Shown: in pieces, positions 1 to 64,000 of the stretch | Position numbering within the stretch: the first letter of the stretch is position 1 | Layout of the letters: each line of letters begins with the position of its first letter | DNA from: Candidatus Micrarchaeia archaeon | Lineage (GTDB): Archaea > Micrarchaeota > Micrarchaeia > Anstonellales > Anstonellaceae | Direction of reading: 5' to 3' | Assembly (NCBI GenBank): GCA_041650255.1 | Contig: JBAZLL010000001.1 | Span: forward strand, 20,667 to 84,666 | Length of the DNA stretch: 64,000 nucleotides | Program-made: the position numbers and the translations under genes | Notes under the pieces: model-generated | Told to the model about the DNA's origin: nothing | The model's input: only the letters and a program-made list of their open reading frames with translations | Databases searched by the model: none

Positions 1-1
1 C

Positions 2-1114
2 CTTTATGGTCCGACCGGATGTGCGAAAACCGCAATCGCGCACGCGCTTGCGCAAGAGCTTTCTTTTGAAGCGATTAACTTGCTCCCTCCTGCAAAAGAG
101 GAGTACGAGAAATGGGAACACCGAATGCAGGAAGCGTTTAGCGGCTCCTCACTTTTTGGCTCCTCTACATTGGTAATAATAGATGATATTGACAACTGGA
201 AGCTTTCAAAAATTCGCGGTGTTGTGCCAAAACTTACCTCTCTGCTCAAAACCGGCAATGTGCCAGTAATTTTATCTGCGCAGGACGCATACGACCGAGC
301 AATCGCCACTCTTCGCCCCTATTGCGAACTAGTACAACTCAAATCCATCAACAACACCGACATTCTTTCCACCCTTTCAAAAATTTCCGATGCAGAAAAA
401 CTCGCGATCTCAAAATCAACCTTGCAGCAAATTTCAATTAATTGTAAAGGGGATTTGCGCGCCGCAATAAACGATTTACAGGCAAAAAACGCCGGCGCAT
501 CCCGCGAGCAGTCAAAGCAACAGTTTGAAATATTGCGCGCATGTTTTCGTTCTCCAACTTATGCCTCTACAAAAGGGCTGGACTTGGGCCCGCTCATGGA
601 GCGCGACTCGCTCAAACTTTATATCTCTGAAAATATGCCTTCCGAGCTTTTTGATTTAGCTGATTTGACGCGCGGGTTTGAGCGGCTTTCGCGTGCGGAT
701 GTGTTTGATGGGCGCATAAGAACCCGCCAATACTGGGGTTATTTGAGGTATTCCTCCTCTCTTGTGTGCTGGGGAATCTCTTCGGAGCGCAGGCATGTAA
801 AAGCATCTTTCTCGCCATATAGCTTCCCCTCATATATTCGCTCAATGGGCGCAACGAGGGCGAAACGCGCTTCCCTCAAATCAATTTCTCAAAAAATCGC
901 GCCCGTACTGCACGTCACAACAAAACGCGCGGGCGATTTTGTCCCATTGATTCGGGCGCAAGCGGAATCTTTTTCATACAGTGCGCAATGCGTTTCTCAA
1001 ATGCAAAAGTTATATTCTTTAGATGACGAAGAGCTTGCAAGCCTTGTGGGTGTCGCGCCCGACAAAATAAAGTCTGCCAATGCAAAACCCGATTCTCTTG
1101 AGTCCGGCGAATAA
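2..1114 (+). CDS. rfcL: Replication factor C large subunit, 5'-truncated at window edge
   Basis: Frame 2 is open from the window start. It has an AAA+ P-loop-like GPTGCAKT, a Walker B-like LVIIDDID, an SLFG motif and the RFC sensor-2 box GDLRAAINDLQ. The ~300 aa C-terminal extension is typical of the large subunit. Confidence 0.6.
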   Translation, partial: LYGPTGCAKTAIAHALAQELSFEAINLLPPAKEEYEKWEHRMQEAFSGSSLFGSSTLVIIDDIDNWKLSKIRGVVPKLTSLLKTGNVPVILSAQDAYDRAIATLRPYCELVQLKSINNTDILSTLSKISDAEKLAISKSTLQQISINCKGDLRAAINDLQAKNAGASREQSKQQFEILRACFRSPTYASTKGLDLGPLMERDSLKLYISENMPSELFDLADLTRGFERLSRADVFDGRIRTRQYWGYLRYSSSLVCWGISSERRHVKASFSPYSFPSYIRSMGATRAKRASLKSISQKIAPVLHVTTKRAGDFVPLIRAQAESFSYSAQCVSQMQKLYSLDDEELASLVGVAPDKIKSANAKPDSLESGE

Positions 1115-1250
1115 TTTTTCCTAATTTTTTGGCGGCGCGTCGGGGTTGATTTTAAATGTTTGCCCCAACATCGGCGTAATACGGCTTTTCTTCGAGATAA
1201 CCTTATAAATACTGTCTGTTTATTTCCGACGTAGAATGGAGGTGTCCTTA

Positions 1251-1466
1251 ATGGGCAAGAAAATTGGAACTGAGAAAACTAAACGAGAAGACGGCTATCT
1301 TTACTACATAGGCAAGGACGGCTATGTATGGAAGGCCCCAATGAAGCACAACAAGCGCGGCAAAAAGGGCAAGGTCGGCACCGAGAAAATCGCAAAGAAG
1401 GGCGGTTTCATGTACTATCTCGGCAAAGACGGGTTTGTCTACGAGGCAAAACTCAAAAACTCATAA
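1251..1466 (+). CDS. Small basic (K-rich) protein with internal duplication: 2x G-T-E-K..G-[YF]-[LM]-Y-Y-[IL]-G-K-D-G-[YF]-V-[WY]
   Basis: GGAGGTG Shine-Dalgarno at 1238-1244, 6 nt before the ATG at 1251. Two ~27 aa repeats are visible in the translation. The ORF track starts 15 nt earlier at 1236. Confidence 0.5.
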   Translation: MGKKIGTEKTKREDGYLYYIGKDGYVWKAPMKHNKRGKKGKVGTEKIAKKGGFMYYLGKDGFVYEAKLKNS

Positions 1467-1555
1467 ACAACTTTTTTATTTGGGGGTGAAAGCCCCAATC
1501 TAATTTTTTATCGCCAGCCAATTAGAATATAAAGTGCCTAATTCCAATTCTTCTT

Positions 1556-2458
1556 ATGATGGACATTACAGTCTTAGGCTCATGCGGTTCCGCTCCGACA
1601 AAAGAGAGAAATCTTCCTGGCGTAGCCGTGCAAATCGGCGGCAATGTATTGCTTCTTGATTGCGGCGAAGGCAGCCAGCGGCAGATGATGAGCTTTGGCG
1701 TGAGCTATGCAAAGGTGCGCGCAATATTCGTGTCCCATTTGCACCTTGACCATTTTCTTGGAATATTCGGGCTCGGCGAAACATTGCGTCTTTCCGGTGT
1801 TGTGCAAAAAATTGACATTTTCGGGCCGGTCGGGCTTGAGAGATTTTTGTATTCTTTCGGGCACCGCGATATTTTTGCAGTGCACGAAATATGCGCAAAA
1901 GACTGCTCTTTAGAAAAACCCATCTTTAGCATAAGCAATCACGATGTCTTTTGTTTTGAAGTGGAGCACGGCAAAAAAATGAACGCGTTTGGCTATTTGA
2001 TAAAAGAGCGCGAACGCCTGCGTTTTTATGAGAAAAAAGCAAAATCGCTGGGAATTTTGGGGCCCATGTTCACGCAAATACAAAAAGAAGGGCACGTTCT
2101 TGCCAAGGGAAAAAAAATCCTGCTCAAGGATGTTACTTATGCGCAAAAAGGTCTTTCTCTTGCATACTCTGGGGACACTTTATACTCAAAAAATTTGGTA
2201 TCCAATTGCAAAGGCGTAAATCTGCTTATTCATGAGTGCACGTTTGATTCCGAGCGCGCGCAATTGGCGGCCGAAAAATTTCATTCAACTGCCGTTGATG
2301 CTGCCAAGGCGGCAAAAGGTTGCGGTGCAAAATCTCTTGTGCTCACTCATCTGGGCGGCAAATATTCCAAAGAGTCAAAACCGCTTCTAACACAGGCAAA
2401 AAAAATATTCAAGAACAGTATCATTGCAAGCGACGGACTGAAAATAAACTTAAAATAA
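1556..2458 (+). CDS. rnz: Ribonuclease Z (tRNA 3' processing endonuclease, MBL fold)
   Basis: VSHLHLDHFLG metallo-beta-lactamase motif. Length is ~300 aa with a C-terminal H/D-containing region, typical of short-form RNase Z. Confidence 0.75.
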   Translation: MMDITVLGSCGSAPTKERNLPGVAVQIGGNVLLLDCGEGSQRQMMSFGVSYAKVRAIFVSHLHLDHFLGIFGLGETLRLSGVVQKIDIFGPVGLERFLYSFGHRDIFAVHEICAKDCSLEKPIFSISNHDVFCFEVEHGKKMNAFGYLIKERERLRFYEKKAKSLGILGPMFTQIQKEGHVLAKGKKILLKDVTYAQKGLSLAYSGDTLYSKNLVSNCKGVNLLIHECTFDSERAQLAAEKFHSTAVDAAKAAKGCGAKSLVLTHLGGKYSKESKPLLTQAKKIFKNSIIASDGLKINLK

Positions 2459-2548
2459 GAAAAAATCCGAAACTAAAATAAAACTCAAATTAATCCGCAC
2501 TAATCTTTCTTAAACTAAAAAAATTAGAAAAAATTAAAATAAAAAAAC

Positions 2549-2950
2549 TTATTCCTTTCCAGCCTTCTTCAGCTGAATTCTTGGCGGAATCATCGGCGGT
2601 GCAAGATTAACTGGTCTCACTACGAGCACTCCGTTCGTGCCGCAGGTAAAGTTAATTGCGTTAAGAACCATTTCCGAAAATTCATCCGGGAGTTTTTTGT
2701 CTTTCGCCCAGCTTGAAGAAATGTCTTTTGCTGCTTTTGCATCTTCATGTGCAAGAAGTGCGCCGTTCATTTTGAGAACTCCAACGCCCTCTTGGTAGTT
2801 GGCCGTGTAAGTGAATTTTATTTCCACTTCAGGTCCGCTCACTTTCACATCATCAATTCCGATGTTAACGTCAAGACCTTTTACGTCTTCATTCTTTTCC
2901 CTTCTTGCTTCTACGCTGTCAATTCTAATGCCAGTAATCATGCATAACAC
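2549..2950 (-). CDS. Hypothetical protein
   Basis: A 133 aa ORF convergent with rnz. No motif recognised. Confidence 0.35.
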   Translation of the reverse strand: MLCMITGIRIDSVEARREKNEDVKGLDVNIGIDDVKVSGPEVEIKFTYTANYQEGVGVLKMNGALLAHEDAKAAKDISSSWAKDKKLPDEFSEMVLNAINFTCGTNGVLVVRPVNLAPPMIPPRIQLKKAGKE

Positions 2951-3040
2951 CTCATTCTATACTTGCTTATCTTCACTAATTCTTTTAAAACGTATTCGCG
3001 CGGGAAATCTCCAAATCTTGCTTATGTCTGATGCAAATTT

Positions 3041-3715
3041 TCAATCAAGCTTTGCAGTATTTCCCGGACGCAACACCAGCGGCTTTGTATATGTCGGCAA
3101 TCCTTCACCAAACTCGCCGGTTCTCTGCCTCAATTTCTCTGTAGTGTCATAAAGCATCGGAACCGCGTATTTTGGTCTTATTTCTTTGCAGGCGTTAGCC
3201 GCCGCGAACGGGTCCATCGCATAAGTTCCGCCAATTGGCAATATTGCAATATCACATTTTATCTGCGGCATCTGGGCAAAAACATAAGTCGCACCTGAAT
3301 AATACACTCTCCATTTTTTTCCCTTCATAACATATCCAACTGGGTGCTGTGCCTGTGGGTGTACTGCTTTCACGACCGACAATTCAAGTCCCTTTAGAGA
3401 AAAACTATCACCTTCTTGCACATCTACTTTGAATTTTTCGCTCACATCTATTTTCGCAAGCGCGGGCTTTGGTGCGACCACCGATGCGTACGTGCGTTCA
3501 ACAATTGCCTTCACTATCGCCGGGTCGCAAAATTCGGGCTCCTCGCTTGTGATAAATATCAAATCGCATTTGCGCATGGATGATTGCTCAAACTTTGAGA
3601 AAAGAATTCTCTTCTCCCCGTTTATTTTATCCGCAATTGACGGGTTTACCAAACAGAGTGTGTCGTCTAATGTTATTGCAAAAGTAGCGTGACCAAAATA
3701 TTGGATTGCATTCAC
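3041..3715 (-). CDS. MBL-fold metal-dependent hydrolase (UlaG/COG2220-like)
   Basis: Beta-lactamase-fold pattern (GHATF...D..H..D) spread over 224 aa. Family assignment is by general resemblance only. Confidence 0.5.
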   Translation of the reverse strand: MNAIQYFGHATFAITLDDTLCLVNPSIADKINGEKRILFSKFEQSSMRKCDLIFITSEEPEFCDPAIVKAIVERTYASVVAPKPALAKIDVSEKFKVDVQEGDSFSLKGLELSVVKAVHPQAQHPVGYVMKGKKWRVYYSGATYVFAQMPQIKCDIAILPIGGTYAMDPFAAANACKEIRPKYAVPMLYDTTEKLRQRTGEFGEGLPTYTKPLVLRPGNTAKLD

Positions 3716-3836
3716 CTGTCAATCCCCTCCATCCTTTTTGTTGTTTTTATTAGACGTTTGGGGTTATTAAATTTTTGCAACACTCGGCTTTGCCTCCCTC
3801 CAAAGGGCTTTTAAGCCTCAATCGCCTCCCTCATTT

Positions 3837-4682
3837 ATGACTAAGCGTTTTGCTTCCCTCGCGGCAATATTTTTGCTGTTCATGGGAATGGCATTTGCAG
3901 ATTTTGAGTTGCGCACTCTTACTGTAACTATCACTATGAACCCGGACGGGACCGCGCACGCCACAGAAGAAGCAGTTCTTTTTATCACCGGCAATCAGTC
4001 AATCAATCTTTACGAAGATTCTGTGGTGTTTAACGACCTTTCTTCTTGGACCACTCGAACAGGTATCTCTGATTTGCGAACTCACGTGAGCCGCGCGTAT
4101 GTCGAAATCTCTGATTTGAGAGTGCGCCCGCAGCCGGTGTCCAAATGCAATAATCTCGCGCAAACGTGTTATGCTTCATTAATACTTGATTATGACATCA
4201 CTCCTATCTCTTTGCAACAGGGCGGAATTGTCAGTGCGAACCTTTACAAGCCGCGCACAACAAAATACTCGCTTCGCTCCGAAGTATTTAGCTTCCCGCG
4301 CACAAAAACCGACGATATAATTCTGCCTAAAGGTACGACGCTTGAGATGATTTTGCCCGCAAGCGCGAGCCTAATATCATTCAGTCGTGTGCCCGACAAC
4401 GTGCAAGATGAGCAGTCAATGTTTCGCTTTGACTCAAAAACTTCCTCTACGCAATACTTTGGGACGGTTCGCGTGTTCTCCTGGTCCGGGCAAACTCTCT
4501 CTCAATTTACTCTAAGCTACGATATTGAGCAGTCGCTTGAAGAGGAAATAACCTCATTTTTCTCTTACGTGCAAACCCGCATATTCAACGCATTCTTCTC
4601 GCAGGATGGAATCGCATATATTCTTGTGGTCGCCACAATACTTTTGTCCCTGATATGGCTGCACTCGCTTGAGGCAAAGTGA
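3837..4682 (+). CDS. Secreted, membrane-anchored hypothetical protein
   Basis: N-terminal signal peptide (MTKRFASLAAIFLLFMGMAFA) and a C-terminal hydrophobic anchor (GIAYILVVATILLSLIWL). Confidence 0.5.
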   Translation: MTKRFASLAAIFLLFMGMAFADFELRTLTVTITMNPDGTAHATEEAVLFITGNQSINLYEDSVVFNDLSSWTTRTGISDLRTHVSRAYVEISDLRVRPQPVSKCNNLAQTCYASLILDYDITPISLQQGGIVSANLYKPRTTKYSLRSEVFSFPRTKTDDIILPKGTTLEMILPASASLISFSRVPDNVQDEQSMFRFDSKTSSTQYFGTVRVFSWSGQTLSQFTLSYDIEQSLEEEITSFFSYVQTRIFNAFFSQDGIAYILVVATILLSLIWLHSLEAK

Positions 4683-4686
4683 TAAT

Positions 4687-6138
4687 ATGCAAATCTCTCC
4701 CGCAGAAAAAAAACTACTTGGCTTCATTGCTTCGCAACCTGCAAAAAGCTGTACCCTAAAAAAGGCAGTGGCAGACAAGTCTCTATCTCTAAATCAGGAC
4801 CAGCTTTTGGCGTTGGCAGAAAAACTCAAACTGGCAGGTTTTATTTATTTACATACTGACGAGTCCGAACAATATTCTTATACAAACGAAGGGTGGCAAG
4901 CAAGCAAAACCGGTCTTGCCGAAACCAGGCTTCTCATGGCTGCAAAATCTGGTCCTGTTCCAATCTCATCGCTTGATGTGCAAACGCGCAGTTTCGGAAT
5001 TGCCGCCGCAAAAAAGTCCGGATGGATTTTGATTGAAGCAGGTTCGGTTGTGCTCACTCCAGTGGGCCAACAAGCGCTTGCGAAAAAAGAATATATTTCT
5101 CTTCCATCCAACGAGCAGGAGATTTCTTCTATTAAAAAAGAACACCGCGCCGAGCTTATCCGCCGCGGACTCATAGTGTCAAAAACGCACATATCTAACG
5201 CCACACTTTCCATATCTCCCAGCGGAGAAGCCGCGGCACGCGAAACGGCTGTGGATGCAATCGGCGCAATAGATCGGCCCATGCTTCTTGATGGTTCGTG
5301 GAAGGGCAAGCCTCTTGCCCGCTATGATGTGCACTCGCATGTCCCTTCCGCGCTTGGCGCAAGGAGGCATCCAATCTCCCGGCTCCGCACGCGCATCTGC
5401 GACATTTTCTCCCAAATGGGATTTGAGCAAATGGACGGTCCGCTTGTAGAATCTTCGTTTTGGAATTTCGACGCTCTTTTTCAGCCGCAGGACCATCCTG
5501 CCCGCGATTTGGCGGACACATTTTACTTGAATGAAAAATCTGTGTTGCCTGATTCATCCTTGGTGTCAAAAGTAAAAGATGCCCACCAAAAAGGCTGGCA
5601 ATATTCCTGGCAAAGCTCGGATGCTATGCAACAAGTACTGCGAACTCATACTACGGCAGTGAGTGCCCGCTCACTTTATGCGCATTCAAAAGACAAATCC
5701 GCAAAAAAATTCTTTTCTGTTGGGAAAGTATTTCGCAACGAAGCAACCGATTACAAACATCTGGCGGAATTTTTCCAAGTCGAGGGGATAATAGCGTGGG
5801 AAGGTGCAAACTTTACCCACTTGCTCGGCACCCTAAAAGAATTTTATTCAAAACTCGGTTTTGAGAAAATCCGTTTCCGGCCTTCATATTTTCCATACAC
5901 CGAGCCCTCTCTTGAAATTGAAGTGTTTCATGAAGGAAAAAAAGAATGGCTTGAGCTTGGTGGTGCGGGCATATTTCGCCCCGAGGTAAGCATTCCCCTT
6001 TGCAACAAATATCCCGTTCTCGCATGGGGGCTTTCGCTCGAGCGGCCGCTTATGCTTTCAAGCAATACTCCCGATATCCGTACTCTTTATAGAAACGATT
6101 TGGAATGGCTGCGTAATTTTCCAACATCAAGCCGTTAA
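4687..6138 (+). CDS. pheS: Phenylalanine--tRNA ligase alpha subunit
   Basis: Class II motifs FRNEATDYKHLAEFFQVEG and RFRPSYFPYTEPSLEIEVF. The ATG at 4687 is preferred over 4669, which overlaps the upstream gene. Confidence 0.85.
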   Translation: MQISPAEKKLLGFIASQPAKSCTLKKAVADKSLSLNQDQLLALAEKLKLAGFIYLHTDESEQYSYTNEGWQASKTGLAETRLLMAAKSGPVPISSLDVQTRSFGIAAAKKSGWILIEAGSVVLTPVGQQALAKKEYISLPSNEQEISSIKKEHRAELIRRGLIVSKTHISNATLSISPSGEAAARETAVDAIGAIDRPMLLDGSWKGKPLARYDVHSHVPSALGARRHPISRLRTRICDIFSQMGFEQMDGPLVESSFWNFDALFQPQDHPARDLADTFYLNEKSVLPDSSLVSKVKDAHQKGWQYSWQSSDAMQQVLRTHTTAVSARSLYAHSKDKSAKKFFSVGKVFRNEATDYKHLAEFFQVEGIIAWEGANFTHLLGTLKEFYSKLGFEKIRFRPSYFPYTEPSLEIEVFHEGKKEWLELGGAGIFRPEVSIPLCNKYPVLAWGLSLERPLMLSSNTPDIRTLYRNDLEWLRNFPTSSR

Positions 6139-6194
6139 CCGACTCCTAGCATATGTTTAAAGAATTCAATATGGTATAATCTTGAGGTGTTTTA

Positions 6195-6656
6195 ATGGGA
6201 TTTTTGGATGGATTATTTGGAAAAAAATCTGACTCAAAAGATGCTGCTGCTCCAACGGCTCAACCGAAGCCACAAAGCGCTTTGGTACATCGTGATAGTA
6301 TACCCTTCTCGCTCAAGACCTCTTTTAGGCCCGTGCGCCTCAAAGCCAGGTCCGAAAACTCTTGCGAGCTTTTACTAGGCATAAGAAATATCAGCGACTC
6401 GGATCATATGTGTTCAATTGTAGTCGAGATTCCAAAATCGCTTGGATTTGATGGGATGGGAATACACAAGACAAAAGAGTTGCGCCTTGGAAGTTTTGCC
6501 GCAGGTGCAAGCAAGGACCTCTCAGTCACAGTTTCCGCAAACAACCAGACGCCTGCCGGGAATTACCGGATTTTCGTGACTGCATACTCGCATTATCGTG
6601 ATTATACCCACGTTCTAAACTCGGTAAGAAAATTTGTGGAGCTAAGAGTAGTGTAA
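6195..6656 (+). CDS. Hypothetical protein
   Basis: 153 aa ORF with no motif recognised. A T-rich terminator region follows. Confidence 0.4.
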   Translation: MGFLDGLFGKKSDSKDAAAPTAQPKPQSALVHRDSIPFSLKTSFRPVRLKARSENSCELLLGIRNISDSDHMCSIVVEIPKSLGFDGMGIHKTKELRLGSFAAGASKDLSVTVSANNQTPAGNYRIFVTAYSHYRDYTHVLNSVRKFVELRVV

Positions 6657-6742
6657 ATTCTTTATTATACCCTATTTTTTTCTATTTATTTTTATCGGGC
6701 CGTTGTCGGCGCAGGTTTTTGCTCGTCTGTTTTGTTTATCCA

Positions 6743-7021
6743 TCACATTTTTTCCTGCTGTTCAATTTTTTTCACAAGTTCATCAAGCAGACTGGCGATA
6801 ACTGCTCCGCTTTCCGTCAATGTGGCAATTTTCATTCTCCCTTTTTTTTCAAACTTTACCCATCCTGCCTGTTCAAGTTTTACAAGCCAGTTTGTTACAT
6901 ATACATAAGAAGTGCCGGAATATTTTGCAAGCTTAGACGGATACCATTTCTGTGTTGTGTCCTTTAAGCACACAATCACTGCGGCGGGCTTTCTCTTTAG
7001 TATGAATTGACGCATTGTCAT
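6743..7021 (-). CDS. Winged helix-turn-helix DNA-binding protein
   Basis: wHTH-like segment KWYPSKLAKYSGTSYVYVTNWLVKLEQAGWV. The internal Met (MTMRQF) lies ~22 nt downstream of a minus-strand TATA (TTTTATAA at 7042-7049), suggesting a leaderless start at 7021 rather than 7072. Confidence 0.5.
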   Translation of the reverse strand: MTMRQFILKRKPAAVIVCLKDTTQKWYPSKLAKYSGTSYVYVTNWLVKLEQAGWVKFEKKGRMKIATLTESGAVIASLLDELVKKIEQQEKM

Positions 7022-7196
7022 AATTGGCTTATAGTTTATGCACTTATAAAACGCATGCGCGCGCAAAATCATCTATCAATTCAGCGCGGTTGGGCAACCT
7101 CTTGGCAATCTGTTTTTTTCACCGATTCAGCCGTGCGCGCAAGATCACGGGCAAATCCCACAACTCGTACCCCCTCATTTGCATATTCAGTCGCGC

Positions 7197-9266
7197 TTAC
7201 GTCTCAATCCGGCACGCATCAATGAGTTTTAGCTTTTTCATCATCAGCGCCAGTCTTATCTTTTGCGCCCACTGTCCTCCAAAGTGCGTCAGTTTCAAAA
7301 ATCGTTCGATTTCTTTTTGCGAGTAAAAAACAATAAAATTCGGAACCTCGTTTATTTCTCTAAGTAGTTTTTCCTCCTCTCCCTTCAAACATATTTTCCA
7401 CTGCCTGCCTTCACTATCTTTCAAATTCTCCCCAAGGCTCACTCCTCGCGCAAGCAATTTATCTGTTATGATTTTTCTTACTACAATTTGTTCAAGTTCA
7501 CGTGCGCTGTATTCGGCAACCTGGGCGTAATATTGCATATGCTCTCTAAGTCTGCCTTCTTTCACAAGCCCCGTTAACGCATTCTCCACGCTCTCAATAC
7601 TAATCACTTCTCTTTTGTTTTTTGTGAATTTTTCATTGATTTTATGCACGATTATCTCAAGGCTCATCGGAGCGCTGACAATTTTTTCAAGTTCTTTTTT
7701 GTCGATTCTTACTTCCTGCCTTTTTGATTGGGGGAATTCATCTACAATTAGTTTGTATTCGCGTGCACGATTGCGCCCTAACACCAAATACATCGTTCCC
7801 ATTCCCACGGACACCAAGCAAACAAAAGCAAAAAATATGCTCCATCTTTCTCCCGATTCCTCAACCCAGCTATCGGTTATTTCTGCTTGCCCGATTCTGA
7901 AAATTATTTTATTTTGTCCCTGTACCCATCTTGACGCAACACTTGCCTTTGACGATAAAAGCGGAACACGCACCCAAGCCGCGCTTTCATTTTTTCTGAC
8001 ATCTACAAATCCTGCTTGCAAAGGCGCGCCATCCTCAAGAATCAAATAATTTCTGGTTCCGGAGTTTTTTTGCACAAGCACTGCCTGATATTTGGCAAGT
8101 CTAACAACTGCGCGTGCATATGCTCTCCCAAACTGGTCTTGTATTTCAACAATTGCATATTCTGCCTGTGGCCAATTCTGTTGCACGAACGAACCTATCC
8201 ATGCCGCCTTTGAATCTTGTACTTTCGAGCCTTCCATCGTGTTTCTCCCAAGGCTTTTTTGTGCAAATACCTCTCTTTTCGGAGTAAGCACAACTGCAAA
8301 ATATTCAATCTCCTCATTTTGCACATACTCGGGTGTTATGCTCGATTGAAAAGAAACTGCCAGATTAGCGCTCGCACTTTTTGAGCCAACCACGCGCCCT
8401 ACATTTTTTGGCAGGCGCATATCCCACATTCTCGCAAGCCTTCCATCCGCGTCTCGTGCGGATGCCCTCATCCAAATGTCCTGTTGTGCGCTTATCGATT
8501 TCACAACTCCAACAAAGCCATCCTTTCCAATGAGTTTTTTATCGCAGGCAATTTTTCCCTCCTGCGTATTTGGGGAGGTTTCCAATTTTTGCACGAGTCG
8601 TTGTGTGAACGCATCCACATCTGCAATCTCATCAATTGTTTTGCGAGCAACAATTACTCTCACTCCAAAACCAGATTCAACATCTTCAAATTCAGTATTC
8701 CCCTGTGCGCGTGATAAAAATTCTGGCGCCCCGCCCTCCTTAGCGGAGCCTTCTTTTGAAATGCTGATATTTTGCACTACTCCCATATATACAAGTGTAG
8801 AATTTTCTCCAAACACCTTGCTAATATTTTTTTGCAATCCCAGTGGCCATGCGCCGGAGGGCATCACAAATATTTTTCTCTCCCCATCAATGCCGATATT
8901 TTCAAGCGGAACTACATCAAATTTCCATGCGGTTTTTTGCACTTCTTTTTTCAAACTCCCTTCAAGTTTTGAAAATGTGCCTGCGCCCGCCCAATTGCCT
9001 TTTACAAGTACGATTTCTACTGGGATTTCTTGCTCATAACTGCACACATCAAGCTCGTACCCCTCAAATCCTTTTCCTTCAATGTCCAACCAAAGAGAAT
9101 TTTCCTGTCCATATAACGCCGGCAACGCCTGATGCACTCCAATCCAATTTGAACCCGCGTTGAGCGTGCCCTCCATTTGTGGCGCAGGAAATAAAATAAT
9201 ACATATCGCGAGCAAGGCAAATGAGAGAAGAAGCCCGGCAAGAAGATGCTTTGCATTGATTTTCAT
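7197..9266 (-). CDS. Large bitopic membrane protein: N-terminal signal-anchor, ~480 aa external domain, one TM, ~190 aa cytoplasmic tail
   Basis: Hydrophobic N-terminus (MKINAKHLLAGLLLSFALLAICIILF) and a second TM (WSIFFAFVCLVSVGMGTMYLVLG). No family recognised. The track start at 9353 would overlap the divergent idsA. Confidence 0.5.
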   Translation of the reverse strand: MKINAKHLLAGLLLSFALLAICIILFPAPQMEGTLNAGSNWIGVHQALPALYGQENSLWLDIEGKGFEGYELDVCSYEQEIPVEIVLVKGNWAGAGTFSKLEGSLKKEVQKTAWKFDVVPLENIGIDGERKIFVMPSGAWPLGLQKNISKVFGENSTLVYMGVVQNISISKEGSAKEGGAPEFLSRAQGNTEFEDVESGFGVRVIVARKTIDEIADVDAFTQRLVQKLETSPNTQEGKIACDKKLIGKDGFVGVVKSISAQQDIWMRASARDADGRLARMWDMRLPKNVGRVVGSKSASANLAVSFQSSITPEYVQNEEIEYFAVVLTPKREVFAQKSLGRNTMEGSKVQDSKAAWIGSFVQQNWPQAEYAIVEIQDQFGRAYARAVVRLAKYQAVLVQKNSGTRNYLILEDGAPLQAGFVDVRKNESAAWVRVPLLSSKASVASRWVQGQNKIIFRIGQAEITDSWVEESGERWSIFFAFVCLVSVGMGTMYLVLGRNRAREYKLIVDEFPQSKRQEVRIDKKELEKIVSAPMSLEIIVHKINEKFTKNKREVISIESVENALTGLVKEGRLREHMQYYAQVAEYSARELEQIVVRKIITDKLLARGVSLGENLKDSEGRQWKICLKGEEEKLLREINEVPNFIVFYSQKEIERFLKLTHFGGQWAQKIRLALMMKKLKLIDACRIET

Positions 9267-9351
9267 TACTATATTTATTGGAGTCGGCAAAATAAAAGAA
9301 TTCCTCTTGTGTTCTTTGCGCCTTTTTATCTGCAAATTAAACCAACCCTTC

Positions 9352-10374
9352 ATGAATTCCTCTTTTATTTATATGGGTTCAAATCCTCTTATGAAACTGG
9401 CAAACTTCTATTCCAGAAAGAAATTAGTGGAAGCCTCTCTTTTGCGCATAGTGCCAAAGGACAAACTGCCTTACGAGGTGTACGGTCTCATCAACGAGTT
9501 TCTTGCCCGCGGCGGAAAGCGTTTTAGATCTCTTCTGGCTTTGGAATGCTCTCGCCTGTGCGGGGGCAAAGATGAAGATGCTCTGCCTGCCGCCACGGCA
9601 ATAGAACTCTTTCACAATTTCACTCTCATTCACGACGATATAGAAGACGGGTCCCAACTTCGCCGTGCAAAACCATGTTTGCATATTACGCACGGACTGC
9701 CGCTTGCGCTCAATGCCGGCGACGGGCTTTTTATGATGGTGTGGAAAGCGGCTCTTGAAATAAAACAAAAAAATTCTTTTTCGGCTCAACAAATTTTGCT
9801 TTCCGCCTTCACCTCTGTGCTTGAAGGTCAGGCAATGGAATTGGCATGGTACCGCCAGAATAACTGGGATGTTTCCGAAGATGATTACATTACAATGGCG
9901 GGCGGGAAAACTGCCTCCCTTATAGAAGCCTCATGCCAGGTCGGTGCGCTTTTGGGCGGGGCAAGCCAAAAAGAACAGGAACTGCTTGCAAAATACGGTT
10001 ACAAAGTAGGTCTCGCATTCCAAATACAAGACGACCTTCTCAATTTGGTAGGCGAAGAGGAAAAATACAAAAAAGAAATCGGCGGGGACATCCGCGAGGG
10101 AAAACGCACTCTTATGGTGTTGGATTGCCTGAAAAAACTCCCCGCAAAAGATGCATCAAAAATGCGTAAAATTCTCGGAGAGGAAAAAACGACTCAACAG
10201 GACATTGATTGGTGCATAGAAAAAATGAAGGCAAACGGCTCGATTGAGTATGCCTCCAAATATGCACACAAGCTTGTTGATGATGCTTACGATTGCCTCG
10301 GCCCATTCAAAAAATCACAGGAGCGCGATGATTTGCAAGCGGTTGCGCGTTACATTATCGACCGAGAGGAATAA
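9352..10374 (+). CDS. idsA: Geranylgeranyl diphosphate synthase (short-chain trans-prenyltransferase)
   Basis: First DDxxD motif LIHDDIEDGSQLRR and second motif FQIQDDLLN. Start is 9352, or 9391 (MKLANF); the track start at 9160 is unlikely. Confidence 0.8.
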   Translation: MNSSFIYMGSNPLMKLANFYSRKKLVEASLLRIVPKDKLPYEVYGLINEFLARGGKRFRSLLALECSRLCGGKDEDALPAATAIELFHNFTLIHDDIEDGSQLRRAKPCLHITHGLPLALNAGDGLFMMVWKAALEIKQKNSFSAQQILLSAFTSVLEGQAMELAWYRQNNWDVSEDDYITMAGGKTASLIEASCQVGALLGGASQKEQELLAKYGYKVGLAFQIQDDLLNLVGEEEKYKKEIGGDIREGKRTLMVLDCLKKLPAKDASKMRKILGEEKTTQQDIDWCIEKMKANGSIEYASKYAHKLVDDAYDCLGPFKKSQERDDLQAVARYIIDREE

Positions 10375-10443
10375 GCTCAAAAACAAATCAGATTCTCTTA
10401 TTTTTTTATCTATTTTCGTTTGTCCTTGTTTATTTTTTCAAAC

Positions 10444-11208
10444 CTACTTTAGCATCCCGACCGCCGCCTCATAATAAGCAAGCGAAATAGTCGCGGCAAA
10501 CGGGGTGAAAATCAAAAAGAAATAAATCGGATAAAATATGAACGACACGCTCGGCACGATAAACAAGATATAAATCAATATCAATATCGCCGCGGACGAG
10601 AGCGGATTTCTTATGCTCGTGACAAGAGAATTTTTCAACGACGCGCGAACCCCCCCTTTCTTCACGATGTATGCCGGGAACGCAAGCCAGAAAGGGAATT
10701 GCGCCATCATCCAAACAAACAGTGCCACCGAAATTCCAAGCACCGTAAGAATATCTCCAATCTGCTCTTTTAGCAAAACCGACGCAATCAAAATAAACGC
10801 CATCGGGGCAAACGCGACTGCCTGCCAGCAAAGCCCCACAAGCCAGAGCTTGACCATATTATTTTGCAAATACTGTAAATGCTCCATGATGCCAATGTCT
10901 CGCGAACCCGAACCTATCTCCGCGCACGTGTGCATGAACGCCCCAATCGAGGGGAATAGCAAAAGAGTGATTGAAAGTCCGCACGCCACCGTGCTTGCGA
11001 GTATGGCAATCAGCGCAACCGGATTCGAAATCCATGTGCCTCCGGGGCCAAGATAAAGCGCAATTAGTCCGTCAAGAAGAATAAAACTTATCCCAAATCC
11101 AAAACTGACTAATGTAGTAATCGCGAGCAAAAGCCCCGCAATCATAAAAAGTCCTGCACGCGCCACATAAATTTGCACGCCCATATTTAGCAATCGTAAT
11201 AAGTTCAC
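10444..11208 (-). CDS. Polytopic membrane protein, unknown function
   Basis: Six or more hydrophobic helices across 254 aa. Confidence 0.5.
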   Translation of the reverse strand: MNLLRLLNMGVQIYVARAGLFMIAGLLLAITTLVSFGFGISFILLDGLIALYLGPGGTWISNPVALIAILASTVACGLSITLLLFPSIGAFMHTCAEIGSGSRDIGIMEHLQYLQNNMVKLWLVGLCWQAVAFAPMAFILIASVLLKEQIGDILTVLGISVALFVWMMAQFPFWLAFPAYIVKKGGVRASLKNSLVTSIRNPLSSAAILILIYILFIVPSVSFIFYPIYFFLIFTPFAATISLAYYEAAVGMLK

Positions 11209-11426
11209 TTTCTTCCCTTCCGTCTTAAGTTTTGGGTTGAGCAGTGAATTTTTTAAATGTACTCACAATTTACTATTCATATGTTTTTTTCAGTTGGCAT
11301 TGGGGGGTGCCGTGTGGGTTTGTTTGACCAAACCATTATAAATGATTTCGTTGTATATTAATTAATGGTAAAATGTGGTTTGCGTTTTCGGTCTCCTTAA
11401 ACGCATTCCTATACGCTGGTGAATGT

Positions 11427-12176
11427 ATGCCTCGTGGTAAGCGCATTGTAATCGAAAGAAATGTGAAAGATCCAATCGTGCAGAAAATCAAATCCTTCAA
11501 GATTTCGGAGCTCAAGAGCGGACGCAAAAGGACCGAGTCCGAACTTGATTCATCTATTGCCGAAATGGTTCGCACAGCTCAACTCATGTACGAGCAGGAC
11601 AAGCTGGACCGTGCAAGATTGCGCTCAATGGGCTTTCTTACAGTAGACGAGGCATACGACGAGGTGAAGCGCGCAGGGCTTCCAATTTCTGCCCGCGCAT
11701 TCGGCGGCCGCGTAGAGAGGCGTTCCATCCATTCGGAAAAAATCGGAAAGAAAAGGCTTATTCCAAAGCCCGTAATTTCCGACTGGGTTTCATTGCACCG
11801 CGATTTCTATTCTGTAAAAGACGCATTTGAAATACTCAAAAATCACGAGAGCGAATTAAATTTGAGGGCGTTTATCGGTCGTGTAGAAAAAAATGCGATT
11901 CCTTCAATAAAAATAAACACTCAGCGCTGGATTCCGCGCGAGATTGTTGATTCTCTCACACATGTTTCAAAGAGCTATTATGACGTTTCGCAGTCAATTG
12001 CGTTCTTGCAGGACAAGGGCGTTAAGATTCGCAGAAATGCGTTTGAGCGCAGGCTTGACCGCAACCGCATTCCGCACGAGAAAATCGGCGGAAGGCGTGT
12101 CATTGCAAAAGACGTCATAGATGAGCTTGCGAATAAGGAAATCGCACTTGCCGCAAGAAAGATGGCAAGGTCTTAA
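11427..12176 (+). CDS. DNA-binding protein with three tandem HTH_17 (excisionase/MerR-like) domains
   Basis: Three ~55 aa repeats, each ending in an IP-x-x-KIG-[GK]-[RK]-R-[VL]-I-x-K-x-V-I-D-x-L type motif. Examples: RAFGGRVERRSIHSEKIGKKRLIPKPVISDW, RAFIGRVEKNAIPSIKINTQRWIPREIVDSL and NAFERRLDRNRIPHEKIGGRRVIAKDVIDEL. Confidence 0.6.
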   Translation: MPRGKRIVIERNVKDPIVQKIKSFKISELKSGRKRTESELDSSIAEMVRTAQLMYEQDKLDRARLRSMGFLTVDEAYDEVKRAGLPISARAFGGRVERRSIHSEKIGKKRLIPKPVISDWVSLHRDFYSVKDAFEILKNHESELNLRAFIGRVEKNAIPSIKINTQRWIPREIVDSLTHVSKSYYDVSQSIAFLQDKGVKIRRNAFERRLDRNRIPHEKIGGRRVIAKDVIDELANKEIALAARKMARS

Positions 12177-12204
12177 TTTTTTTTGTTTTCTCTCAATCTT
12201 TTTC

Positions 12205-12213
12205 TTTTAAATA
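12205..12213 (+). promoter_or_regulatory. TATA box (TTTTAAATA) upstream of lysS
   Basis: 35 nt upstream of the ATG at 12248. Confidence 0.35.
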
Positions 12214-12247
12214 CTCCCCCGCCTAATTATTATCAGTACTTTGCACA

Positions 12248-13690
12248 ATGGTTTTTCATATGGACGAAGAGCGATTAAAAAAACTTGAAATAATTGAAAA
12301 GGGCGGAATAAACGCGTACCCATATTCCTATGACTGCAGTGCATACTCCACGCAGATATTACAATCTTATGAAAAATTTGAAGGCACCACGCAAAAAATC
12401 GCGGGAAGAATAATACAAAAACGCGATTTCGGCGCCCTCGCATTCTGCCATATACAGGACAACGAAGGAAAAATACAGGCGATGGCCCGCGCCGACGATT
12501 TGGGCGAGCAGAAAATGGCTCTCTTTGCCTCCTTGGATTTAGGCGACATTATCGGCGTTGAGGGGAAAATCGGGAAAACAAAGAAGGGGGAAATTTCACT
12601 CTTTATATCCGATTTTAGCTTGCTTTCAAAATCATTGCGCTTTATGCCCGACAAATTCAAAGGGCTTTCAGACACCGAAATCAGATACAGAAAACGCCAT
12701 CTTGATTTGATTGCAAATCCTTCCGTGCGCAAATTCTTTGTCGCCCGCCAAAAAATAGTGGATTCAATCCGCTTATTTCTAAACTCGCGCGGCTACCTTG
12801 AAGTGGACACCCCAATCCTGCAAAAAATATATGGTGGTGCCGCCGCAAAGCCATTTACCACAATGCACAATGCACTGGATCAGAAATTATATTTGCGTAT
12901 TTCCAACGAGCTTTATCTAAAACGGCTCATCATCGGCGGAATTGACAAAGTGTACGAGTTTTCAAAGGATTTTCGCAACGAAGACATAGACTCCACTCAC
13001 AATCCCGAATTTACCCAGGTGGAATTTTACGAGTCTTACAAAGATTACAATAATTACATGGCTCTCACGCAGGAAATGTTTGCAAAAATTCTTTCCGAGC
13101 TTGGAATGGGTAAAAAGATAATTTTTCAGGGAAAGGAAATAGACTTCTCAAATTTCGGAACCGTTTCTCTTTACGAAGATATACTCAAAAAATCAAAAAT
13201 AGACATTCTTTCATGGAAAGACGAAAACGAGGCTTATGCGCAATGCGTTGCCGTTGGCGTAAGACCTTCAACACACACTCTTTCAAAATGTGTTGATGCC
13301 CTCTTTGACCATTTTGTCGTGCCAAATCTGCCCGGCGCCTGCTTTGTAATAGATTTTCCTTACTACATGTGCCCGCTTACAAAGAAAAAACGCGGCAATC
13401 CGGCTTTGGCAGAGCGATTTGAACTCTTTATCGGCGGATACGAGTGCGGGAACTGCTATTCCGAATTAACCGATCCGCGAGAGCAGAGAAGAAAGCTTGA
13501 AGAGCAGGCAGTGCACCTTCGCGCAGGCGATGAGGAATCCAATCCTTTGGATGAGGACTTTTTGGAGGCAATGGAATATGGTATGCCCCCAACTGCTGGA
13601 ATGGGAATCGGAATAGACCGGCTCGCAATGATATTTACCGACAACATTTCAATAAAAGAAGTGATTCTCTTTCCATCAATGAAAGACTGA
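12248..13690 (+). CDS. lysS: Lysine--tRNA ligase, class II
   Basis: N-terminal OB fold, class II motif 2 FRNEDIDSTHNPEFTQVEFY, and motif 3 GMPPTAGMGIGIDRLAMIFT (the PPTxG pattern is typical of LysRS-II). A TATA TTTTAAATA sits at 12205-12213. Confidence 0.85.
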   Translation: MVFHMDEERLKKLEIIEKGGINAYPYSYDCSAYSTQILQSYEKFEGTTQKIAGRIIQKRDFGALAFCHIQDNEGKIQAMARADDLGEQKMALFASLDLGDIIGVEGKIGKTKKGEISLFISDFSLLSKSLRFMPDKFKGLSDTEIRYRKRHLDLIANPSVRKFFVARQKIVDSIRLFLNSRGYLEVDTPILQKIYGGAAAKPFTTMHNALDQKLYLRISNELYLKRLIIGGIDKVYEFSKDFRNEDIDSTHNPEFTQVEFYESYKDYNNYMALTQEMFAKILSELGMGKKIIFQGKEIDFSNFGTVSLYEDILKKSKIDILSWKDENEAYAQCVAVGVRPSTHTLSKCVDALFDHFVVPNLPGACFVIDFPYYMCPLTKKKRGNPALAERFELFIGGYECGNCYSELTDPREQRRKLEEQAVHLRAGDEESNPLDEDFLEAMEYGMPPTAGMGIGIDRLAMIFTDNISIKEVILFPSMKD

Positions 13691-13773
13691 TTTCATTTTT
13701 TTTAAAGACGCATTTTTTCTTCAGTCATTTCTATCTTCTTTAAAATTTTAAAATTAAAAAATAAATAAAAAAA

Positions 13774-14058
13774 TTATTGGAATTCAAGTTCCAATCCGCC
13801 GACAATTCCTGTTATCAGGTTGAAAATCAGCACGCTTATTGCAATCGCAATCGCGCCAATAATTGTGTATCCTATCGCGACAACAATTCCAATCACAATC
13901 ATGCTCACTGCCGCCTCCATGCCCGCGCCGGTTGCCATGCTCACTATTCCCATAATTATCATTATCAGCGCAACCAGCACTCCGATTATTCCGTACAAAA
14001 CGGCGCCGATTTTAGTCGCGCTCATAACTCCGATTTTTTTCAATAACATTTTTCCCAT
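13774..14058 (-). CDS. Small hydrophobic G/I/A-rich membrane protein, translationally coupled to srp54
   Basis: AGGGTGA Shine-Dalgarno overlaps the srp54 TAG stop, 6 nt before the ATG (minus-strand reading AAG TAG AGGGTGAAAAA ATG). The 94 aa sequence is almost entirely hydrophobic with a basic N-terminus. Confidence 0.55.
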   Translation of the reverse strand: MGKMLLKKIGVMSATKIGAVLYGIIGVLVALIMIIMGIVSMATGAGMEAAVSMIVIGIVVAIGYTIIGAIAIAISVLIFNLITGIVGGLELEFQ

Positions 14059-14069
14059 TTTTTCACCCT

Positions 14070-15404
14070 CTACTTTGTCATACTTGAGAACTTATCCATA
14101 TCTATATTCTTGCCCTTCATAAACTTCTCTAATCTCTTTCTCATGCCCCTGTCTTTTTTTACCCCTCCCAGCATGCTTGAGAGCTTTTCAAACTGAGTTA
14201 TAAGCTCGCGAACTTCTTCCTGTTTTGCGCCCGAACCACTGCAAATTCTCTCCATTCTGCTCTTGCTTTTCTTCACAAGCTGAGCGTCTTTTCGTTCCTC
14301 TTTTGTCATGGATGAAATAATCGCTTCATATTTCTTGAGTTTTTGCTCCGACGTCTTGAGCATGTCTTGTGGCAAATCATTTACCCCCATCATGGACATA
14401 ACTGATGAGAGCGGGCCCATTTTTTTTGCGGCTTTTAGTTGTTTGTAAAATGAATCAAGCGTGAGCTCCGTCAAATCCTCTTCTTCAAGCTTTTCCTCTT
14501 GTGCGACTTTTTTTATCTTGTCAATTAGTGTTTCAAAATCGGCAAATCCGACAAGCTTACCGACAAACTTTTTGGAATCAAAAGCGGAAAAATCGCCCGC
14601 TTTTTCTCCCGTGCCAATAAAGAGAATCGGAACCTTCGCCTCATTGCAAGCCGCTAATGCGCCTCCTCCTTTACCAGAGCCGTCCATTTTTGTGATAATC
14701 ACTCCACTAAGCCCGACCGCCTGATTGAATTCTGACGCCTGCTTTCCGGCAACCTGCCCGATGTCTGCAGACATTACAAGTATTTTCTCTTGTGGCGCAA
14801 CAAGGCGTTCAATCTCTTTTAGTTGAACCACCAGCTCTTCATCAAATGCAGACCTTCCAGCCGAGTCCACAATCACAATATCTTCTTTTGCTTTTGGCAT
14901 ACAAGTGGAAATTATTTTTGAAATATTTTTTTCCCCTTTAATGCCATAAAATTCCGCGCCGGTTTTTTTAGCCAACTGTTCCAATTGCTCAAACGCGGCA
15001 GGCCTGTCTGTGTCGCACGCAATCAATCCGACCGACAATCCTCTCGCTTTGTAAAAATGCGCAATCTTTGCGCAGGTTGTGGTCTTTCCGGAGCCATATA
15101 ATCCCAAAAGCAGTATTTTTCTTTTTTGCAGTGAGGGCTCATAATGCTCCCCCATAAGCAATACAAGTTCATCATATACTGCGCGCACTACTTGTTCGCG
15201 CATTGAAAGCCCTTTTGGCTGGTCTTGCGAAAGCACCTTTTTCTCAATATTTTTAGTCAGTGCAAAAACAAGTTTTACCGGGACGTCATTTGCAATAAGC
15301 ACTCGCTGTATTTGTCGCAGAAATTCCTTTACCGCCGCCTCGTCCACAATGCCCGTGCCTGTGAGTTTTGCAAAAGCCTCGCGTATTCCTTTTCCTAAGT
15401 CCAT
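14070..15404 (-). CDS. srp54: Signal recognition particle protein SRP54
   Basis: G-domain motifs GLYGSGKTTTCAKIA and DSAGR, an N-domain, and a Met-rich M-domain at the C-terminus. Confidence 0.9.
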   Translation of the reverse strand: MDLGKGIREAFAKLTGTGIVDEAAVKEFLRQIQRVLIANDVPVKLVFALTKNIEKKVLSQDQPKGLSMREQVVRAVYDELVLLMGEHYEPSLQKRKILLLGLYGSGKTTTCAKIAHFYKARGLSVGLIACDTDRPAAFEQLEQLAKKTGAEFYGIKGEKNISKIISTCMPKAKEDIVIVDSAGRSAFDEELVVQLKEIERLVAPQEKILVMSADIGQVAGKQASEFNQAVGLSGVIITKMDGSGKGGGALAACNEAKVPILFIGTGEKAGDFSAFDSKKFVGKLVGFADFETLIDKIKKVAQEEKLEEEDLTELTLDSFYKQLKAAKKMGPLSSVMSMMGVNDLPQDMLKTSEQKLKKYEAIISSMTKEERKDAQLVKKSKSRMERICSGSGAKQEEVRELITQFEKLSSMLGGVKKDRGMRKRLEKFMKGKNIDMDKFSSMTK

Positions 15405-15548
15405 ACAATCCCGTTTAATATATAGAAATTTGATCGTTTTTTTATTCGTCCAAAAATCTGAAAAGTTCCAATATTTTCGGATTAGCTGACGCTAATAATC
15501 TGGTTTTCGGAGTTTATTAAATTAGCACTACCATTTAGTGCGAATGCA

Positions 15549-16226
15549 CTAATCTTTTGGCATCAGTTTTCGCTGAAGCGATTCTGCACTTGTTCTATCT
15601 CCTATATTTGAGAAATAAATGTTTATTTCCCTTACAGCAATATCTCGAAATTCCCTATATTTTTTATTTATTTTATCTGAAACATCAACATTTCTTGGGC
15701 CGCCTATGCCTGCGGGTATCTCCTGTCCATATAAAAATGCGCCCACCGGCCGAAACGCCCCTTCAAAAGAGTCAATGAAATATTTCACGTCCCCTCCTTT
15801 GTATCCTTTCATTCGTTCTGCAAAGTAGCCATCTGATTTTTTCAGCGTCCAAGTTGCGCGGGTAATCGCAATCATGTCGTCCGCAGTCAGGTTATATTTT
15901 GTAAATAATGGGTCGTCCCTTGACAAAAATCTGGACTCTTGGCGCATAAACTGTTCTATCCAAGAAATTGTATCCTTGGGAGTCTGCCCCGCCTTTAGCA
16001 TTTTGTAAGTATAATTTAGAATTTCCTCATATTGCCCTTGGTTTAGTATTTTTTCATATTCGGGGTGTGCGCCTTGTATCAGTGCCACCGCGTTTGAAAG
16101 TGTCGGATTGGAAATCTTTTGAGAGTAGTCGGCTTGGTCTTCTGAAATTTTTTTAATAGAGCCAAATCCCTGCATTATCAGCACCCAATCACCGTGTTTG
16201 CTTACCTCGGCTTTATTTATAAACAA
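15549..16226 (-). CDS. Hypothetical protein
   Basis: 225 aa ORF with no motif recognised. Confidence 0.4.
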   Translation of the reverse strand: MFINKAEVSKHGDWVLIMQGFGSIKKISEDQADYSQKISNPTLSNAVALIQGAHPEYEKILNQGQYEEILNYTYKMLKAGQTPKDTISWIEQFMRQESRFLSRDDPLFTKYNLTADDMIAITRATWTLKKSDGYFAERMKGYKGGDVKYFIDSFEGAFRPVGAFLYGQEIPAGIGGPRNVDVSDKINKKYREFRDIAVREINIYFSNIGDRTSAESLQRKLMPKD

Positions 16227-16359
16227 TTAAGTGCATAATTTCGTTTGCAATACTCAGTTAGCCTAAAAGCCGTTTTCTCGGAAGAAAAGGTTCTTAGGTT
16301 AAAAAAGGGAGAAATGGTTTGGGAGAGAATAAAAACCGCGTATGCAATATATTATTCGG

Positions 16360-16434
16360 GCTCCGATAGTCTAGCCCGGTCAAGGACGCTGGCCTTTCAA
16401 GCCGGTAACCCGGGTTCAAATCCCGGTCGGAGCG
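16360..16434 (+). tRNA. tRNA-Glu (anticodon UUC), no encoded CCA
   Basis: Manual cloverleaf. Acceptor GCUCCGA/UCGGAGC, D-stem GUCU/GGAC with an AGCCCGGUCAA loop, anticodon stem CUGGC/GCCGG with loop CU-UUC-AA, variable UAAC, T-stem CCGGG/CCCGG with loop UUCAAAU, discriminator G. An AATAAAAA box lies ~25 nt upstream. Confidence 0.8.
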
Positions 16435-16440
16435 ATCTCC

Positions 16441-16463
16441 CTTTTTTGCGCTGATGCGCAAAA
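16441..16463 (+). terminator. Oligo-T tract plus perfect 8-bp hairpin immediately 3' of tRNA-Glu
   Basis: CTTTTTT followed by the palindrome TTTTGCGC-tgat-GCGCAAAA. Confidence 0.35.
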
Positions 16464-16496
16464 GGCTGTACAGCCTGCTTCGCAGCCTGTCCATCT

Positions 16497-16508
16497 CGGT
16501 CGGAGCGA
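16497..16508 (+). repeat. 12-nt direct repeat (CGGTCGGAGCGA) of the tRNA-Glu 3' end
   Basis: Identical to 16424-16435, which is the T-stem/acceptor 3' side. The copies are 62 nt apart. Confidence 0.5.
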
Positions 16509-16553
16509 GTCCAACCCTTTTTTAGAAAAAGAAAACTAACCTTTGCAACCAAA

Positions 16554-16994
16554 CTATTTTCCCGCGCCCTTTACCATCTGTTCAATTTTTTTGCCCTGCG
16601 CAGTGGTCCTGCATATCTGCAAATAAGTAATTGCACCCGCGCACAAGAATGCCAGAACCGCTATCGCAACTGATTTTGTAATCAAATAAAACAATATTGC
16701 AAACAATGCAAAGAAAATAACTGCAACTGCAAAATAGCCGTCAAGAAATTTTTTCTCAAGCAATAAAACATCCGCACTATTTTTGGATTCGGATACAATA
16801 ACCGTCGTATTCTTCACGCTTGCGACTTTCATCTTGTCTGCAGTATTTACAATCGCGTCAAGCTCTTTCTTTAGCCGCTCAATGACCTCATCCGCATTTT
16901 TCTTGCTCATCTTATATCGCGTTATGTGCATGAGCAAGTCATTTATATGGAATTTATAAGAATATAGCACTGATGAAAAAATGCATAGACCCAA
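16554..16994 (-). CDS. Membrane protein, unknown function
   Basis: A soluble N-terminal part followed by two C-terminal hydrophobic helices. Confidence 0.4.
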   Translation of the reverse strand: MGLCIFSSVLYSYKFHINDLLMHITRYKMSKKNADEVIERLKKELDAIVNTADKMKVASVKNTTVIVSESKNSADVLLLEKKFLDGYFAVAVIFFALFAILFYLITKSVAIAVLAFLCAGAITYLQICRTTAQGKKIEQMVKGAGK

Positions 16995-17063
16995 GTACGT
17001 TGCCCTTTCAATTTTTTTAGTTCGCCATTTTGAAAAACGTTGCCTGTTGCCTTTTTTATCTGC

Positions 17064-17708
17064 TCAGTTTGCAAGCGAATTTATATCTGAAATAGATTCT
17101 CTAAGCGCATCATTGTCATATTGTGGAACCGCGCAAATCAATCCATAAAATCTGTGTGCAATAAGATTATTCTGAGCATCAAATACTCCCTGCAATGCCT
17201 GTGAATATGCCGCCTTTTTTGAGATATCAAGATATGCCGCTTCATACGCAACCTGCTCATACTCAACGCTATCATTGAACGCCGCAGTCAAATTTTCATA
17301 CTTCCAAACGTCGTAAATAAAGCTTTTTCCCTCATCCAGCGCAATCGGCAGGCAAAACGGAGTGGACGAATAACACGCTTTCTGGCAAGTTTCATAATTC
17401 ACGCATTTATTATTGTCAATTCCAACAAGCCGCCTGCATGCATTATCTGTGTAAATTGAATTTTTGAATTTTAGAAAAGTTTTATGCACACTCTCCATGT
17501 CCTTTTGATTCTGAATAGTCGGGTTTGCATTTTTTTGTGCCTGTGGAGTCTGCACGGGGTTTGTCTTTTGTGCAACCGAAGGATTTTCGGTGTTTTTCTG
17601 AGTCTGATTACTCTTTTGTGCAATAGTCGAATTATTTACTTCACTTTTGGGCGCAACACACCCAAAAAAAAGCATAAGCAAAACAATTAGAATTAACCAA
17701 TTTCTCAT
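17064..17708 (-). CDS. Secreted protein (lipoprotein-like), Q/N/T-rich linker and Cys-rich domain
   Basis: Signal peptide MRNWLILIVLLMLFFGC. A low-complexity QKxN repeat-like linker is followed by a domain with about 7 Cys. Confidence 0.45.
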   Translation of the reverse strand: MRNWLILIVLLMLFFGCVAPKSEVNNSTIAQKSNQTQKNTENPSVAQKTNPVQTPQAQKNANPTIQNQKDMESVHKTFLKFKNSIYTDNACRRLVGIDNNKCVNYETCQKACYSSTPFCLPIALDEGKSFIYDVWKYENLTAAFNDSVEYEQVAYEAAYLDISKKAAYSQALQGVFDAQNNLIAHRFYGLICAVPQYDNDALRESISDINSLAN

Positions 17709-17717
17709 TGTTTCCCC

Positions 17718-18305
17718 TTACAAGTTAATCTTTGCCCGAATGATTTCGGCAATCTTTCTCTGCTCCAGCGAAGCATCAATGCGTTCCCACTTTGCCCCCA
17801 TGAACGAAGTGCGGTAAAGCTTCTCGTAATTTTCGCGCACTTTTTTCTGAAATGGTGAGTCGGCTTCAAACCTATCCGGCAATTTTTGCCCGAGTTTTCT
17901 TTTCATTGCCTGTGCAACCGGCAAATCCAGCCAAAACACAATATTCGCCCTAAGAAGCCCCTTTTCCTCTATTTGCATCATTCTCTTTTGCAAATCCATT
18001 TTATCTGACTGGTATGCGGCGGTTGAAATGCAATATCTGTCCGCAATAACCCAGCCTTTGAGCATATCCGCTTTCATCTTTTCCTGCGCGGAAATTATAT
18101 CCTGCAAATATATTGAGAAAAGTTCATCCTCTTCATAGCTTTTTTTTCCGCTAAGATGTGCGCGAACCTCTTTTGCAGACTCGCTGGGGAATTTGTGCAA
18201 AAACACCCTTTCCCTTCTCTTTTTTACAAACTTCTCAAGCTCGGCAACTTGTGCCCCCTTGCCGCATCCGTCGATGCCCTCAAAAACTACAAATGGATAT
18301 GCCAT
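17718..18305 (-). CDS. tmk: Thymidylate kinase family protein
   Basis: N-terminal FVVFEGIDGCGKGAQ P-loop and the LID/DRY-like region ADRYCISTAAYQ. The P-loop ends GKG rather than GKS/T. Confidence 0.6.
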   Translation of the reverse strand: MAYPFVVFEGIDGCGKGAQVAELEKFVKKRRERVFLHKFPSESAKEVRAHLSGKKSYEEDELFSIYLQDIISAQEKMKADMLKGWVIADRYCISTAAYQSDKMDLQKRMMQIEEKGLLRANIVFWLDLPVAQAMKRKLGQKLPDRFEADSPFQKKVRENYEKLYRTSFMGAKWERIDASLEQRKIAEIIRAKINL

Positions 18306-18350
18306 GCATTTCTCTATACAATGAATATTAAAACAGCTTCTGCCAAATCA

Positions 18351-19493
18351 ATGTATATGAATTATCCTCTTTGCTCCTATTGCATGCGCCGGCATTCAAA
18401 GCATCCATATGTCACAAAATGCAAAAGTGATTCAGATTGCTTTGCCTGCGCGGGTGCGATGGGTAAAATTTTATCGCTTTGCCAGGAAGCGGCAGGGCTT
18501 GCAAAAGCGTACGAGTGGGATACGTTCATTGTGCAAAGCACGTTTGACAAAAAATTGCTTGCACGAGAAGAGGAGCTTTTGGACAACGAGCCAATAGAGG
18601 ACACCATGGCGATAAAAAACGATGTAAATAAAATCGCAATAAAACATTTGGAAAAGCTCACCTCAAAAAAATCGGGCGGAAACGATTCGCAAATGATTTT
18701 TAATTTGGATTTTAAGAATATGCGCGCCAAAGCAAACTCTTCAAACCTGTTCATCTTTGGTCATTACATAAAAAAATCCCGCGAATATTGCCAGCACGAC
18801 TGGGCTTGTTCTGCGTGCAATGGCAAGGGATGCAAAAAATGCAATTTCCACGCGCAAAATTATCCCTCAATAGAAACCGCTTTTAGAAAAGTCTTTGCGC
18901 CCGCATTCGGAGCGGCAGACTGTTATCTTCATGCTTCCGGGCGAGAAGATGTGGATGTAATGTCCCTTGGGACCGGAAGACCGTTTGTAATTGAGCTGAC
19001 TCATCCAAGAAAAAGGCATGCAAATTTGCAGGCTCTTGCGGATGAGCTAAAAGCAAATTCCCCAATAGAAGCCCTCGGGCTGATGTATTGCAAAAATTTC
19101 TGGATAGAAACAGTTTGCACATCTCACTTTGACAAGCACTATATGGCAACCATAAGCGCCGAGCGGGCGCTAAATGATGCCGATTACAAATTGCTTTCTC
19201 TCAACCTTCCGCTTCTTTTGCAGCAGCGCACCCCGATTCGCGTGCTAAAGCGAAGGGCAGATCTTATTCGGCATCGGCGCATATACGATTTGCAATCCGA
19301 GCCATGCGAAGATGGAAAACTCAAGCTTGCAATTTGGGCGGAGGCGGGCACCTACATAAAAGAATTTATTCACGGGGATACCGGGCGCACGGTTCCAAGT
19401 GTGAGCTCAATGCTACAAACCCCATGCAAATGCGACCAGCTTGATGTGATGGGCGTGGACGATTTTTTCATTAAGACGCTTAGAAAATCTTAA
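18351..19493 (+). CDS. pus10: tRNA pseudouridine synthase Pus10
   Basis: N-terminal Cys clusters (CSYCMRRH...CFACAG; CSACNGKGCKKC), THUMP-like region, and the catalytic motif SGREDVDVMSLGTGRPFVIEL. Confidence 0.7.
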   Translation: MYMNYPLCSYCMRRHSKHPYVTKCKSDSDCFACAGAMGKILSLCQEAAGLAKAYEWDTFIVQSTFDKKLLAREEELLDNEPIEDTMAIKNDVNKIAIKHLEKLTSKKSGGNDSQMIFNLDFKNMRAKANSSNLFIFGHYIKKSREYCQHDWACSACNGKGCKKCNFHAQNYPSIETAFRKVFAPAFGAADCYLHASGREDVDVMSLGTGRPFVIELTHPRKRHANLQALADELKANSPIEALGLMYCKNFWIETVCTSHFDKHYMATISAERALNDADYKLLSLNLPLLLQQRTPIRVLKRRADLIRHRRIYDLQSEPCEDGKLKLAIWAEAGTYIKEFIHGDTGRTVPSVSSMLQTPCKCDQLDVMGVDDFFIKTLRKS

Positions 19494-19565
19494 GCGCATC
19501 CAACCCAATTCATTTTTCAATTAAGCATTTAAACTCAGGCTGATTTTGTATTTCTGGTGTGTTAA

Positions 19566-20459
19566 TTGGACATGTTTTTGTTATCTGAAGCCACTCTTCC
19601 AATGGAGGGAATCCGGGTTGCAACCGCACTGGCGGGAGTCGCAATCGGCACCTATTACGATCTTTTCAACAAAAAAAATGTGCCCGAAATGTTTTTGTAC
19701 ATATTTTTGGCAATTGCATTTATCCTAAACGTTGTAGCATACGATTCAACAATTTCCTTTTATGCAATAGGCACCGCCGTGTTGGTGTTCGCAGCCTTTT
19801 ATCTCTTATACAAAACCGGTCAGCTCGGAGGTGCGGATGCGTACATAATGACTGCATTGGCACTCTTACTTCCGATACAGCCAAAGGGGCTTTTACTAAT
19901 CGCGCAACCCTCATTTCTCAGCCTTCCATTCATATTGGACATAATTCTCGCATCCGGAATTTCATTCATGCTCTACATGCTTGTTCGCTCAATCCCGGTC
20001 GCATTTGGCTCTCTCAAACTTCCGGGCAAACTTGAGCGCAAATCAATTTTTGGCGCGTTTGCAATTGTGCTTGCGTTTGGAATATTCTCCGTGTTTGCCG
20101 CAAAAAGCGGATTTGTGTCAATCAACTATTTCCTTTTCCTCTCCTTCATGGTTCTTCTTTGTGCCTATTTTACAATCTTCAAAAATGCGATAAACGATTC
20201 AATGCTTGTCTGGGTTGAGGGAAATAAAGTCGAAGCGGAGGACATTCTTGCGATAGACAAAATGGATTCTCAAATAGTGAAGGAGTATTCTCTTTCGCGC
20301 TTAGTGGATGAGAAAATGCTTGCGCGGCTTAAGGGAATAAAGCAGAAAAAAGTCGCACTCTATGCACATTTGCCCCCGTTCATTCCGCACATTTTAATCG
20401 GGCTTTTAGTATCGCTCTTCTTTGGAAATATAGTTCTTTTATTCTCCGGCGGATTTTAA
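19566..20459 (+). CDS. A24-family prepilin/preflagellin peptidase
   Basis: Polytopic membrane protein carrying an Asp-containing loop (YYDLFN) and the GGAD motif (QLGGADAYIM). Confidence 0.7.
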   Translation: MDMFLLSEATLPMEGIRVATALAGVAIGTYYDLFNKKNVPEMFLYIFLAIAFILNVVAYDSTISFYAIGTAVLVFAAFYLLYKTGQLGGADAYIMTALALLLPIQPKGLLLIAQPSFLSLPFILDIILASGISFMLYMLVRSIPVAFGSLKLPGKLERKSIFGAFAIVLAFGIFSVFAAKSGFVSINYFLFLSFMVLLCAYFTIFKNAINDSMLVWVEGNKVEAEDILAIDKMDSQIVKEYSLSRLVDEKMLARLKGIKQKKVALYAHLPPFIPHILIGLLVSLFFGNIVLLFSGGF

Positions 20460-20548
20460 AAAAACATTTTCATTATTTTTTTGGGCGGGTTTCCCCATTT
20501 CAATTCTTTTTCAAAAATGTTTTTCTCTCCCTTTTCAATTTTTTTCTG

Positions 20549-23137
20549 CTAAAAAAACGCATCCAGACCTTTCTGCTTTCCTTCGGATTTCAAATCCTCT
20601 TCCTGCACTCCAAGCTCCTTTAGTATTTTCAGAACAGTTGGAATAATTTGGTGGTTGATATAATAATCTGCATCGTAATCTTTTGCCATTTCCACAACTT
20701 CTGCTTTATCCGAGACGGAATTCTTTGAGGTTTTGCTTCTTTGCGCGCTTGCATTTGAGCTTTTCTCAAGCTCGACTGCCGCATTGCTTGTTCGTGTTAC
20801 AATGTATCTCACAACGCTTCCGCGCGCGAGTTTTTCCCCGTGCCCTCTCTTATTTGCCTTGAGCGCCGCAACGAGTTCGGGGGATTTTATTTCATATTTG
20901 TCCAAATCTTTTGTAAGCTGGGTTTGAATTACCATCTTCTCCATGGGCATTGTGCCGGCGCGAACTTCTTGCACAACTTTTTTTACTATCTCAACCGCCT
21001 TGTCCTTTGAACCGTCTTTTAATATTGCATCCAGCACTGCCTTTTGCGTCTCTCTTGCGACAATGGACCAATCCCTTCTTACGAGCTCAAATCCGCGGAT
21101 TTTGAGTTTTCCTTTCTCATCAATAAGCGCATATTTTTTCTTTGCCCCTGTGGTTTTTGCCCCGGTATTTGATTTTTTGGATACGAACACTCCGCGCGGG
21201 AAAAAGCCCTCAAGCTCCAATTCCATGGTGCCTGGCAAAGTCTTATTCACTTTTTCCATCCATTTGAGTGCGTCCTCTTTTTTCTTATCCCCTAAAAGCA
21301 AAAATGCGGAATCCGTGTCCGCGTAAAGAACCTCAAATCCCGCCTCTTGTCCGCTCTCAATTGTTTTTGTAATAAAATGCCGCCCCCAAGCAGTGACTGA
21401 TTCTGCCGCAGAGCGTGAATAGTACCTGCTTCTTGCAAATGCCAAATATCCATAATACGAATTTGCCAATATTTTCAACGACTGCTGTCTTGCCCACATC
21501 GCCCTGTACTCGTCCGTTTCAGGCTCAAGTTTTTTGAGCGAGTCTTTGAGCTTTCCTCTTGCAGTAATCACTTTTTCAAGCACGTCTGGCAAAAGACCTT
21601 TCGGATGTTTTGCAAATTTCGCGCCGGTTGGAGAAATAAAACAATCCTTGTCATCCACTCCTTTCGGATTAATTGTGAACGGGTCAATATTGTGCGAAAT
21701 AATAATTGAGGGGTACAGTCCCCGAAAGTCAAACACCATTATATTTTCATAAATCCCCGCATTGGGTGTTTTTACAAATGCGCCTTCAATCGGATTCATC
21801 ATTCTTGCTTTTACTTCGTTTTCATCCGGTCGGTTTGGCACAATCGCCCCTCGCTCGCCCGCCTCATACATAAGCAAAGACTCAACCAGTTGCGAAGAAG
21901 TTGCGCCCATTATATCTGTGGGGGGCATGTGTGTCACTTTTGACATTTCAAGCTCAAGCGGCAAAACTTTTTGCGCAAGCTCCCATGTTGCCTGTGCATC
22001 AATTCTTGAATAATCTGCCAGCGGCCCGTTCAATTTTTTCTCATCCCACATTTTGTAAATTTCAAGCCTCTCAACATTTTGCTTCCACTCGCTTTTTTTG
22101 CCGACAACCGATTCGTATGCCGCTTCAAGCGTGAATCTATTCAATTTTACTGCGCCGATAAACGCAAGAAATCGCAGTAATGGAAATAGGTCAATGTAAA
22201 TTCTGCCCCTGATTTTTGCAACATCTCGCATTCCTCTTTTCTTAATGCTGAAAGAGGAGCCGTCTCTTCCAAATGCCAGATTCGCTTTCGTGGCTTTCGC
22301 ACGCTCCGCCAAATAGGGCAAGTCAAAATTAGTTGAATTATATCCGACAACAATTTCCGGGTCCTCTTTTTTTATTATACCGCTTAACTCCTCAATCATC
22401 CCTTTTTCGGTTTTGCAGTTTTTTGAAAACGGTCTGCCCTCAATATCCTTGTATGTGAGTATGTACGAATCTTCCAACTTTTGGCTGGTCGCATAAGAAA
22501 TCATAATTGAGGGGTCTTTTTGCGGTCTTGGTGCGCCGACCGGATTGTAAGTCTCAATATCAAACGCAAGCATTCTAAACTTGGGATTGCTGTCTTGTCT
22601 TTTGATTATCTTCTCAATAATTTTTCCTTTTCTTTTGTAAGTGACTTTCATCAATGGTCCGATTTTTTTATCAATCATGTACCGCCTTCCAAAGGGAATA
22701 TTGTACTCCCAGGCAGGATAATCCTTTAGCGCCGAGCGCAAATCCGGAACCTCAGGCGGAAAATTCGCAAACACTTTTAGCACATGCCTTTTATGTCCCT
22801 CAACTTCCATTTCAACCTGTTCAATTCTTTTGGGTTTTATCTTTTGTCCACGGTGCAGTGCGGTTTTTTGCATCAGTTTTTCAATCTCGCTTTTTGGGGC
22901 GTCAACATAAAAGTAAGGTTCGTAAATGTCATACAGATAAAAAACGGATTTCGCCTTCATCTGCAATCGCACATAAGTTTGATTGTTTTTTATTATGTAA
23001 TCGGTTTCAATCAAAACCGCCGAGCGGGTTTTTTCCTTAAGGGCTTTTTTCACCGCCCGATTTTTTGGCGCCGCGTGCGCCGCAGGCTCGCCGGTTGCAT
23101 TTTGCGAGTGCTTGCTATCGCCGTGCGCGTTTTCCAT
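20549..23137 (-). CDS. polB: DNA polymerase, family B
   Basis: Exo I AFDIETYNP, motif A DFRGLYPSIIISHNI, motif B KILANSYYGY, motif C LYADTDSAF. Confidence 0.95.
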   Translation of the reverse strand: MENAHGDSKHSQNATGEPAAHAAPKNRAVKKALKEKTRSAVLIETDYIIKNNQTYVRLQMKAKSVFYLYDIYEPYFYVDAPKSEIEKLMQKTALHRGQKIKPKRIEQVEMEVEGHKRHVLKVFANFPPEVPDLRSALKDYPAWEYNIPFGRRYMIDKKIGPLMKVTYKRKGKIIEKIIKRQDSNPKFRMLAFDIETYNPVGAPRPQKDPSIMISYATSQKLEDSYILTYKDIEGRPFSKNCKTEKGMIEELSGIIKKEDPEIVVGYNSTNFDLPYLAERAKATKANLAFGRDGSSFSIKKRGMRDVAKIRGRIYIDLFPLLRFLAFIGAVKLNRFTLEAAYESVVGKKSEWKQNVERLEIYKMWDEKKLNGPLADYSRIDAQATWELAQKVLPLELEMSKVTHMPPTDIMGATSSQLVESLLMYEAGERGAIVPNRPDENEVKARMMNPIEGAFVKTPNAGIYENIMVFDFRGLYPSIIISHNIDPFTINPKGVDDKDCFISPTGAKFAKHPKGLLPDVLEKVITARGKLKDSLKKLEPETDEYRAMWARQQSLKILANSYYGYLAFARSRYYSRSAAESVTAWGRHFITKTIESGQEAGFEVLYADTDSAFLLLGDKKKEDALKWMEKVNKTLPGTMELELEGFFPRGVFVSKKSNTGAKTTGAKKKYALIDEKGKLKIRGFELVRRDWSIVARETQKAVLDAILKDGSKDKAVEIVKKVVQEVRAGTMPMEKMVIQTQLTKDLDKYEIKSPELVAALKANKRGHGEKLARGSVVRYIVTRTSNAAVELEKSSNASAQRSKTSKNSVSDKAEVVEMAKDYDADYYINHQIIPTVLKILKELGVQEEDLKSEGKQKGLDAFF

Positions 23138-23235
23138 TATCTGATTTAATATAGCAAGCTAAAAAACACTTTCAATCAGTGCAAATTTACAATTGAGCAG
23201 AATTGCTCAATCAGCTACGGACTATCTAAAAACAG

Positions 23236-23853
23236 TTATTTCTTCTTTTTTACTTCTGCGATATCTTCCAGGGAAACAAACGAGTCAAGCTCCTTCATAT
23301 AAGGTGCCATCTCTTTTTTCTGCGCGTCCTTGTACTTTCTTTCATCCTCGCGCTTTCTTGCATGGAAGTGGGCATCGTCCCTTCGTGCCTCGCGGTTCTT
23401 TCTGTCTTCCACATTTTTGGTTCCCTGCTCAATAATGGATTGGTAAATAGCATCAAGCTCTTTGCTCATGGCATCCAAGTCTTTTCTTATCTGTTTTCTT
23501 GAATCCCTTTTTGCCCTCAAATCATCTCTTAATTTTTTGAGTGCCACCCATTGTGCCGAATCTTTTGTGGCGGCATTGAATTCCTTTTTGAGCACATCAA
23601 GCTTTCTAATGAGGTCTTTTTCCTGCGCGGCAGTGTATGCACTAGTCGCAATGAAAAATTCCAGCTTGTCAATTCTTTCCTGTATTCTGCTGGGGCTGGA
23701 GGACTTCTTCGAATCGCCTTTTGGGTATTTAGCATCCAATTCTTTTTGGATGTCCACGATTTCGTTATTTGTCTGGCGCAGGGTGGAGATAAGATCCTTT
23801 TTTTCTTTGGATTTTTTCTCCATCAAAGCGCGCAGGTCGTCTTTGCCTTCCAT
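23236..23853 (-). CDS. Coiled-coil K/E/R-rich protein
   Basis: 205 aa with heptad-like charged repeats. No enzymatic motif. Confidence 0.45.
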   Translation of the reverse strand: MEGKDDLRALMEKKSKEKKDLISTLRQTNNEIVDIQKELDAKYPKGDSKKSSSPSRIQERIDKLEFFIATSAYTAAQEKDLIRKLDVLKKEFNAATKDSAQWVALKKLRDDLRAKRDSRKQIRKDLDAMSKELDAIYQSIIEQGTKNVEDRKNREARRDDAHFHARKREDERKYKDAQKKEMAPYMKELDSFVSLEDIAEVKKKK

Positions 23854-24050
23854 AAAAAAGCCTGATTGATATTAAGCTTGATTGTTTTTTTGCTTCATCT
23901 ATATTTCTTCCAAATATTTATAAACCGAAGGCAGAAATTGTTTTTGCAAGTGTAGGCATATGTAGGTATTCTTATAAACCGCGCGTGTGCAGTAAATGAT
24001 GCCTATCCGTCTTTTGTTCCGCTCAATGGAGTGGAAAACTGGTCGCCTTG

Positions 24051-24081
24051 CCGGCGCCGCTATGGCGTCGGCCTACTTTTT
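24051..24081 (+). terminator. GC-rich hairpin (CCGGCGCC-gcuau-GGCGUCGG) followed by T5
   Basis: 8-bp stem with one G:U pair, then CCUAC and TTTTT at 24077-24081. May terminate a putative small RNA starting near 24000. Confidence 0.3.
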
Positions 24082-24122
24082 ACGATGTGTTCTCTTTAGC
24101 GTGCGCCTGTTTTCTACTGTTT

Positions 24123-25128
24123 TCACAAAACATCTGTTACCATATCCACCATTCTGTTTGAATAGCCCCACTCGTTGTCATACCAGGAAAGCACTTTCAC
24201 GCTGTTTCCAATTACTTTTGTAAGCTCGGCATCCACAATTGACGAGTGCGCGTCCCCAACAATATCCGAAGACACGAGAGGCTCGGTGCTAAATTTCATT
24301 ATGCCCTTCATGCCGGTTTTGGATGCTTTCTCAAGCAGTGCATTTACCTCAACCGCATCCGTTTTTTTCTGTACAACAAAGCTCATATCTGTGATAGAGC
24401 CGCAGGGGACCGGCACTCTTAGTGCAATGCCGTCCAATTTTCCCGAAAGTGCGGGAATAACATCTCCGATTGCCTTTGCCGCGCCCGTGCTTGTGGGGAT
24501 AATATTTATTGCCGCCGCCCGCGCCCTTCTTGGGTCTTTATGCGAAACATCCAGCACTCTTTGGTCATTTGTGTAAGCATGGCAAGTGGTCATGAATCCC
24601 TCTTTAATAGTGAAGTTATCGTTTATCACTTTTGCAACCGGCGCAAGCGAGTTTGTAGTGCAGGATGCCATTGAAATTATCTTGTGCCTGTTTTTGTCAT
24701 ACTCGTTATCATTTACGCCCATCACAACCGTAATGTCCGCCCCGCCTTTTTTGCACGGCGCGGAAATGAGAATTTTTTTGGCTCCGGCGTCAAAATGCTG
24801 ACCTGCGCCTTCCCTGTCCGTGAACGCGCCAGTGCATTCAAGTACTGTATCTATGCCCAAACTTTTCCATGGCAGTTTTTTCGGCTCCCGCTCAGATACC
24901 ACTTTGATTTTATCCCCGTCAATCGAAATCCATCCGTCCCCGAATTTTATTTCCTCTTTCATCACTCCATGAACCGAATCATATTTTAGCAATTGTGCAG
25001 ATGCCGCCGCCCCGCCCGGGTCATTAATCGCGACCAAATCAAATTTTTTGCCCAACACTTTTTTCTCGAGTGCGGCTCTAAGAACGATTCTGCCGATTCT
25101 TCCAAACCCGTTTATTGCGACCTTCATT
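24123..25128 (-). CDS. gap: Glyceraldehyde-3-phosphate dehydrogenase, class I (bacterial/eukaryal type)
   Basis: N-terminal KVAINGFGRIGR and active-site SMASCTTNSLAP. A GGAGGGTG Shine-Dalgarno lies 5 nt before the ATG at 25128 (minus). The track start at 25223 is unlikely. Confidence 0.85.
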
Positions 25129-25300
25129 TGCACACCCTCCAAATTTGAAAATAAATTCTGCCTGTTCAATCTGTCTGCCCCAATTAAAATAAACTTACTC
25201 TTCAAGCGCAATTTGTGGAGCAATCATTTCCTATTCTCAAATGTCTCCCCCATCAACCACTGCACATTGATTTTATAAACCTCCTCGGCGAGCACAAACC

Positions 25301-27652
25301 ATGTTGGTATTTCAAGGAATGAATATGTATGCTCAAGAAGAGCAAAATAAAATTTCCCAAGAGCGCAAGCGCCAAATGGATGCTCAAAATTTTCTTAATA
25401 AAATTTCCGGCTCGCTTGAGCGAATATCACAAGATAATAGCAAATCCGTTCCTGTCCCAAACATTATTCTTGCGAATTCGAGCCTGAAGGAAAAAGTTGA
25501 TACTCTTAATTTTGCACTTTCACAGTCCGCTCATCCTGATTTGAGGGCATCTATAGATAATGGATATGTGCATATTTCACGCGCAGACTATATCCCAAAC
25601 CAAAATTTTGCAGAGCAGGCGATATTTGGATTAAGCGAGCTTGGCAAGGTCTCATTTGGCGCCAAAACAATTAATGTAGAAATCAAAATATCAAATTCAA
25701 AGCAGAAGTCTCTTGAGTCTGTGGATAACGCAACTCAGGCATTTATGGCGAACCTGCAATCAATGTCCAAATCAATCAAGTCCGAATATTTGTCCCCTCT
25801 TGCATCAGAAATCCTCAAAGGGCAAGAAATTCTCAGAGACAAAATCAATCGCGGCACCCTAAATGCCGGAACAACAATCAAACTAAATTACGAATTTGTA
25901 GCTCCGGGCGAATGGCTGGAGAATCGGACAATAACAGCGCAGAAGAAAGCTTCTTCTGCAAAAAGCGTAAGTGGTGAGGTTGAGGCAGATGTCGATTTCT
26001 ATAAAGTGAAAGGTGGGGATAACACCTGGAAGATTTTACAGCGAGAATACGGATTTAGCAACAAGCAAATTTCAGATATCCTGCGCGCAAAAGATGTGGG
26101 CGGAATCCAAGTGCTAGTCAACGGCGAGACCAGGAAAAATTATTCCAACATTCGTGTAGGCGACAAAATAACTGTGGTGCAACAAACCTCCCAAGGCGGG
26201 ACTATCATCCCGACTCTCAAGCAAAGAGAGGAGCAAAAAAAGTCGCAGGAAGAATTGCTTGCAACCAAAATTACTCCTGCCACATTTGAACCCAGTATGA
26301 AAATAGGCTCTTTGCGGCAGAACGAGCAAATATGGCCGAAAAAGAAATCCGAAGAATCGTATTACATGACTCCCGAAGAACTCAAAAAAGCAAAAGCGGC
26401 GGCGAAAGAGCGCTATCTTGAGCAGACAAAAAACTCAACTGCAATCAAAGGGCTTCTTATCGGTTACGACTATGAAAATATGGCGCGCGAATATCATCCG
26501 TCTCGCGAAGATATGCCCAAAGTAGGGCGCGAACTTTATCGCCCGACTAGCCAGGATTTTGTGCAAACAAAAGCACCCGAAAAAAAAGCTCCTCAAAATA
26601 CGGCCGAGCCCAAGGCGGCTCGCGAGCCTAAAACAATCAACGAGCCAAAGACTGAAAAAGAAGCGCTTCGGGAGACAAAAGAGCTTTCAAATTTCATCGC
26701 CAATAATACGGTAATTCAAAACAGCGTGGATAAACTCTCCTCAGAGAAAAGCGTATATCTTTTTTATGACGATTCCGAGAGCAACGGTTATGTGAGCGGG
26801 CTAAACGGGCTCAATGGACTCAACAAGGCAGGGTCATTGAAAGTGGCGCCAATGCAAGGGGAGGTGCAGGAATTTGTCATACTCCCAAATTTAGACTCCA
26901 AGGATCCAACAGAAGTCCAAAGAGCCAAACAATTGCAGGAAAAATACGGCCCGCTTCTCTATGGCATGGATGCGGAAGGTGGCAGGTACATAAATCTCGG
27001 TATGCTCAACGCGGAAGAAAAATCCTGGATACGATACGTCCCGTCCAATGATTTTGACGACATGGACAAAACACTCCGAAATATCGCCGACAGCCAAAAA
27101 ATTTCCAACGCCGATTTGATAGTGATTTCCACCGACCTTTTTGATATTAACGGGAAGCTCATATCCAAAGATGCGCTGGATTATTACAAGAAACGGGTAA
27201 GCAAAGATTCCAAATTGATTATAACTGTGGCAGATGCCTCCGGGTTGAAAGCGCGTGAGCAGATGGAGAGCATCAAAAGAACATTAAGTTATTATCACTC
27301 AGCCCAAAAGGCCGAACCAGAAAACAGAAAAGATATCCAAAAAGAAAATATCGCCCCGCTTGAAGAGCGCCTGCGCGATTGGAAGACATCCGTGTCCGAG
27401 CACAACAAATTCGTTAACAAAAACATCAAAATACTAAAGTCTGTATTGGGGGACAACGTTTCAATCGTGCGTGTTCCTACAAGTGTTTTTGAAAAAACAA
27501 CCGATAAAAGAGAGGGTAGCAACAAAGAGGTGGTATTCAACCTTGCCAGCTATCTCCTTGACAAAGTTATCCTGCGCCAGCCCGGATTTTTGCAAGAGCC
27601 TTCACCTGCCAGCTCCAATATCAGCACATCTTCCAGCGAATTTGAGCCCTGA
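25301..27652 (+). CDS. Large K/E-rich protein with an internal LysM-like domain
   Basis: YKVKGGDNTWKILQREYGFSNKQISDIL....IRVGDKITV resembles the LysM consensus Y.V..GDTL..IA..Y...L...N...I..GQ.L.IP. A TATA TTTTATAAA at 25272-25280 sits just upstream of the start. Confidence 0.5.
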   Translation: MLVFQGMNMYAQEEQNKISQERKRQMDAQNFLNKISGSLERISQDNSKSVPVPNIILANSSLKEKVDTLNFALSQSAHPDLRASIDNGYVHISRADYIPNQNFAEQAIFGLSELGKVSFGAKTINVEIKISNSKQKSLESVDNATQAFMANLQSMSKSIKSEYLSPLASEILKGQEILRDKINRGTLNAGTTIKLNYEFVAPGEWLENRTITAQKKASSAKSVSGEVEADVDFYKVKGGDNTWKILQREYGFSNKQISDILRAKDVGGIQVLVNGETRKNYSNIRVGDKITVVQQTSQGGTIIPTLKQREEQKKSQEELLATKITPATFEPSMKIGSLRQNEQIWPKKKSEESYYMTPEELKKAKAAAKERYLEQTKNSTAIKGLLIGYDYENMAREYHPSREDMPKVGRELYRPTSQDFVQTKAPEKKAPQNTAEPKAAREPKTINEPKTEKEALRETKELSNFIANNTVIQNSVDKLSSEKSVYLFYDDSESNGYVSGLNGLNGLNKAGSLKVAPMQGEVQEFVILPNLDSKDPTEVQRAKQLQEKYGPLLYGMDAEGGRYINLGMLNAEEKSWIRYVPSNDFDDMDKTLRNIADSQKISNADLIVISTDLFDINGKLISKDALDYYKKRVSKDSKLIITVADASGLKAREQMESIKRTLSYYHSAQKAEPENRKDIQKENIAPLEERLRDWKTSVSEHNKFVNKNIKILKSVLGDNVSIVRVPTSVFEKTTDKREGSNKEVVFNLASYLLDKVILRQPGFLQEPSPASSNISTSSSEFEP

Positions 27653-27697
27653 TTTGAATTAAATTCCTTTCATCAGTTATTATCGTAGGTGTGTTGC

Positions 27698-28909
27698 ATG
27701 AAATTTCAAACTCTTGATGATGTGAATGTAAAATCAAAAACCGTTTTTGTGCGCGTTGATTTGAATTGCCCGATAAAAAATGGCAAGCCGCAAGTAAGCG
27801 CGCGTGTATCTGCACATGCAAAAACCCTATTTCTGCTTTCCAAAAAGGGAGCAAAAACGGTGGTGCTTGCCCATCAGGGAAGAAAAGGCAAAGACGATTT
27901 CATCTCCCTTGCTCCTCATGCAAAAATGCTTGAAAAGGAAATAAACAAAATTTCAAAACCAAATAAAATAAAAGTTGAATTTATAGCAGATGTTTGCGGT
28001 GCTCCGGCGCAAGGGGCAATAAAAAAATTAAAAGACGGACAAATTCTTCTTCTTGAGAACACCCGCTTTTTAGACGATGAAGAGACTTTTGAAAAAGACA
28101 AAAAATCCGACCTTGTAAAAAATCTTTTTCCCCTATGCGAGGTATTTGTGCTTGACGCCTTTTCGGTTGCGCACCGTTCGCACGCATCCGTTTGCGGATT
28201 TGCAAAATGCGCCCATGTAGTCGCCGGACCGATAATGGCGGAAGAGCTCTCCGCCCTTTGCAATTTGGAAAAGCCGAAAAAACCGGCTCTCTTGGTGATT
28301 GGGGGCGCAAAGCCTTCCGACTCATTGCCCATAATGAAGCAATGGCTTGAACAGGGAAAAGCAGATTCCGTTCTTTGCGGCGGGGCAATGGCAAACTTGA
28401 TGCTTTTTGCGTCGGGCAAATCGCTTGGAAAGCCGTCCGAAGACTTTTTGCAAAAGAACGAGGCGTTGCAAAATTTCGAGCAGACAAAGAAGCTTTATGC
28501 GAAATACAAATCAAAAATAATTATTCCGTCCGATGTGATTGTTGACAATTTGGGGAAAGCAAAAGTGGTTGATTCGGCTTTTCTACCTTCTGATTTCGCA
28601 ATTTTGGATATCGGGCCAGAAACCGCCCGCTCATACGCAAAACTAATCTCATGCGCAGGCTCAATAGTGCTAAACGGACCAATGGGCGTTTATGAAAAGG
28701 TGCAATTCTCATCCGGCACAAAAACCGTTTTAGGTGCAGTTGCCAAATCAGGCGCATTTTCTCTTCTGGGCGGCGGGCACACTCTCTCTGCATTGGAAGA
28801 ATTCAATATTCCCTACTCAAAATTTGGCTATGTATCACTTTCTGGCAAGGCACTTATTGAATTTCTAAGCGGGGATGAGTTGCCCGGCGTGAAAATGCTG
28901 GAACATTAA
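27698..28909 (+). CDS. pgk: Phosphoglycerate kinase
   Basis: Substrate-binding N-terminus VFVRVDLNCPI and VLAHQGRKGK, with a C-terminal nucleotide-binding domain. The ATG at 27698 (MKFQTLDD) is preferred. Confidence 0.85.
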   Translation: MKFQTLDDVNVKSKTVFVRVDLNCPIKNGKPQVSARVSAHAKTLFLLSKKGAKTVVLAHQGRKGKDDFISLAPHAKMLEKEINKISKPNKIKVEFIADVCGAPAQGAIKKLKDGQILLLENTRFLDDEETFEKDKKSDLVKNLFPLCEVFVLDAFSVAHRSHASVCGFAKCAHVVAGPIMAEELSALCNLEKPKKPALLVIGGAKPSDSLPIMKQWLEQGKADSVLCGGAMANLMLFASGKSLGKPSEDFLQKNEALQNFEQTKKLYAKYKSKIIIPSDVIVDNLGKAKVVDSAFLPSDFAILDIGPETARSYAKLISCAGSIVLNGPMGVYEKVQFSSGTKTVLGAVAKSGAFSLLGGGHTLSALEEFNIPYSKFGYVSLSGKALIEFLSGDELPGVKMLEH

Positions 28910-28974
28910 GCATTCTTGTATTTTTTTGTTTTTTTGCAAAGAAATCGCGCCCACCTCTGCAAAATATCAGACTG

Positions 28975-28982
28975 TTTATAAA
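28975..28982 (+). promoter_or_regulatory. TATA box (TTTATAAA) for the giant-protein operon
   Basis: Located 35 nt upstream of the ATG at 29017, consistent with a very short 5' UTR. Confidence 0.4.
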
Positions 28983-29016
28983 TGTTGCATGGCTTTTTGC
29001 ATTCGGTGGATAGCGC

Positions 29017-32000
29017 ATGTTCGTGTACCAGCTAAGGGTTTATCCTTCTGCGAAAGAAGGCTATGGAAAGCAATCATCTTCTGAAACGGATGCCAGTTTG
29101 CAAAACAGTTCTTTGCAATACAACAACTATTTGCTCATAATGCAAGGTTATGGCAATTATTACAATCGTAAAAATATCATTGAAAACAAAGGCGAGCTTC
29201 TGCCGCTTTCAAGCAACATAAAAAACAAACTTACTAGTCAAGGCGAATCATTATCCACAAAGTTGACTGATGAGGACGGTATTTCTGCATTGTCATCTGT
29301 TAATGTAACTTATGCCCGTGATTCTGCGCCCGGGTCCCAAGACATCGGCTATAGTGCGCAACCAAGTGTAATCGGCATCCGCTCAATAGCAAAAAAATTC
29401 AAGAGCGGTGCGCAAGAGTCTGAAAGCCTTTCAGGCTCTGCTCAAATGATGCTCAACATGTATGCTTCAATCGTGGAGCTTTCTCTTGAGGGCAATGTGC
29501 AGGAAACAAATAAGGAAGCAATAATGGAATTCGTGCGTGAAAACCTAAAAATCGCATTTCTGACAATTCAAGAGGATATAAAAAACAATAAAAAAAGCAC
29601 ACTTGATGCAAAAGCAATATTTGGAAACCCCTCTTTTGTAACCGGCGATTTGGCAAAAGACGGCTATGTCTGGTCTGCGCTCAAAACGTTTGGGGTTGAA
29701 GACAAAAACATAAACAATATCAGAACTTCATTTATTAACATCGTAAGCGGAAATCCAAAATCCGGGTTCGGGGATTTTATCACAACTCTTTTTCCAACAG
29801 CAACAATGGATGCGCTTCCCCAATCTTCCCTAAGCACGAAAGCGGGAATAAGCCAGTCTGCGATAGATAATTACACCAAGCTCTCCTACACGCAAAACAT
29901 TTCCCTTCTCAACAGCCTCAAAAACGACTTCGTGCGCCGGGTTTTTGGCGAAAGCTTTGCAGAAAAAGTTTCTGCATATCTTTACTATTCATTGCAAAAG
30001 AACGAGCTTAGCGACAAGAACGCAATCAAAAAGGCCGTCGGAGAAATTGATGCGCACATCTCCCTTCTAAACGATGTTTTCGTAAACTGCATTTGGAAAA
30101 ACGAAGACAACTTTTTGAAATCCCATCCTGCCGCCGAACTTGAGAGGCAAAAATCATATTATTCAAAGGCGCTGGATGCGGCTTCGGACAGGGGAATGGC
30201 GCAAATCGGTCTGAAGACTAGTGTGCAAGGCAGAATAAACGAGCTTAGGCAAATCAAGGAAGGATTGCAAAGCCGGGACTTGGCGGAAAAAAATAATGCC
30301 CTAAACGAGTTTGCTCTTTTCAAAGCAAGATATACGATCTGCGGGAAATATTGTGAAGAAGAATCTCAAGGCTCAGACAAAAAAATTCAAACCCCAGAAA
30401 ATTATGCAAAAACAGTTGCCAAGATTGATTTGGAACCCCAAGATGTTCCAGGTTATTACGCTACAACGCTTGCTCTGAATCCGCTTGGGCGCAATTTGGT
30501 TTCAATTCCAAAAGAGGGGGCAAACATAATGTCCATTGAGCTCAAGGTAGATGAAAATTCTTCAACTACCCATCTTAGCCCCGGTTCAAAAGGCGGGGTG
30601 GCAGTAACCTCGCAATCAGTTTACGAAGTAAATCTTTCCGACAAATCAATCATTACCCCAGATATGGAAATCCTCGCGGCAAAAGCGTATGATTTTCTAA
30701 AGGAAATAAATCCCGGTAAAACTATTACCTCCTCAATAGAAAATAACACTATACGTCTGGCGATTTCCGAGAAGAAAGTCTACGTTTCATTGGAAAAAGC
30801 AAATTTGCATTATAGTATGTTCTATGTTCCCGGCACTCTAAGTGGAAGCACGCCTGTGCCGGTTCCCGTATATGAAGTCGGGCTGGAGGCGAAATCAAGA
30901 TCATCAGGTCGCGAAGTCGTGAAAAATGGGAGCTATTTTGATCTTGAGCTCGGTTATGGCGTGCACGATTATGACAATTTGGCAAAAGACGAGAAAGACC
31001 CACTTTCAATTTACGGGGAAAAAAACATCCATGGGGAAAACCGGGGCAACAGAATTGAAGCCACAAAAGGTCTGAAATACGCTGATTACAAATTCAATGT
31101 AGGTGTTTCATCCGAGGAAGGTTATTTGACTTCCACCTACACCACTTCCATCGCCCCCAAAGCCGCCGGAGCCTCGTGCGCCGCAAAAGCAAAGGAATTC
31201 ATTGACTCTGGTGGAGCAATTACTACTGCAAATATTCAAAACTTTTTTGACAATCAGGCTGTTGACGATTTAATAAAAATCCATTATGGCAGAATGTACC
31301 CAAGCCTTGAAACTTGGTATCCAAGCGGCGAAACTCCCAAAGTTTATGATTCCAAAGCCATGCTTGAAAAATACGAAGGCTCTCTCTCTGCAGGAAAGGT
31401 AAAATATGACCTTTATGTGACATTCTTGCAAAAGCTTTACGAGTCTCTTCCAGCTGGGGCAGACCGAGACGTAGTTCTCAAAGTGCAAGGCACCGGCTCT
31501 GACAAAAAAATCAGCGGTCTTTTATATGACGCAATGATTGACGAGCAGGGAATTTATCTTGACCGTTTCATGCGGGACCAAGCGGGGTATCAATTTACCG
31601 TTGGCAGAGTAATGCGACTTTTGGATTCGCTTTCTCTGCGCGTATTTGAAAGCGGTGCATATGCAAAAACCCGCCAAAATCTATGGGTCGGAATTCCTGG
31701 AACCGAAATTGGGCAAAATGGCGAGCTTGAAATGAAACTTGCTTATATTCCGGCGTATGGAAGCATGAATAATGGCTGGATGCGCGAATCCTCTTTTGGA
31801 GTCTCAACTCCATTGCCGGGCGTAAGCGGCACATATCTCAACTTACAAAATTCGGAAGCTTTTGCGCTTGAATTAATGTGGTCAACATTTCTTTATGCGT
31901 CGGAAGAAACTTCTCTCAAGGGAAGAGTGAAACTTTGGGGCATGGTGTCTTTGCCAAATACAGAGATCCTTCCAAACGATGCCGGTATAGTAAAATTTGC

Positions 32001-33873
32001 GGACAATTGCAAAAACTATTGGGACGGCTTCATGTCAGGAAATCTTACTTTTGACCAAGCCCGCGCCAAACTCAAAGACGAGCTTAAGTTGCTAAGGGAG
32101 GCAATCAAAAATTCATATTCTCAGGATAAGACAACCCTTGAAGCCATCGACAATCTAATTGGAAAAGAAGGGCAAACCACTTCGGGCCTTTTGTATGAGA
32201 CTGAAGATGCCGGGCACGTTCAGACCGAGCGGACACTTCTTGCGCTTGTAAGGGGCAAGGACGAGTCCGAGCTCGGATGGATTTATGAGCATTACAACGG
32301 CGGAAAAACCGGAGCGTCTTATATAAGCGCTTCAACATTTGTGAACGAGCTTTCAGAATATTCCGGAGTGACAAGTTTTGCCAAGGCAATACCTGCCGGA
32401 AACTTTTCGCTTGAATTTGAGCTTGATGGAAAAATTTCCAAAAATATGCCGTATAACGTGACTCTCAAAACCTACCCGCTAACTCCATTTATTGTCAAGA
32501 CTTTGATGGAATCTCTTGCATCCGATAGGAATTTGTTTGGCGGCATAAGTGCAAAAGACAAAGTCAAGGGGCTTTATGAAAGATATGGCGACATGCTTGA
32601 ACCCAAATGGCCGCCGACAATTATTGATGCAAGCGTCGGATACAGTTTGCCGCTAATCAAAAATAATTTGTATGCCAATTTTGGCATCGCCGCAAATTTC
32701 AATGTTTTCTCAATAGATATGGAAGGGGCGTCAATCAATGCAGACCTGTCCACCCCCGGCTCAAATTTGAGATTTATTTATTCATTGGAAAAATCATTCT
32801 TCAAGGCAACGCCATATACTCCAATGATAGGTGCTGGATTGCAAGTATCCGTAAACGAGATCGCACACCATTTTGCAGATGTTAAGATTCCTTGGAATGC
32901 GGACATAAAAGGTGAAATTTTATACTCCCGCGATTTGCCGGAACACGACTTTTCACTGCCTCATATGGAAACTTTGGGCTGGCGCGCAATATTTAGTATG
33001 CCCGTAGTTCCCTTCGGAGAAGACAGAGCGGGTAAAAATGCGTATTTGTTCACTTCCGAGAGCATGCCCGCTTTCAAGGTGCAAATGCGCAAACTCTCTG
33101 CAAGCGAGCTTTCGGAAAATGAAATGAAGCGAATTGAAAATCTCAAGGACGGGCAAACATATGGGTTTGAGCTCGGAGGAGATTCCTTTGTCGTTAGAAG
33201 AAAAGGCGACACTCTGAATCTTTATGAGAAAAGAAAGGATTACGGCAAAAAGGCGGCTTACGGGCTTGATGATTGGAGAGTTCCAACTTCTAAACAATCC
33301 ATTAGCCAATCTTATAGTGGGGATTACAAAGACTTTTTGCTCTCCAACCTGACCTCTGATGAGCAGAAGGAAGTTGAAAGTCTCCGAGTCCCGCTTGCAA
33401 ACAATTCATATTACAACCCGCGCGCATCTGCAAGTAGTGGAAGCGAAAGCTGGCTAAATCTTGAGGAAATGGTAAACTATATGTTGGAAAAGCGCTCTCT
33501 TCTAAGCGCATTGTCTAACGAAGAGCGCGAATTTCTCAAAAACAGACAAATAAGTGGAACCTTCTGGTACTCGCATCCGCAAACCGGTGTGCAGGTTGAT
33601 GTTGGCCAAATGGTTTCATACTTGCATAATACTAAATTCAACAACAATCTTTTGTCTCTGCTTTCTCCGCAAGAGCTTGAAGGCCTCAATTCAAGACGCT
33701 CAATGGTATCCTCAAATACAAATCCCCTGTTCTATTTTGAAAAAGAGAATGGCGGGTACGAAACACTCAATTTGCGCGATGCGATATTACGAACTGTTGA
33801 AACCAATATCAAAGAGCAAAAAACAAATGCACTAATCAGGCTTGCGCAAAGCGCGCCTGAATACGGGGGCTGA
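29017..33873 (+). CDS. Giant hypothetical protein A (1618 aa), no recognisable domains
   Basis: Uninterrupted 4.86 kb ORF. No signal peptide or TM detected by eye. Its stop TGA overlaps the next start (TGATG). Confidence 0.8.
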   Translation: MFVYQLRVYPSAKEGYGKQSSSETDASLQNSSLQYNNYLLIMQGYGNYYNRKNIIENKGELLPLSSNIKNKLTSQGESLSTKLTDEDGISALSSVNVTYARDSAPGSQDIGYSAQPSVIGIRSIAKKFKSGAQESESLSGSAQMMLNMYASIVELSLEGNVQETNKEAIMEFVRENLKIAFLTIQEDIKNNKKSTLDAKAIFGNPSFVTGDLAKDGYVWSALKTFGVEDKNINNIRTSFINIVSGNPKSGFGDFITTLFPTATMDALPQSSLSTKAGISQSAIDNYTKLSYTQNISLLNSLKNDFVRRVFGESFAEKVSAYLYYSLQKNELSDKNAIKKAVGEIDAHISLLNDVFVNCIWKNEDNFLKSHPAAELERQKSYYSKALDAASDRGMAQIGLKTSVQGRINELRQIKEGLQSRDLAEKNNALNEFALFKARYTICGKYCEEESQGSDKKIQTPENYAKTVAKIDLEPQDVPGYYATTLALNPLGRNLVSIPKEGANIMSIELKVDENSSTTHLSPGSKGGVAVTSQSVYEVNLSDKSIITPDMEILAAKAYDFLKEINPGKTITSSIENNTIRLAISEKKVYVSLEKANLHYSMFYVPGTLSGSTPVPVPVYEVGLEAKSRSSGREVVKNGSYFDLELGYGVHDYDNLAKDEKDPLSIYGEKNIHGENRGNRIEATKGLKYADYKFNVGVSSEEGYLTSTYTTSIAPKAAGASCAAKAKEFIDSGGAITTANIQNFFDNQAVDDLIKIHYGRMYPSLETWYPSGETPKVYDSKAMLEKYEGSLSAGKVKYDLYVTFLQKLYESLPAGADRDVVLKVQGTGSDKKISGLLYDAMIDEQGIYLDRFMRDQAGYQFTVGRVMRLLDSLSLRVFESGAYAKTRQNLWVGIPGTEIGQNGELEMKLAYIPAYGSMNNGWMRESSFGVSTPLPGVSGTYLNLQNSEAFALELMWSTFLYASEETSLKGRVKLWGMVSLPNTEILPNDAGIVKFADNCKNYWDGFMSGNLTFDQARAKLKDELKLLREAIKNSYSQDKTTLEAIDNLIGKEGQTTSGLLYETEDAGHVQTERTLLALVRGKDESELGWIYEHYNGGKTGASYISASTFVNELSEYSGVTSFAKAIPAGNFSLEFELDGKISKNMPYNVTLKTYPLTPFIVKTLMESLASDRNLFGGISAKDKVKGLYERYGDMLEPKWPPTIIDASVGYSLPLIKNNLYANFGIAANFNVFSIDMEGASINADLSTPGSNLRFIYSLEKSFFKATPYTPMIGAGLQVSVNEIAHHFADVKIPWNADIKGEILYSRDLPEHDFSLPHMETLGWRAIFSMPVVPFGEDRAGKNAYLFTSESMPAFKVQMRKLSASELSENEMKRIENLKDGQTYGFELGGDSFVVRRKGDTLNLYEKRKDYGKKAAYGLDDWRVPTSKQSISQSYSGDYKDFLLSNLTSDEQKEVESLRVPLANNSYYNPRASASSGSESWLNLEEMVNYMLEKRSLLSALSNEEREFLKNRQISGTFWYSHPQTGVQVDVGQMVSYLHNTKFNNNLLSLLSPQELEGLNSRRSMVSSNTNPLFYFEKENGGYETLNLRDAILRTVETNIKEQKTNALIRLAQSAPEYGG

Positions 33874-36800
33874 TGGGCATGTTTGTTTTTCAATCATTCG
33901 CACCTTTAATCGTTGGCGCAGCTGTAACCTCCGAGGTTCAAAACTATTGGTGCAAATATATTTCTGAAGAATTGAAAAACAATTTGAAAAATAATCCAAA
34001 GGCATCTGTGCGTGAAATAGAATCAATGCTGGGCAGCCTTGAATTGAACGGTTTTAAAACATGGTTGCAAAAAAATACTCGCAACGCATCCCAACTCGGA
34101 CGGGATGCCGCAAGCAATTACAACTCGCTTGAGAAAATAAAAAATTCAATAATCTCGTTGGGGGAGTATTCTGCAATCGGCGGAGTGCAAAAAAGTCCGG
34201 ACGCGCAGGTGCAAAAGCTGTGCAATCTTTTGCAGTCCTGGCAAAATGTGCGCAAAAGCGGTGGGAGCACAGAAAAACTTGAGGAAGATCTTGCAGATGT
34301 TATTTCATCCAGGGACATGGACAAGCCAATCTCGGCACTTCTTCTTTCCGGATTTTTCGCAGGTTCCTCACTCGGGGCTAAAATAGATGATAAATATTTC
34401 GAAGCCGCAGCAGTTTATTTTTCGTCTGGTTTACCAAACCGCAAAAACAGCGATGCGTTCTTTGATTTCTTGTCATCCTGTCTTTATCATAATCAAACCG
34501 TAAGTGCAAATCTTAAGCTCTCTTTCTTTGAGCCCGCAGATTTGGCTCCAATGCGTGATGCAAAAGATTTCATCAATGTCCAATCCTGCTTGAGCCCATG
34601 GGCAAACGTGGCGTCGTTTTTAGAGCAGATGTCAAGAGGAAGGGCAAGATGGTTTATCTCCGATGCCTTTGACATTATAGCAGAAGACAAGACAAATTTT
34701 CAAAAAGGCTTGCGCGACGGGCTTGTAAAAGCAAAAGTAAATGGCGCAAAAGAGATGGCAAATTTCAACTATGATGACAAATTCCTTGAAGCAGGTCTTG
34801 TACCAAACTTGGATTACACCTCAAATTCGGGCGGAGTCTTAACCAGATTACTTTCAAATAAGAAATTTCAGGACTTTGTATTAAACGCAAAAGACCCTTC
34901 TGATCCGTCAATTAACTATTTTCAAGATGTTTTTTCTCTCGGATGGAATAAGGACAAATTACTGAACCTGCCGATAACCGATGAGCGCGCAATAAAATTT
35001 CGTTCATTGATGAACACTCTAAATGCAAAACAAAATCTTGATTTGACCTACGACCGGTTTGCAAACGCGTTTTTGAGCCAGATCGAGCGCTCAGATAAAA
35101 ACGATATGGGAGCGCATACTGGCCCGGTGATATTCTCCCAATCCCAGCTTGATGCATGGCACAAGTATTTCTTTGAGTTTGACCAAATATTTTTGCCGAA
35201 AAATTCCAACAGCCTTGTGAATTTGTGCAACAACATCATACGCGAAGAATTCATATCTGATCAAAAAACAATAGACGAGCTAAAGGCATATGTCTCAAAT
35301 CCGTCCGCGGGGATGAACGAGGAAACAAAACGTCAGGTTCGCGCTGCCATGATAAAAGGAATGGCAAGATTTGACTTATACTTTAGTGCATCCTCCGAAT
35401 TTTTTGAGGGAGAATCAGAAATCTCAAGAAAAGTAAAACAAATATGTCAGCAGGCACAGCCCTTGCAATATATTCACAATTACACTCGCGACATTACATA
35501 TGAAACAAATTCAAAATACAGTGAATTCATAAGCATAGATTACGGAGTGCATTCGCTTGAGAACTGCGATCCGAAAAAAGACAAATTCGTAATCTCAAGC
35601 GCAAACCGATTCTTCACAAGGATGTTTGACTTTTTCATAAACGAATACCGCGAGAAAAAAGGCGTGGTATTGCCACCAGAAGAGGCGTACAAAATCTCCA
35701 AATATGTAAACGACCCTCAAGTCGGCTATTATGCGCGAACCCTAAAAGTATTTTTCGGAAACGGGCTTGGCAATAATGGAAAATGGGACGAGAGCGCCCG
35801 CGTACAGGTGAGCTACGTTCGCGGAGACACGGAAACTCCCTCTTCAAGCATGACATTTAGTGAAGCATCCGGATATGTGCCATTCTTCAGGGTAAAGGAA
35901 GGCAGGCTAAAAGAAACGACTGATGAACTGCGCAAAGAGCGGTTCAGCGGCGGGGAAGACAAACAGGAAAACGAGGAAAATCTTGCCACAAAAGTTCTCA
36001 AATCTTATCGCAGAATCGCAATAGTAAGCTCCGGTGCAACCCGTTACATCCTCGAGCTTGAGGACCCCAATACCAAAACCTATTTTGACAAGACCAAATA
36101 CCATATGAATTTTGATTATGGAATGCAGGGCGGGTTCATCAATCCGGAAACCGGCAACTTTTACAAGTCCGAAATAAGCTACATCATATCCGGAACAGGA
36201 AAACCACTGACAAAAACTCCGCCCCTTCTCTCAAAAGTGAATTTTGCATTCGGGGAAATATTTTGCAACGATTATGGCAATACTGTTCCTGTGGGAGAAT
36301 ACAATACTGGTGAGATATCTTTTGAGATAACCCTTCTCAAAGATGGAATCGAAAAATTCAGCCCAAGGAAATTTACTTCCATGATTTCGGATCCGGTCAC
36401 ATCAATTGCCTATGATGCAGGTGGGGTTGCGTCATATTCTTCAAAGTACGATATCTCGGTAATAAAAGAATGGGTCACTCGCGCAACTCTTCTTGGAAAC
36501 GGTTGTGCAAGCGACAATAAGGGCTGGACAATTGCAGGACACGGAATGCCTGACTGGCCCCCATACCTTATAACTGCAAACATAAGCCGCGAAAATCCGA
36601 TACAATTTTTCAATCCCGGAATAAATGTCAGCTTCCATCGCGAAGAGCACTATTCTATGGAGCTTGTGCACACCACAAATCCAAAAGTTGAGGCAAAAGT
36701 CCTGGGCTTTGAAGGTCCGGGCGGGCTGCGGGAACGTCATACCTTCAATCCACAACCAAAAAAATTATTCCTTAATCCAGACGGTAAGGTTCGTGAGGAA

Positions 36801-37769
36801 GGCTCCCTCAAAGACGGCTCAAAAATAATATTCAATGCCTCAGAGGGTCTTGTTTATGCAACCGCTTCTGGCGTTTCGCCTCCGGAATCGTTGTTTGATA
36901 AAATAGTTGAAGACGAAACAGGTTCGCCCTCAAACAAGATTCCAATTCCAAACGTGCCGTTTTTCGCATGCGTCTCATCCTATGAAAAAGTGGGCGACCG
37001 GCTCTTTTTCTATATTGGAGGAAGTGCCGAAAACCGTCAAAGCCTACAATTGCGCTCTGCGGACAAAAAATACAAAGACGGATTTAGATATTTTGATTCC
37101 GTTCCGACCTCTTCGGGCGAACCAACCCGCGAGTTTGAGCTATATGATTCAAAATCAAAAACCGTAGTCGGGTTCGCAAAAGTTGTATATCAAAAGGTTC
37201 CAGGCGAGAGCAAATACCCTTTTGACGAAGAATCCTCAAGTTATTCAATAGATCCATCTGCTGCCGTAAAAATACCTTCACTCCGATCTTTTGTCAAAAC
37301 ATTAAAAACCGATGCAGATAGCTTTGCCCACTTCCCGCAGAACTTTGAAGTCAGAAGTGATGGAAAGAGCATTCACAAATTTAGCATAACTCTTGATACA
37401 AACAGCGAGGAATACAAAGAGTTCGAAGCAAGTCTCATGGGCAAGTCCGAAGGAGCTACATCTGCGCCCGCAGACGCAAGCGACCCAAGGTTCGGCTCAT
37501 GGATATTGCGGGTAAGCACAAGGTCGGAACCAATCATTTTGCACTTTGAAGAAAATTTCCAACGCGATGGGGTTTTGCACTTTTTCCTAATAGATTCGGA
37601 AGGCAAAAAACAATACGAAGGCACTTATAATGAATCAACAAAGGAAACAAAGATTATGAACGGACCGCACAATGACGGATTATTAAAAAAGCAATTTTCG
37701 TACAATTCAATATTGGGCGAAACTGGCTCATTTGACTGGCGCAGTATGGTGCCTGTCAGGTCTGCATAG
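33873..37769 (+). CDS. Giant hypothetical protein B (1298 aa)
   Basis: ATGA overlap with gene A. N-terminal hydrophobic stretch MFVFQSFAPLIVGAAVTS (possible signal or anchor). No catalytic motif. Confidence 0.8.
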   Translation: MGMFVFQSFAPLIVGAAVTSEVQNYWCKYISEELKNNLKNNPKASVREIESMLGSLELNGFKTWLQKNTRNASQLGRDAASNYNSLEKIKNSIISLGEYSAIGGVQKSPDAQVQKLCNLLQSWQNVRKSGGSTEKLEEDLADVISSRDMDKPISALLLSGFFAGSSLGAKIDDKYFEAAAVYFSSGLPNRKNSDAFFDFLSSCLYHNQTVSANLKLSFFEPADLAPMRDAKDFINVQSCLSPWANVASFLEQMSRGRARWFISDAFDIIAEDKTNFQKGLRDGLVKAKVNGAKEMANFNYDDKFLEAGLVPNLDYTSNSGGVLTRLLSNKKFQDFVLNAKDPSDPSINYFQDVFSLGWNKDKLLNLPITDERAIKFRSLMNTLNAKQNLDLTYDRFANAFLSQIERSDKNDMGAHTGPVIFSQSQLDAWHKYFFEFDQIFLPKNSNSLVNLCNNIIREEFISDQKTIDELKAYVSNPSAGMNEETKRQVRAAMIKGMARFDLYFSASSEFFEGESEISRKVKQICQQAQPLQYIHNYTRDITYETNSKYSEFISIDYGVHSLENCDPKKDKFVISSANRFFTRMFDFFINEYREKKGVVLPPEEAYKISKYVNDPQVGYYARTLKVFFGNGLGNNGKWDESARVQVSYVRGDTETPSSSMTFSEASGYVPFFRVKEGRLKETTDELRKERFSGGEDKQENEENLATKVLKSYRRIAIVSSGATRYILELEDPNTKTYFDKTKYHMNFDYGMQGGFINPETGNFYKSEISYIISGTGKPLTKTPPLLSKVNFAFGEIFCNDYGNTVPVGEYNTGEISFEITLLKDGIEKFSPRKFTSMISDPVTSIAYDAGGVASYSSKYDISVIKEWVTRATLLGNGCASDNKGWTIAGHGMPDWPPYLITANISRENPIQFFNPGINVSFHREEHYSMELVHTTNPKVEAKVLGFEGPGGLRERHTFNPQPKKLFLNPDGKVREEGSLKDGSKIIFNASEGLVYATASGVSPPESLFDKIVEDETGSPSNKIPIPNVPFFACVSSYEKVGDRLFFYIGGSAENRQSLQLRSADKKYKDGFRYFDSVPTSSGEPTREFELYDSKSKTVVGFAKVVYQKVPGESKYPFDEESSSYSIDPSAAVKIPSLRSFVKTLKTDADSFAHFPQNFEVRSDGKSIHKFSITLDTNSEEYKEFEASLMGKSEGATSAPADASDPRFGSWILRVSTRSEPIILHFEENFQRDGVLHFFLIDSEGKKQYEGTYNESTKETKIMNGPHNDGLLKKQFSYNSILGETGSFDWRSMVPVRSA

Positions 37770-37777
37770 GTGAATAT

Positions 37778-39763
37778 ATGATTTTTCAACTAAGAGCCAT
37801 GAATTTTTCAGATTTCGCTTATGCTCAGCAGGATGGCCAACCAAAAAGTCGCAGCTCAAGTGAAAGCAAAAACGAGTCTGCCGCACTGTCATTGATTTAC
37901 AAAAATGTAGTGGATATAGTCAAACGCCCGGCTACGGACGAATATGGTGAGGCTACAGAGCAAAACTTCTTCAGATTAAAATTGCCTCCAACCGGTCAGA
38001 ACGCTGCGGTTTATTGGAAGGAGAAAATATCTCAGGCTCTATTGACCGCAGGCGATGATGCAAAAACCTGGAACACAATAAGAAAATTTTTGGAAGATGC
38101 ATTCAATTCTTTCGGATCCGATATGCTTATTGCAGTTTCTCAAAATGGCAATGAGACTTCCGCGGGACTTAATAGACTAAATTTATTTAGCGCAATCAAT
38201 GCTGTGGAGTTTGATATCCAGCGTTCAGTTGGCGGACTAAACCGCCCAGCAGATTTCGGGGTGTTTTCAGTAAGTAAAGGTAGTGCTTCTGCCGAGTGGG
38301 CGCAGGCAGGCAACGGAACCTGGCAAATGGGCGGAGCAACTTCGGTTCAAGTCGAAATTTCCCAACCGTCAAAGAGCACTCGTCCAATAGACATAACTGC
38401 GGCTGAGAAGAAACCTGTAGTGTTTGCTGATGACCTCACAAGTGTCAACTCCACCACCGAAACAAAAAAAACGCTTGCATCCACCTCTGCTTTTTCAGAG
38501 CTTGAAGAGCAGGCGGCAAGGCTTTCCGCATTTGCAAAAAAGCCATCAGACATGCCGCAAAAAGGGGCATCCCTCGAAATCGCATTCACAATTCTTGATT
38601 CATTTTTTGATTATGATTTAAGGCAGATAAAAAGCAAATTCGCGAAAGAGTCCGGTATGAGCAAAGCCGAGTTGACGGAATGTTGCAGAAAGATAATCAA
38701 CTATGCATTGGAGGCGACGGCAAATTCCGCAGAGGACAGGCTTGACCTTCTTCAATCACTGGCGTTATTTTGCGACGACGCATCTTCATCTTACAAAACC
38801 CTTGTGGATGGGCAATGGGTAAAAACTTCCGACAAGTTCAGCAAGGAAATTCGCGCCGGGGCGCAGTATGCCGTTTCATATGTGCTTTTTGATTATGGCA
38901 AATACAGTGCGATAGAAGCTTATCACGAGCTTGCAAAAAAAGGTGCAGACCCGACAGTGCTTAGTGAGATGGAAACTGTTTTCCCAGGGGTTTCAAAAAT
39001 GGACCCTTCGGACGCAACCAAATGGCTTGAAAACCGCAGGCTACAGCTTCCATTTTTAATCAACTTACTCTCCAATGCAGAGTCCCTTGAGGGTATGCCA
39101 AAAGCCGCAGATGCGGCAGTAAACGGGCTTAGCGGAATAACATGGTCTAAAGAGCGCCGAGATGGAATTCTTGCCGCCGACGCAATCTCATCTCTTGATG
39201 TTTCCAATTTGCACAAATCTGCAATCGCCAGCTCAGTGCTAAGTCGAGCTCGCAACAACTATCTTCCGATAGAAACCCGTGCCGCCTGTCTCTACTATGG
39301 AGCGTACAATTCAAACATCGCCGGCGCCTTTGACGGGGCTATGAAAGAGGATGCGCGCAATATCAAAAAGGTCGCCGAATCCGATTTTGACTTTATGCTC
39401 GCAATGCTTGTTTCTGCTTCAGGAGTAGAGCGGTCCACTTACGGAATCGACCAGACAATCAACCCCATCAACGAGGAAGTTTTTGGTTTGTATTTAAATA
39501 AAATCAAATCCTATACGTCCGCTCATAAATCCGACTCCTCATTTAACGAGCCGGTAAAAATCGGTGGGAAGCCGAAATATATCATTGAGCAGACCAGCCA
39601 GAACGGGCAAGTAGAGCAAGTCCCAGTGAGCGCCTGCTTGAGTGCAATGCAACTTATCAAGACATTAAATGACAATTTCACCCAACGTATAAGGGACAGC
39701 CCCATATGGGATAAGATGAATGAAACTTATCTTGAGCTTGAAAAAGTGCACCTGAATCATTAG
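37778..39763 (+). CDS. Hypothetical protein C (661 aa)
   Basis: An AGGTGA Shine-Dalgarno overlaps the gene B TAG stop, 4 nt before the ATG. No domain recognised. Confidence 0.75.
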   Translation: MIFQLRAMNFSDFAYAQQDGQPKSRSSSESKNESAALSLIYKNVVDIVKRPATDEYGEATEQNFFRLKLPPTGQNAAVYWKEKISQALLTAGDDAKTWNTIRKFLEDAFNSFGSDMLIAVSQNGNETSAGLNRLNLFSAINAVEFDIQRSVGGLNRPADFGVFSVSKGSASAEWAQAGNGTWQMGGATSVQVEISQPSKSTRPIDITAAEKKPVVFADDLTSVNSTTETKKTLASTSAFSELEEQAARLSAFAKKPSDMPQKGASLEIAFTILDSFFDYDLRQIKSKFAKESGMSKAELTECCRKIINYALEATANSAEDRLDLLQSLALFCDDASSSYKTLVDGQWVKTSDKFSKEIRAGAQYAVSYVLFDYGKYSAIEAYHELAKKGADPTVLSEMETVFPGVSKMDPSDATKWLENRRLQLPFLINLLSNAESLEGMPKAADAAVNGLSGITWSKERRDGILAADAISSLDVSNLHKSAIASSVLSRARNNYLPIETRAACLYYGAYNSNIAGAFDGAMKEDARNIKKVAESDFDFMLAMLVSASGVERSTYGIDQTINPINEEVFGLYLNKIKSYTSAHKSDSSFNEPVKIGGKPKYIIEQTSQNGQVEQVPVSACLSAMQLIKTLNDNFTQRIRDSPIWDKMNETYLELEKVHLNH

Positions 39764-39856
39764 CTGATTTTTTTAGCATTTTCTTCTCTGCCAATACGTT
39801 TTGCTCAAGGGCATATATTTAAAGTATAACTTGGTTTGTTCTCTTGGGTGTGATAA

Positions 39857-41698
39857 ATGCCGGCGTACATGTTTGCGGATCTTCAAAGAAATAAATCAGA
39901 TAAAGAGAGCCTCATTTCAGATTATGTGCAAATTCTTAACAACAACTCATTGAACTTGGACGAGCGGCTTGCCGCTCTCAAGCCTCTGTGCTCGGATTTA
40001 AAAAAATCAACCAATGCTTCAGAGATAAATTCCGGTCTTTTTGGGCTTTTGGTTTTTTATAATGAAAATAAAAATTCCATAAGTAATGTGGATGCAAACA
40101 GGATATCCGACGCAATCAAGAACTCAAAGTCTTTCGGATTAATGTCATATATAGACAAGCAGGACATCTCACAAAAACAAAAGGGAGTTCTAAAAGATTT
40201 GGCGCAAGAGTTGCTCACCTCAACACCACAAACCGCAATCCCTGGAATAGTACCAAAATCCAACCCACCATTAACCTCTGGTGGTTTGAGCAAACGTGGG
40301 GCGAAAGACTCCGAGAAACGTACAAATGTCAATGCTAAAGATTTCCACGACAGGCCGTTTTTCACTCCTGATTTCACGACTTTGAAAATAAATGATTTCA
40401 AGTACGACCCGGCGGTAATAAAGTTCGGGGACAATTTGGCGCTTGATGTTTTTTATGGCAGTCCCGGATACGAAACTCTCTCAAAAAAACTCGGCTTTGA
40501 CCTGTCTTCAAAAGAGGGAGAGCGCAAGGCAATCAACTATTTCGCATCAAAATTTGAGTTGTTAAAGCAATACTATGATTTTTATAAAAAAGGAAAAGCG
40601 CTTGGATTCAGCAATGTGGAAGATATCAATCCAACCGAAGTTAAGGAAACCTGTGCAACAATATTGCAAATAGCAAGAACCGGCTCATTCACTTCTGATG
40701 AGGTAAATATGCTAAAATCCAGCGATATTGTAGGTTTCATAAAATCATATTCCTCCCGAAGCGATGACGATTTCTCGGCATGGCTTAGAACTGAAGGAAA
40801 GCTGAATCTTGCTCTTGAGAGCAAAGTGCTTATCGGTTCAGTAACGGCTGTAATTCCTACTAAAAAATGGGGCACCGATTTTATTTTCGGCTCGCGAGTG
40901 GATGTTTTTTCAAAAGAAACAAAAGACGTTTTTTCACTTTCCGACGAATCTCTCACTGATGTTTATAGCAATATATCTATGGATTCCCCAAAAAGTTTTG
41001 TCCCGCACGGAATAGTCGGCGTAATGGTTAGCAGTAAGGGAGCGCTGGAGGCTCTTTTCGGCTTTGGTTCCGATGCCGAATACAGCCTGCGCTGGGGCAC
41101 TCGTTCAAAATATTCCGGCAAGCCGATAGGAGACATAAAATTCATGGGAGGTTATCTTGATTACAATGTGGAAGCTTCAATGAAAACCGAGGGCGCGGAA
41201 GATAAAATAACTGTAAACTTTCTAAGCGGTCAAAAATCAATGTCAAATGGAAGTTCCACCAATTTCGGAATAACTGCAGGTGCCGACTACGATGCGGAGC
41301 TAGGAAAAATAAAACTAGGTGGAGTGCAATTTGCAGACTGTACTGGGGTTCTTTTCAACATGAATCTCGGGTACTCAAACCAGAGCGGAATGAGTGCGGG
41401 TTCACGCTTGGGTCTGGTATTATTCCCCACGCGCGCTCTCGGCTTGCAGGCATCTGTGGGTGCCCAACTTAGCGACTTCAAGCTAAAGGAAATAAACGGG
41501 AATCTAGGAGCGACATTCAGCTTGAACGATGGCGCATCATTTTCACTGAATTTGGGTGCAGTACAAAGGCTCTTGGAATATTCCGCCTCCAAAAATGAAT
41601 TTATCAATGCAAATAATCCAAAGCCGGAATTTAGGGGAGATGTCCGAATTTCAATACCTGCAAACCAAATACCTCTTCTAAAAGAAATTGTTGAATAG
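39857..41698 (+). CDS. Hypothetical protein D (613 aa) with a Gly/Ser-rich beta-strand-like C-terminal region
   Basis: The C-terminal ~220 aa shows alternating hydrophobic/polar patterns (GATFSLNDGASFSLNLGAVQRLL; LGYSNQSGMSAGSRLGLVLF). Confidence 0.75.
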   Translation: MPAYMFADLQRNKSDKESLISDYVQILNNNSLNLDERLAALKPLCSDLKKSTNASEINSGLFGLLVFYNENKNSISNVDANRISDAIKNSKSFGLMSYIDKQDISQKQKGVLKDLAQELLTSTPQTAIPGIVPKSNPPLTSGGLSKRGAKDSEKRTNVNAKDFHDRPFFTPDFTTLKINDFKYDPAVIKFGDNLALDVFYGSPGYETLSKKLGFDLSSKEGERKAINYFASKFELLKQYYDFYKKGKALGFSNVEDINPTEVKETCATILQIARTGSFTSDEVNMLKSSDIVGFIKSYSSRSDDDFSAWLRTEGKLNLALESKVLIGSVTAVIPTKKWGTDFIFGSRVDVFSKETKDVFSLSDESLTDVYSNISMDSPKSFVPHGIVGVMVSSKGALEALFGFGSDAEYSLRWGTRSKYSGKPIGDIKFMGGYLDYNVEASMKTEGAEDKITVNFLSGQKSMSNGSSTNFGITAGADYDAELGKIKLGGVQFADCTGVLFNMNLGYSNQSGMSAGSRLGLVLFPTRALGLQASVGAQLSDFKLKEINGNLGATFSLNDGASFSLNLGAVQRLLEYSASKNEFINANNPKPEFRGDVRISIPANQIPLLKEIVE

Positions 41699-41706
41699 GT
41701 GAATGA

Positions 41707-43893
41707 ATGACGAAACTCAAATTATCCCTGTTTGTATTGCTTGCATTTTTTGCGCCAATAATATACTCATCCCAAACTTTGGACTATCCTTCACAGCTCA
41801 ATTTTTTCAGCGCAGGGCACGGGTTTGAAACTGACGGTTCCTTTACATTGGTTTCAAGATTTTCAACCAGCTCATCCGGAGCTCCATCTCAAATTTTCAT
41901 TCCAAGAGAAACCGCTATAGACCGGTCCGACTTGCCAGTTGAAATCTATATGTGCCCCGGCAATCTTATGCCAAGCACGACTCCATCCGGAACTTTTTAC
42001 AAAACATCCTTTAGCGGCGATTCGTTTTACATCCTTCCAAATAAGCGCACAAACTTCGTATGTTTCAAGTCCGCCGATTATGACATTTGCATAAAAGAGT
42101 CGTATCCATGGCCCGCCGACCAGCTCGGAAAGGGCACGCAGATCCAATGGTCCACTTCTCCCTCTCCGACAATTCTTGACAAGATGAAGGCGGATTCAAA
42201 TTTCAAGGCAACTGTAGACCCTCAAGAGGCTCTGTACAATGAATTGTGTACAAACGCAAACGTGAACGTTGATTATTATCCCGCACTGGCCGAAGAGTTT
42301 TATCCAGACAACGAAGGCAAAGCAGGAGTCGCATGCTCCGGCTCGGAAAAAGTTTATGTGAAATCAGGCTCATCAACCACCCCGCTTGTCCGTGCGGACG
42401 GGAAATCTTCTCCCGCGCCAATAAATTCAAATTCTTGCAATCCACCATCTTCGCAAAATTGGCAGAGCTATTCTTTTGCAGACAATAAACAGGACACCAT
42501 TACTCTTGGAAGCATAACATACAAAGGGCAAAACTACGAAGTGCTCTCCGAATTGGACACTGGCACATTGGTATGCCATGGGGCAATACAAATCCTTCCC
42601 TACAAAGGGGACAAATATGATGCCAAATATCTGTATCTAAGTGGAGGGGCATCTCCTACTTCGCAATCGGCATCAAAATATGTCGTTCATGTTGTGGAGC
42701 CCGGCACCTGCAATCTCCCAGTAATCTCATTTTCTCCAAACCCGCTTACTGGAGTCTCTCCAAACGGACAGTACACAATAAATGTGGACATAAAAAATCC
42801 CTACCTTCTCTTTGACATGGACATAACCGGAGTTAGGATGTCGCCTTACTCTCCAGTGAATGGCTGGAGCGCAAAAATTGATTCCCTTCCAATAAAAATA
42901 GAATCGGACAAAACCGTTAGCGTGCCCGTGGTTCTTACCTCTCCGGCGCAACTCACTTCCCTTGATGATGTGTGCTTTAACATCTCATACACTTCATCGG
43001 TTCCATTCTGTGACGGAAAGAAATGCACAAACTCTTCCCTTGTTTGCGTAAAGCTTGACCTGACCCCAAGCTGTAAAATATTTTCCCTCACTGTCCCTCC
43101 AATAAAAACCGGAGACAGCACGATTCTAAACACCACTTGCTATGAAGATGGATATGTTTTTCCCTGCGAGCCGATTGAATGGGTTGCGTCCGGATTTGAA
43201 GATAAGAGTGGCAATCAAAACATAAGCTTTTTTGCACTCGGGGCGCAGGATTACATTCCCCAAAATGTCCCTGCACTTGATTCAAAATTTATTATAGTTC
43301 CCCCTTACACGACTCCGCCATACACTTATCCGGCACAACCGGCAGAGCGAAAATTCTTTACTGCAAACCCGGCACCATGGGGGATGCTTTGGACATATGA
43401 TTGGCACGACAAGCCATCAATTACTCCGGAAGCTCCGAACGGCAAAATAAGCGCGAGCGGAACAAACTCGCAGAAAAAAAGTTTCACATGCGAATTTGAC
43501 ATAAACGCCGCCAAAGCGGATTTGCCAGACTTTACACCCGATGTAATAATCACGCCTTCCGGAGATCCTTTGCGCGGAACACAGCAATATTTGATAACTT
43601 ATTCGGCATTTAACAAAGGCCTTGGTGCATCACCGAGCGGCAGTGATGTTGAAAACGTTTTAAGGGATTCAAAGAATGCAATCGCGAGCAAAACAGTATT
43701 TAGCGAATCTGTAGCTCCATTGAAAAAGAGCAAAGCAGGCACATACACTTTCCAGTGCCCGTTCCCCGGGTTCTTCAAATTCTTCATAAGCGTTGACGAC
43801 AAGGGCGTAATTGATGAAGAAAAAGAGGACAACAATAAGGGCACAATAGATTTGCGCTGTGACGGACTATATTATTGCCCGGACTTGGTGTAA
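41707..43893 (+). CDS. Secreted Cys-rich protein E (728 aa) with a CARDB-like C-terminal domain
   Basis: Signal peptide MTKLKLSLFVLLAFFAPIIYS. The C-terminus (FISVDDKGVIDEEKEDNNKGTIDL) resembles the CARDB signature (VDPDN.V.E.NE.NN). An AGGTGA Shine-Dalgarno overlaps the gene D TAG stop. Confidence 0.75.
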   Translation: MTKLKLSLFVLLAFFAPIIYSSQTLDYPSQLNFFSAGHGFETDGSFTLVSRFSTSSSGAPSQIFIPRETAIDRSDLPVEIYMCPGNLMPSTTPSGTFYKTSFSGDSFYILPNKRTNFVCFKSADYDICIKESYPWPADQLGKGTQIQWSTSPSPTILDKMKADSNFKATVDPQEALYNELCTNANVNVDYYPALAEEFYPDNEGKAGVACSGSEKVYVKSGSSTTPLVRADGKSSPAPINSNSCNPPSSQNWQSYSFADNKQDTITLGSITYKGQNYEVLSELDTGTLVCHGAIQILPYKGDKYDAKYLYLSGGASPTSQSASKYVVHVVEPGTCNLPVISFSPNPLTGVSPNGQYTINVDIKNPYLLFDMDITGVRMSPYSPVNGWSAKIDSLPIKIESDKTVSVPVVLTSPAQLTSLDDVCFNISYTSSVPFCDGKKCTNSSLVCVKLDLTPSCKIFSLTVPPIKTGDSTILNTTCYEDGYVFPCEPIEWVASGFEDKSGNQNISFFALGAQDYIPQNVPALDSKFIIVPPYTTPPYTYPAQPAERKFFTANPAPWGMLWTYDWHDKPSITPEAPNGKISASGTNSQKKSFTCEFDINAAKADLPDFTPDVIITPSGDPLRGTQQYLITYSAFNKGLGASPSGSDVENVLRDSKNAIASKTVFSESVAPLKKSKAGTYTFQCPFPGFFKFFISVDDKGVIDEEKEDNNKGTIDLRCDGLYYCPDLV

Positions 43894-43920
43894 ATTTTTT
43901 CCTGCAATTTTTGGATTAGG

Positions 43921-43928
43921 TTTATATT
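43921..43928 (+). promoter_or_regulatory. TATA box (TTTATATT) 22 nt upstream of the ATG at 43950 (leaderless start)
   Basis: Spacing from TATA centre to ATG is ~26 nt. Confidence 0.4.
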
Positions 43929-43949
43929 GTGCAATTGCATTCCACTCTC

Positions 43950-44621
43950 ATGTCAAAGCTTCCTAATCTCAAGGATTTGGATCTGTCTTTTCTAAAAAAA
44001 GGGCAAACGCCTGCTCAGAAAGCGGCAGCAGAGCCTGATAGCGAGCTTGAAGAGCTTAAGAAAAAAATGCAGGTTCAGAAAATGCAGCTTGAGCTCATGT
44101 ACATGATAATTGAGCGCTACAAAAAATTCATAGAAGATGGCGAATCCAAATCAATATCCGACCTTCGCACATTGGTGCGCCCGATGGATTCAGTAATTAC
44201 CGAAGTGAAAATCGGCATTGAAGACCAGTTCCATCCATATGTATATGATTCAAACTTTCTTCTTGCGACACAGCGCGCAATGGATTTGGTATTCTCATGG
44301 AAAAAGGTAAAATTGCCTGTAAGCTTTTGGATGGGCTTTGAAGACATGGTTCATCTAAAGGCGGCGGACGATATTGACCGCGCGATATTTCTCTGTTCGC
44401 TTTTTCGCGCCCTCGGCTCCGATTCCGCAAAAGTGGTTATAGGCAAAGACCGCGCGGCATGGACATTTTTCACATTCGGGGAAAAAGACTATGTTGTAAA
44501 TATCGGAGACCGTACAATGAGTGCATATCCAAATGGCGGGGACGGAATAAAGCTGTTTATGAGAACTGCGCTTTATTCGTTTAATGACAAGGACTATTCC
44601 GATTTGAGCGAAGGACAATAA
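43950..44621 (+). CDS. Transglutaminase-like (papain-fold) domain protein; Cys conserved, His position replaced by Ala
   Basis: AIFLCSLFRALGSDSAKVVIG matches the TGase-core G.C..FA.LF.AL.RALGIPARVV.G region. The downstream RAAWTFFTF...VVNIGD aligns to HAW.E.....W..FD but has Ala where His is expected. Confidence 0.45.
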   Translation: MSKLPNLKDLDLSFLKKGQTPAQKAAAEPDSELEELKKKMQVQKMQLELMYMIIERYKKFIEDGESKSISDLRTLVRPMDSVITEVKIGIEDQFHPYVYDSNFLLATQRAMDLVFSWKKVKLPVSFWMGFEDMVHLKAADDIDRAIFLCSLFRALGSDSAKVVIGKDRAAWTFFTFGEKDYVVNIGDRTMSAYPNGGDGIKLFMRTALYSFNDKDYSDLSEGQ

Positions 44622-44741
44622 TTGTACTTAAAAAGTCAATTCCTGCACGATTATCTGTGAGTAATAATTGCTTTCGGAAAAATCCAATTCTTCCCTACAA
44701 ACGATTATATCATTAGGCTCCCATATACTCATGGTAATTGT

Positions 44742-45428
44742 ATGCCTCCGCGATATTTGGACCAGCGCGTCAAATGGATATGGTTTGCCCCGACCCTTGT
44801 CGCCCTTCTAATTATATGGCTGATTGCAAGCCTATTCGCATTTATCGGCATGGGTTCGGATGAATTTGTTTTTGGAATGAGCAAACCGGCATTTACATTT
44901 GCGTTATTTCTCTTTCTATTCATCTTCTTTGGTGTGCCCGCGTATATTTACAATCATATTGAATATGTGTCGTTCACTTTCGAGCTTTCCGAGCGCGAGT
45001 TTATCATACGCCAAGGAGTTCTTACAAGAAATACGACCGTTATTCCTTACAACCGGATACAAAATATCAATACGCAAAGAACCCTTTTGGAACGGGCATT
45101 GGGACTTGCTTCATTGCAAATAGAAACTGCAGGTACAAATCCAAACGCGTCTGAAGGATTTCTCCCCGGAGTATCAAACAAGGATGCTCTTGTAAACGAA
45201 ATAATGGCCCGGGTTGAGCGGGTGAAAAAGGGCATATCAAACGAGGAGTCAAATTCAGCCAAAACCGAGCGGGAGCTCTTAGCCGATATGCTTAAAGAAC
45301 TTTCCCAGATAAATCATAACTTGCAACAATTAGCCTCACCAGGGGCAAGCATCCCGCACGTTCCTTTAAAACGGGCGTCATGGAAGCATATTTCGCCGGA
45401 TCATACCGGACTTTCTGATAAAAAATAG
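44742..45428 (+). CDS. Bacterial-PH-domain (bPH_2 / YdbS-YdbT-like, DUF304) membrane protein
   Basis: Two N-terminal TM helices, then GVLTRNTTVIPYNRIQNINTQRTLLERALGLASLQIETAG, which matches the bPH_2 signature. Confidence 0.75.
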   Translation: MPPRYLDQRVKWIWFAPTLVALLIIWLIASLFAFIGMGSDEFVFGMSKPAFTFALFLFLFIFFGVPAYIYNHIEYVSFTFELSEREFIIRQGVLTRNTTVIPYNRIQNINTQRTLLERALGLASLQIETAGTNPNASEGFLPGVSNKDALVNEIMARVERVKKGISNEESNSAKTERELLADMLKELSQINHNLQQLASPGASIPHVPLKRASWKHISPDHTGLSDKK

Positions 45429-45438
45429 GTGAACATTT

Positions 45439-45606
45439 ATGCCTGAACTTACAAAATATGAAAAAGCAAGAATAATCGGGGCACGCTCATTACAGCTCTC
45501 CTCCGGCGCACCGCCTCTTATTGAAGTGAATGAAAATGATTCTTCAATGCGTGTTGCAGAACGAGAGCTTGAAACAGGCGTAATTCCATTGGTTGTAATA
45601 CGCTAA
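45439..45606 (+). CDS. rpoK: DNA-directed RNA polymerase subunit K (Rpb6/omega homologue); 55 aa, below the ORF-track cutoff
   Basis: MPELTKYEKARIIGARSLQLSSGAPPLIEVN... matches the archaeal RpoK core (F/YE.ARIIGARALQ...GAP). An AGGTGA Shine-Dalgarno overlaps the bPH_2 gene's TAG stop, 7 nt before the ATG. Confidence 0.75.
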   Translation: MPELTKYEKARIIGARSLQLSSGAPPLIEVNENDSSMRVAERELETGVIPLVVIR

Positions 45607-45722
45607 ATTTTTTTATCAATATTTCTCTTTTATAATTTTTTTTGTGCAATTTATTTCTTCGGTTTATTCATCAATTTCTACTCACTTACGAATTTCTTGT
45701 GCAAACTCATGTGTCACCCGTA

Positions 45723-46796
45723 TTATTCACAGTGCGCTCCCATCTCTGCAACACAAAATTTGTAAGATGAAATTTTTCCTTTTTTCAGCGCATCTATTAC
45801 CTTTTCAACTTTTTCATCCGCCACAAATGCAATTGCCGCCCCGCCTTTTCCACCAGCGCCAGATAGCTTTGCCGCATCTGCTCCGGAGTCCAATGAAATT
45901 TTTATGGACTTTTCAATTTCAGGGGAGGAAACATTTGCATTTTGCAGTAGCTTATGGTTTTGGTTCATGCATTTTGCAAGAAGATTCGCGTCTTTTTTTA
46001 GCAGGGCTTTTTTTGCGTCCGAATAAATCTCCTCATATTCATAGACGATTTTCTTTCTCTCTTTCTCTTCAAGCTCGGCAGGCATTTTTTTCACTCCTTT
46101 CTCTTTTGCAAAAAGCTCCACCTGCTCTTTTGTGCTTGCTTTCTGCCCATTTTTGCCGGCGCTGTCAATTAAAATAAACGTGTATCCGTCAATTTGTGAA
46201 TCTGTAATCCTCTCTATTCGTGCTCCGGCATTTTTTGAGCCCTGCAAATTATTCTGCGCATTTTTTTCTTCATTGGAACTTGAAAATATTTTTTTGAATT
46301 CAACTACTCCGCCCATGCTTACTGCCGCGGCGTCAATTCCCGACGCCCTTCCATGAGCCGCATCATCCGCGGCTTGCACGTCTTCAAATATGTCTTTTTG
46401 AGAAGCGCTCTTTCTCACCAATGTTCTTACTCCGCAAGAGAATGCGGCTGAAATAGATGCGGAATTTCCAACTCCTTTTATCGGCCAGCACTTTTCCAAT
46501 CTCACATTCACATCCATTTTTTCAAGCGCGGGCGTTTGCAAAAGAAGCCTTTTGTACACCGCCTCTATCGGATGCGTTATGTTTTGTTTTTTAATGCATT
46601 CATCCGCCCCAATCTCAAGCGAGCTTTGGGAAATAGTTGATTTGTAAAAAAGAGCACCTGCCTCGTTTTTGGCCTGCACTCCAACTCTCATCTGATTATT
46701 TGGCTCTATGGCAAGCACTATCCCGCCTGCGCCGTACACTACATAATGTTCGCCAAATAATATTGCCTTGGCAGGTGAATAGCATTCCATTTCCAT
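45723..46796 (-). CDS. mvk: Mevalonate kinase (GHMP kinase)
   Basis: N-terminal AKAILFGEHYVVYG and GHMP ATP-binding motif PIKGVGNSASISAAF. Confidence 0.8.
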   Translation of the reverse strand: MEMECYSPAKAILFGEHYVVYGAGGIVLAIEPNNQMRVGVQAKNEAGALFYKSTISQSSLEIGADECIKKQNITHPIEAVYKRLLLQTPALEKMDVNVRLEKCWPIKGVGNSASISAAFSCGVRTLVRKSASQKDIFEDVQAADDAAHGRASGIDAAAVSMGGVVEFKKIFSSSNEEKNAQNNLQGSKNAGARIERITDSQIDGYTFILIDSAGKNGQKASTKEQVELFAKEKGVKKMPAELEEKERKKIVYEYEEIYSDAKKALLKKDANLLAKCMNQNHKLLQNANVSSPEIEKSIKISLDSGADAAKLSGAGGKGGAAIAFVADEKVEKVIDALKKGKISSYKFCVAEMGAHCE

Positions 46797-46986
46797 GTAT
46801 GGATTTAAGCTCTGGTTTTTTTAAACCCAAACCGCCGATATGCTTCTATGGAAAAATTGGAAATTCTCACAATCTCATTTATCGCAATCCTATTTTTGGC
46901 TGTTCTTGTATGGATGATGTACAAAGAAGGAAGCAAAGCCTCCTGGCAGGCGACAAGCAGGCAGACCCGCGAGCAGAGGGACAAGA

Positions 46987-47781
46987 ATGAAAAGCAAAAA
47001 TAATATTGAAGGCAATTTTATACCTAAAAAAGAAAAAGGGCTTTTTGATAATTTTGCGTTTTTTTCAATTATTTTTTTGGCGCTCTTTGCAATATTTGTA
47101 ATTCTCTTTGTGCAAAATTCCCCTTCCCCAAGTTGGCAATGGGGGGCGGAAGCCCCTCCAATTGCAAAAACGTCCGAATTCAATTTACGCGCGGGGGATT
47201 TTCTGCAATATGATCTTTGGATAAAAAATGCAAGCGGCGGGAAAATAATTATCCGTGCAATTGCAAACAAAAATTGCAGTGGAGTGGTGCTTGCAGACCA
47301 AATTCTTTCACAAAGATATTATTCAAGCATGCAAAACGCCTATGAAAACACAAATGGTGCATACGCAATTTGTATAGGCAAAGACGGTTTTGAAAGAAAT
47401 AAGTTTGGAAATAAAATCGGAAGTGTAATCGGGTTTGAAAATGCAAGCTGGCCTTACTATGCGCCATGGATGCTTTCTTTGAAAGAAAATTTTTCGCTTA
47501 ATGCCAATCAAACACTCACAATAATCCCCTCTAATCAGGTGCAAAAATTTCCTCTAAAAATAGAAGTGTTAAACAAAACCAAAATCCTTGGGCGTGATGC
47601 GTTTTATGTGCAAATAACATCTTATGAAATCAGCTCCGATTATTTTCCTTCCGCATCCGGCAATTCCACAATAAAAAGCATCCGTGCATATATAGATGAT
47701 CAGTATCGAGTATTACTTTCATGGGAAAGCGCCGGCACAAAAGTGGAACTTTCCAATGCCTCGTTTTTGCCAGAACAATGA
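46987..47781 (+). CDS. Membrane-anchored hypothetical protein
   Basis: N-terminal TM FDNFAFFSIIFLALFAIFVILFV, then a ~220 aa domain with no motif recognised. Confidence 0.45.
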   Translation: MKSKNNIEGNFIPKKEKGLFDNFAFFSIIFLALFAIFVILFVQNSPSPSWQWGAEAPPIAKTSEFNLRAGDFLQYDLWIKNASGGKIIIRAIANKNCSGVVLADQILSQRYYSSMQNAYENTNGAYAICIGKDGFERNKFGNKIGSVIGFENASWPYYAPWMLSLKENFSLNANQTLTIIPSNQVQKFPLKIEVLNKTKILGRDAFYVQITSYEISSDYFPSASGNSTIKSIRAYIDDQYRVLLSWESAGTKVELSNASFLPEQ

Positions 47782-47837
47782 TTTATGTCGTTAGATATGT
47801 TTATATATGAAAAAAGAGAAATAGAATTGAGCTTTTT

Positions 47838-49484
47838 ATGCGAACGATTAAAGTGTCAGAATATCCACTCGACACATCTGAAAAGTCCAAGCGTTTTTGC
47901 CACCCCAAGCGCAAAATACATTATAGTCGAGACGAGGTACGATTGGTGAATCTTCTTTTGAGCGAGCCGTTAATCAAACGAGGTACGAGCTATTCGCAAT
48001 GCAGATATGAAATTAATAGAATGGAATCTGAACTTATTGATGACTGGAAAGATGCTCCAAAATATCAGCAAGACGCCCTCAAACTTTCTATAATGTTGAA
48101 GAAAAGTGACCATCCTCTCAATGGAAAAAAATCCAACAAGATCTCATGGCGGGTAGATGAAACCCCACGGCTTGCGCATTTTATCGAGCCTGCATACCGA
48201 TTAAGCATGTTGCATGCAGACCTTGATGAGGTTATCTCAACTTTGCATCACGATGATATTGAGGACGGTCTCAAGAATGTAAATGAAATCCGCAACGCCC
48301 TAAGAAAAGGCGCGCGGAGCGATGTACCAACCCAAATTCTTTCCGAGTGCGTTGTCTGGCACGTCAAAGCCCTGTCTAATACCTACAAAACTCCACGTGT
48401 GCGGGCGCAAATAAACAGCCCATCCGACATCTATTCTCCCAAAGTATTGAGCTATCTAAATGGACGGCTATCTGCGGAGGACATGTATCTGCGCGATATC
48501 AACTCGCTTCCTCTCGCCGGGCCGCGTGTCGTAAAAATAACTGGAGACCGGCTTCACAATGTGCAGTCTAATTTGGATCCAAAAAAATACCTTGACTTGA
48601 TTGTGCATTCCTACATAAAGGCTTTCAGAAGCCTTAATTGGGCGAAAAAATATCATTATGCAACCGGCTATTATACGCTTGAGGCGATAAAGTTGGGGCT
48701 TGAAAGAATAGTCAATGTTTTCGGGGAAGATGCAATAAAGTTATTTTCTATTCCAAAAAAAGGGGATGCACGCTTTCCAAAAGGCACGGATGTAAAATTC
48801 CCCTTGGATATTTTTTCGGCATATGACTATCACAAATATAACAAATCCTTTGAGCAGGACGAGCACGATTTCAATATGGTTGAACTGGCAGGCATTCGCT
48901 CCGAACTCAGCATAGACACCATGAGAAAGCTACCGTATATGGGTACGAAAGTAGCGGTTATTTTTGCGCCCGGCAAATTGTATTATTCACGGGTTGATGA
49001 GCATCCAATTGAAGTGCAATTGCCAAGGCGGCTTCCTTCGGATGAGCAATCAAACTGGCTATCTTTGGATCCAGCGTCTGAACAAGGCTGGACTCAATTA
49101 AGAAGTGAAGATGTAGTCAAAGAATTTCAGAAAGGAATTGATGCCTACAAGCTTCCCTTTATTGTGGAATTAGTGCCAAGCATACTGCCCGGAAAAATGG
49201 GTATGGATTCGATAATGCTAAGCCTCAAATTCTGCGGGGGGGATTCATTTAGCGGTTATCTTGAGAAAGATGGTTCAGGCCTGGCAGCGCAAAAAAAATA
49301 TGTGTCAATAATATACGACCTCTCCGATCTTTTGCGCGATTTTTTGGAAAATAGCTTCAAAGCAAAACCTCGCGGCATGCTGTTCTTGCAGGACAATGTG
49401 ATGCCTCCGCAAGATAGTTATGAGCAAATATCAAACAAACTTTTCAAAAACCAGAAACCTATCCAGGATAGCCTTTTTGATTAA
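47838..49484 (+). CDS. HD-domain protein of the RelA/SpoT (ppGpp hydrolase, Mesh1-like) type with ~300 aa uncharacterised C-terminal extension
   Basis: LHADLDEVISTLHHDDIEDG matches AALLHDVVEDT. VKITGDRLHNVQS matches VKLADRLHNMRT. A TATA TTTATATAT lies ~35 nt upstream. Confidence 0.5.
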   Translation: MRTIKVSEYPLDTSEKSKRFCHPKRKIHYSRDEVRLVNLLLSEPLIKRGTSYSQCRYEINRMESELIDDWKDAPKYQQDALKLSIMLKKSDHPLNGKKSNKISWRVDETPRLAHFIEPAYRLSMLHADLDEVISTLHHDDIEDGLKNVNEIRNALRKGARSDVPTQILSECVVWHVKALSNTYKTPRVRAQINSPSDIYSPKVLSYLNGRLSAEDMYLRDINSLPLAGPRVVKITGDRLHNVQSNLDPKKYLDLIVHSYIKAFRSLNWAKKYHYATGYYTLEAIKLGLERIVNVFGEDAIKLFSIPKKGDARFPKGTDVKFPLDIFSAYDYHKYNKSFEQDEHDFNMVELAGIRSELSIDTMRKLPYMGTKVAVIFAPGKLYYSRVDEHPIEVQLPRRLPSDEQSNWLSLDPASEQGWTQLRSEDVVKEFQKGIDAYKLPFIVELVPSILPGKMGMDSIMLSLKFCGGDSFSGYLEKDGSGLAAQKKYVSIIYDLSDLLRDFLENSFKAKPRGMLFLQDNVMPPQDSYEQISNKLFKNQKPIQDSLFD

Positions 49485-49515
49485 ATTCCAATTTTTTTTC
49501 TAAAAAGCCGCAGTG

Positions 49516-50316
49516 TTATTTTTTAGTATTCGCATTCTCAAAACTTTCTTCTTCTGCAAAATGCATCTTCGCGCAAATGATAATTATCGCAGGCCCCTCT
49601 TTCTCATTTTTCAAATTTTTATAATCCCTAATTTCCCCGGCCCAAACCTTTTCATCTTCCCATCCAACATGCCAAAGAACAAAAATCTTTGAATCGGGCA
49701 GGATGATTTTTTCTTTTATCTCTCCTGCAACAATCTTTTTCTCCTGTGCGCGATTCAATACTTCAAGCGCCTGCGAAGGTTTCATCGGACCCATCTGCAC
49801 GTCAATATCCAGAAGGCATAATGTATGTGCGTCAATTTTTTTATTGGCGCAAATCACATCCAAAAACGAAGTCGGCTCAAAGTTTTTTCTCCAATAAGTG
49901 ATAGTTGCGGTTTTTCCAAATTTATAATTTTGCAATCCTGCCGCTCCCGGAGCGGCGGAAAAAATTGAGGATGCATGAAGCACTTTTGCATCTATCTTAT
50001 TTTTTTTAGCCGCCTGCAAAAGCGAACTGTGGGTCGTGGCGCTCATCGGGTCTCCGGGCACAAGAAAAGCAACAAATTTGTCATCATTTTCAAACGCGTC
50101 AATAATCTTCTTCTCTCCCTCAACCTCCTCTCTTGCAAGGAGTTCAATCTTTTTTCCAATAATTTTTTCAAGCCGATTAAGCGTTTTATCCTTCATCAGA
50201 TTTGTATAATTTTCAGCAAACACTTTATCGCATTTTTTCAGTGTCTCAATTGAGCGCGAAGACAAATCCAGCTCATCGCATAGCCCCATGCCAATTAGAT
50301 AAAGCGTGTTTTTCAT
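49516..50316 (-). CDS. dph5: Diphthine synthase
   Basis: Tetrapyrrole-methylase fold with LYLIGMGL and VPGDPMSATTH. The ATG at 50316 (MKNTLYLIG) is preferred over the GTG at 50355 used by the track. Confidence 0.8.
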   Translation of the reverse strand: MKNTLYLIGMGLCDELDLSSRSIETLKKCDKVFAENYTNLMKDKTLNRLEKIIGKKIELLAREEVEGEKKIIDAFENDDKFVAFLVPGDPMSATTHSSLLQAAKKNKIDAKVLHASSIFSAAPGAAGLQNYKFGKTATITYWRKNFEPTSFLDVICANKKIDAHTLCLLDIDVQMGPMKPSQALEVLNRAQEKKIVAGEIKEKIILPDSKIFVLWHVGWEDEKVWAGEIRDYKNLKNEKEGPAIIIICAKMHFAEEESFENANTKK

Positions 50317-50333
50317 ATCGGAAATTAGGTTTG

Positions 50334-50346
50334 CGAATAAATTTAA
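50334..50346. promoter_or_regulatory. Central AT-rich TATA-like element (AATAAATTTAA) shared by divergent dph5 and the downstream + strand gene
   Basis: It lies ~26 nt from the dph5 start (50316, minus) and ~28 nt from the GTG at 50370 (plus). Confidence 0.3.
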
Positions 50347-50369
50347 CTCTGCCACCCCCCTATTCTTTA

Positions 50370-51629
50370 GTGGACATTCTCAAGCTTGCAAAAGAAGACA
50401 GCAAAAAAATCAGCCCGACAAAACCAAGAAGCGAACTAAACGAGCTGTGCCCAAATTGCAGGCAAAACGGGCGGGTGTATTGCCCGCACAAGCCCCTTTT
50501 GGCAATCAAGGCGGCAAACGCGCAAAAATTCGACAAGACGGAATTTTTCGGACCGTCCCCCCCAAATCTATTCGTGGGGCATTTCTCATATCCTCAAATT
50601 ACATGGGGTCCGACGGTCGGATTGGCAGAAAATGTTCCTGACAATCCAAAGGATTGGTATGGCTGGGATTTTGACAAAATAGTTTATGCGCGAAGCATGC
50701 AAATTCGCGGGCAAGTTTCCTCTTCTGTTCACATAGCAAAAAGCCCCGGCTTTGCACGGGCGCCGTCTCTTTCGCGCATTGTACTAGACTCTCAAGAGTC
50801 TGCAATGTCGATTAATCCTGTTGATTTGGAAACCCATTTTTCCAAAAAGCCGACATTAAATGTTTCATTTCATCAAATAAACCAGCCGACGGGTCCGTCT
50901 GCCCCACTTCTAAAAATGAGAGTTGCGGACAATCCTAAAATTCCCTCAAAGGTGGATGAGCTTGTGTCTGAAGGGGTGCGCGCGAATGCGGCGATGGCGG
51001 AACTTCTTTTTGAGGGGTTTGACGAGCACTATCTCACCCGGCTTTTGACCGCCGGTGTTTTGGGGCAAAAAGATGCGCGGCGCTTCGTTCCGACAAAATG
51101 GGGCATCACTGCGGTTGATGACACAATTGCAAAAGAGCACATGAAAAAAATAAGAGAAATGCCCCAAATAAACGAGTTCATGCTTTTCTCAAACGAATAT
51201 CTTGCGAACCGATTTTTCATTCTTCTTCTTCCCGGTGCATGGGAATATGAAAATTTTGAGAGCTGGTGCGGGGCGAATTCCTCTGCTACAAGCTGTGAAT
51301 ATGAAGGCTATTTCGGGCGCAGTGATTATGCCCAAAAGCAAGGAGGCGGATATTATGCGGCTCGCTTGTCTGTGTGTGAAGCGCTCGCAACCAAAATAAA
51401 AAAGCAGGCACGGGTGGTACTGATTCGCGAGATAATGCCTGAGTATGATTTGCCTGTGGGAGTTTGGGAAATCCGCGAGAATGTTCGTCATGCCTTCCTA
51501 AACAACGGGCAAAAATTTTCAAATCAACAAGAGCTTATGAGTGAGCTTTCAAAAAAACTCAAACTGCCCCTCTCAACCTATATTTGCAAAAGCTCTGTTC
51601 TGCGACAACGCAAGCTTACCGACTACTAA
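50370..51629 (+). CDS. Conserved hypothetical protein with N-terminal CxxC-x8-CPH zinc-binding-like motif (possibly Nre/COG1602 family); start uncertain (GTG)
   Basis: Long ORF containing LCPNCRQNGRVYCPHKP. No in-frame ATG exists downstream of the dph5 overlap, so GTG 50370 is proposed. The family assignment is tentative. Confidence 0.35.
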   Translation: MDILKLAKEDSKKISPTKPRSELNELCPNCRQNGRVYCPHKPLLAIKAANAQKFDKTEFFGPSPPNLFVGHFSYPQITWGPTVGLAENVPDNPKDWYGWDFDKIVYARSMQIRGQVSSSVHIAKSPGFARAPSLSRIVLDSQESAMSINPVDLETHFSKKPTLNVSFHQINQPTGPSAPLLKMRVADNPKIPSKVDELVSEGVRANAAMAELLFEGFDEHYLTRLLTAGVLGQKDARRFVPTKWGITAVDDTIAKEHMKKIREMPQINEFMLFSNEYLANRFFILLLPGAWEYENFESWCGANSSATSCEYEGYFGRSDYAQKQGGGYYAARLSVCEALATKIKKQARVVLIREIMPEYDLPVGVWEIRENVRHAFLNNGQKFSNQQELMSELSKKLKLPLSTYICKSSVLRQRKLTDY

Positions 51630-51681
51630 TTATTTTTGCCCAATTGCAAAGCAATAATAATCTCACATTCGTCAGTTGCGC

Positions 51682-53193
51682 ATGAATTTTATTGATCGTG
51701 CTTCACAACAGCGGCGTTGGAGCCAAGTTATTGACTTAATCGCAATCCTATTTTTCCTCATTATAATTATCAGCCCTGTCTTTTTCATCTTCACCGGACT
51801 GGGCAATTTTGTTTTTTCCATACAGATGCAAGATGCACTCGTTGTTTCATTTAGCATAGCCATTCTTGTGACCATAATTGATTTGCTTTTTGGAATTCCG
51901 CTTGCATGGCTTTTGGCAAGAAAACAATTTCCTCTCAAGCGCGTGGTTGATACTCTTGTGGATTTGCCATTGGTTATTCCAACAAGCGCGCTGGGTCTTT
52001 CAATCGCGCTTTTTTGGGGCACATCCGGCATCGGATTTTTGGCGCCTGGCTTTTTGATGATTGTGCTTTTGCATATCACATTCACATTTCCTTATGTAGT
52101 TCGCACGACTCAAGCGGCAATTTTGGGAATTGACGGCGATCTTGGGCGCGCCGCTTCAACCCTTGGCGCTTCTCCGCTCCTTTCTTTTCGCACAATCTGG
52201 CTCCCTCTTTTTCGTGCCGGCGCAATATCGGGCGCACTGCTCGCATTCACCCGTTCTCTGGGTGAAACCGGCGCAACTCTCATAGTTGCCGGAGCGGTTC
52301 AAACAGTCCCGATTCTCACAGTTTATTACAAAAATTCAATTCCTACAAACATGGATGCCGCAATTTCGCTCTCCGCGATATTTCTGATAATATCTGTATT
52401 TATCTTCATGGTTGCGCACAGCCAACTTGTCCCTGCCAGCCTTCGCATGCGTAAAGTGAATGCGCAGGCGGAAAAACGGCTTAGTCAATTAGGCGTGTTT
52501 TCCGATGCCGCCAGCGTGCTGTTTTTGTTTTTGCTCGTTCTACTGCCCTCGTTTTATTTCCTGCGGTTCATGGGCTTTGATTTTGGCATAACATCTTTGC
52601 TTACCGATTCCATTCTAATCTCTTTTCTTGTAGCCGGCGCCGCGACACTTCTTTCGCTCGTGTTTGGAATTCCTCTCGCACTTTACATCGCTTCAAAACA
52701 AAAATTAAGCAACATAATGAAACTTCTAAACGACATGGGCATGATTATGCCAACCGTTACAATAGGCTTGTCGCTTTCTCTTTTTTGGGCGGGCAGGGCT
52801 CCGGATGCAATAATTCTCGTGCTTGCCCACACGGCGATAATTTTCCCGTATTTTGTGGGGTCTGTAAGCGAAGTGCTTTCCGAGCTTGATGAAAATCTTG
52901 TGCAGGTTGCCCGCTCTTTGGGCGCATCTCCATTTTATGCATTTCACACTGTTATTCTTCCGCTTGCAAAGCCGAGCATAATCGCGGGTATTGTAGTCGC
53001 GTTCATGCGCAGTGTGAGTGAGACTGGCGGCACACTGGCAGTATCAAGCAAGATTCAGACAGTTCCGCTTCTCATAGTAAATTTGAGCAAAGCCGGCGAT
53101 TCGGCGCAGGCCGCTTTTTCCGCCGCAGTTCTTGTGGCGCTCGCATTGGTTTTTGTGTTAGCTCTTAGATGGAATCAACAAAAGAAATGGTGA
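51682..53193 (+). CDS. ABC transporter permease with two fused transmembrane domains (FbpB/ThiP/CysTW-like)
   Basis: Two copies of a 6-TM permease module, each with an EAA-like loop (RSLGETGATLIVAGAV; ARSLGASPFYAFHTVILPLAKPSIIAG). Confidence 0.8.
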   Translation: MNFIDRASQQRRWSQVIDLIAILFFLIIIISPVFFIFTGLGNFVFSIQMQDALVVSFSIAILVTIIDLLFGIPLAWLLARKQFPLKRVVDTLVDLPLVIPTSALGLSIALFWGTSGIGFLAPGFLMIVLLHITFTFPYVVRTTQAAILGIDGDLGRAASTLGASPLLSFRTIWLPLFRAGAISGALLAFTRSLGETGATLIVAGAVQTVPILTVYYKNSIPTNMDAAISLSAIFLIISVFIFMVAHSQLVPASLRMRKVNAQAEKRLSQLGVFSDAASVLFLFLLVLLPSFYFLRFMGFDFGITSLLTDSILISFLVAGAATLLSLVFGIPLALYIASKQKLSNIMKLLNDMGMIMPTVTIGLSLSLFWAGRAPDAIILVLAHTAIIFPYFVGSVSEVLSELDENLVQVARSLGASPFYAFHTVILPLAKPSIIAGIVVAFMRSVSETGGTLAVSSKIQTVPLLIVNLSKAGDSAQAAFSAAVLVALALVFVLALRWNQQKKW

Positions 53194-53197
53194 TATT

Positions 53198-54229
53198 ATG
53201 CCCTCAATTCATGCAAGCAATGTATCCAAATATTATGGCTCGGTCAAGGCATTGCACAATGTTGATTTGAAAATTTCCGATGGCGAGTACGTGGTTCTGC
53301 TCGGACCTTCCGGTTGCGGCAAAACCACGCTTTTGAAAATAATCGCGGGCATTGTTGTGCCAAGTTCGGGAACAATATCAATCGCGGGCAAAGATGTGAC
53401 AACTTTTTATCCAGAAGACCGCGGGATAGGTTTTGTATTTCAAAACTATGCTCTTTTCATGCACATGAATGCCCTTGACAACGCGGCTTACGGTCTGCTT
53501 GCCCGGGGGGAAAATGTGCAAAAGGCGCATCGCATTGCAACCGAAATGTTGCAAATGGTGCATCTGTCCGAGCGTGCGGATGCAATGCCAAAAGAGTTTT
53601 CAGGAGGAATGCAGCAGCGGCTTGCAATCGCGCGCGCAATGGCAACTGGCTCCAAGGTGATATTTTTGGATGAGCCGACAAATGCTCTTGACGCCCACAT
53701 TCGCTCCGAATTGCGCGTGGAACTTAGGCGCATGGCTAAAAGTCTCAAACTCACCGCGATTCATGTCACTCACGACCAAGAGGAGGCGATGGCATTAGCT
53801 GATAAAATCGTCATAATGCGCAAGGGAAAAATATTGCAAATCGGCTCTCCAAAAGAAGTGTACGATCATCCTATCAACCCGTTCGTGGCCAGCTTTTTGG
53901 GAGAAGCAAATTTCATGCGTGTAAAATTTGAAGACGGAAAAACCAATCTTTTGGGGCACGTCATCAAGTCGGATCTTAATGGAAATTATATTGCCTGTCT
54001 CCGACCCGAAGCACTGCATCTTGGAACAAAGGGTACCCGAATAAAAGTCATTAATTGCCGCCCGTTTGGTCCATTTTTCAAATATGATGTGGACTTCAAC
54101 GGACTGCAACTCTCTGTTCGCTCAACTCACGATGAAAGCAGTCAAGAGCATATCACATTCGAACCATCTGACGTAATATACTTCAAGGAGCCCGAAGAAG
54201 GGCTTGAAAAATCGCTCTTGAGCAATTAA
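53198..54229 (+). CDS. ABC transporter ATP-binding protein with C-terminal TOBE-like domain
   Basis: Walker A LLGPSGCGKTT, signature FSGGMQQRLAIARA, Walker B VIFLDEPTNALD, H-loop VTHDQ. Confidence 0.85.
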   Translation: MPSIHASNVSKYYGSVKALHNVDLKISDGEYVVLLGPSGCGKTTLLKIIAGIVVPSSGTISIAGKDVTTFYPEDRGIGFVFQNYALFMHMNALDNAAYGLLARGENVQKAHRIATEMLQMVHLSERADAMPKEFSGGMQQRLAIARAMATGSKVIFLDEPTNALDAHIRSELRVELRRMAKSLKLTAIHVTHDQEEAMALADKIVIMRKGKILQIGSPKEVYDHPINPFVASFLGEANFMRVKFEDGKTNLLGHVIKSDLNGNYIACLRPEALHLGTKGTRIKVINCRPFGPFFKYDVDFNGLQLSVRSTHDESSQEHITFEPSDVIYFKEPEEGLEKSLLSN

Positions 54230-54314
54230 CATCTTTTTCATTTCTATGGACATTTATATACAGAAACCACGTGTATACCTTTAGTACAAATTCAATTCGT
54301 GGTGTGTGAGAAAT

Positions 54315-55451
54315 ATGAAAACAGCTTCTATGTCTGGTGCAAAACGGTTTTTGATATTCGCCCTTTCAAGTGCGGTAATTCTGATAGGCGCATCCTCTCC
54401 ATTTGCCAACAAGCTTCTTGATTCTGCAAGCAAGCGGCAAACTCAGCCTCCTGCAAAAGTGCAGCAAATGAGTCCGGATTCACTGAACAAATTCAAGAGT
54501 GTGAATTCGCAATTTCTCATAAGCCTTGAGCCAAAGAGCGCATTTCCAATTTATGCTTTATCCAACCCAACAACTCCGTTCGGATTTGTAAAAGACAATT
54601 TGCAAACAAAAAATGTGTTCGTTCAACAGCACCAAATGCTTTCAAGCGCGATTGGCCTTCCCAAGGTCGCTATTGAAAGCACGTCCAACAACTCGGCAAT
54701 CGAAGTCGTGGGCAAAAACACATATCGCGTTTTGTACCGTGCAGTAGCAAAAGAGGCATACTCAGGTGGAATATCCTCAGTAATAAAATATGTGAACACC
54801 AATCTTAATCTCGGCAAGGTGGTTGGTGTAAAATCCATACTTGCAAGTTCCAAGCTCTCTCTTGGAAAGCGCGGAAACAAGATTTCAGATTATAATAAAT
54901 GGAACCGCAAAGACTTAGTCAAACACGGCTATGTCTATGTGAAATTTGTGAATGAGGCGACCACTCAAACACAAAAAGTTGCAGCGAAGAAAGTGCAAAC
55001 GCAAGCACAGGCACCTGTTCAAAAGCTTGAGAAACAGGCACCCCTGAAAAAATTGGAGAAAGTGCGAACCGTTACTTCCGTCAAAAAGTCGGATGCAAAA
55101 AAGCAAGCACCCGTGCAAAAACATGCCGTGAAAAAGCTGAAAATAAAAAAGTTAATTTACGAGCAAAACATACCTGTGCAAAAGCTTGTTCCAAAGAAGG
55201 GCGAGCCGATTGACACCTCTGCACCCGAAGATGGAATCGTGGGCAAGCCATATATGCCAACTTCAACACCAATAAAGGCGGATACAATCATTCTTGACAG
55301 GAATGATTTCTATCCGGCACCCCCCTCAAATCAAAATGCAAAACAAAAGCGTGATGTTGAAGAGCAGGGAATGATATTTGGCAACAAGGCAAAAACAGAC
55401 AAAGACAATTCGCTCAGATACATAAACAAAGATTACAACTCCGCCAAATAA
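54315..55451 (+). CDS. Secreted protein with K/Q-rich APVQKL-type repeats
   Basis: Signal peptide MKTASMSGAKRFLIFALSSAVILIGASS. Repeats KVQTQAQAPVQKLEKQAPLKKLEK...KKQAPVQKH. Confidence 0.45.
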   Translation: MKTASMSGAKRFLIFALSSAVILIGASSPFANKLLDSASKRQTQPPAKVQQMSPDSLNKFKSVNSQFLISLEPKSAFPIYALSNPTTPFGFVKDNLQTKNVFVQQHQMLSSAIGLPKVAIESTSNNSAIEVVGKNTYRVLYRAVAKEAYSGGISSVIKYVNTNLNLGKVVGVKSILASSKLSLGKRGNKISDYNKWNRKDLVKHGYVYVKFVNEATTQTQKVAAKKVQTQAQAPVQKLEKQAPLKKLEKVRTVTSVKKSDAKKQAPVQKHAVKKLKIKKLIYEQNIPVQKLVPKKGEPIDTSAPEDGIVGKPYMPTSTPIKADTIILDRNDFYPAPPSNQNAKQKRDVEEQGMIFGNKAKTDKDNSLRYINKDYNSAK

Positions 55452-55565
55452 ATTTGAGCATTTTTTTATCTTACCCCATTTCCCTTCTTCTTTATTTTTT
55501 CATTTTTTTCAACTGCGGCAAACGCTTATTAAGCGGGCAAATCCTATTCCTTCAAGGTGATATTG

Positions 55566-56117
55566 ATGATTGAACTCATAGTTTTGGGTGCCATTGTGTT
55601 GGTAGCCCTTATTCTTATGTTCATGTACAATGGGCTTGTTTCACTGCGTGCCCGTGTGGACAATGCATGGGCGCAAATAGACGTCCAGCTTACAAAACGT
55701 TTTGACCTCGTGCCAAACCTTGTTGAGACCGTGAAAGGCTATGCAAAGCATGAGAAAGACCTTTTTGAAAATGTCACCAAAGCAAGGGCGCAAATGGCAA
55801 ATGCCGGAAGCGTGCAGGAAAAGGCAAAAGCGGACAATGCTCTTTCAGGAGCCCTCAAATCCCTTTTTGCAGTTGCGGAAAACTACCCACAGCTTCGTGC
55901 AAACGAGAACTTCAAACTCTTGCAGGAACAGCTTGATGGAATAGAATCCAAAATTGCATATGCCCGCCAGTTTTACAACGACTCGGTTCTTGAGTACAAC
56001 ACAAAAATATTGCAAATGCCTGCGGCGATAATTGCCGGCCCTCTCGGTTTTTCACAAAAGGATTATTTCAAGGTTGAAACGGAAGAGGCAAGAAAAGCGG
56101 TAAAAGTAAAATTCTAA
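55566..56117 (+). CDS. lemA: LemA family protein
   Basis: N-terminal TM, then LemA signature ([21 protein letters not shown]...[20 protein letters not shown]...YNDSVLEYN). An AGGTGA Shine-Dalgarno sits 5 nt upstream. Confidence 0.8.
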
Positions 56118-56172
56118 ATAATTTATTTGCCGGCAATTTAGAGCCGGTCTAATCCTTTTTTCAGGTTTTGAT

Positions 56173-57072
56173 ATGGCATCATTTTGGGACGTTCAGAGAA
56201 AAAACAAGATTTACTCTTATGCCTTAGTGGGTGCAATGATTCCAATAATCATCGTGCTTGTCTGGTTTGTGGGTGAGTTTTTTGCTTTCGGTTCATGGCT
56301 TGTGCCATTTGCAATTCTCCTCTCCATTGTTTATTCAGTCGGAGGATATCTCTATGGGGATAAAGTGGTTTTGGCAGCCTCTGGGGCAAAAGAGGCGGAC
56401 CCAACCCAATATGTTTATTTACACAATGTAGCCGAAGGGCTTGCGCTTGCCGCCGGAATTCCAAAGCCAAAATTATACGTGATAAACGATGCGTCTCCAA
56501 ACGCGTTTGCAACCGGGCGCGGACCAAAGAATGCATCGATCGCTGCAACCACCGGACTTCTTGAGAGAATGAACCGACAGGAACTTGAAGGGGTAATCGC
56601 GCATGAAATGTCTCATGTGAAAAATTATGACATACGCTTCATGACAACCGTTGTTGTGCTTGTCGGGCTAATTTCAATTCTTGCAAACCTAATCGGAAAC
56701 ATGTTCTGGTTCGGAGGCAGGGGCGAGCGAAAGGAAGGAAACGGGCTTCTGATGATAGTCGGAATATTATTGGTGATATTCGGACCCCTAATTGCACAGC
56801 TTGTGAGACTTGCAATTTCACGCAAGCGCGAGTTTTTGGCGGATGCGTCGGCTGCTCAACTCACCCGAAATCCGGACGGGCTTGCATCCGCACTTGAAAA
56901 ACTAAAGAGCGCACCCGCAATGAGTCATTCCACAGATGCGACTGCATCTCTTTTCATTTCAAGCCCGGAAGGCGGTTCGGGTAAGAAAAAATCAATTTCT
57001 GACTCCTTATCCGGCCTTTTCTCAACGCATCCTCCCCTTGATGAGCGCATAAAAGCATTGCGGGCAATGTAA
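56173..57072 (+). CDS. htpX: HtpX-like M48 zinc metalloprotease
   Basis: HEMSH zinc motif (IAHEMSHVKN), downstream EFLADASAA, and four TM segments. Confidence 0.85.
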   Translation: MASFWDVQRKNKIYSYALVGAMIPIIIVLVWFVGEFFAFGSWLVPFAILLSIVYSVGGYLYGDKVVLAASGAKEADPTQYVYLHNVAEGLALAAGIPKPKLYVINDASPNAFATGRGPKNASIAATTGLLERMNRQELEGVIAHEMSHVKNYDIRFMTTVVVLVGLISILANLIGNMFWFGGRGERKEGNGLLMIVGILLVIFGPLIAQLVRLAISRKREFLADASAAQLTRNPDGLASALEKLKSAPAMSHSTDATASLFISSPEGGSGKKKSISDSLSGLFSTHPPLDERIKALRAM

Positions 57073-57085
57073 TGTCGGTGCGCAT

Positions 57086-57346
57086 ATGGTGATTGTAAGG
57101 AAGCCGACAAAAGAAGAAATCCAAACCGCCCAAAAATGGGGCTTATGGGAAAAAGAGCCCTCGTCATTTGACTGGTCTTATGATGAAAAGGAAACATGTC
57201 TCATTCTTGAAGGCGAGGCAAAAGTTGTTCTGCCAAACAAAGAACAAATCCATTTCAAATCAGGAGACTATGTAATATTTGAGCCGGGTCTAAAATGCAA
57301 ATGGGTAATTTCAAAAAAGATTAGAAAACGATACCTGTTTGGCTGA
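57086..57346 (+). CDS. Small cupin-fold protein (cupin_3/DUF861-like)
   Basis: EGEAKVVLPNKEQIHFKSGDYVIFEPGLKCKW is a cupin beta-barrel motif pair. Confidence 0.5.
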   Translation: MVIVRKPTKEEIQTAQKWGLWEKEPSSFDWSYDEKETCLILEGEAKVVLPNKEQIHFKSGDYVIFEPGLKCKWVISKKIRKRYLFG

Positions 57347-57350
57347 TTTG

Positions 57351-58169
57351 ATGATTGAGATTTTTGCGGGAATTCTTGTTCTTCTTCTCTCGGGTCTTTT
57401 TATAATTCTTGGAATCGGCGGTTCGTCAATCCTCATTCCGATTTTTTATTCAATCGGCATAAGTATGGATCAGGCAAGGCTGGCAGGGTTGGCAACTCTT
57501 TTTGTGTCAACTGGCACTGCGCTCGTAATCTATTTGCGCAGTAGTCTTTTCAAAAAATCCGATTTGCAAGAAATCGCATTAATACTTTTCGGAATGCTCA
57601 TCGCAATTCCGTTCGGCGTATGGCTTGGAAATACTCTTGATGACAATATTCTTATCGGGCTCTTTTCACTCTCTCTTTTCGCGTCCGCATTTGCAATGGC
57701 ATTTGAGAAAAAAATTGTAAAATCAGAGCGCAAGAAAGGGCTTACTTTTGCACAGGAAGGGGAAATCGGAATTTTAGCCGGTCTTGAAGTAAGTATATTT
57801 CGTATAGCATTAATTCGCGGGGCAGTCGGTGGCGGCGCCGGACTTGCAACCGGAATGCTTGGAATCGGCAGTGGAATTTTTATCATGCCCTCATTGATAC
57901 TCACCGGCACCGAGCCAAAAAGGGCGGCAATTCTCAGTGTCGCGTGTATGTTTGTCGCATCTTTATTTAGCATTGTAAATCAGTTGGCATATTATGCTCC
58001 ATCCGACTATTCTCTCATGCTTATCTGCGCCTTTGCCGCATTGATTGGTTCTTATGTTGGTGCAACCCTTCTGGCAACTGGCAGGGTAAAGGGAGAATTT
58101 ATAAAAAAAGCGTTCCCTCTTGTTCTTGTGGCGCTTGCCATAAAACTTGCTTTTGATTTTTTCGCATAA
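57351..58169 (+). CDS. TSUP family (TauE/SafE-like) membrane transporter
   Basis: Eight hydrophobic helices with G-rich repeats (GIGGSSILIPIF; GIGSGIFIMP). Confidence 0.65.
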   Translation: MIEIFAGILVLLLSGLFIILGIGGSSILIPIFYSIGISMDQARLAGLATLFVSTGTALVIYLRSSLFKKSDLQEIALILFGMLIAIPFGVWLGNTLDDNILIGLFSLSLFASAFAMAFEKKIVKSERKKGLTFAQEGEIGILAGLEVSIFRIALIRGAVGGGAGLATGMLGIGSGIFIMPSLILTGTEPKRAAILSVACMFVASLFSIVNQLAYYAPSDYSLMLICAFAALIGSYVGATLLATGRVKGEFIKKAFPLVLVALAIKLAFDFFA

Positions 58170-58185
58170 GTATTTGGTGGTGTAA

Positions 58186-58410
58186 ATGAACTTGTTTGAA
58201 AAAAATGTCGGAACAATTGACCGCGCAATCCGCATAATTATCGGGCTTGCGATGCTTTTTGTCGTATATATGCAATATGTGCAGGCGCCAATATCTTATG
58301 GTGCAATCGTAATCGCAATCATTATGTTCGCAACCGCCGTATCCGGAAGCTGTGCAATATACTCTATATTCGGGCTGAACACCGGCGCAACAAAAAAGAA
58401 AACCAATTAG
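58186..58410 (+). CDS. DUF2892 (YgaP C-terminal-like) small membrane protein
   Basis: NVGTIDRAIRIIIGLAMLFVV...CAIYSIFGLNT matches the DUF2892 pattern. Confidence 0.6.
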   Translation: MNLFEKNVGTIDRAIRIIIGLAMLFVVYMQYVQAPISYGAIVIAIIMFATAVSGSCAIYSIFGLNTGATKKKTN

Positions 58411-59267
58411 ACTTTTTTATATTCTATTTTTTCTTTTTCAAGCATCCCGATAATTTTTTCCCTTTGCTCCTTGTTTAGTCCCTTATGGTCAATCAATGCG
58501 CCCTTTATCGGCTCAACCGATTTTTGCATTGCCTGTAAAAGCATCTTTGAATCAATCTCATCCACCCTGTGCTTTGGCAATATATGCGATATCGCAATTT
58601 CTTTTCCATCCAAAAGTTTTTTCCCAAGAACATACTCGCTGAATTTGGGAGTGTAATGCCCGCCGCCTATTCCTAAGTATGTGTCATAAACCGGGGCTTT
58701 TCTTGCAAGAGATTTCATTATTGCCGCCGCAACTATTTTTCCAGCAACTTCATTTTTCCATTCTTTTTCGCCGCTTCCTATTTCAACAAAAATCAATTTC
58801 TTTTTTCCGTTTTGCGGGGTTGGTCCGTGATGGTCCACCTCCATATTTATCTGCCAATTCAATCCGTTTTCATCTGCTCCTTCTTTCATGAATTTTAAAA
58901 TTTGCTTTAGCTTGCATGCAAACGCAATATTTAGCGTGCTTGTTTGCCCGCCAAAATCCGCGCTTGCCCAATTGCCCGGAAAATGTGCCGTGAGCGCAGG
59001 CATTTCTTTTTCCGACTTGTGCGTGCTTGCATACAAATAATAGTCCGCATTTTCACGCGGTTCAATTTTGATAATTTCCTCATCTTCTCCTTTTGCCAAA
59101 AACACGGTGCAGCCGTCTTTGTCGCCGCATGCCGAAAAGAAATAGTTCGCCTCATCCTCTTTTTGCCATTTCCAATCTTTGTGCAAATGATTCATTATGT
59201 TTGCGGATGCGTCGTTTTGCAATGAGAAAAGCACAAGCCCTTTTTTGTCTTCTTTGTTAAGTTTCAT
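58407..59267 (-). CDS. dtdA: D-aminoacyl-tRNA deacylase, archaeal type (DtdA-like)
   Basis: MKLNKEDKKGLVLFSLQNDASANI N-terminus, EVDHHGPT and IGGGHY motifs. The ATG at 59267 is preferred. The track's 44 aa N-terminal extension looks spurious. Confidence 0.55.
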   Translation of the reverse strand: MKLNKEDKKGLVLFSLQNDASANIMNHLHKDWKWQKEDEANYFFSACGDKDGCTVFLAKGEDEEIIKIEPRENADYYLYASTHKSEKEMPALTAHFPGNWASADFGGQTSTLNIAFACKLKQILKFMKEGADENGLNWQINMEVDHHGPTPQNGKKKLIFVEIGSGEKEWKNEVAGKIVAAAIMKSLARKAPVYDTYLGIGGGHYTPKFSEYVLGKKLLDGKEIAISHILPKHRVDEIDSKMLLQAMQKSVEPIKGALIDHKGLNKEQREKIIGMLEKEKIEYKKV

Positions 59268-59316
59268 GCACTCATTTGGTTTTGAATTATTATTAATTAG
59301 CTCCTTTAAGAAAACA

Positions 59317-59410
59317 AAATGCCACATACAAACCAAATGTTGCAACCAAACAAATGCCGCAAATAAACCAAACGCAATAAAACAAATATTACAAAGCAAA
59401 CAAAATCATG
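59317..59410. repeat. Degenerate A+C-rich ~19-nt tandem repeat (AAATGYYRCAA-core x3-4) in the dtdA upstream intergenic region
   Basis: AAATGCCACATACAAACCA / AAATGTTGCAACCAAACA / AAATGCCGCAAATAAACCAAACG / CAATAAAACAAAT. Contains the GTTGCAAC palindrome. Confidence 0.4.
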
Positions 59411-59481
59411 CTCTCAAGGCTAGGCTTTGGATTTGCCGGTTTTGGGTGCACAATTTTTTAATTAAAATAAGTAAATTTTCT

Positions 59482-59949
59482 TTAATACATTGTCTTTAGA
59501 GTAGAAACCGCCTTCTTCACTTTTTCAAAAGCATTTTTTGTATTTGTAACATACAAATACTCAAGCGCCCCGCCCAAATCATCGTTTTCCGCCATCGGCG
59601 GCAAAACGAATCTGTATTTGCCAGCCTTTCTTGAGAGCATCCCTTTCTCTTTCAGCTGGTGCAAATGATATCTCACCGCCTTTATCTGTGCGGGGTCGTC
59701 CTTTGGTCTGATTGAATTAATCAGCACCATAATGCGATGAATATCCGGCTCCTCCTGCGCAAAATGCGCCTTAAGCAGAGCTTCAATAATATCAAGCATG
59801 AGGGTTCTGCTTTCATTCGGAGAAATCAGTCCGAGCGAGAGGCACAAATATCTTATGAGTCCGCGCCGTGTGAGCTTCACTTCTCCAAGAAGTTGCATGT
59901 CCCGCACAATATGCTCTTGTCGGATTAGGGCGCTTTCAGGCATTGACAT
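59482..59949 (-). CDS. Hypothetical protein (possible winged-helix region)
   Basis: 155 aa from MSMPESALIRQ. The track's longer N-terminal extension is a hydrophobic read-through of a T-rich tract. Function unknown. Confidence 0.35.
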   Translation of the reverse strand: MSMPESALIRQEHIVRDMQLLGEVKLTRRGLIRYLCLSLGLISPNESRTLMLDIIEALLKAHFAQEEPDIHRIMVLINSIRPKDDPAQIKAVRYHLHQLKEKGMLSRKAGKYRFVLPPMAENDDLGGALEYLYVTNTKNAFEKVKKAVSTLKTMY

Positions 59950-60078
59950 TAAGACCAAAACTCTTTTTGCCAGATTATTTTTAAGGATTGGTATTAACTT
60001 TGAAAAACTCTTGGGAGAAAAGTGTAAAACGGGCAAAAAAAAAAACAGTTGCAATTTTACTTTATGCAATCCGCTCTC

Positions 60079-60744
60079 TTAATTTTTCTTTTTCATCTTT
60101 TTTCTAAGCACATCGTAAGCCTTTGCCGCCTGCTCATCCTTTAGCACAATAATAAGTTCTGTCAGGGTTGAAACTATCTCGTATATATTTATATTTTCCC
60201 AAGACAATTCGCGCAAAACCCTGTCAAAAAATCCCGGTTGGTAAAGCACGTCCTCTCCAAACCTGAGCACCAGCAGGGAAAGCCCGCTTTCCTTGCTTAA
60301 TATCTTTTCACCCTTCAGTTCTTCAAGAATTTTCTTCTCGTATTTGGATTGTGAAATAATCGTAACCTCGTGCGTGCTTTGCGTGATACTCAAAATATCC
60401 TCTTGGGATTTTTGCGCAATATCTTGTATTTTTTGCAATTTTTGCGCAAGCACACCTGTTTTCTTCAAATCAATTTGCATGGCATCTGAGCGCAGGGAAA
60501 TTTGCAGGTTTTCAAGCCCGACGCCCTTTAGCCTCTCCCTGCCTTTGTCCGCCATTTTCTCGCGCATTCTTGAGAGTGCCATTACAATTGCGCCTTCTTC
60601 CACTTCTTTTCCAAGCTCGGTTTCAACGTCCGGTCTTAGCACTCTTGCAAGACGGTGAAAAGAAACAATATCTCTCTCAATAAAGTCCTCAAGATGAGGG
60701 TGCATCCTCACATATTTTTGCACTACGTGCGCAACAGTTGGCAT
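60079..60744 (-). CDS. Hypothetical regulator-like protein (N-terminal HTH-like segment, C-terminal ACT-like region)
   Basis: 221 aa. Assignment is by resemblance only, to predicted ACT-containing regulators of amino-acid metabolism. Confidence 0.35.
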   Translation of the reverse strand: MPTVAHVVQKYVRMHPHLEDFIERDIVSFHRLARVLRPDVETELGKEVEEGAIVMALSRMREKMADKGRERLKGVGLENLQISLRSDAMQIDLKKTGVLAQKLQKIQDIAQKSQEDILSITQSTHEVTIISQSKYEKKILEELKGEKILSKESGLSLLVLRFGEDVLYQPGFFDRVLRELSWENINIYEIVSTLTELIIVLKDEQAAKAYDVLRKKMKKKN

Positions 60745-60898
60745 GGTGTTATATTTAGAACAAAAAGTTAAAAATGTGCCCTGGGCAAGTCTCCAACTTG
60801 GGCGAAGCCGACATTTTTCCGACGGGTCATTTTTTTTGCATTTTTAATTTTCTTGCCAAAAAAATCAGCTATTTAAATCTTGAACCTCATAGTGTATT

Positions 60899-62542
60899 AT
60901 GCCAGAGAAAAAAGTTCGCTATATTGTAATCCTCGGCTCCATGATGTCGGGTCTTGGGAAGGGTATTTTATCTGCTTCTATCGGAAAGCTTCTCCAAGCT
61001 CAAGGGTATAGTGTTTCCCCAATCAAATTTGACGGCTATTTGAACGTAGATTGCGGCACAATGAATCCACTACGCCACGGAGAAGTGTTTGTGCTTGATG
61101 ACGGGACCGAATGCGACATGGACTTTGGCACCTACGAGCGATTTCTAAATATCGACCTTGTAGGCCTGAACTCAATAACCGGCGGAAAGCTTTTCAAAAA
61201 AATAATTGAAAAGGAGCGCGCCGGCGGCTACTTGGGCAGGGACGTGCAAATAGTTCCTCATGTCACAAACGAGATAAAATCCTGGATTAGAAAAGTCGGT
61301 GAGGATTCAAAATCCGATTTCGTGCTAATAGAAGTTGGTGGAACCGTCGGCGATTTGGAAAATGCCTATTTCATAGAAGCAATGAGGCAAATGGGTCAGG
61401 AAGAGAAGGACAACATGCTTTTTGTGCAATTGAGTTTTGTGCCCTCCCTGACTTGCGGCGAGCCAAAAACAAAGCCAACACAACATGCAAACCGGCTTAT
61501 TACAAGCCTTGGAATACAGCCCAATCTTATCGTGTGTAGGGGGGACGAGAAATTAAACAAGGAAGCGCGGGAAAAAATCTCAATGTTTTGCAATGTTGCT
61601 TTGGAAGATGTATTTGATGATCCAAAACTTTCTACAATTTATGAGCTTCCAATAGTTCTTGAGAGGCAAAATTTCTCAAGCAGGCTACTGACTCATTTTG
61701 CTATAAAATCAAAAGAGAGCGATCTAAAGGATTGGAGCTCTTTGGTATCAAAAATAAAATCTGATAAAAACGAGCTTCGTGTTGCAATCACTGGGAAATA
61801 TGTTTCTGTAAAAGATGCGTACGTGTCCGTGGAAGAGGCTCTGGTGCATGCGGGCGCCGCAAACAATGCAAACATAATCGTTGAATTTGTGGATACTGAA
61901 CAGCTCGAAAAAGATTTAGTTCATGAGGACGAATTGCTCGGAAAATATGATGGTATAATAGTTCCCGGCGGGTTCGGAAACAGGGGTGTGGACGGCAAAA
62001 TAGAAGCAATAAAATACGCCCGAACGCATCAAGTGCCTTTTCTCGGGCTTTGTCTTGGACTGCAACTTTGCGTAGTTGAGTATGCGCGAAATGTTGCAAA
62101 TTTGCAGGGAGCGCATTCAACTGAAATGGACAAGGATACAAAATATCCTGTAATTGACTTCATGCCCGAGCAAAAAACCATCAAAGAAAAGGGTGCAACA
62201 ATGCGCCTTGGTGCTTGGGAGTGCGTTATTTCAAAAGGTACAAAAGCATTTGACTCATACGGCGCAGAGAAAATTTTTGAAAGGCATCGGCATCGTTTTG
62301 AAGTTAATAATTCTTTTGTGCCAGATTTGCAAAAAGCGGGATTGGTAATTTCAGGTAAATCCCCGGATGGGCAAATAGTTGAAATGGTTGAGTGGGGCAC
62401 CGGTTGGGGTGTTGCGACACAGGCGCATCCGGAGCTCAAAAGCAGGCTTGAGAAGCCGGCGCCATTATTTGCTTCCTTTGTAAAAGCATGCCTTAAGGCG
62501 AAAAAAGAAAAAGCGCCAAAGGATGCGCAGGCATCTCACTAA
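60899..62542 (+). CDS. pyrG: CTP synthase
   Basis: N-terminal synthase domain (GKGILSASIGKLL; EVGGTVGDLE) and C-terminal glutamine amidotransferase (GLCLGLQL, HRHRFEVN). Confidence 0.95.
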   Translation: MPEKKVRYIVILGSMMSGLGKGILSASIGKLLQAQGYSVSPIKFDGYLNVDCGTMNPLRHGEVFVLDDGTECDMDFGTYERFLNIDLVGLNSITGGKLFKKIIEKERAGGYLGRDVQIVPHVTNEIKSWIRKVGEDSKSDFVLIEVGGTVGDLENAYFIEAMRQMGQEEKDNMLFVQLSFVPSLTCGEPKTKPTQHANRLITSLGIQPNLIVCRGDEKLNKEAREKISMFCNVALEDVFDDPKLSTIYELPIVLERQNFSSRLLTHFAIKSKESDLKDWSSLVSKIKSDKNELRVAITGKYVSVKDAYVSVEEALVHAGAANNANIIVEFVDTEQLEKDLVHEDELLGKYDGIIVPGGFGNRGVDGKIEAIKYARTHQVPFLGLCLGLQLCVVEYARNVANLQGAHSTEMDKDTKYPVIDFMPEQKTIKEKGATMRLGAWECVISKGTKAFDSYGAEKIFERHRHRFEVNNSFVPDLQKAGLVISGKSPDGQIVEMVEWGTGWGVATQAHPELKSRLEKPAPLFASFVKACLKAKKEKAPKDAQASH

Positions 62543-62630
62543 GCAAATTCTTTTGCAATTTTACTCTTTTTCCCTCGTAATGCGATTAGTTTAAATACCT
62601 CATCTTCTTGTTCCTTTAATTGGAAAAAAG

Positions 62631-63314
62631 TTGCGGGTGATGAATTTGCAGAAGAAGAAATACTATTCAAATAAAATAAAAACCAAGCCTGCAAGCGATA
62701 AAACTTATTTCAAGGCAAAGGCAAAAACTATTTCCCCCGAGAAGATGGCGAAAAAGTCTGCTGCAAAATCCGCAAGCAAGAACGCGAAGAAGACTCTCAA
62801 ATCCGCGCAGGCGCTCATATCTTCCACTCGCGCAAAAGCAGACAAACAAGTCTTGTCCAATTTCTTTATTTCATCGGACATGGCAAATCAGTCAACTCAT
62901 GTCGTTGCCACAAAGCACAAGCAAAACTTTGAGAAGACAATCGCATTGCCAAAGCTTAACACTGGTCTTGTTGAAGGTATGACCGGAAGAAAAAGAATAA
63001 CTCGGCTTGATGCCCTCAAGCGGGCGATAATGCTTTTTATCCGCAAAATGCAATCCTGGTTTTCATCGCACCGCCATCAGATGCATATGACAATTTCCGG
63101 CAGGCGCGCACTTGCACAGCTTGAAGATTTGTATAATCTTCTCTCTCTTGAGGCAATAGATGAAAGCAGTCTCATGCAACTAAAGGTTGCTTACGGCGAG
63201 GCGTGCTATTACATCATGCAGGCATCCCGTGGTTATCATCAAAAGCACGGCGGAAAAGGAAAGGAAAGGTATCAGCCCTACTTTGACCGATTCGTGGATG
63301 CGGGCACAAATTAG
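62631..63314 (+). CDS. Hypothetical protein with highly basic K/A-rich N-terminus
   Basis: Histone-H1-like low-complexity N-terminal half, then a ~120 aa domain with no motif recognised. Confidence 0.4.
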   Translation: MRVMNLQKKKYYSNKIKTKPASDKTYFKAKAKTISPEKMAKKSAAKSASKNAKKTLKSAQALISSTRAKADKQVLSNFFISSDMANQSTHVVATKHKQNFEKTIALPKLNTGLVEGMTGRKRITRLDALKRAIMLFIRKMQSWFSSHRHQMHMTISGRRALAQLEDLYNLLSLEAIDESSLMQLKVAYGEACYYIMQASRGYHQKHGGKGKERYQPYFDRFVDAGTN

Positions 63315-63439
63315 TTTTCACTTTTTATTTTCAATCCCCTTTTTATTCACAATTCTTTTTCCTTCTAATTTTTCACAATTTGGTTTTGTGCGCACTCCAA
63401 GCCGCGCTTTTTGCATAGAATAGCATTTAAATACTGGCG

Positions 63440-63970
63440 ATGGGTTATCTTCCTATGGCAACAGCAGCAACAACTGAAGGAGTTTTCAAATTTATCTCAA
63501 ACTCCACCTTGCGAAAGTCTGTTGAGGTGCTGGTAAGCGCAATTCCGGGAGCAGTAGTGCTTTTCTTATTCATCCTGGGTACGGGCATTCTCAATATTTA
63601 CACAAATCTTGCGGCGGCAAATGAAATATTCGCGGCAACTTATTTGCCCGTCATCTGCCTTCTCCCATTGGTGATCGGGGTAATCGGTCCGCTCATTTTG
63701 GAAAAGGTTCGAAATGCAACCGAGCTTTCGCTCCGTGCAAGTGTTCTCACTGCATTTCTTTCCGGATTTTTCGGTTCGTTTTTTGGCGGTCTCACATTGA
63801 TAATTGCCGGGTTTGCGGAATTCAAGCCTTTTGGCGGGATTTTATCCGATGTTCTTCCGGGGGCAGGGCGAATGCTGTTCGCGTCCTTTTTGCTTGTAAT
63901 AATCTCAACAGTGCTCTCAACTCTGGGCGGTGCGCTCATCGTAATATTGCTAAAAAAGGCGGAGAAATAA
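63440..63970 (+). CDS. Membrane protein, unknown function
   Basis: Four to five hydrophobic helices across 176 aa. Confidence 0.4.
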   Translation: MGYLPMATAATTEGVFKFISNSTLRKSVEVLVSAIPGAVVLFLFILGTGILNIYTNLAAANEIFAATYLPVICLLPLVIGVIGPLILEKVRNATELSLRASVLTAFLSGFFGSFFGGLTLIIAGFAEFKPFGGILSDVLPGAGRMLFASFLLVIISTVLSTLGGALIVILLKKAEK

Positions 63971-64000
63971 ATGTCATCCTTGCTCTCTTTTGTGGACAAC

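Follow-up and report, generated by a model that had tools for sequence, protein, structure and literature searches.

Five large genes, A to E, carried by a MAG of a tiny, symbiotic-type archaeon of Candidatus Micrarchaeia (DPANN), form what is, as judged from the sequence and its chromosomal setting, a vertically inherited, lineage-restricted chromosomal operon. A short shared N-terminal tag (M-hydrophobic-hydrophobic-[F/Y]-Q, with a polar linker behind it) opens A, B, C, the orthologues of D and a further ORFan encoded upstream, U783, and is the strongest evidence that the sequence offers for a common destination of these proteins; we read it as a peptide that would dock or target the subunits to that place. 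We tentatively propose, as a reading that falls short of probable, that the tagged subunits and the Sec-exported, Cys-rich protein E build one envelope or extracellular assembly.

The five co-directional ORFs of 1618, 1298, 661, 613 and 728 aa (A to E) described in an earlier note on this DNA are present exactly where it had placed them. In the window, by which we mean the whole stretch of 64,000 nucleotides analysed, they fill positions 29017-43893 of the + strand (14,877 bp, 4918 aa in sum). The genes are real, since chance cannot produce ORFs of 600-1600 codons, and orthologues were recovered at E-values of 7e-14 to 5e-174. Successive genes are spaced by -1, 8, 93 and 8 nt. As had been claimed, A and B overlap in a TGATG (GGGGGCTGATGGGCATG), and at the B/C (TAGGTGAATATATG) and D/E (TAGGTGAATGAATG) junctions the stop codon is fused to GGTGA; the Shine-Dalgarno sequence (SD) of B is encoded by the Gly-Gly C-terminus of A. 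The TATA box reported upstream of A was confirmed (TTTATAAA, 28975-28982, + strand) at 34 nt from the ATG; T-runs terminating the phosphoglycerate kinase (PGK) gene lie just 5' of it (about 28920-28935) and a GGTGG SD precedes A at about 29004-29008. In a second lineage TTTTTAAATA sits 33 nt 5' of the ATG of the orthologue A', which starts MFVFQ. T-runs 3' of the E stop codon (TAAATTTTTTCCTGCAATTTTTGG, 43894-43928, + strand) end the transcription unit, and the TATA box of the next gene, d230 (GGTTTATATT), comes after them; the second lineage has kept this TATA box. The C/D intergenic region (39764-39856, + strand) holds a T7 run, a TATA-like ATATATTTAAAG and an SD (GGGTGTGA), which in this lineage alone may act as an internal terminator and promoter. 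The second TATA-like element noted earlier is thus present here but is not conserved, the corresponding gap in the second lineage (L008) being 7-46 nt with an SD only.

The full order A-B-C-D-E-d230 was recovered in the second metagenomic lineage (L003/L008/L009) and part of it in a third, which has D-E and E-d230-bPH_2-GHMP. The block is known from these three lineages only and was not detected by a pattern scan of 185,579 species representatives. Identical A proteins occur on at least three independent contigs, and these copies from independent assemblies, together with the orthologous loci, exclude an assembly artefact, a possibility raised earlier. Junction types are conserved between lineages, and D/E translational coupling is found in all three. 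Conserved order and tight, coupled junctions speak for one functional unit and against a set of unrelated genes; the earlier note had reasoned likewise from co-linearity, and its surmise of a small-genome archaeal host was also correct. A to E are 23-39% identical between lineages and have diverged faster than their neighbours (42-84% identical: GAPDH 84%, PGK 63%, d230 55-65%, bPH_2 58%, GHMP kinase 42%). The flanks are core chromosome, and the macro-synteny Pus10 / prepilin peptidase / PolB / DUF7121 ... block ... d230 is common to both lineages; just 5' of the block GAPDH and PGK change strand and order between them, while A to E stay intact.

Gene A (29017-33873, + strand) begins with the tag MFVYQ (codons 1-5, 29017-29031) and the polar linker, has neither a signal peptide nor a TM segment, and ends in three to four degenerate repeats of ~50 aa each (LLSxL[ST]xxExxxLxxR...). 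It is 30% identical to A' (1519 aa) over 1365 aa (E 5e-174). Read from the ATG of the TGATG overlap, gene B spans 33873-37769 (+ strand), and its true start is probably the second ATG at 33879 (MFVFQS, 1296 aa), because the orthologue B' (1379 aa) aligns from there, at residue 3 of B, and itself begins MFIFQ. The hydrophobic N-terminal stretch previously ascribed to B is not conserved in B'. The two proteins are 26% identical over 1386 aa (E 8e-101) and share a C-terminal motif, VP[VI]RxA. The Ala-rich protein C (37778-39763, + strand) opens with MIFQL and is 29% identical to C' (E 8e-49), in which the tag is degenerate (MAGFVEL). The tag is degenerate in D as well (MPAYMFADLQ), and canonical in both D orthologues, P0013 (MVFVFQL) and D' (MMFVFQI).

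A search with the tag pattern in all six frames of the 64 kb gave six matches, four of which mark the N-termini of U783, A, B and C; no further match belonging to an ORF of 80 aa or more was found in about 80 kb of the genome, and the probability of the motif given a Met start is 1.2e-3. Its recurrence in A' (MFVFQS), B' (MFIFQV), D' (MFVFQI) and P0013 involves codons that differ between lineages, so that conservation is at the amino-acid level, and the TATA-to-ATG spacing backs the tag as the true N-terminus. The linker behind it is poorly conserved. None of the genes in the window is a candidate for a receptor, transporter or ATPase that would act on the tag. The earlier, sequence-only note had passed over the tag. 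U783 (783 aa, 25301-27652, + strand; tag MLVFQG) has a block-like composition and is probably an accessory member of the system; PGK stands between it and the block, and the corresponding site of the second lineage holds no counterpart. Between about aa 222 and 285, a LysM-like segment gives an NCBIfam match (E 0.0065) and no Pfam match.

Protein E (41707-43893, + strand) carries a Sec-type signal peptide at about aa 1-22, found in all three lineages, followed by a conserved Cys-rich N-terminal domain (motifs YMCPGN, IQW, NANVNxDYYP and YPDNxxKAG). Its middle domains are beta-rich, and a CARDB domain lies at the C-terminus (aa about 610-711, 43534-43839). The CARDB score is sub-threshold in E (16.3 bits) and above the cutoff in its orthologue P0014 (29.9 bits); 17 of the 19 Cys are invariant against the orthologue, and identity to orthologues is 35-39%. 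The signal peptide, many Cys and CARDB-like end attributed to E at first reading are thus all borne out, and because of these features its sequence makes E almost certainly an extracellular protein. Gene D (39857-41698, + strand) encodes an N-terminal helical (TPR-like) bundle and a conserved core, MLKSSD[IL]xGF[IVL]xSYxxR; the C-terminal half is rich in Gly and Ser and beta-prone, in keeping with the beta-like end noted before. In composition the proteins resemble one another: S+T+N+G+Q make up 31-34% of U783 and A to E, against 18-28% of 17 housekeeping proteins in the window. Sequon density in the block proteins is not enriched beyond compositional expectation (z about 0).

In the assembly that we tentatively propose, A to E would be five large, fast-evolving, apparently non-enzymatic structural proteins of unrelated, undescribed families, transcribed from their own TATA promoter and translated in a coupled manner through the A/B overlap and the stop codons fused to GGTGA. 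A to D and U783, without Sec/Tat signals or TM segments, would be brought by the tag to one destination; E would be the exported, disulfide-rich, adhesin-like component, and the structure would serve cell-cell or host contact. If this is true, giant proteins reach, or are built into, a single structure that probably lies at the cell surface, and they do so by an undescribed route. The surface apparatus of the earlier note stands as far as the signal peptide and CARDB domain of E, the coupling and the composition are concerned, and is weakened by A to D, in which no Sec/Tat signal, lipobox, TM segment, C-terminal sorting signal or recognisable adhesion domain was found. Since these are missing, a surface location of A to D is something that we infer. 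So are their physical assembly, the role of the tag and a part in host interaction. To our knowledge, no export route for such signal-less proteins is described in archaea. The degenerate tag in D and C', the absence of U783 from its position in the second lineage, the unenriched sequon density and the lack of a candidate partner for the tag in the window also count against a surface assembly, and AlphaFold models with mean pLDDT of 41.6 and 35.2 lend it no fold-level support. The lean towards the surface draws also on the faint LysM match of U783 and on the composition shared with E.

The missing export signals would be expected if A to D, with or without U783, formed an intracellular mega-assembly (a cage, scaffold or cytoskeleton-like body) with the tag as encapsulation or assembly peptide, and E were a separate secreted protein merely sharing the operon; this we regard as rather doubtful. 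A short terminal peptide with a flexible linker on co-encoded proteins is the targeting architecture of microcompartments and encapsulins, and the tag and linker would match it by functional analogy. The tag differs, however, in being a hydrophobic, beta-prone stretch of 5 residues with Gln at its end rather than an amphipathic helix or GSL-type peptide, its carriers are 600-1600 aa long, they show no homology to those systems, and BMC and encapsulin shell-protein families are missing from the window. The one confidently modelled part of D (residues 20-120, pLDDT about 80) is a helical, TPR-like interaction scaffold, and cryo-ET of a cultivated Micrarchaeon has revealed unassigned intracellular protein-cage-like bodies >100 nm long (PMC11329633). 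Those bodies, however, are reported from distant Micrarchaeota, and the block did not appear among the species representatives scanned. D/E coupling kept in three lineages, a composition in common with secreted E and unlike that of cytoplasmic proteins, and fast divergence further disfavour an intracellular body.

It is unlikely, in our estimation, that there is no common assembly and that five independent fast-evolving proteins are adjacent by descent, the tag having a generic role in translation initiation efficiency, N-terminal stability or acetylation. The five families show no paralogy and are unrelated to each other, and the flanking synteny is also common to the compared lineages, so inheritance, and not selection, could account for part of the conserved order. 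Against this, none of the other genes surveyed in about 80 kb carries the tag, not even highly expressed housekeeping genes, and it is kept as amino acids with varied codons; the patch 5' of the block has been rearranged around an intact A to E, with the overlap and SD-in-stop junctions conserved.

Similarly improbable is that A to D are very divergent members of known families such as S-layer, adhesin or toxin-complex components. True orthologues lie at the detection limit of the sequence searches used: exhaustive phmmer with D missed D', and a word-indexed search found no homologue of A or B and missed A' and B'. The AlphaFold models (41.6 for D) are too poor for fold comparison because their alignments held only two sequences, and Foldseek with the D model gave no significant match. 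Nevertheless, family profiles run against PDB sequences had no match up to E 5, relaxing the Pfam thresholds yielded none that recurred between orthologues, NCBIfam S-layer models were silent on A to E, and YD/RHS, Ig or other repeats were not found. The ORFan status first assigned to the block holds, A to E having no match in Pfam, NCBIfam, PHROGs, PADLOC or PDB sequences except the CARDB of E, whose conserved N-terminal 330 residues also matched nothing; nor was homology to a known catalytic or structural family detected. A motif scan agreed with the lack of catalytic or nucleotide-binding signatures stated earlier as far as Walker A and HExxH go: neither of these, nor a lipobox, occurs in any of the five. 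A cryptic integrated virus, mobile-element structural module or defence island would account for a large, fast-evolving ORFan block but is highly improbable, given that searches with PHROG, PADLOC, phage tblastn and IMG/VR gave no relatives, that no integrase, att-like repeats or compositional shift were found and that the block keeps its position between core genes in divergent lineages.

Among known systems, chaperone-usher pili and archaeal threads and cannulae are built from small, mutually homologous, Sec-exported subunits by donor-strand or beta-augmentation assembly. By analogy, the short beta-prone N-terminal strand of each tagged subunit could dock into a partner, although its carriers are unrelated giants without signal peptides. 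E resembles CARDB extracellular proteins (PF07705) in combining a signal peptide with a terminal CARDB, as many archaeal surface proteins do, but the domain makes up only about 100 of its 728 residues. Each of the Nanohaloarchaeota giants SPEARE, SVXNc_0300 and BNXNv_0298 is one polypeptide of 5,000-9,400 aa that combines a Sec signal and a TM anchor with Ig/FN3 arrays and a VirB4/TraG-like ATPase domain, and the neighbouring DNA codes for a second ATPase (PMC10266531). They too are very large, lineage-variable DPANN proteins with proposed host contact, forming organism-specific regions in otherwise collinear genomes; here, in contrast, there are five separate proteins, A to D lack those features, and no ATPase is encoded in or beside the block. 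SLP_Mh, a Micrarchaeota S-layer protein, is likewise large and from the same phylum-level group; it is acidic and Ser/Thr-rich, has a surface role and carries TIGR01564/TIGR01567 S-layer domains together with a signal or TM segment at its N-terminus. Of 49 Micrarchaeota genomes, 38 encode a homologue of it (bioRxiv 10.1101/2021.04.28.441871), whereas A to E match no NCBIfam model and occur in three lineages only.

The surface theme once seen in the flanking genes proved weak. The gene adjoining the block on its 5' side is PGK, and the supposed LysM-like neighbour is the next gene up, U783, with its faint match. Downstream, the transglutaminase-like gene d230 (43929-44621, + strand) does give a weak, partial Pfam match (CEP76-peptidase/transglutaminase-like), but has no catalytic His after its Cys and is transcribed from its own promoter. 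A possible member of the system, it is small, with a cytoplasm-like composition, always follows E, and probably has its real start near 43983.

The five plus-strand ORFs of the block reported in the earlier note were recovered at identical positions, namely A at 29017-33873 (1618 aa), B at 33873-37769 (1298 aa), C at 37778-39763 (661 aa), D at 39857-41698 (613 aa), and E at 41707-43893 (728 aa). They form a conserved operon with its own promoter and translational coupling. The A/B junction is the TGATG overlap that had been claimed, and at both the B/C and D/E junctions a TAG stop codon is joined to GGTGA, 8 nt 5' of the following ATG, again in agreement with the previous description. C and D are separated by a gap of 93 nt that holds a T7 run and the TATA-like element ATATATTTAAAG. 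The TATA box proposed for A, TTTATAAA at 28975-28982, lies 34 nt 5' of the A start codon; two T7 runs ending the preceding gene sit upstream of it, and T-runs are present 3' of the E stop codon too. The exact A-E proteins are on record under WC492_00270 to WC492_00290, annotated as hypothetical, in a MAG labelled 'Candidatus Micrarchaeia archaeon', and an assembly artefact is ruled out because an identical A protein occurs on at least three contigs assembled independently. A 24-nt inverted repeat (39752-39775 and 39999-40022, arms 88% complementary) has one arm across the stop codon of C and the T-run and the other approximately 140 nt inside gene D; it could be due to chance or represent a local RNA structure at the internal C/D boundary.

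Relatives of the block were identified in two further lineages. Word-indexed searches with A or B returned only self-matches. An exhaustive HMMER search with D turned up a single relative, P0013 (E 4.6e-7), on a 3.5-kb contig of a third metagenomic lineage where an E homologue (39% identity, E 7e-99) lies 9 nt downstream, and the E query led to a full-length orthologue, P0014, on a 29-kb contig of a second lineage. The second lineage carries, in order, Pus10, prepilin peptidase, PolB(-), DUF7121(-), RelA/SpoT(-), PGK(-), two small ORFs, and GAPDH, followed by A' (1519 aa), B' (1379 aa), C' (648 aa), D' (691 aa), E' (719 aa), and d230', the orthologue of d230, a small gene 3' of E. The macro-order of the window matches, with Pus10, prepilin peptidase, PolB, a 205-aa ORF, GAPDH(-), the 783-aa ORFan U783 (25301-27652, plus strand), phosphoglycerate kinase (PGK), A-E, and d230. 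The third lineage has D-E, and a sibling contig holds the tail of E, d230, bPH_2, and GHMP kinase(-) in the same arrangement as the window. Identities to the second lineage are 30% for A (E 5e-174), 26% for B (E 8e-101), 29% for C (E 8e-49), 23% for D (E 7e-14), and 35% for E (E 3e-130), against 84% for GAPDH, 63% for PGK, and 65% for d230; in the third lineage, bPH_2 is 58% and GHMP kinase 42% identical to the window proteins. In the second-lineage comparison the block sequences therefore diverge much faster than their neighbours. The coupling signals have been kept, among them the TGATG overlap of A with B and the Shine-Dalgarno site inside the Gly-rich C-terminus of A, and between lineages the patch directly 5' of the block is rearranged with A-E intact. 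From the shared macro-order, the identities, and the third-lineage arrangement it follows that the block is a chromosomal operon passed on vertically. The remaining window genes are those of an ordinary archaeal chromosome and comprise PheRS, AspRS, SRP54, family-B DNA polymerase, Pus10, Nre, CTP synthase, the prepilin peptidase, and an ABC transporter. GAPDH (24123-25223, minus strand) and PGK (27689-28909, plus strand) border the upstream side of the block in both lineages, their strands and order differing; their mechanically called ORF starts are probably too long, as GAPDH matches a 334-aa orthologue starting at residue 33 and PGK matches starting at residue 4 (MKF...).

No additional copy came up when 185,579 species representatives were scanned by pattern or with the E profile; PGK-based synteny patterns, which were overly specific, found nothing among GTDB species representatives, and a d230 profile scan of metagenomes gave one short contig only. 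Since genuine orthologues of A and B exist at 26-30% identity, the self-only word-index result is partly an artefact of sensitivity. The orthologues A', B', and D', at 23-30% identity, escaped both large-database searches, such that ORFan status in these genomes is in part a sensitivity limit and the distribution of the block may be wider than three lineages, true orthologues already being at the detection limit.

Overlooked in the earlier note was an N-terminal M-hydrophobic-hydrophobic-[F/Y]-Q pentapeptide, here termed the tag, carried by the four families A-D (in D via its orthologues) and by the upstream U783. It reads MFVYQL in A, (MG)MFVFQS in B, MIFQL in C, MLVFQG in U783, (MIC)MFVFQS in A', MFIFQV in B', (M)MFVFQI in D', and MVFVFQL in P0013, and is degenerate in D (MPAYMFADLQ) and C' (MAGFVEL). 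Across the six frames of the window, the regular expression M[FLIVM][FLIV]?[FY]Q has six matches, of which four are the starts of U783, A, B, and C and two lie in ORFs of 35-37 codons; a relaxed version found no further match with at least 80 codons after it in about 80 kb of this genome. Set beside a frequency of 1.2e-3 expected after an initiator Met, these statistics argue against coincidence. The tag codons vary among copies (TTC/TTT, GTG/GTT/GTA/ATA, CAG/CAA), and conservation is therefore at the protein level rather than a product of gene conversion or an mRNA feature. Two observations put the tag at the true N-terminus: the TATA element of A' lies 33 nt from the second ATG (34 nt in A), and in B' the Met of the tag is the overlapping ATG.

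The tag leads into a polar linker (seen in A, A', B', C, D', P0013, and U783) of 15-25 poorly conserved residues, with Q, K, S, and E abundant, and in the D model residues 1-18 are of low confidence and are followed by a helical domain. This is how a targeting or docking peptide at a protein end, flexibly tethered, would be arranged. Targeting peptides of microcompartments and encapsulins have a similar tag-plus-linker layout, but a shell gene is absent from the window, Pfam finding no BMC-H/BMC-P or encapsulin gene among its ORFs of 150 aa or more. The tag was rejected as a class III (pilin) signal, as it stands at residue 1 with no Gly/Ala cleavage motif and no hydrophobic helix; unlike type IV pilins, the tag proteins have neither the short charged leader and [KR]-[GA] site nor the helix of approximately 20 hydrophobic residues. 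A literature search for the motif string returned no paper. The prepilin (type IV leader) peptidase, at 19566-20459 (plus strand) and at 309-1187 of second-lineage contig L009, is located approximately 9 kb 5' of the block in both lineages; it belongs to the conserved macro-synteny Pus10, peptidase A24, PolB, and nothing indicates that it acts on the tag.

The fifth product, E, is a Sec-exported, disulfide-rich CARDB protein. The signal peptide described for it is present in all three lineages, and its many cysteines include 17 that are invariant. The CARDB-like C-terminus scores 16.3 bits in E itself, under the 22.7 cutoff (Pfam gathering threshold), but P0014 reaches 29.9 bits at the equivalent position (599-703), supporting the earlier claim through the orthologue; the assignment thus holds for the family, and in E it covers the last 100 aa alone. 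In A-D a signal-peptide-type hydrophobic N-terminal segment is absent, and only B residues 1-19 exceed a Kyte-Doolittle value of 1.6 among 19-residue windows. The combined S+T+N+G+Q content of U783 and A-E is 31-34%, versus 18-28% in the 17 housekeeping proteins of the window, and d230 and the other unannotated neighbours have a cytoplasm-like composition. N-glycosylation sequons occur at about twice the housekeeping density; this was discarded as a sign of surface location because composition accounts for the excess (z about 0).

We infer that the products function together and that the tag sends them all to one place, the envelope or the exterior. This envelope or extracellular reading is preferred, tentatively and at somewhat short of even odds, because the coupling of D with E holds in every lineage, the set shares the composition of E, and the set evolves fast. 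The observation made in the earlier note is thus confirmed with small corrections to the neighbours; its interpretation as a surface or host-interaction apparatus is supported in part, since the real conserved operon with coupled junctions stands, but A-D carry no export signal. That same lack keeps alive an intracellular assembly of A-D, which is unlikely and would set these four products apart from the exported E. Rather improbable is the view that the products form no common assembly, a view to be read beside the coupled gene order and the tag on one side and, on the other, the mutual unrelatedness of A-E, for which every BLASTP E-value exceeds 0.2, Smith-Waterman alignments with shuffles give z <3 for every pair, and hhalign among family profiles finds nothing significant (the best being the D core against an A C-terminal repeat, E 0.027, probability 1.8%). 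A 'WPP[TY][IL]I' pattern that by eye seemed to link A with B is unsupported. The block encodes five novel, non-paralogous families of large proteins.

It is similarly doubtful that members of known families have gone undetected. The escape of true orthologues from large searches speaks for it, and set against this are null results. None of Pfam, NCBIfam, PHROGs, and PADLOC contains a credible match to A-D or U783 (a single 12.6-bit PADLOC match in C' being noise), and neither do PDB sequences, whether queried with single sequences or with family profiles. In NCBIfam, A-E and U783 matched no families beyond one faint LysM match, the S-layer models TIGR01564/TIGR01567 among them being unmatched; Pfam finds no Ig or FN3 match in A-D or their orthologues and no AAA or VirB4 match in the block or its neighbours. 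The claimed absence of Walker A and HExxH is borne out for every member A-E, and a lipobox is absent from them too. AF2 models built from two-sequence alignments were unusable (mean pLDDT 41.6 for D with P0013 and 35.2 for E with P0014), only a helical bundle at D residues 20-120 reaching about 80, and Foldseek of the D model against the PDB gave nothing significant (best E 0.37, generic TPR-like matches). On sequence comparison, the locus belongs to none of the known families or systems considered; fold-level comparison yielded nothing usable. Very improbable is a mobile or viral origin: GC content is level throughout the block region, integrase, att-like direct repeats, and tandem arrays are all absent from the window, PHROGs gave nothing credible, A and B were unmatched by tblastn in 50,697 phage records, and the E profile had no match in IMG/VR; on these results and that of PADLOC a mobile element, virus, or defence island was rejected.

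The nearest kind among described systems is the SPEARE-type giant protein of Nanohaloarchaeota (PMC10266531). Its defining features are a Sec signal, arrays of Ig/FN3 domains, a TM anchor, and an ATPase of VirB4-like type, and A-D share none of them. The Sec signal is found in E alone, the Ig/FN3 arrays and C-terminal TM anchor have no match in A-D, and in place of the VirB4/TraG-like ATPase and adjacent secretion ATPase there is no Walker A in the block and no AAA/VirB4 in the block or its neighbours. The Micrarchaeota S-layer protein SLP_Mh combines TIGR S-layer domains with a signal peptide (bioRxiv 10.1101/2021.04.28.441871), a combination the block does not have. In a cultivated Micrarchaeon, cryo-ET has revealed two kinds of structure without assigned genes, a barrel of 21 nm in the envelope and large cages inside the cell (PMC11329633), and linking the operon to either is speculation. 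It is a long shot that the tag is a novel archaeal sorting or assembly signal, defining a route in Micrarchaeia for export without Sec or for cargo loading, and that the operon encodes one of these structures, either the barrel, to which host nanotubes dock, or the >100 nm cages (PMC11329633). Were the tag such a signal, it would define a new archaeal protein-targeting route and, being N-terminal, short, shared, and hence testable, offer a handle on the machinery and on further substrates.

The block of approximately 15 kb occupies a noticeable share of a likely small genome and is intact across divergent lineages. Host dependence in DPANN archaea requires physical contact, and to our knowledge almost none of the surface or internal structures seen in them have assigned genes; the block is a concrete, testable candidate. 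DPANN genomes often contain large clusters of ORFans; this one stands out by its conserved operon architecture and shared, testable N-terminal tag. If it is lineage-specific filler only, it still shows true orthologues far under the sensitivity of standard homology searches.

The flanks had been described as surface-themed. The protein labelled LysM-like does lie upstream, but PGK is the immediate 5' gene and U783 lies one gene further, its LysM evidence being a single faint match (NCBIfam PRK11198, E 0.0065 across 30 residues); Pfam has no LysM match in U783 at E up to 1. By eye the LysM-like segment is YKVKGGDNTWKI...NIRVGDKITVV, at about aa 222-285. U783 is Lys/Glu-rich, Pfam matches it weakly to vWA-like domains around aa 600-735 (E 0.015-0.08), and no counterpart was found at the equivalent second-lineage position. 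Downstream lies d230, the protein labelled transglutaminase-like: its CEPT76_peptidase Pfam match is partial (22.8 bits vs 27.8 cutoff), and a Cys-His-Asp triad in that order is lacking, Cys156 being invariant with no His C-terminal of it in three orthologues. With only this partial sub-threshold match and no His after the invariant Cys, d230 is no canonical transglutaminase or peptidase; it may have an inactive transglutaminase-like fold, or may simply be a neighbour. A role for the tag as the Q-substrate or protease site of d230 was dropped as a leading idea, since d230 lacks a His beyond its Cys and has a promoter of its own and a cytoplasm-like composition. The gene lies at 43929-44621 (plus strand) in the window, at 20604-21248 on second-lineage contig L008, and at 575-1264 on contig L005, is 55-65% conserved, and is always 3' of E; its true start is likely near 43983, where LSFLKK aligns with MSFLKK. 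Its own TATA element, AGGTTTATATT, is conserved in both lineages, and the invariant Cys is inside an 'AIFLCSLFR' helix.

Several smaller features were also noted. The C-terminus of A (residues ~1380-1618; window 33150-33870; L008 ~9300-10000) contains three to four degenerate repeats of ~50 aa with the pattern LLSxL[ST]xxExxxLxxR ... MVxYL, partially conserved in A', and the conserved D core FT[SD]xExxMLKSSD..GF..SY.SRSD is weakly alignable to one of them. B (SMVPVRSA, window 37740-37769) and B' (GFVPIRLA, L008 14110-14140) share the extreme C-terminus VP[VI]RxA-stop. A 718-aa ORFan at 7197-9353 (minus strand), with N-terminal and mid-protein hydrophobic segments and no Pfam match, is also called in an independent assembly (L007 11567-13723); it has no tag and is unrelated to the block. 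Three further proteins have no family match: a 264-aa protein with one TM segment (46987-47781, plus strand), and two with none, of 548 aa (47838-49484, plus strand), whose composition resembles cytoplasmic proteins, and of 381 aa (54306-55451, plus strand).

What the first reader, a model, noticed from the sequence alone, without database searches (positions are those of the whole stretch)
47838..49484. RelA/SpoT-type HD (ppGpp-hydrolase-like) domain fused to a ~300 aa unknown C-terminal region in an archaeon
Residues ~125-240 carry LHADLDEVISTLHHDDIEDG and VKITGDRLHNVQS, matching the two most conserved blocks of the Rel/SpoT/Mesh1 HD hydrolase domain (AALLHDVVEDT; VKLADRLHNMRT). Alarmone metabolism is largely absent from archaea, so a Mesh1-like hydrolase with a long novel extension is unusual. 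The extension contains a weak ELAGIRS/DFN stretch but no convincing synthetase motifs. It could hydrolyse (p)ppGpp-like or other pyrophosphorylated nucleotides, possibly ones acquired from a host.
Basis: partly seen in the sequence, partly recalled or inferred. Interest (0 to 1): 0.55.

Follow-up and report, generated by a model that had tools for sequence, protein, structure and literature searches.

The report
Divergent SpoT-like hydrolase with novel domain
This Micrarchaeota (DPANN archaeon) gene encodes a highly diverged but apparently still active relative of the bacterial enzymes that break down the stress signal (p)ppGpp, joined to a protein domain with no detectable relative outside this family, and it belongs to a small, vertically inherited archaeal family that standard annotation misses.

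Summary
The protein alone hits no Pfam or NCBIfam model, even at E<=10.

About 13 full-length relatives exist among 1.84 billion representative proteins. With them, homology to the RelA/SpoT (RSH, Pfam HD_4) hydrolase domain is secure:
- The family profile matches Rel/SpoT/SAH/MESH1 structures (E 1.3e-10).
- 7 of 14 members hit HD_4 individually.
- hhalign against a long RSH gives 95% probability.
- Foldseek on a confident AlphaFold model (pLDDT 84) returns Rel/SpoT/SAH structures as its top ~23 hits.

All six published catalytic motifs (HD1-HD6) are present with canonical spacing. Their core residues are conserved in all 13 full-length members, so the enzyme is probably active.

Residues 325-505 form an acidic alpha+beta domain with no sequence or fold relative. 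It is not a synthetase: hhalign gives 0.1%, and the ELAGIR motif is not conserved across the family.

The gene has its own TATA box. It sits in the same housekeeping neighbourhood in every relative examined, which points to vertical inheritance rather than a mobile or defence element.

The substrate is unknown: (p)ppGpp-like nucleotides, NADPH or another 3'/2'-phosphorylated nucleotide.

Verdict: a new variant of a known kind, of moderate interest.

The parts
47800..47807 (+). Archaeal TATA box (TTTATATA) about 34 nt upstream of the ATG; the gene's own promoter
   Evidence: GTTTATATA-like element at the same position upstream of the orthologous gene in L001, L003, L004, L006 and L007; sequence confirmed
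47838..49484 (+). Complete CDS, 548 aa plus TAA. The true start is the ATG at 47838; the deposited NCBI model starts 36 codons later at GTG 47946.
   Evidence: ORF listing. The N-terminal 36 residues are conserved in relatives. P0001 matches query residues 37-548.
47838..48062 (+). Family-specific helical N-terminal extension (residues 1-75) with a conserved P10...H22-P23-x-R25-K26...Y29 motif
   Evidence: Conservation; pLDDT 76-97 in the AF2 model; no counterpart in the canonical RSH (profile position 78 aligns to Rel residue 22)
48063..48743 (+). RSH-type (Pfam HD_4-like) all-helical hydrolase domain, residues ~76-302, with a ~30-aa insertion (residues ~195-228) before the HD5 helix
   Evidence: Profile against PDB, Pfam per member, hhalign, Foldseek, MAFFT with a canonical RSH
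48150..48179 (+). HD1 Arg (R105) to HD2 His (H114): RVDETPRLAH. The 9-residue spacing matches bifunctional long RSHs.
   Evidence: Both residues conserved 13/13; motif definitions from PMC9293644; translation check
48249..48266 (+). HD3 (H138-D139, metal ligands) and HD4 (E142-D143, catalytic dyad): HDDIED. H138 lies 24 residues after H114, as in RelSeq and RelH.
   Evidence: H138, D139 and E142 conserved 13/13; position 143 is D in 11/13 and E in 2/13; aligned to LLHDTLED of T. thermophilus Rel
48534..48560 (+). HD5 (D237-R238, metal ligand) and HD6 (N241), preceded by K233: KITGDRLHN
   Evidence: K233, D237 and N241 conserved 13/13; aligned to VKLADRLHN of Rel
48744..48809 (+). Interdomain linker, residues 303-324, variable in length and low confidence
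   Evidence: pLDDT <50 at residues 313-319; indel-rich in the alignment
48810..49352 (+). Novel acidic alpha+beta domain, residues 325-505. (Nearly) invariant residues: H332, S337, Q340, R354, E392, P396, S448.
   Evidence: AF2 pLDDT ~85-96; no PDB sequence hit; only generic alpha+beta sandwiches by Foldseek, probability <=0.25; hhalign against SYN profiles 1% and 0.1%; not found outside the family; pI 4.9
49353..49481 (+). Non-conserved, probably disordered C-terminal tail (residues 506-548)
   Evidence: pLDDT 35-46; no conservation
49492..49499 (+). T8 run 7 nt after the stop codon, a plausible archaeal oligo-T terminator shared with the convergent diphthine synthase gene
   Evidence: Sequence; the terminator role is an inference

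Best explanation

Inferred mechanism:
- H114, H138, D139 and D237 hold a Mn2+ ion.
- E142-D143 activate the water that attacks a 3'-(pyro)phosphate.
- R105 and N241 position a purine base.

This is the chemistry SpoT, Rel, the small alarmone hydrolases and MESH1 use to remove the 3'-diphosphate of (p)ppGpp/(p)ppApp or the 2'-phosphate of NADPH.

The core is embedded between a family-specific ~75-aa helical N-terminal extension and a ~180-aa acidic alpha+beta C-terminal domain. That C-domain has no detectable relatives and is not an alarmone synthetase. It most likely acts as a specificity, regulatory or oligomerisation module packed against the hydrolase.

The gene is transcribed from its own TATA-box promoter. 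It is a vertically inherited, lineage-specific gene of Micrarchaeota, sitting in a conserved housekeeping neighbourhood.

Shown: homology, fold, conservation of all catalytic motifs, architecture, synteny and promoter.
Inferred: enzymatic activity, metal and the role of the C-domain.
Open: the physiological substrate. My estimate is ~30-35% (p)ppGpp/(p)ppApp-type alarmones and ~40% another phosphorylated nucleotide such as NADPH.
For: Homology:
- Family profile against PDB: the top 19 hits are all RSH hydrolases, E 1.3e-10 for T. thermophilus Rel, 1.1e-9 for SAH RelH, 2.7e-5 for MESH1.
- Pfam HD_4 in 7/14 members, best E 9.6e-8.
- hhalign against a long RSH: 95.2%, E 2.7e-8.
- PHROGs 'metal-dependent phosphohydrolase' in 3 members.

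Fold:
- AF2 model pLDDT 83.9, pTM 0.85.
- Foldseek top ~23 PDB hits are all Rel/SpoT/RelA/SAH, probability up to 1.0, target TM-score up to 0.55.
- The top viral hit is a phage ppGpp pyrophosphohydrolase, E 3.3e-4.

Active site:
- HD1-HD6 as defined in PMC9293644 are all present.
- R105, H114, H138, D139, E142, K233, D237 and N241 are conserved 13/13. Position 143 is D or E in 13/13.
- Spacing is canonical: 9, 24, +3, +4.

Real, independently expressed, vertically inherited gene:
- Conserved TATA box in all loci with a short upstream gap (L001, L003, L004, L006, L007).
- Identical gene order around orthologs down to 19-27% identity.
- No PADLOC defence hit and no relative found in the viral-contig scan.

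C-domain novelty.
Against: - The window protein alone has no significant hit to any Pfam or NCBIfam model or to the PDB.
- Foldseek E-values against the PDB are weak (>=0.07), although the hits are consistent.
- No alarmone synthetase is detectable in the 64-kb window.
- Micrarchaeota are not among the DPANN phyla reported to carry RelA/SpoT, and (p)ppGpp has not been detected in the archaea tested. A (p)ppGpp substrate therefore lacks a known source.
- The HD5 partner Arg (R238) is kept only in the closest relatives.
- No biochemical data exist.
- The role of the C-domain is pure inference, because model coordinates could not be inspected.
Confidence: 0.72

Rival explanations
1. A degenerate long RSH: the C-terminal domain is a cryptic or relic (p)ppGpp synthetase (SYNTH) domain, so the protein is, or descends from, a bifunctional Rel-like enzyme.
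For: - The domain order (HD, then an alpha/beta domain) mimics Rel NTDs.
- The 9-residue HD1-HD2 spacing is the long-RSH type rather than the SAH or Mesh1 type.
- 'PIEVQLPRR' superficially resembles the SYNTH motif 'PIEIQLRT'.
- Three Foldseek alignments to full-length SpoT/Rel extend over 435-504 columns.
Against: - hhalign of the C-domain against SYNTH profiles gives 1% and 0.12% probability, and 0.3% against an entire long RSH.
- No PF04607 hit in any of 14 members at E<=10.
- The extended Foldseek alignments have RMSD 13-18 A.
- With the model whose N-part is noise, no Rel or SAS structure appears among the top 50 C-domain-driven hits.
- The catalytic Asp/Gly of DxxGxR are not conserved (only R354 is), and there is no RxKxxxS motif.
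Confidence: 0.05
2. A MESH1-like enzyme whose physiological substrate is not an alarmone. Candidates are NADPH (2'-phosphatase), another 2'/3'-phosphorylated nucleotide or cofactor, or a 3'-pyrophosphorylated RNA end. This is a sub-case of the best explanation that differs in substrate.
For: - No synthetase in the window.
- RelA/SpoT is not reported in Micrarchaeota, and (p)ppGpp is undetectable in the archaea tested.
- MESH1 is an NADPH phosphatase in organisms with negligible ppGpp (PMC9166373).
- Some SAHs remove pyrophosphate from the tRNA CCA end (bioRxiv 2021.04.30.441581).
- The extra domains could remodel the substrate pocket.
Against: [quoted passage not shown] This fits an alarmone equally well.
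- The acidic C-domain (pI ~5-6 in 10 of 14 members) argues weakly against RNA binding.
- There is no toxSAS-like partner nearby.
Confidence: 0.4
3. A pseudo-enzyme: the HD fold is retained only as a scaffold or regulatory module, like the inactive HD domain of E. coli RelA.
For: Extreme sequence divergence (no direct Pfam hit), large insertions and added domains.
Against: All six catalytic motifs are kept across members that share only 19-47% identity overall. That pattern is the signature of selection on catalysis. From established knowledge, the RelA pseudo-HD has lost these residues.
Confidence: 0.08
4. A chance motif resemblance or a generic (non-RSH) HD phosphohydrolase.
For: The single-sequence searches are negative.
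Against: - The family profile hits RSH hydrolases specifically. Generic HD proteins (PhnZ, an unnamed HD-domain protein) appear only at E 0.03-0.1.
- Pfam HD (PF01966) is hit in 1/14 members at E 0.034, against HD_4 in 7/14.
- The RSH-specific HDxxED dyad and the DxxxN motif are present.
- Fold searches return RSH structures.
Confidence: 0.02

Closest known systems
Hydrolase (HD) domain of bifunctional long RSHs (Rel of T. thermophilus 6S2T/7OHG, RelSeq 1VJ7, B. subtilis Rel 6YXA, SpoT 7QPR)
   Same: Best sequence-profile and fold matches. All six HD motifs are present. The HD1-HD2 spacing of 9 and the HD2-HD3 spacing of 24 are identical to RelSeq.
   Different: No SYNTH, TGS or ACT domains. 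Extra 75-aa N-terminal extension. About 30-aa insertion before the HD5 helix. Unrelated C-terminal domain. Sequence too divergent for Pfam HD_4 to detect in this protein.
Small alarmone hydrolases (SAH; e.g. C. glutamicum RelH 7QOC/7QOD, L. levettii 7QOE, phage-encoded SAHs)
   Same: Monofunctional hydrolase-only RSH. Highest target TM-scores, 0.48-0.55. The Ser at the RelSeq-T151-equivalent position (S244) matches RelH-type SAHs. A phage SAH is the top viral fold hit.
   Different: SAHs are single-domain proteins of ~180-220 aa, while this one is 548 aa with three parts. The HD1 loop lacks the SAH insertion. No toxin-antitoxin or phage context.
MESH1 / HDDC3 (metazoan SpoT homologue; 5VXA, 3NR1)
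   Same: An RSH hydrolase in an organism with no recognised (p)ppGpp synthetase. Profile match E 2.7e-5 to 1.9e-6. It sets the precedent for a non-alarmone substrate, NADPH.
   Different: MESH1 is a ~180-aa single domain with the longest HD1 loop. There is no specific phylogenetic affinity. The architecture differs.
RelA/SpoT homologues previously annotated in DPANN archaea (Diapherotrites, Woesearchaeota, Pacearchaeota, Nanoarchaeota; PMC8407392)
   Same: RSH-superfamily proteins in DPANN archaea.
   Different: Those are detectable by standard annotation and were inferred to be recent acquisitions from Bacteria. Micrarchaeota were not listed. This family escapes standard HMMs and appears vertically inherited, with conserved synteny.

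Membership tests
RSH superfamily hydrolase domain (Pfam HD_4, PF13328) | Significant sequence or profile match to HD_4 / RSH hydrolase domains | tested here: met
   Not met by the protein alone (0 Pfam hits at E<=10). Met at family level: 7/14 members hit HD_4 (best 9.6e-8); family profile against PDB Rel/SpoT/SAH E 1.3e-10; hhalign 95.2%.
RSH superfamily hydrolase domain (Pfam HD_4, PF13328) | Mn2+ ligands HD2 (His), HD3 (His-Asp) and HD5 (Asp) in register | tested here: met
   H114, H138-D139 and D237 are conserved 13/13. The H-to-HD spacing of 24 matches RelSeq and RelH.
RSH superfamily hydrolase domain (Pfam HD_4, PF13328) | HD4 Glu-Asp catalytic dyad (HDxxED) | tested here: met
   E142 is conserved 13/13. 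Position 143 is D in 11/13 and E in 2/13.
RSH superfamily hydrolase domain (Pfam HD_4, PF13328) | HD1 Arg and HD6 Asn (base-coordinating residues) | tested here: met
   R105 and N241 are conserved 13/13. N241 lies 4 residues after D237.
RSH superfamily hydrolase domain (Pfam HD_4, PF13328) | All-alpha HD fold superposable on Rel/SpoT/SAH structures | tested here: met
   The Foldseek top ~23 PDB hits are all RSH hydrolases, probability up to 1.0, target TM-score 0.4-0.55, ~230-260 aligned columns. The BFVD top hit is a phage ppGpp hydrolase, E 3.3e-4. PDB E-values are modest (>=0.07).
RSH superfamily hydrolase domain (Pfam HD_4, PF13328) | Mn2+-dependent 3'-pyrophosphohydrolase activity on (p)ppGpp | not testable with these tools
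   Requires a biochemical assay.
Small alarmone hydrolase (SAH) class | Single-domain protein consisting of the HD domain only (~180-220 aa) | tested here: not met
   The protein is 548 aa, with a conserved N-terminal extension and a 180-aa C-terminal domain in all full-length members.
Long RSH (Rel/RelA/SpoT) | SYNTH domain (PF04607) following the HD domain | tested here: not met
   No PF04607 hit in 14/14 members at E<=10. hhalign 1% and 0.12%. No SYNTH structures among the C-domain-driven fold hits. Catalytic motifs are absent.
Long RSH (Rel/RelA/SpoT) | C-terminal TGS and ACT/RRM regulatory domains | tested here: not met
   No Pfam hits. hhalign of the C-domain against a full long RSH gives 0.3%.
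toxSAS/SAH toxin-antitoxin or anti-phage defence modules | Adjacent toxSAS partner, or membership of a known defence system | tested here: not met
   Neighbours are mevalonate kinase, diphthine synthase, Nre and a membrane protein in every locus examined. PADLOC 0/14. No synthetase in the window.

The most novel reading that the evidence does not exclude
This is an ancient, vertically inherited Micrarchaeota enzyme. Its RSH hydrolase core, capped by a lineage-specific acidic alpha+beta domain, acts on a substrate other than bacterial (p)ppGpp: an as-yet-unknown archaeal 3'-(pyro)phosphorylated nucleotide signal, or nucleotides or cofactors taken from the host. That would be the first handle on alarmone-like nucleotide signalling or salvage in DPANN archaea that lack any recognisable synthetase. 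The C-domain would be a new ligand-sensing or specificity fold.
Probability: 0.2. Interest if true: 0.75.

Novelty: new variant of a known kind. Interest (0 to 1): 0.45.

Why it matters
RSH enzymes are the core of bacterial stringent-response signalling. In archaea they are regarded as rare, recently transferred single-domain add-ons.

This family shows that a catalytically intact SpoT-like hydrolase has been kept, apparently vertically and in a fixed housekeeping locus, across deeply diverged Micrarchaeota. It has a new three-part architecture and is invisible to routine annotation: it is deposited as 'hypothetical protein' and has no Pfam hit.

It raises a concrete, testable question: what 3'- or 2'-phosphorylated nucleotide does a reduced-genome DPANN symbiont with no known synthetase need to hydrolyse? 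MESH1 posed the same question in animals.

It also provides a new ~180-aa domain for structural and functional study, and a corrected gene model.

Tried and rejected
- Direct Pfam, NCBIfam and PDB searches with the single protein gave nothing or noise.
- The first AlphaFold run, on a 3-sequence alignment, was unusable for the HD part (pLDDT 44). I reused it deliberately to bias the fold search toward the C-domain.
- Cryptic synthetase hypothesis: rejected by hhalign against two SYNTH profiles, against a whole long RSH, by the fold search and by motif conservation.
- C-domain profile against the PDB gave only sub-threshold uS2-like beta-alpha-beta matches (E 0.096), treated as noise.
- C-domain profile against the 5.8-billion-protein database returned only a family fragment.
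- Defence or toxin-antitoxin role: PADLOC 0/14 and no partner gene nearby.
- Viral or mobile origin: no relatives found in the IMG/VR or JGI metagenome contig scans, and synteny is conserved.
- Operon with the upstream membrane protein: disfavoured, because a conserved TATA box sits in the ~50-bp gap.
- P0016 (3100 aa), from the exhaustive search, is a spurious repeat-summed hit.
- The genome-contig scan with the 14-sequence alignment failed for lack of a conserved stretch. A 5-sequence alignment recovered only P0003's contig.
Full report
**Observation.** The ORF at 47838..49484 (+) exists and encodes 548 aa.
- The quoted strings are at residues 125-144 (LHADLDEVISTLHHDDIEDG), 232-244 (VKITGDRLHNVQS) and 349-355 (ELAGIRS).
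- The identical protein, minus its first 36 residues, is deposited as 'MAG: hypothetical protein WC492_00325 [Candidatus Micrarchaeia archaeon]'.
- The neighbours are archaeal: Nre, diphthine synthase (TP_methylase), a GHMP/mevalonate kinase and family-B DNA polymerase.

- It gives no Pfam or NCBIfam family even at E<=10, and only noise against PDB sequences.
- Relatives are very few: 3 in the word-indexed 5.8-billion-protein search, and 15 hits at E<=1e-3 in an exhaustive phmmer scan of 1.84 billion representatives.
- About a dozen of those 15 hits are full-length, 497-604 aa. One (P0016) is a spurious repeat-summed hit.
- A 3-sequence profile already ranked six Rel/SpoT hydrolases at the top of the PDB, with both motif blocks in register (E 0.01-0.3).

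With the 14-sequence alignment A2 the signal becomes unambiguous:
- The top 19 PDB hits are all RSH hydrolases: T. thermophilus Rel 1.3e-10, C. glutamicum RelH 1.1e-9, RelSeq 9e-8, MESH1 2.7e-5, a (p)ppApp hydrolase 0.014. Generic HD proteins appear only at E>=0.03.
- Seven of 14 members hit Pfam HD_4 individually, best 9.6e-8.
- hhalign against a canonical 580-aa long RSH gives 95.2% probability, E 2.7e-8.
- PHROGs labels three members 'metal-dependent phosphohydrolase'.

**Structure.**
- AlphaFold2 on the 3-sequence alignment was poor (pLDDT 44). On the 14-sequence alignment it is confident (pLDDT 83.9, pTM 0.85).
- Foldseek against the PDB returns Rel/SpoT/RelA/SAH structures as the top ~23 hits. 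Probability reaches 1.0, ~230-260 columns align, and the target TM-score reaches 0.55 for SAHs. E-values are modest, >=0.07.
- Against BFVD the best hit is a Klebsiella phage ppGpp pyrophosphohydrolase, E 3.3e-4.

**Active site.** I used the published six-motif definition: HD1 Arg; HD2 His; HD3 His-Asp; HD4 Glu-Asp; HD5 Asp+Arg/Lys; HD6 Asn (PMC9293644). I combined it with an explicit alignment to a canonical RSH.
- The window protein has R105 (HD1), H114 (HD2), H138-D139 (HD3), E142-D143 (HD4), D237-R238 (HD5) and N241 (HD6).
- The spacings are canonical: 9, 24, +3 and +4.
- R105, H114, H138, D139, E142, K233, D237 and N241 are conserved in 13/13 full-length members. Position 143 is D in 11 and E in 2.
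- Overall identity to the query is only 19-47%. Strict retention of every catalytic residue on that background argues for a working enzyme, not a pseudo-hydrolase.
- The 9-residue HD1-HD2 loop is the long-RSH type, not the lengthened SAH or Mesh1 type.
- S244 occupies the RelSeq-T151 position, as in RelH-type SAHs.

**Architecture**:

| Part | Residues | Notes |
|---|---|---|
| N-terminal extension | 1-75 | Conserved, helical |
| HD core | ~76-302 | ~30-aa insertion at ~195-228 |
| Linker | 303-324 | Variable, low confidence |
| C-domain | 325-505 | Alpha+beta |
| Tail | 506-548 | Disordered, non-conserved |

**The C-terminal domain.** It is as conserved as the HD core, with H332, S337, Q340, R354, E392, P396 and S448 (nearly) invariant. 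It is predicted with pLDDT ~85-96. It has no detectable relatives:
- Its profile against the PDB gives nothing credible.
- Its profile against 5.8 billion proteins returns only a family fragment.
- No Pfam family reaches significance in any member's C-terminal half.

I tested specifically whether it is a degenerate synthetase:
- hhalign against a SYNTH profile of three near-identical long RSHs gave 1%, pairing only 14 columns, 'PIEVQLPR' with 'PIEIQLRT'.
- I then built a more diverse SYNTH profile from genuine S. aureus Rel, E. coli RelA and B. subtilis Rel sequences. Against it the probability is 0.12% and the motif match disappears.
- Against the entire long RSH, including TGS and ACT, it is 0.3%.
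No Rel, SAS or nucleotidyltransferase appeared.
Only R354 is invariant, and the usual motif is xPR.
- The domain is acidic, pI ~5-6 in 10 of 14 members, whereas the N-extension and HD core are mostly basic. That argues weakly against an RNA-binding role.

**Genomic context.** All six other loci recovered share the order: bPH_2 - (Rpb6) - mevalonate kinase (-) - tiny TM ORF - ~240-315-aa membrane-anchored protein - HD protein - diphthine synthase (-) - Nre (where the contig reaches that far).
- These are P0002, P0006, P0008, P0011, P0013 and P0014, at 19-47% identity.
- The window has the same order, including the 51-aa TM ORF at 46848..47003.
- The upstream membrane protein is orthologous across loci.
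- The ~50-bp gap before the HD gene contains a conserved archaeal TATA box (GTTTATATA; window 47800-47807, ~34 nt from the ATG) in every locus with a short gap. A T8 run follows the stop codon. The gene is therefore most simply its own transcription unit.
- There is no PADLOC hit, and no relative was found in the IMG/VR or JGI metagenome contig scans.
- No synthetase-like or second HD-like ORF exists in the 64-kb window.
- The only named carriers are Micrarchaeota/Micrarchaeia.
- Together this indicates a vertically inherited, lineage-specific gene rather than a recent transfer, a toxin-antitoxin antidote or a defence element.

**Comparison with what is known.**
- Atkinson et al. 2011 found only a few SAS/SAH proteins in Euryarchaeota, attributed them to HGT, and found no long RSH in archaea (PMC3153485).
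- A 2021 DPANN survey annotated RelA/SpoT in 69% of Diapherotrites, 42% of Woesearchaeota, 21% of Pacearchaeota and 19% of Nanoarchaeota, inferred to come from Bacteria. Micrarchaeota were not listed (PMC8407392).
- (p)ppGpp was not detected in H. volcanii or S. acidocaldarius (PMC8646023).
- RSH hydrolases can have other substrates. MESH1 is an NADPH phosphatase (PMC9166373), and some SAHs remove pyrophosphate from tRNA 3'-CCA ends (bioRxiv 2021.04.30.441581).
- This protein works like an RSH hydrolase and passes every sequence and fold membership test for the RSH HD domain. It is neither an SAH (not single-domain) nor a long RSH (no SYNTH, TGS or ACT).

**Mechanism (inferred).**
- Mn2+ is bound by H114, H138, D139 and D237.
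- Water is activated by E142-D143 and attacks the 3'-(or 2'-)phosphate ester of a purine nucleotide.
- The base stacks on R105 and contacts N241.
- The acidic C-domain and the N-extension, confidently packed against the core (pTM 0.85), modulate specificity, regulation or oligomerisation.

My estimates:
- RSH-type HD domain: ~0.95.
- Catalytically active: ~0.75.
- Substrate (p)ppGpp/(p)ppApp-like: ~0.3-0.35.
- Another phosphorylated nucleotide such as NADPH: ~0.4.
- Relic synthetase in the C-domain: ~0.05.

**Verdict.** It is a new variant of a known kind, of moderate interest (0.45).

Noticed in passing
window 47838-47948: The deposited NCBI gene model (WC492_00325, 512 aa) starts at GTG 47946. 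Residues 1-36 from the ATG at 47838 are conserved in all relatives and a TATA box sits ~34 nt upstream of 47838, so the deposited start is 36 codons too short.
   Followed up: yes
window 46848-47003 (+): Unlisted 51-aa single-transmembrane ORF (MEKLEILTISFIAILFLAVLVWMMYKEGSKASW...). It overlaps the start of the next gene. Clear orthologs (LVWLMYKEGS..SW.EISK) sit at the same position in L001, L004, L006 and L007.
   Followed up: partly
window 46987-47781 (+): A 264-aa protein with an N-terminal TM anchor and a conserved extracytoplasmic domain (two invariant Cys, PWML motif). It has no Pfam hit and always lies immediately upstream of the HD gene in relatives (29-38% identity).
   Followed up: partly
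window 25301-27652 and 29017-43893 (+): A run of large co-directional ORFs (783, 1618, 1298, 661, 613 and 728 aa), none with any Pfam hit at E<=1e-3. They may be giant DPANN surface or host-interaction proteins.
   Followed up: no
window 50202-51629 (+): The Nre ORF as mechanically listed (TTG start, 475 aa) overlaps the diphthine synthase gene by ~150 nt. The Pfam Nre_N match starts at residue 91 and orthologs are 425-436 aa, so the real start is probably ~40-50 codons downstream.
   Followed up: no
window 43929-44621 (+): A 230-aa ORF with a sub-threshold match to the CEP76 peptidase-like (transglutaminase-like) domain (E 1.1e-4, below the gathering score).
   Followed up: no
window 48150-48179 (residues 105-114): The HD1-HD2 loop length (9 residues) matches bifunctional long RSHs rather than SAHs (10) or Mesh1 (11). 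This weakly hints that the HD core descends from a long-RSH-type ancestor, even though no synthetase remnant is detectable.
   Followed up: partly
L006 11747-12197 (-): The contig carrying the distant family member P0014 also encodes a separate HD + HD_assoc_2 protein and several bPH_2 proteins a few kb downstream.
   Followed up: no
P0016: A 3100-aa repetitive adhesin-like protein (~75-aa repeats containing ITPRPITLTGDQLSKIYGNTDPNL) reached E 3.6e-4 against the query only by summing about 20 sub-threshold repeat matches to residues 209-250. It is a false positive of the exhaustive search.
   Followed up: yes
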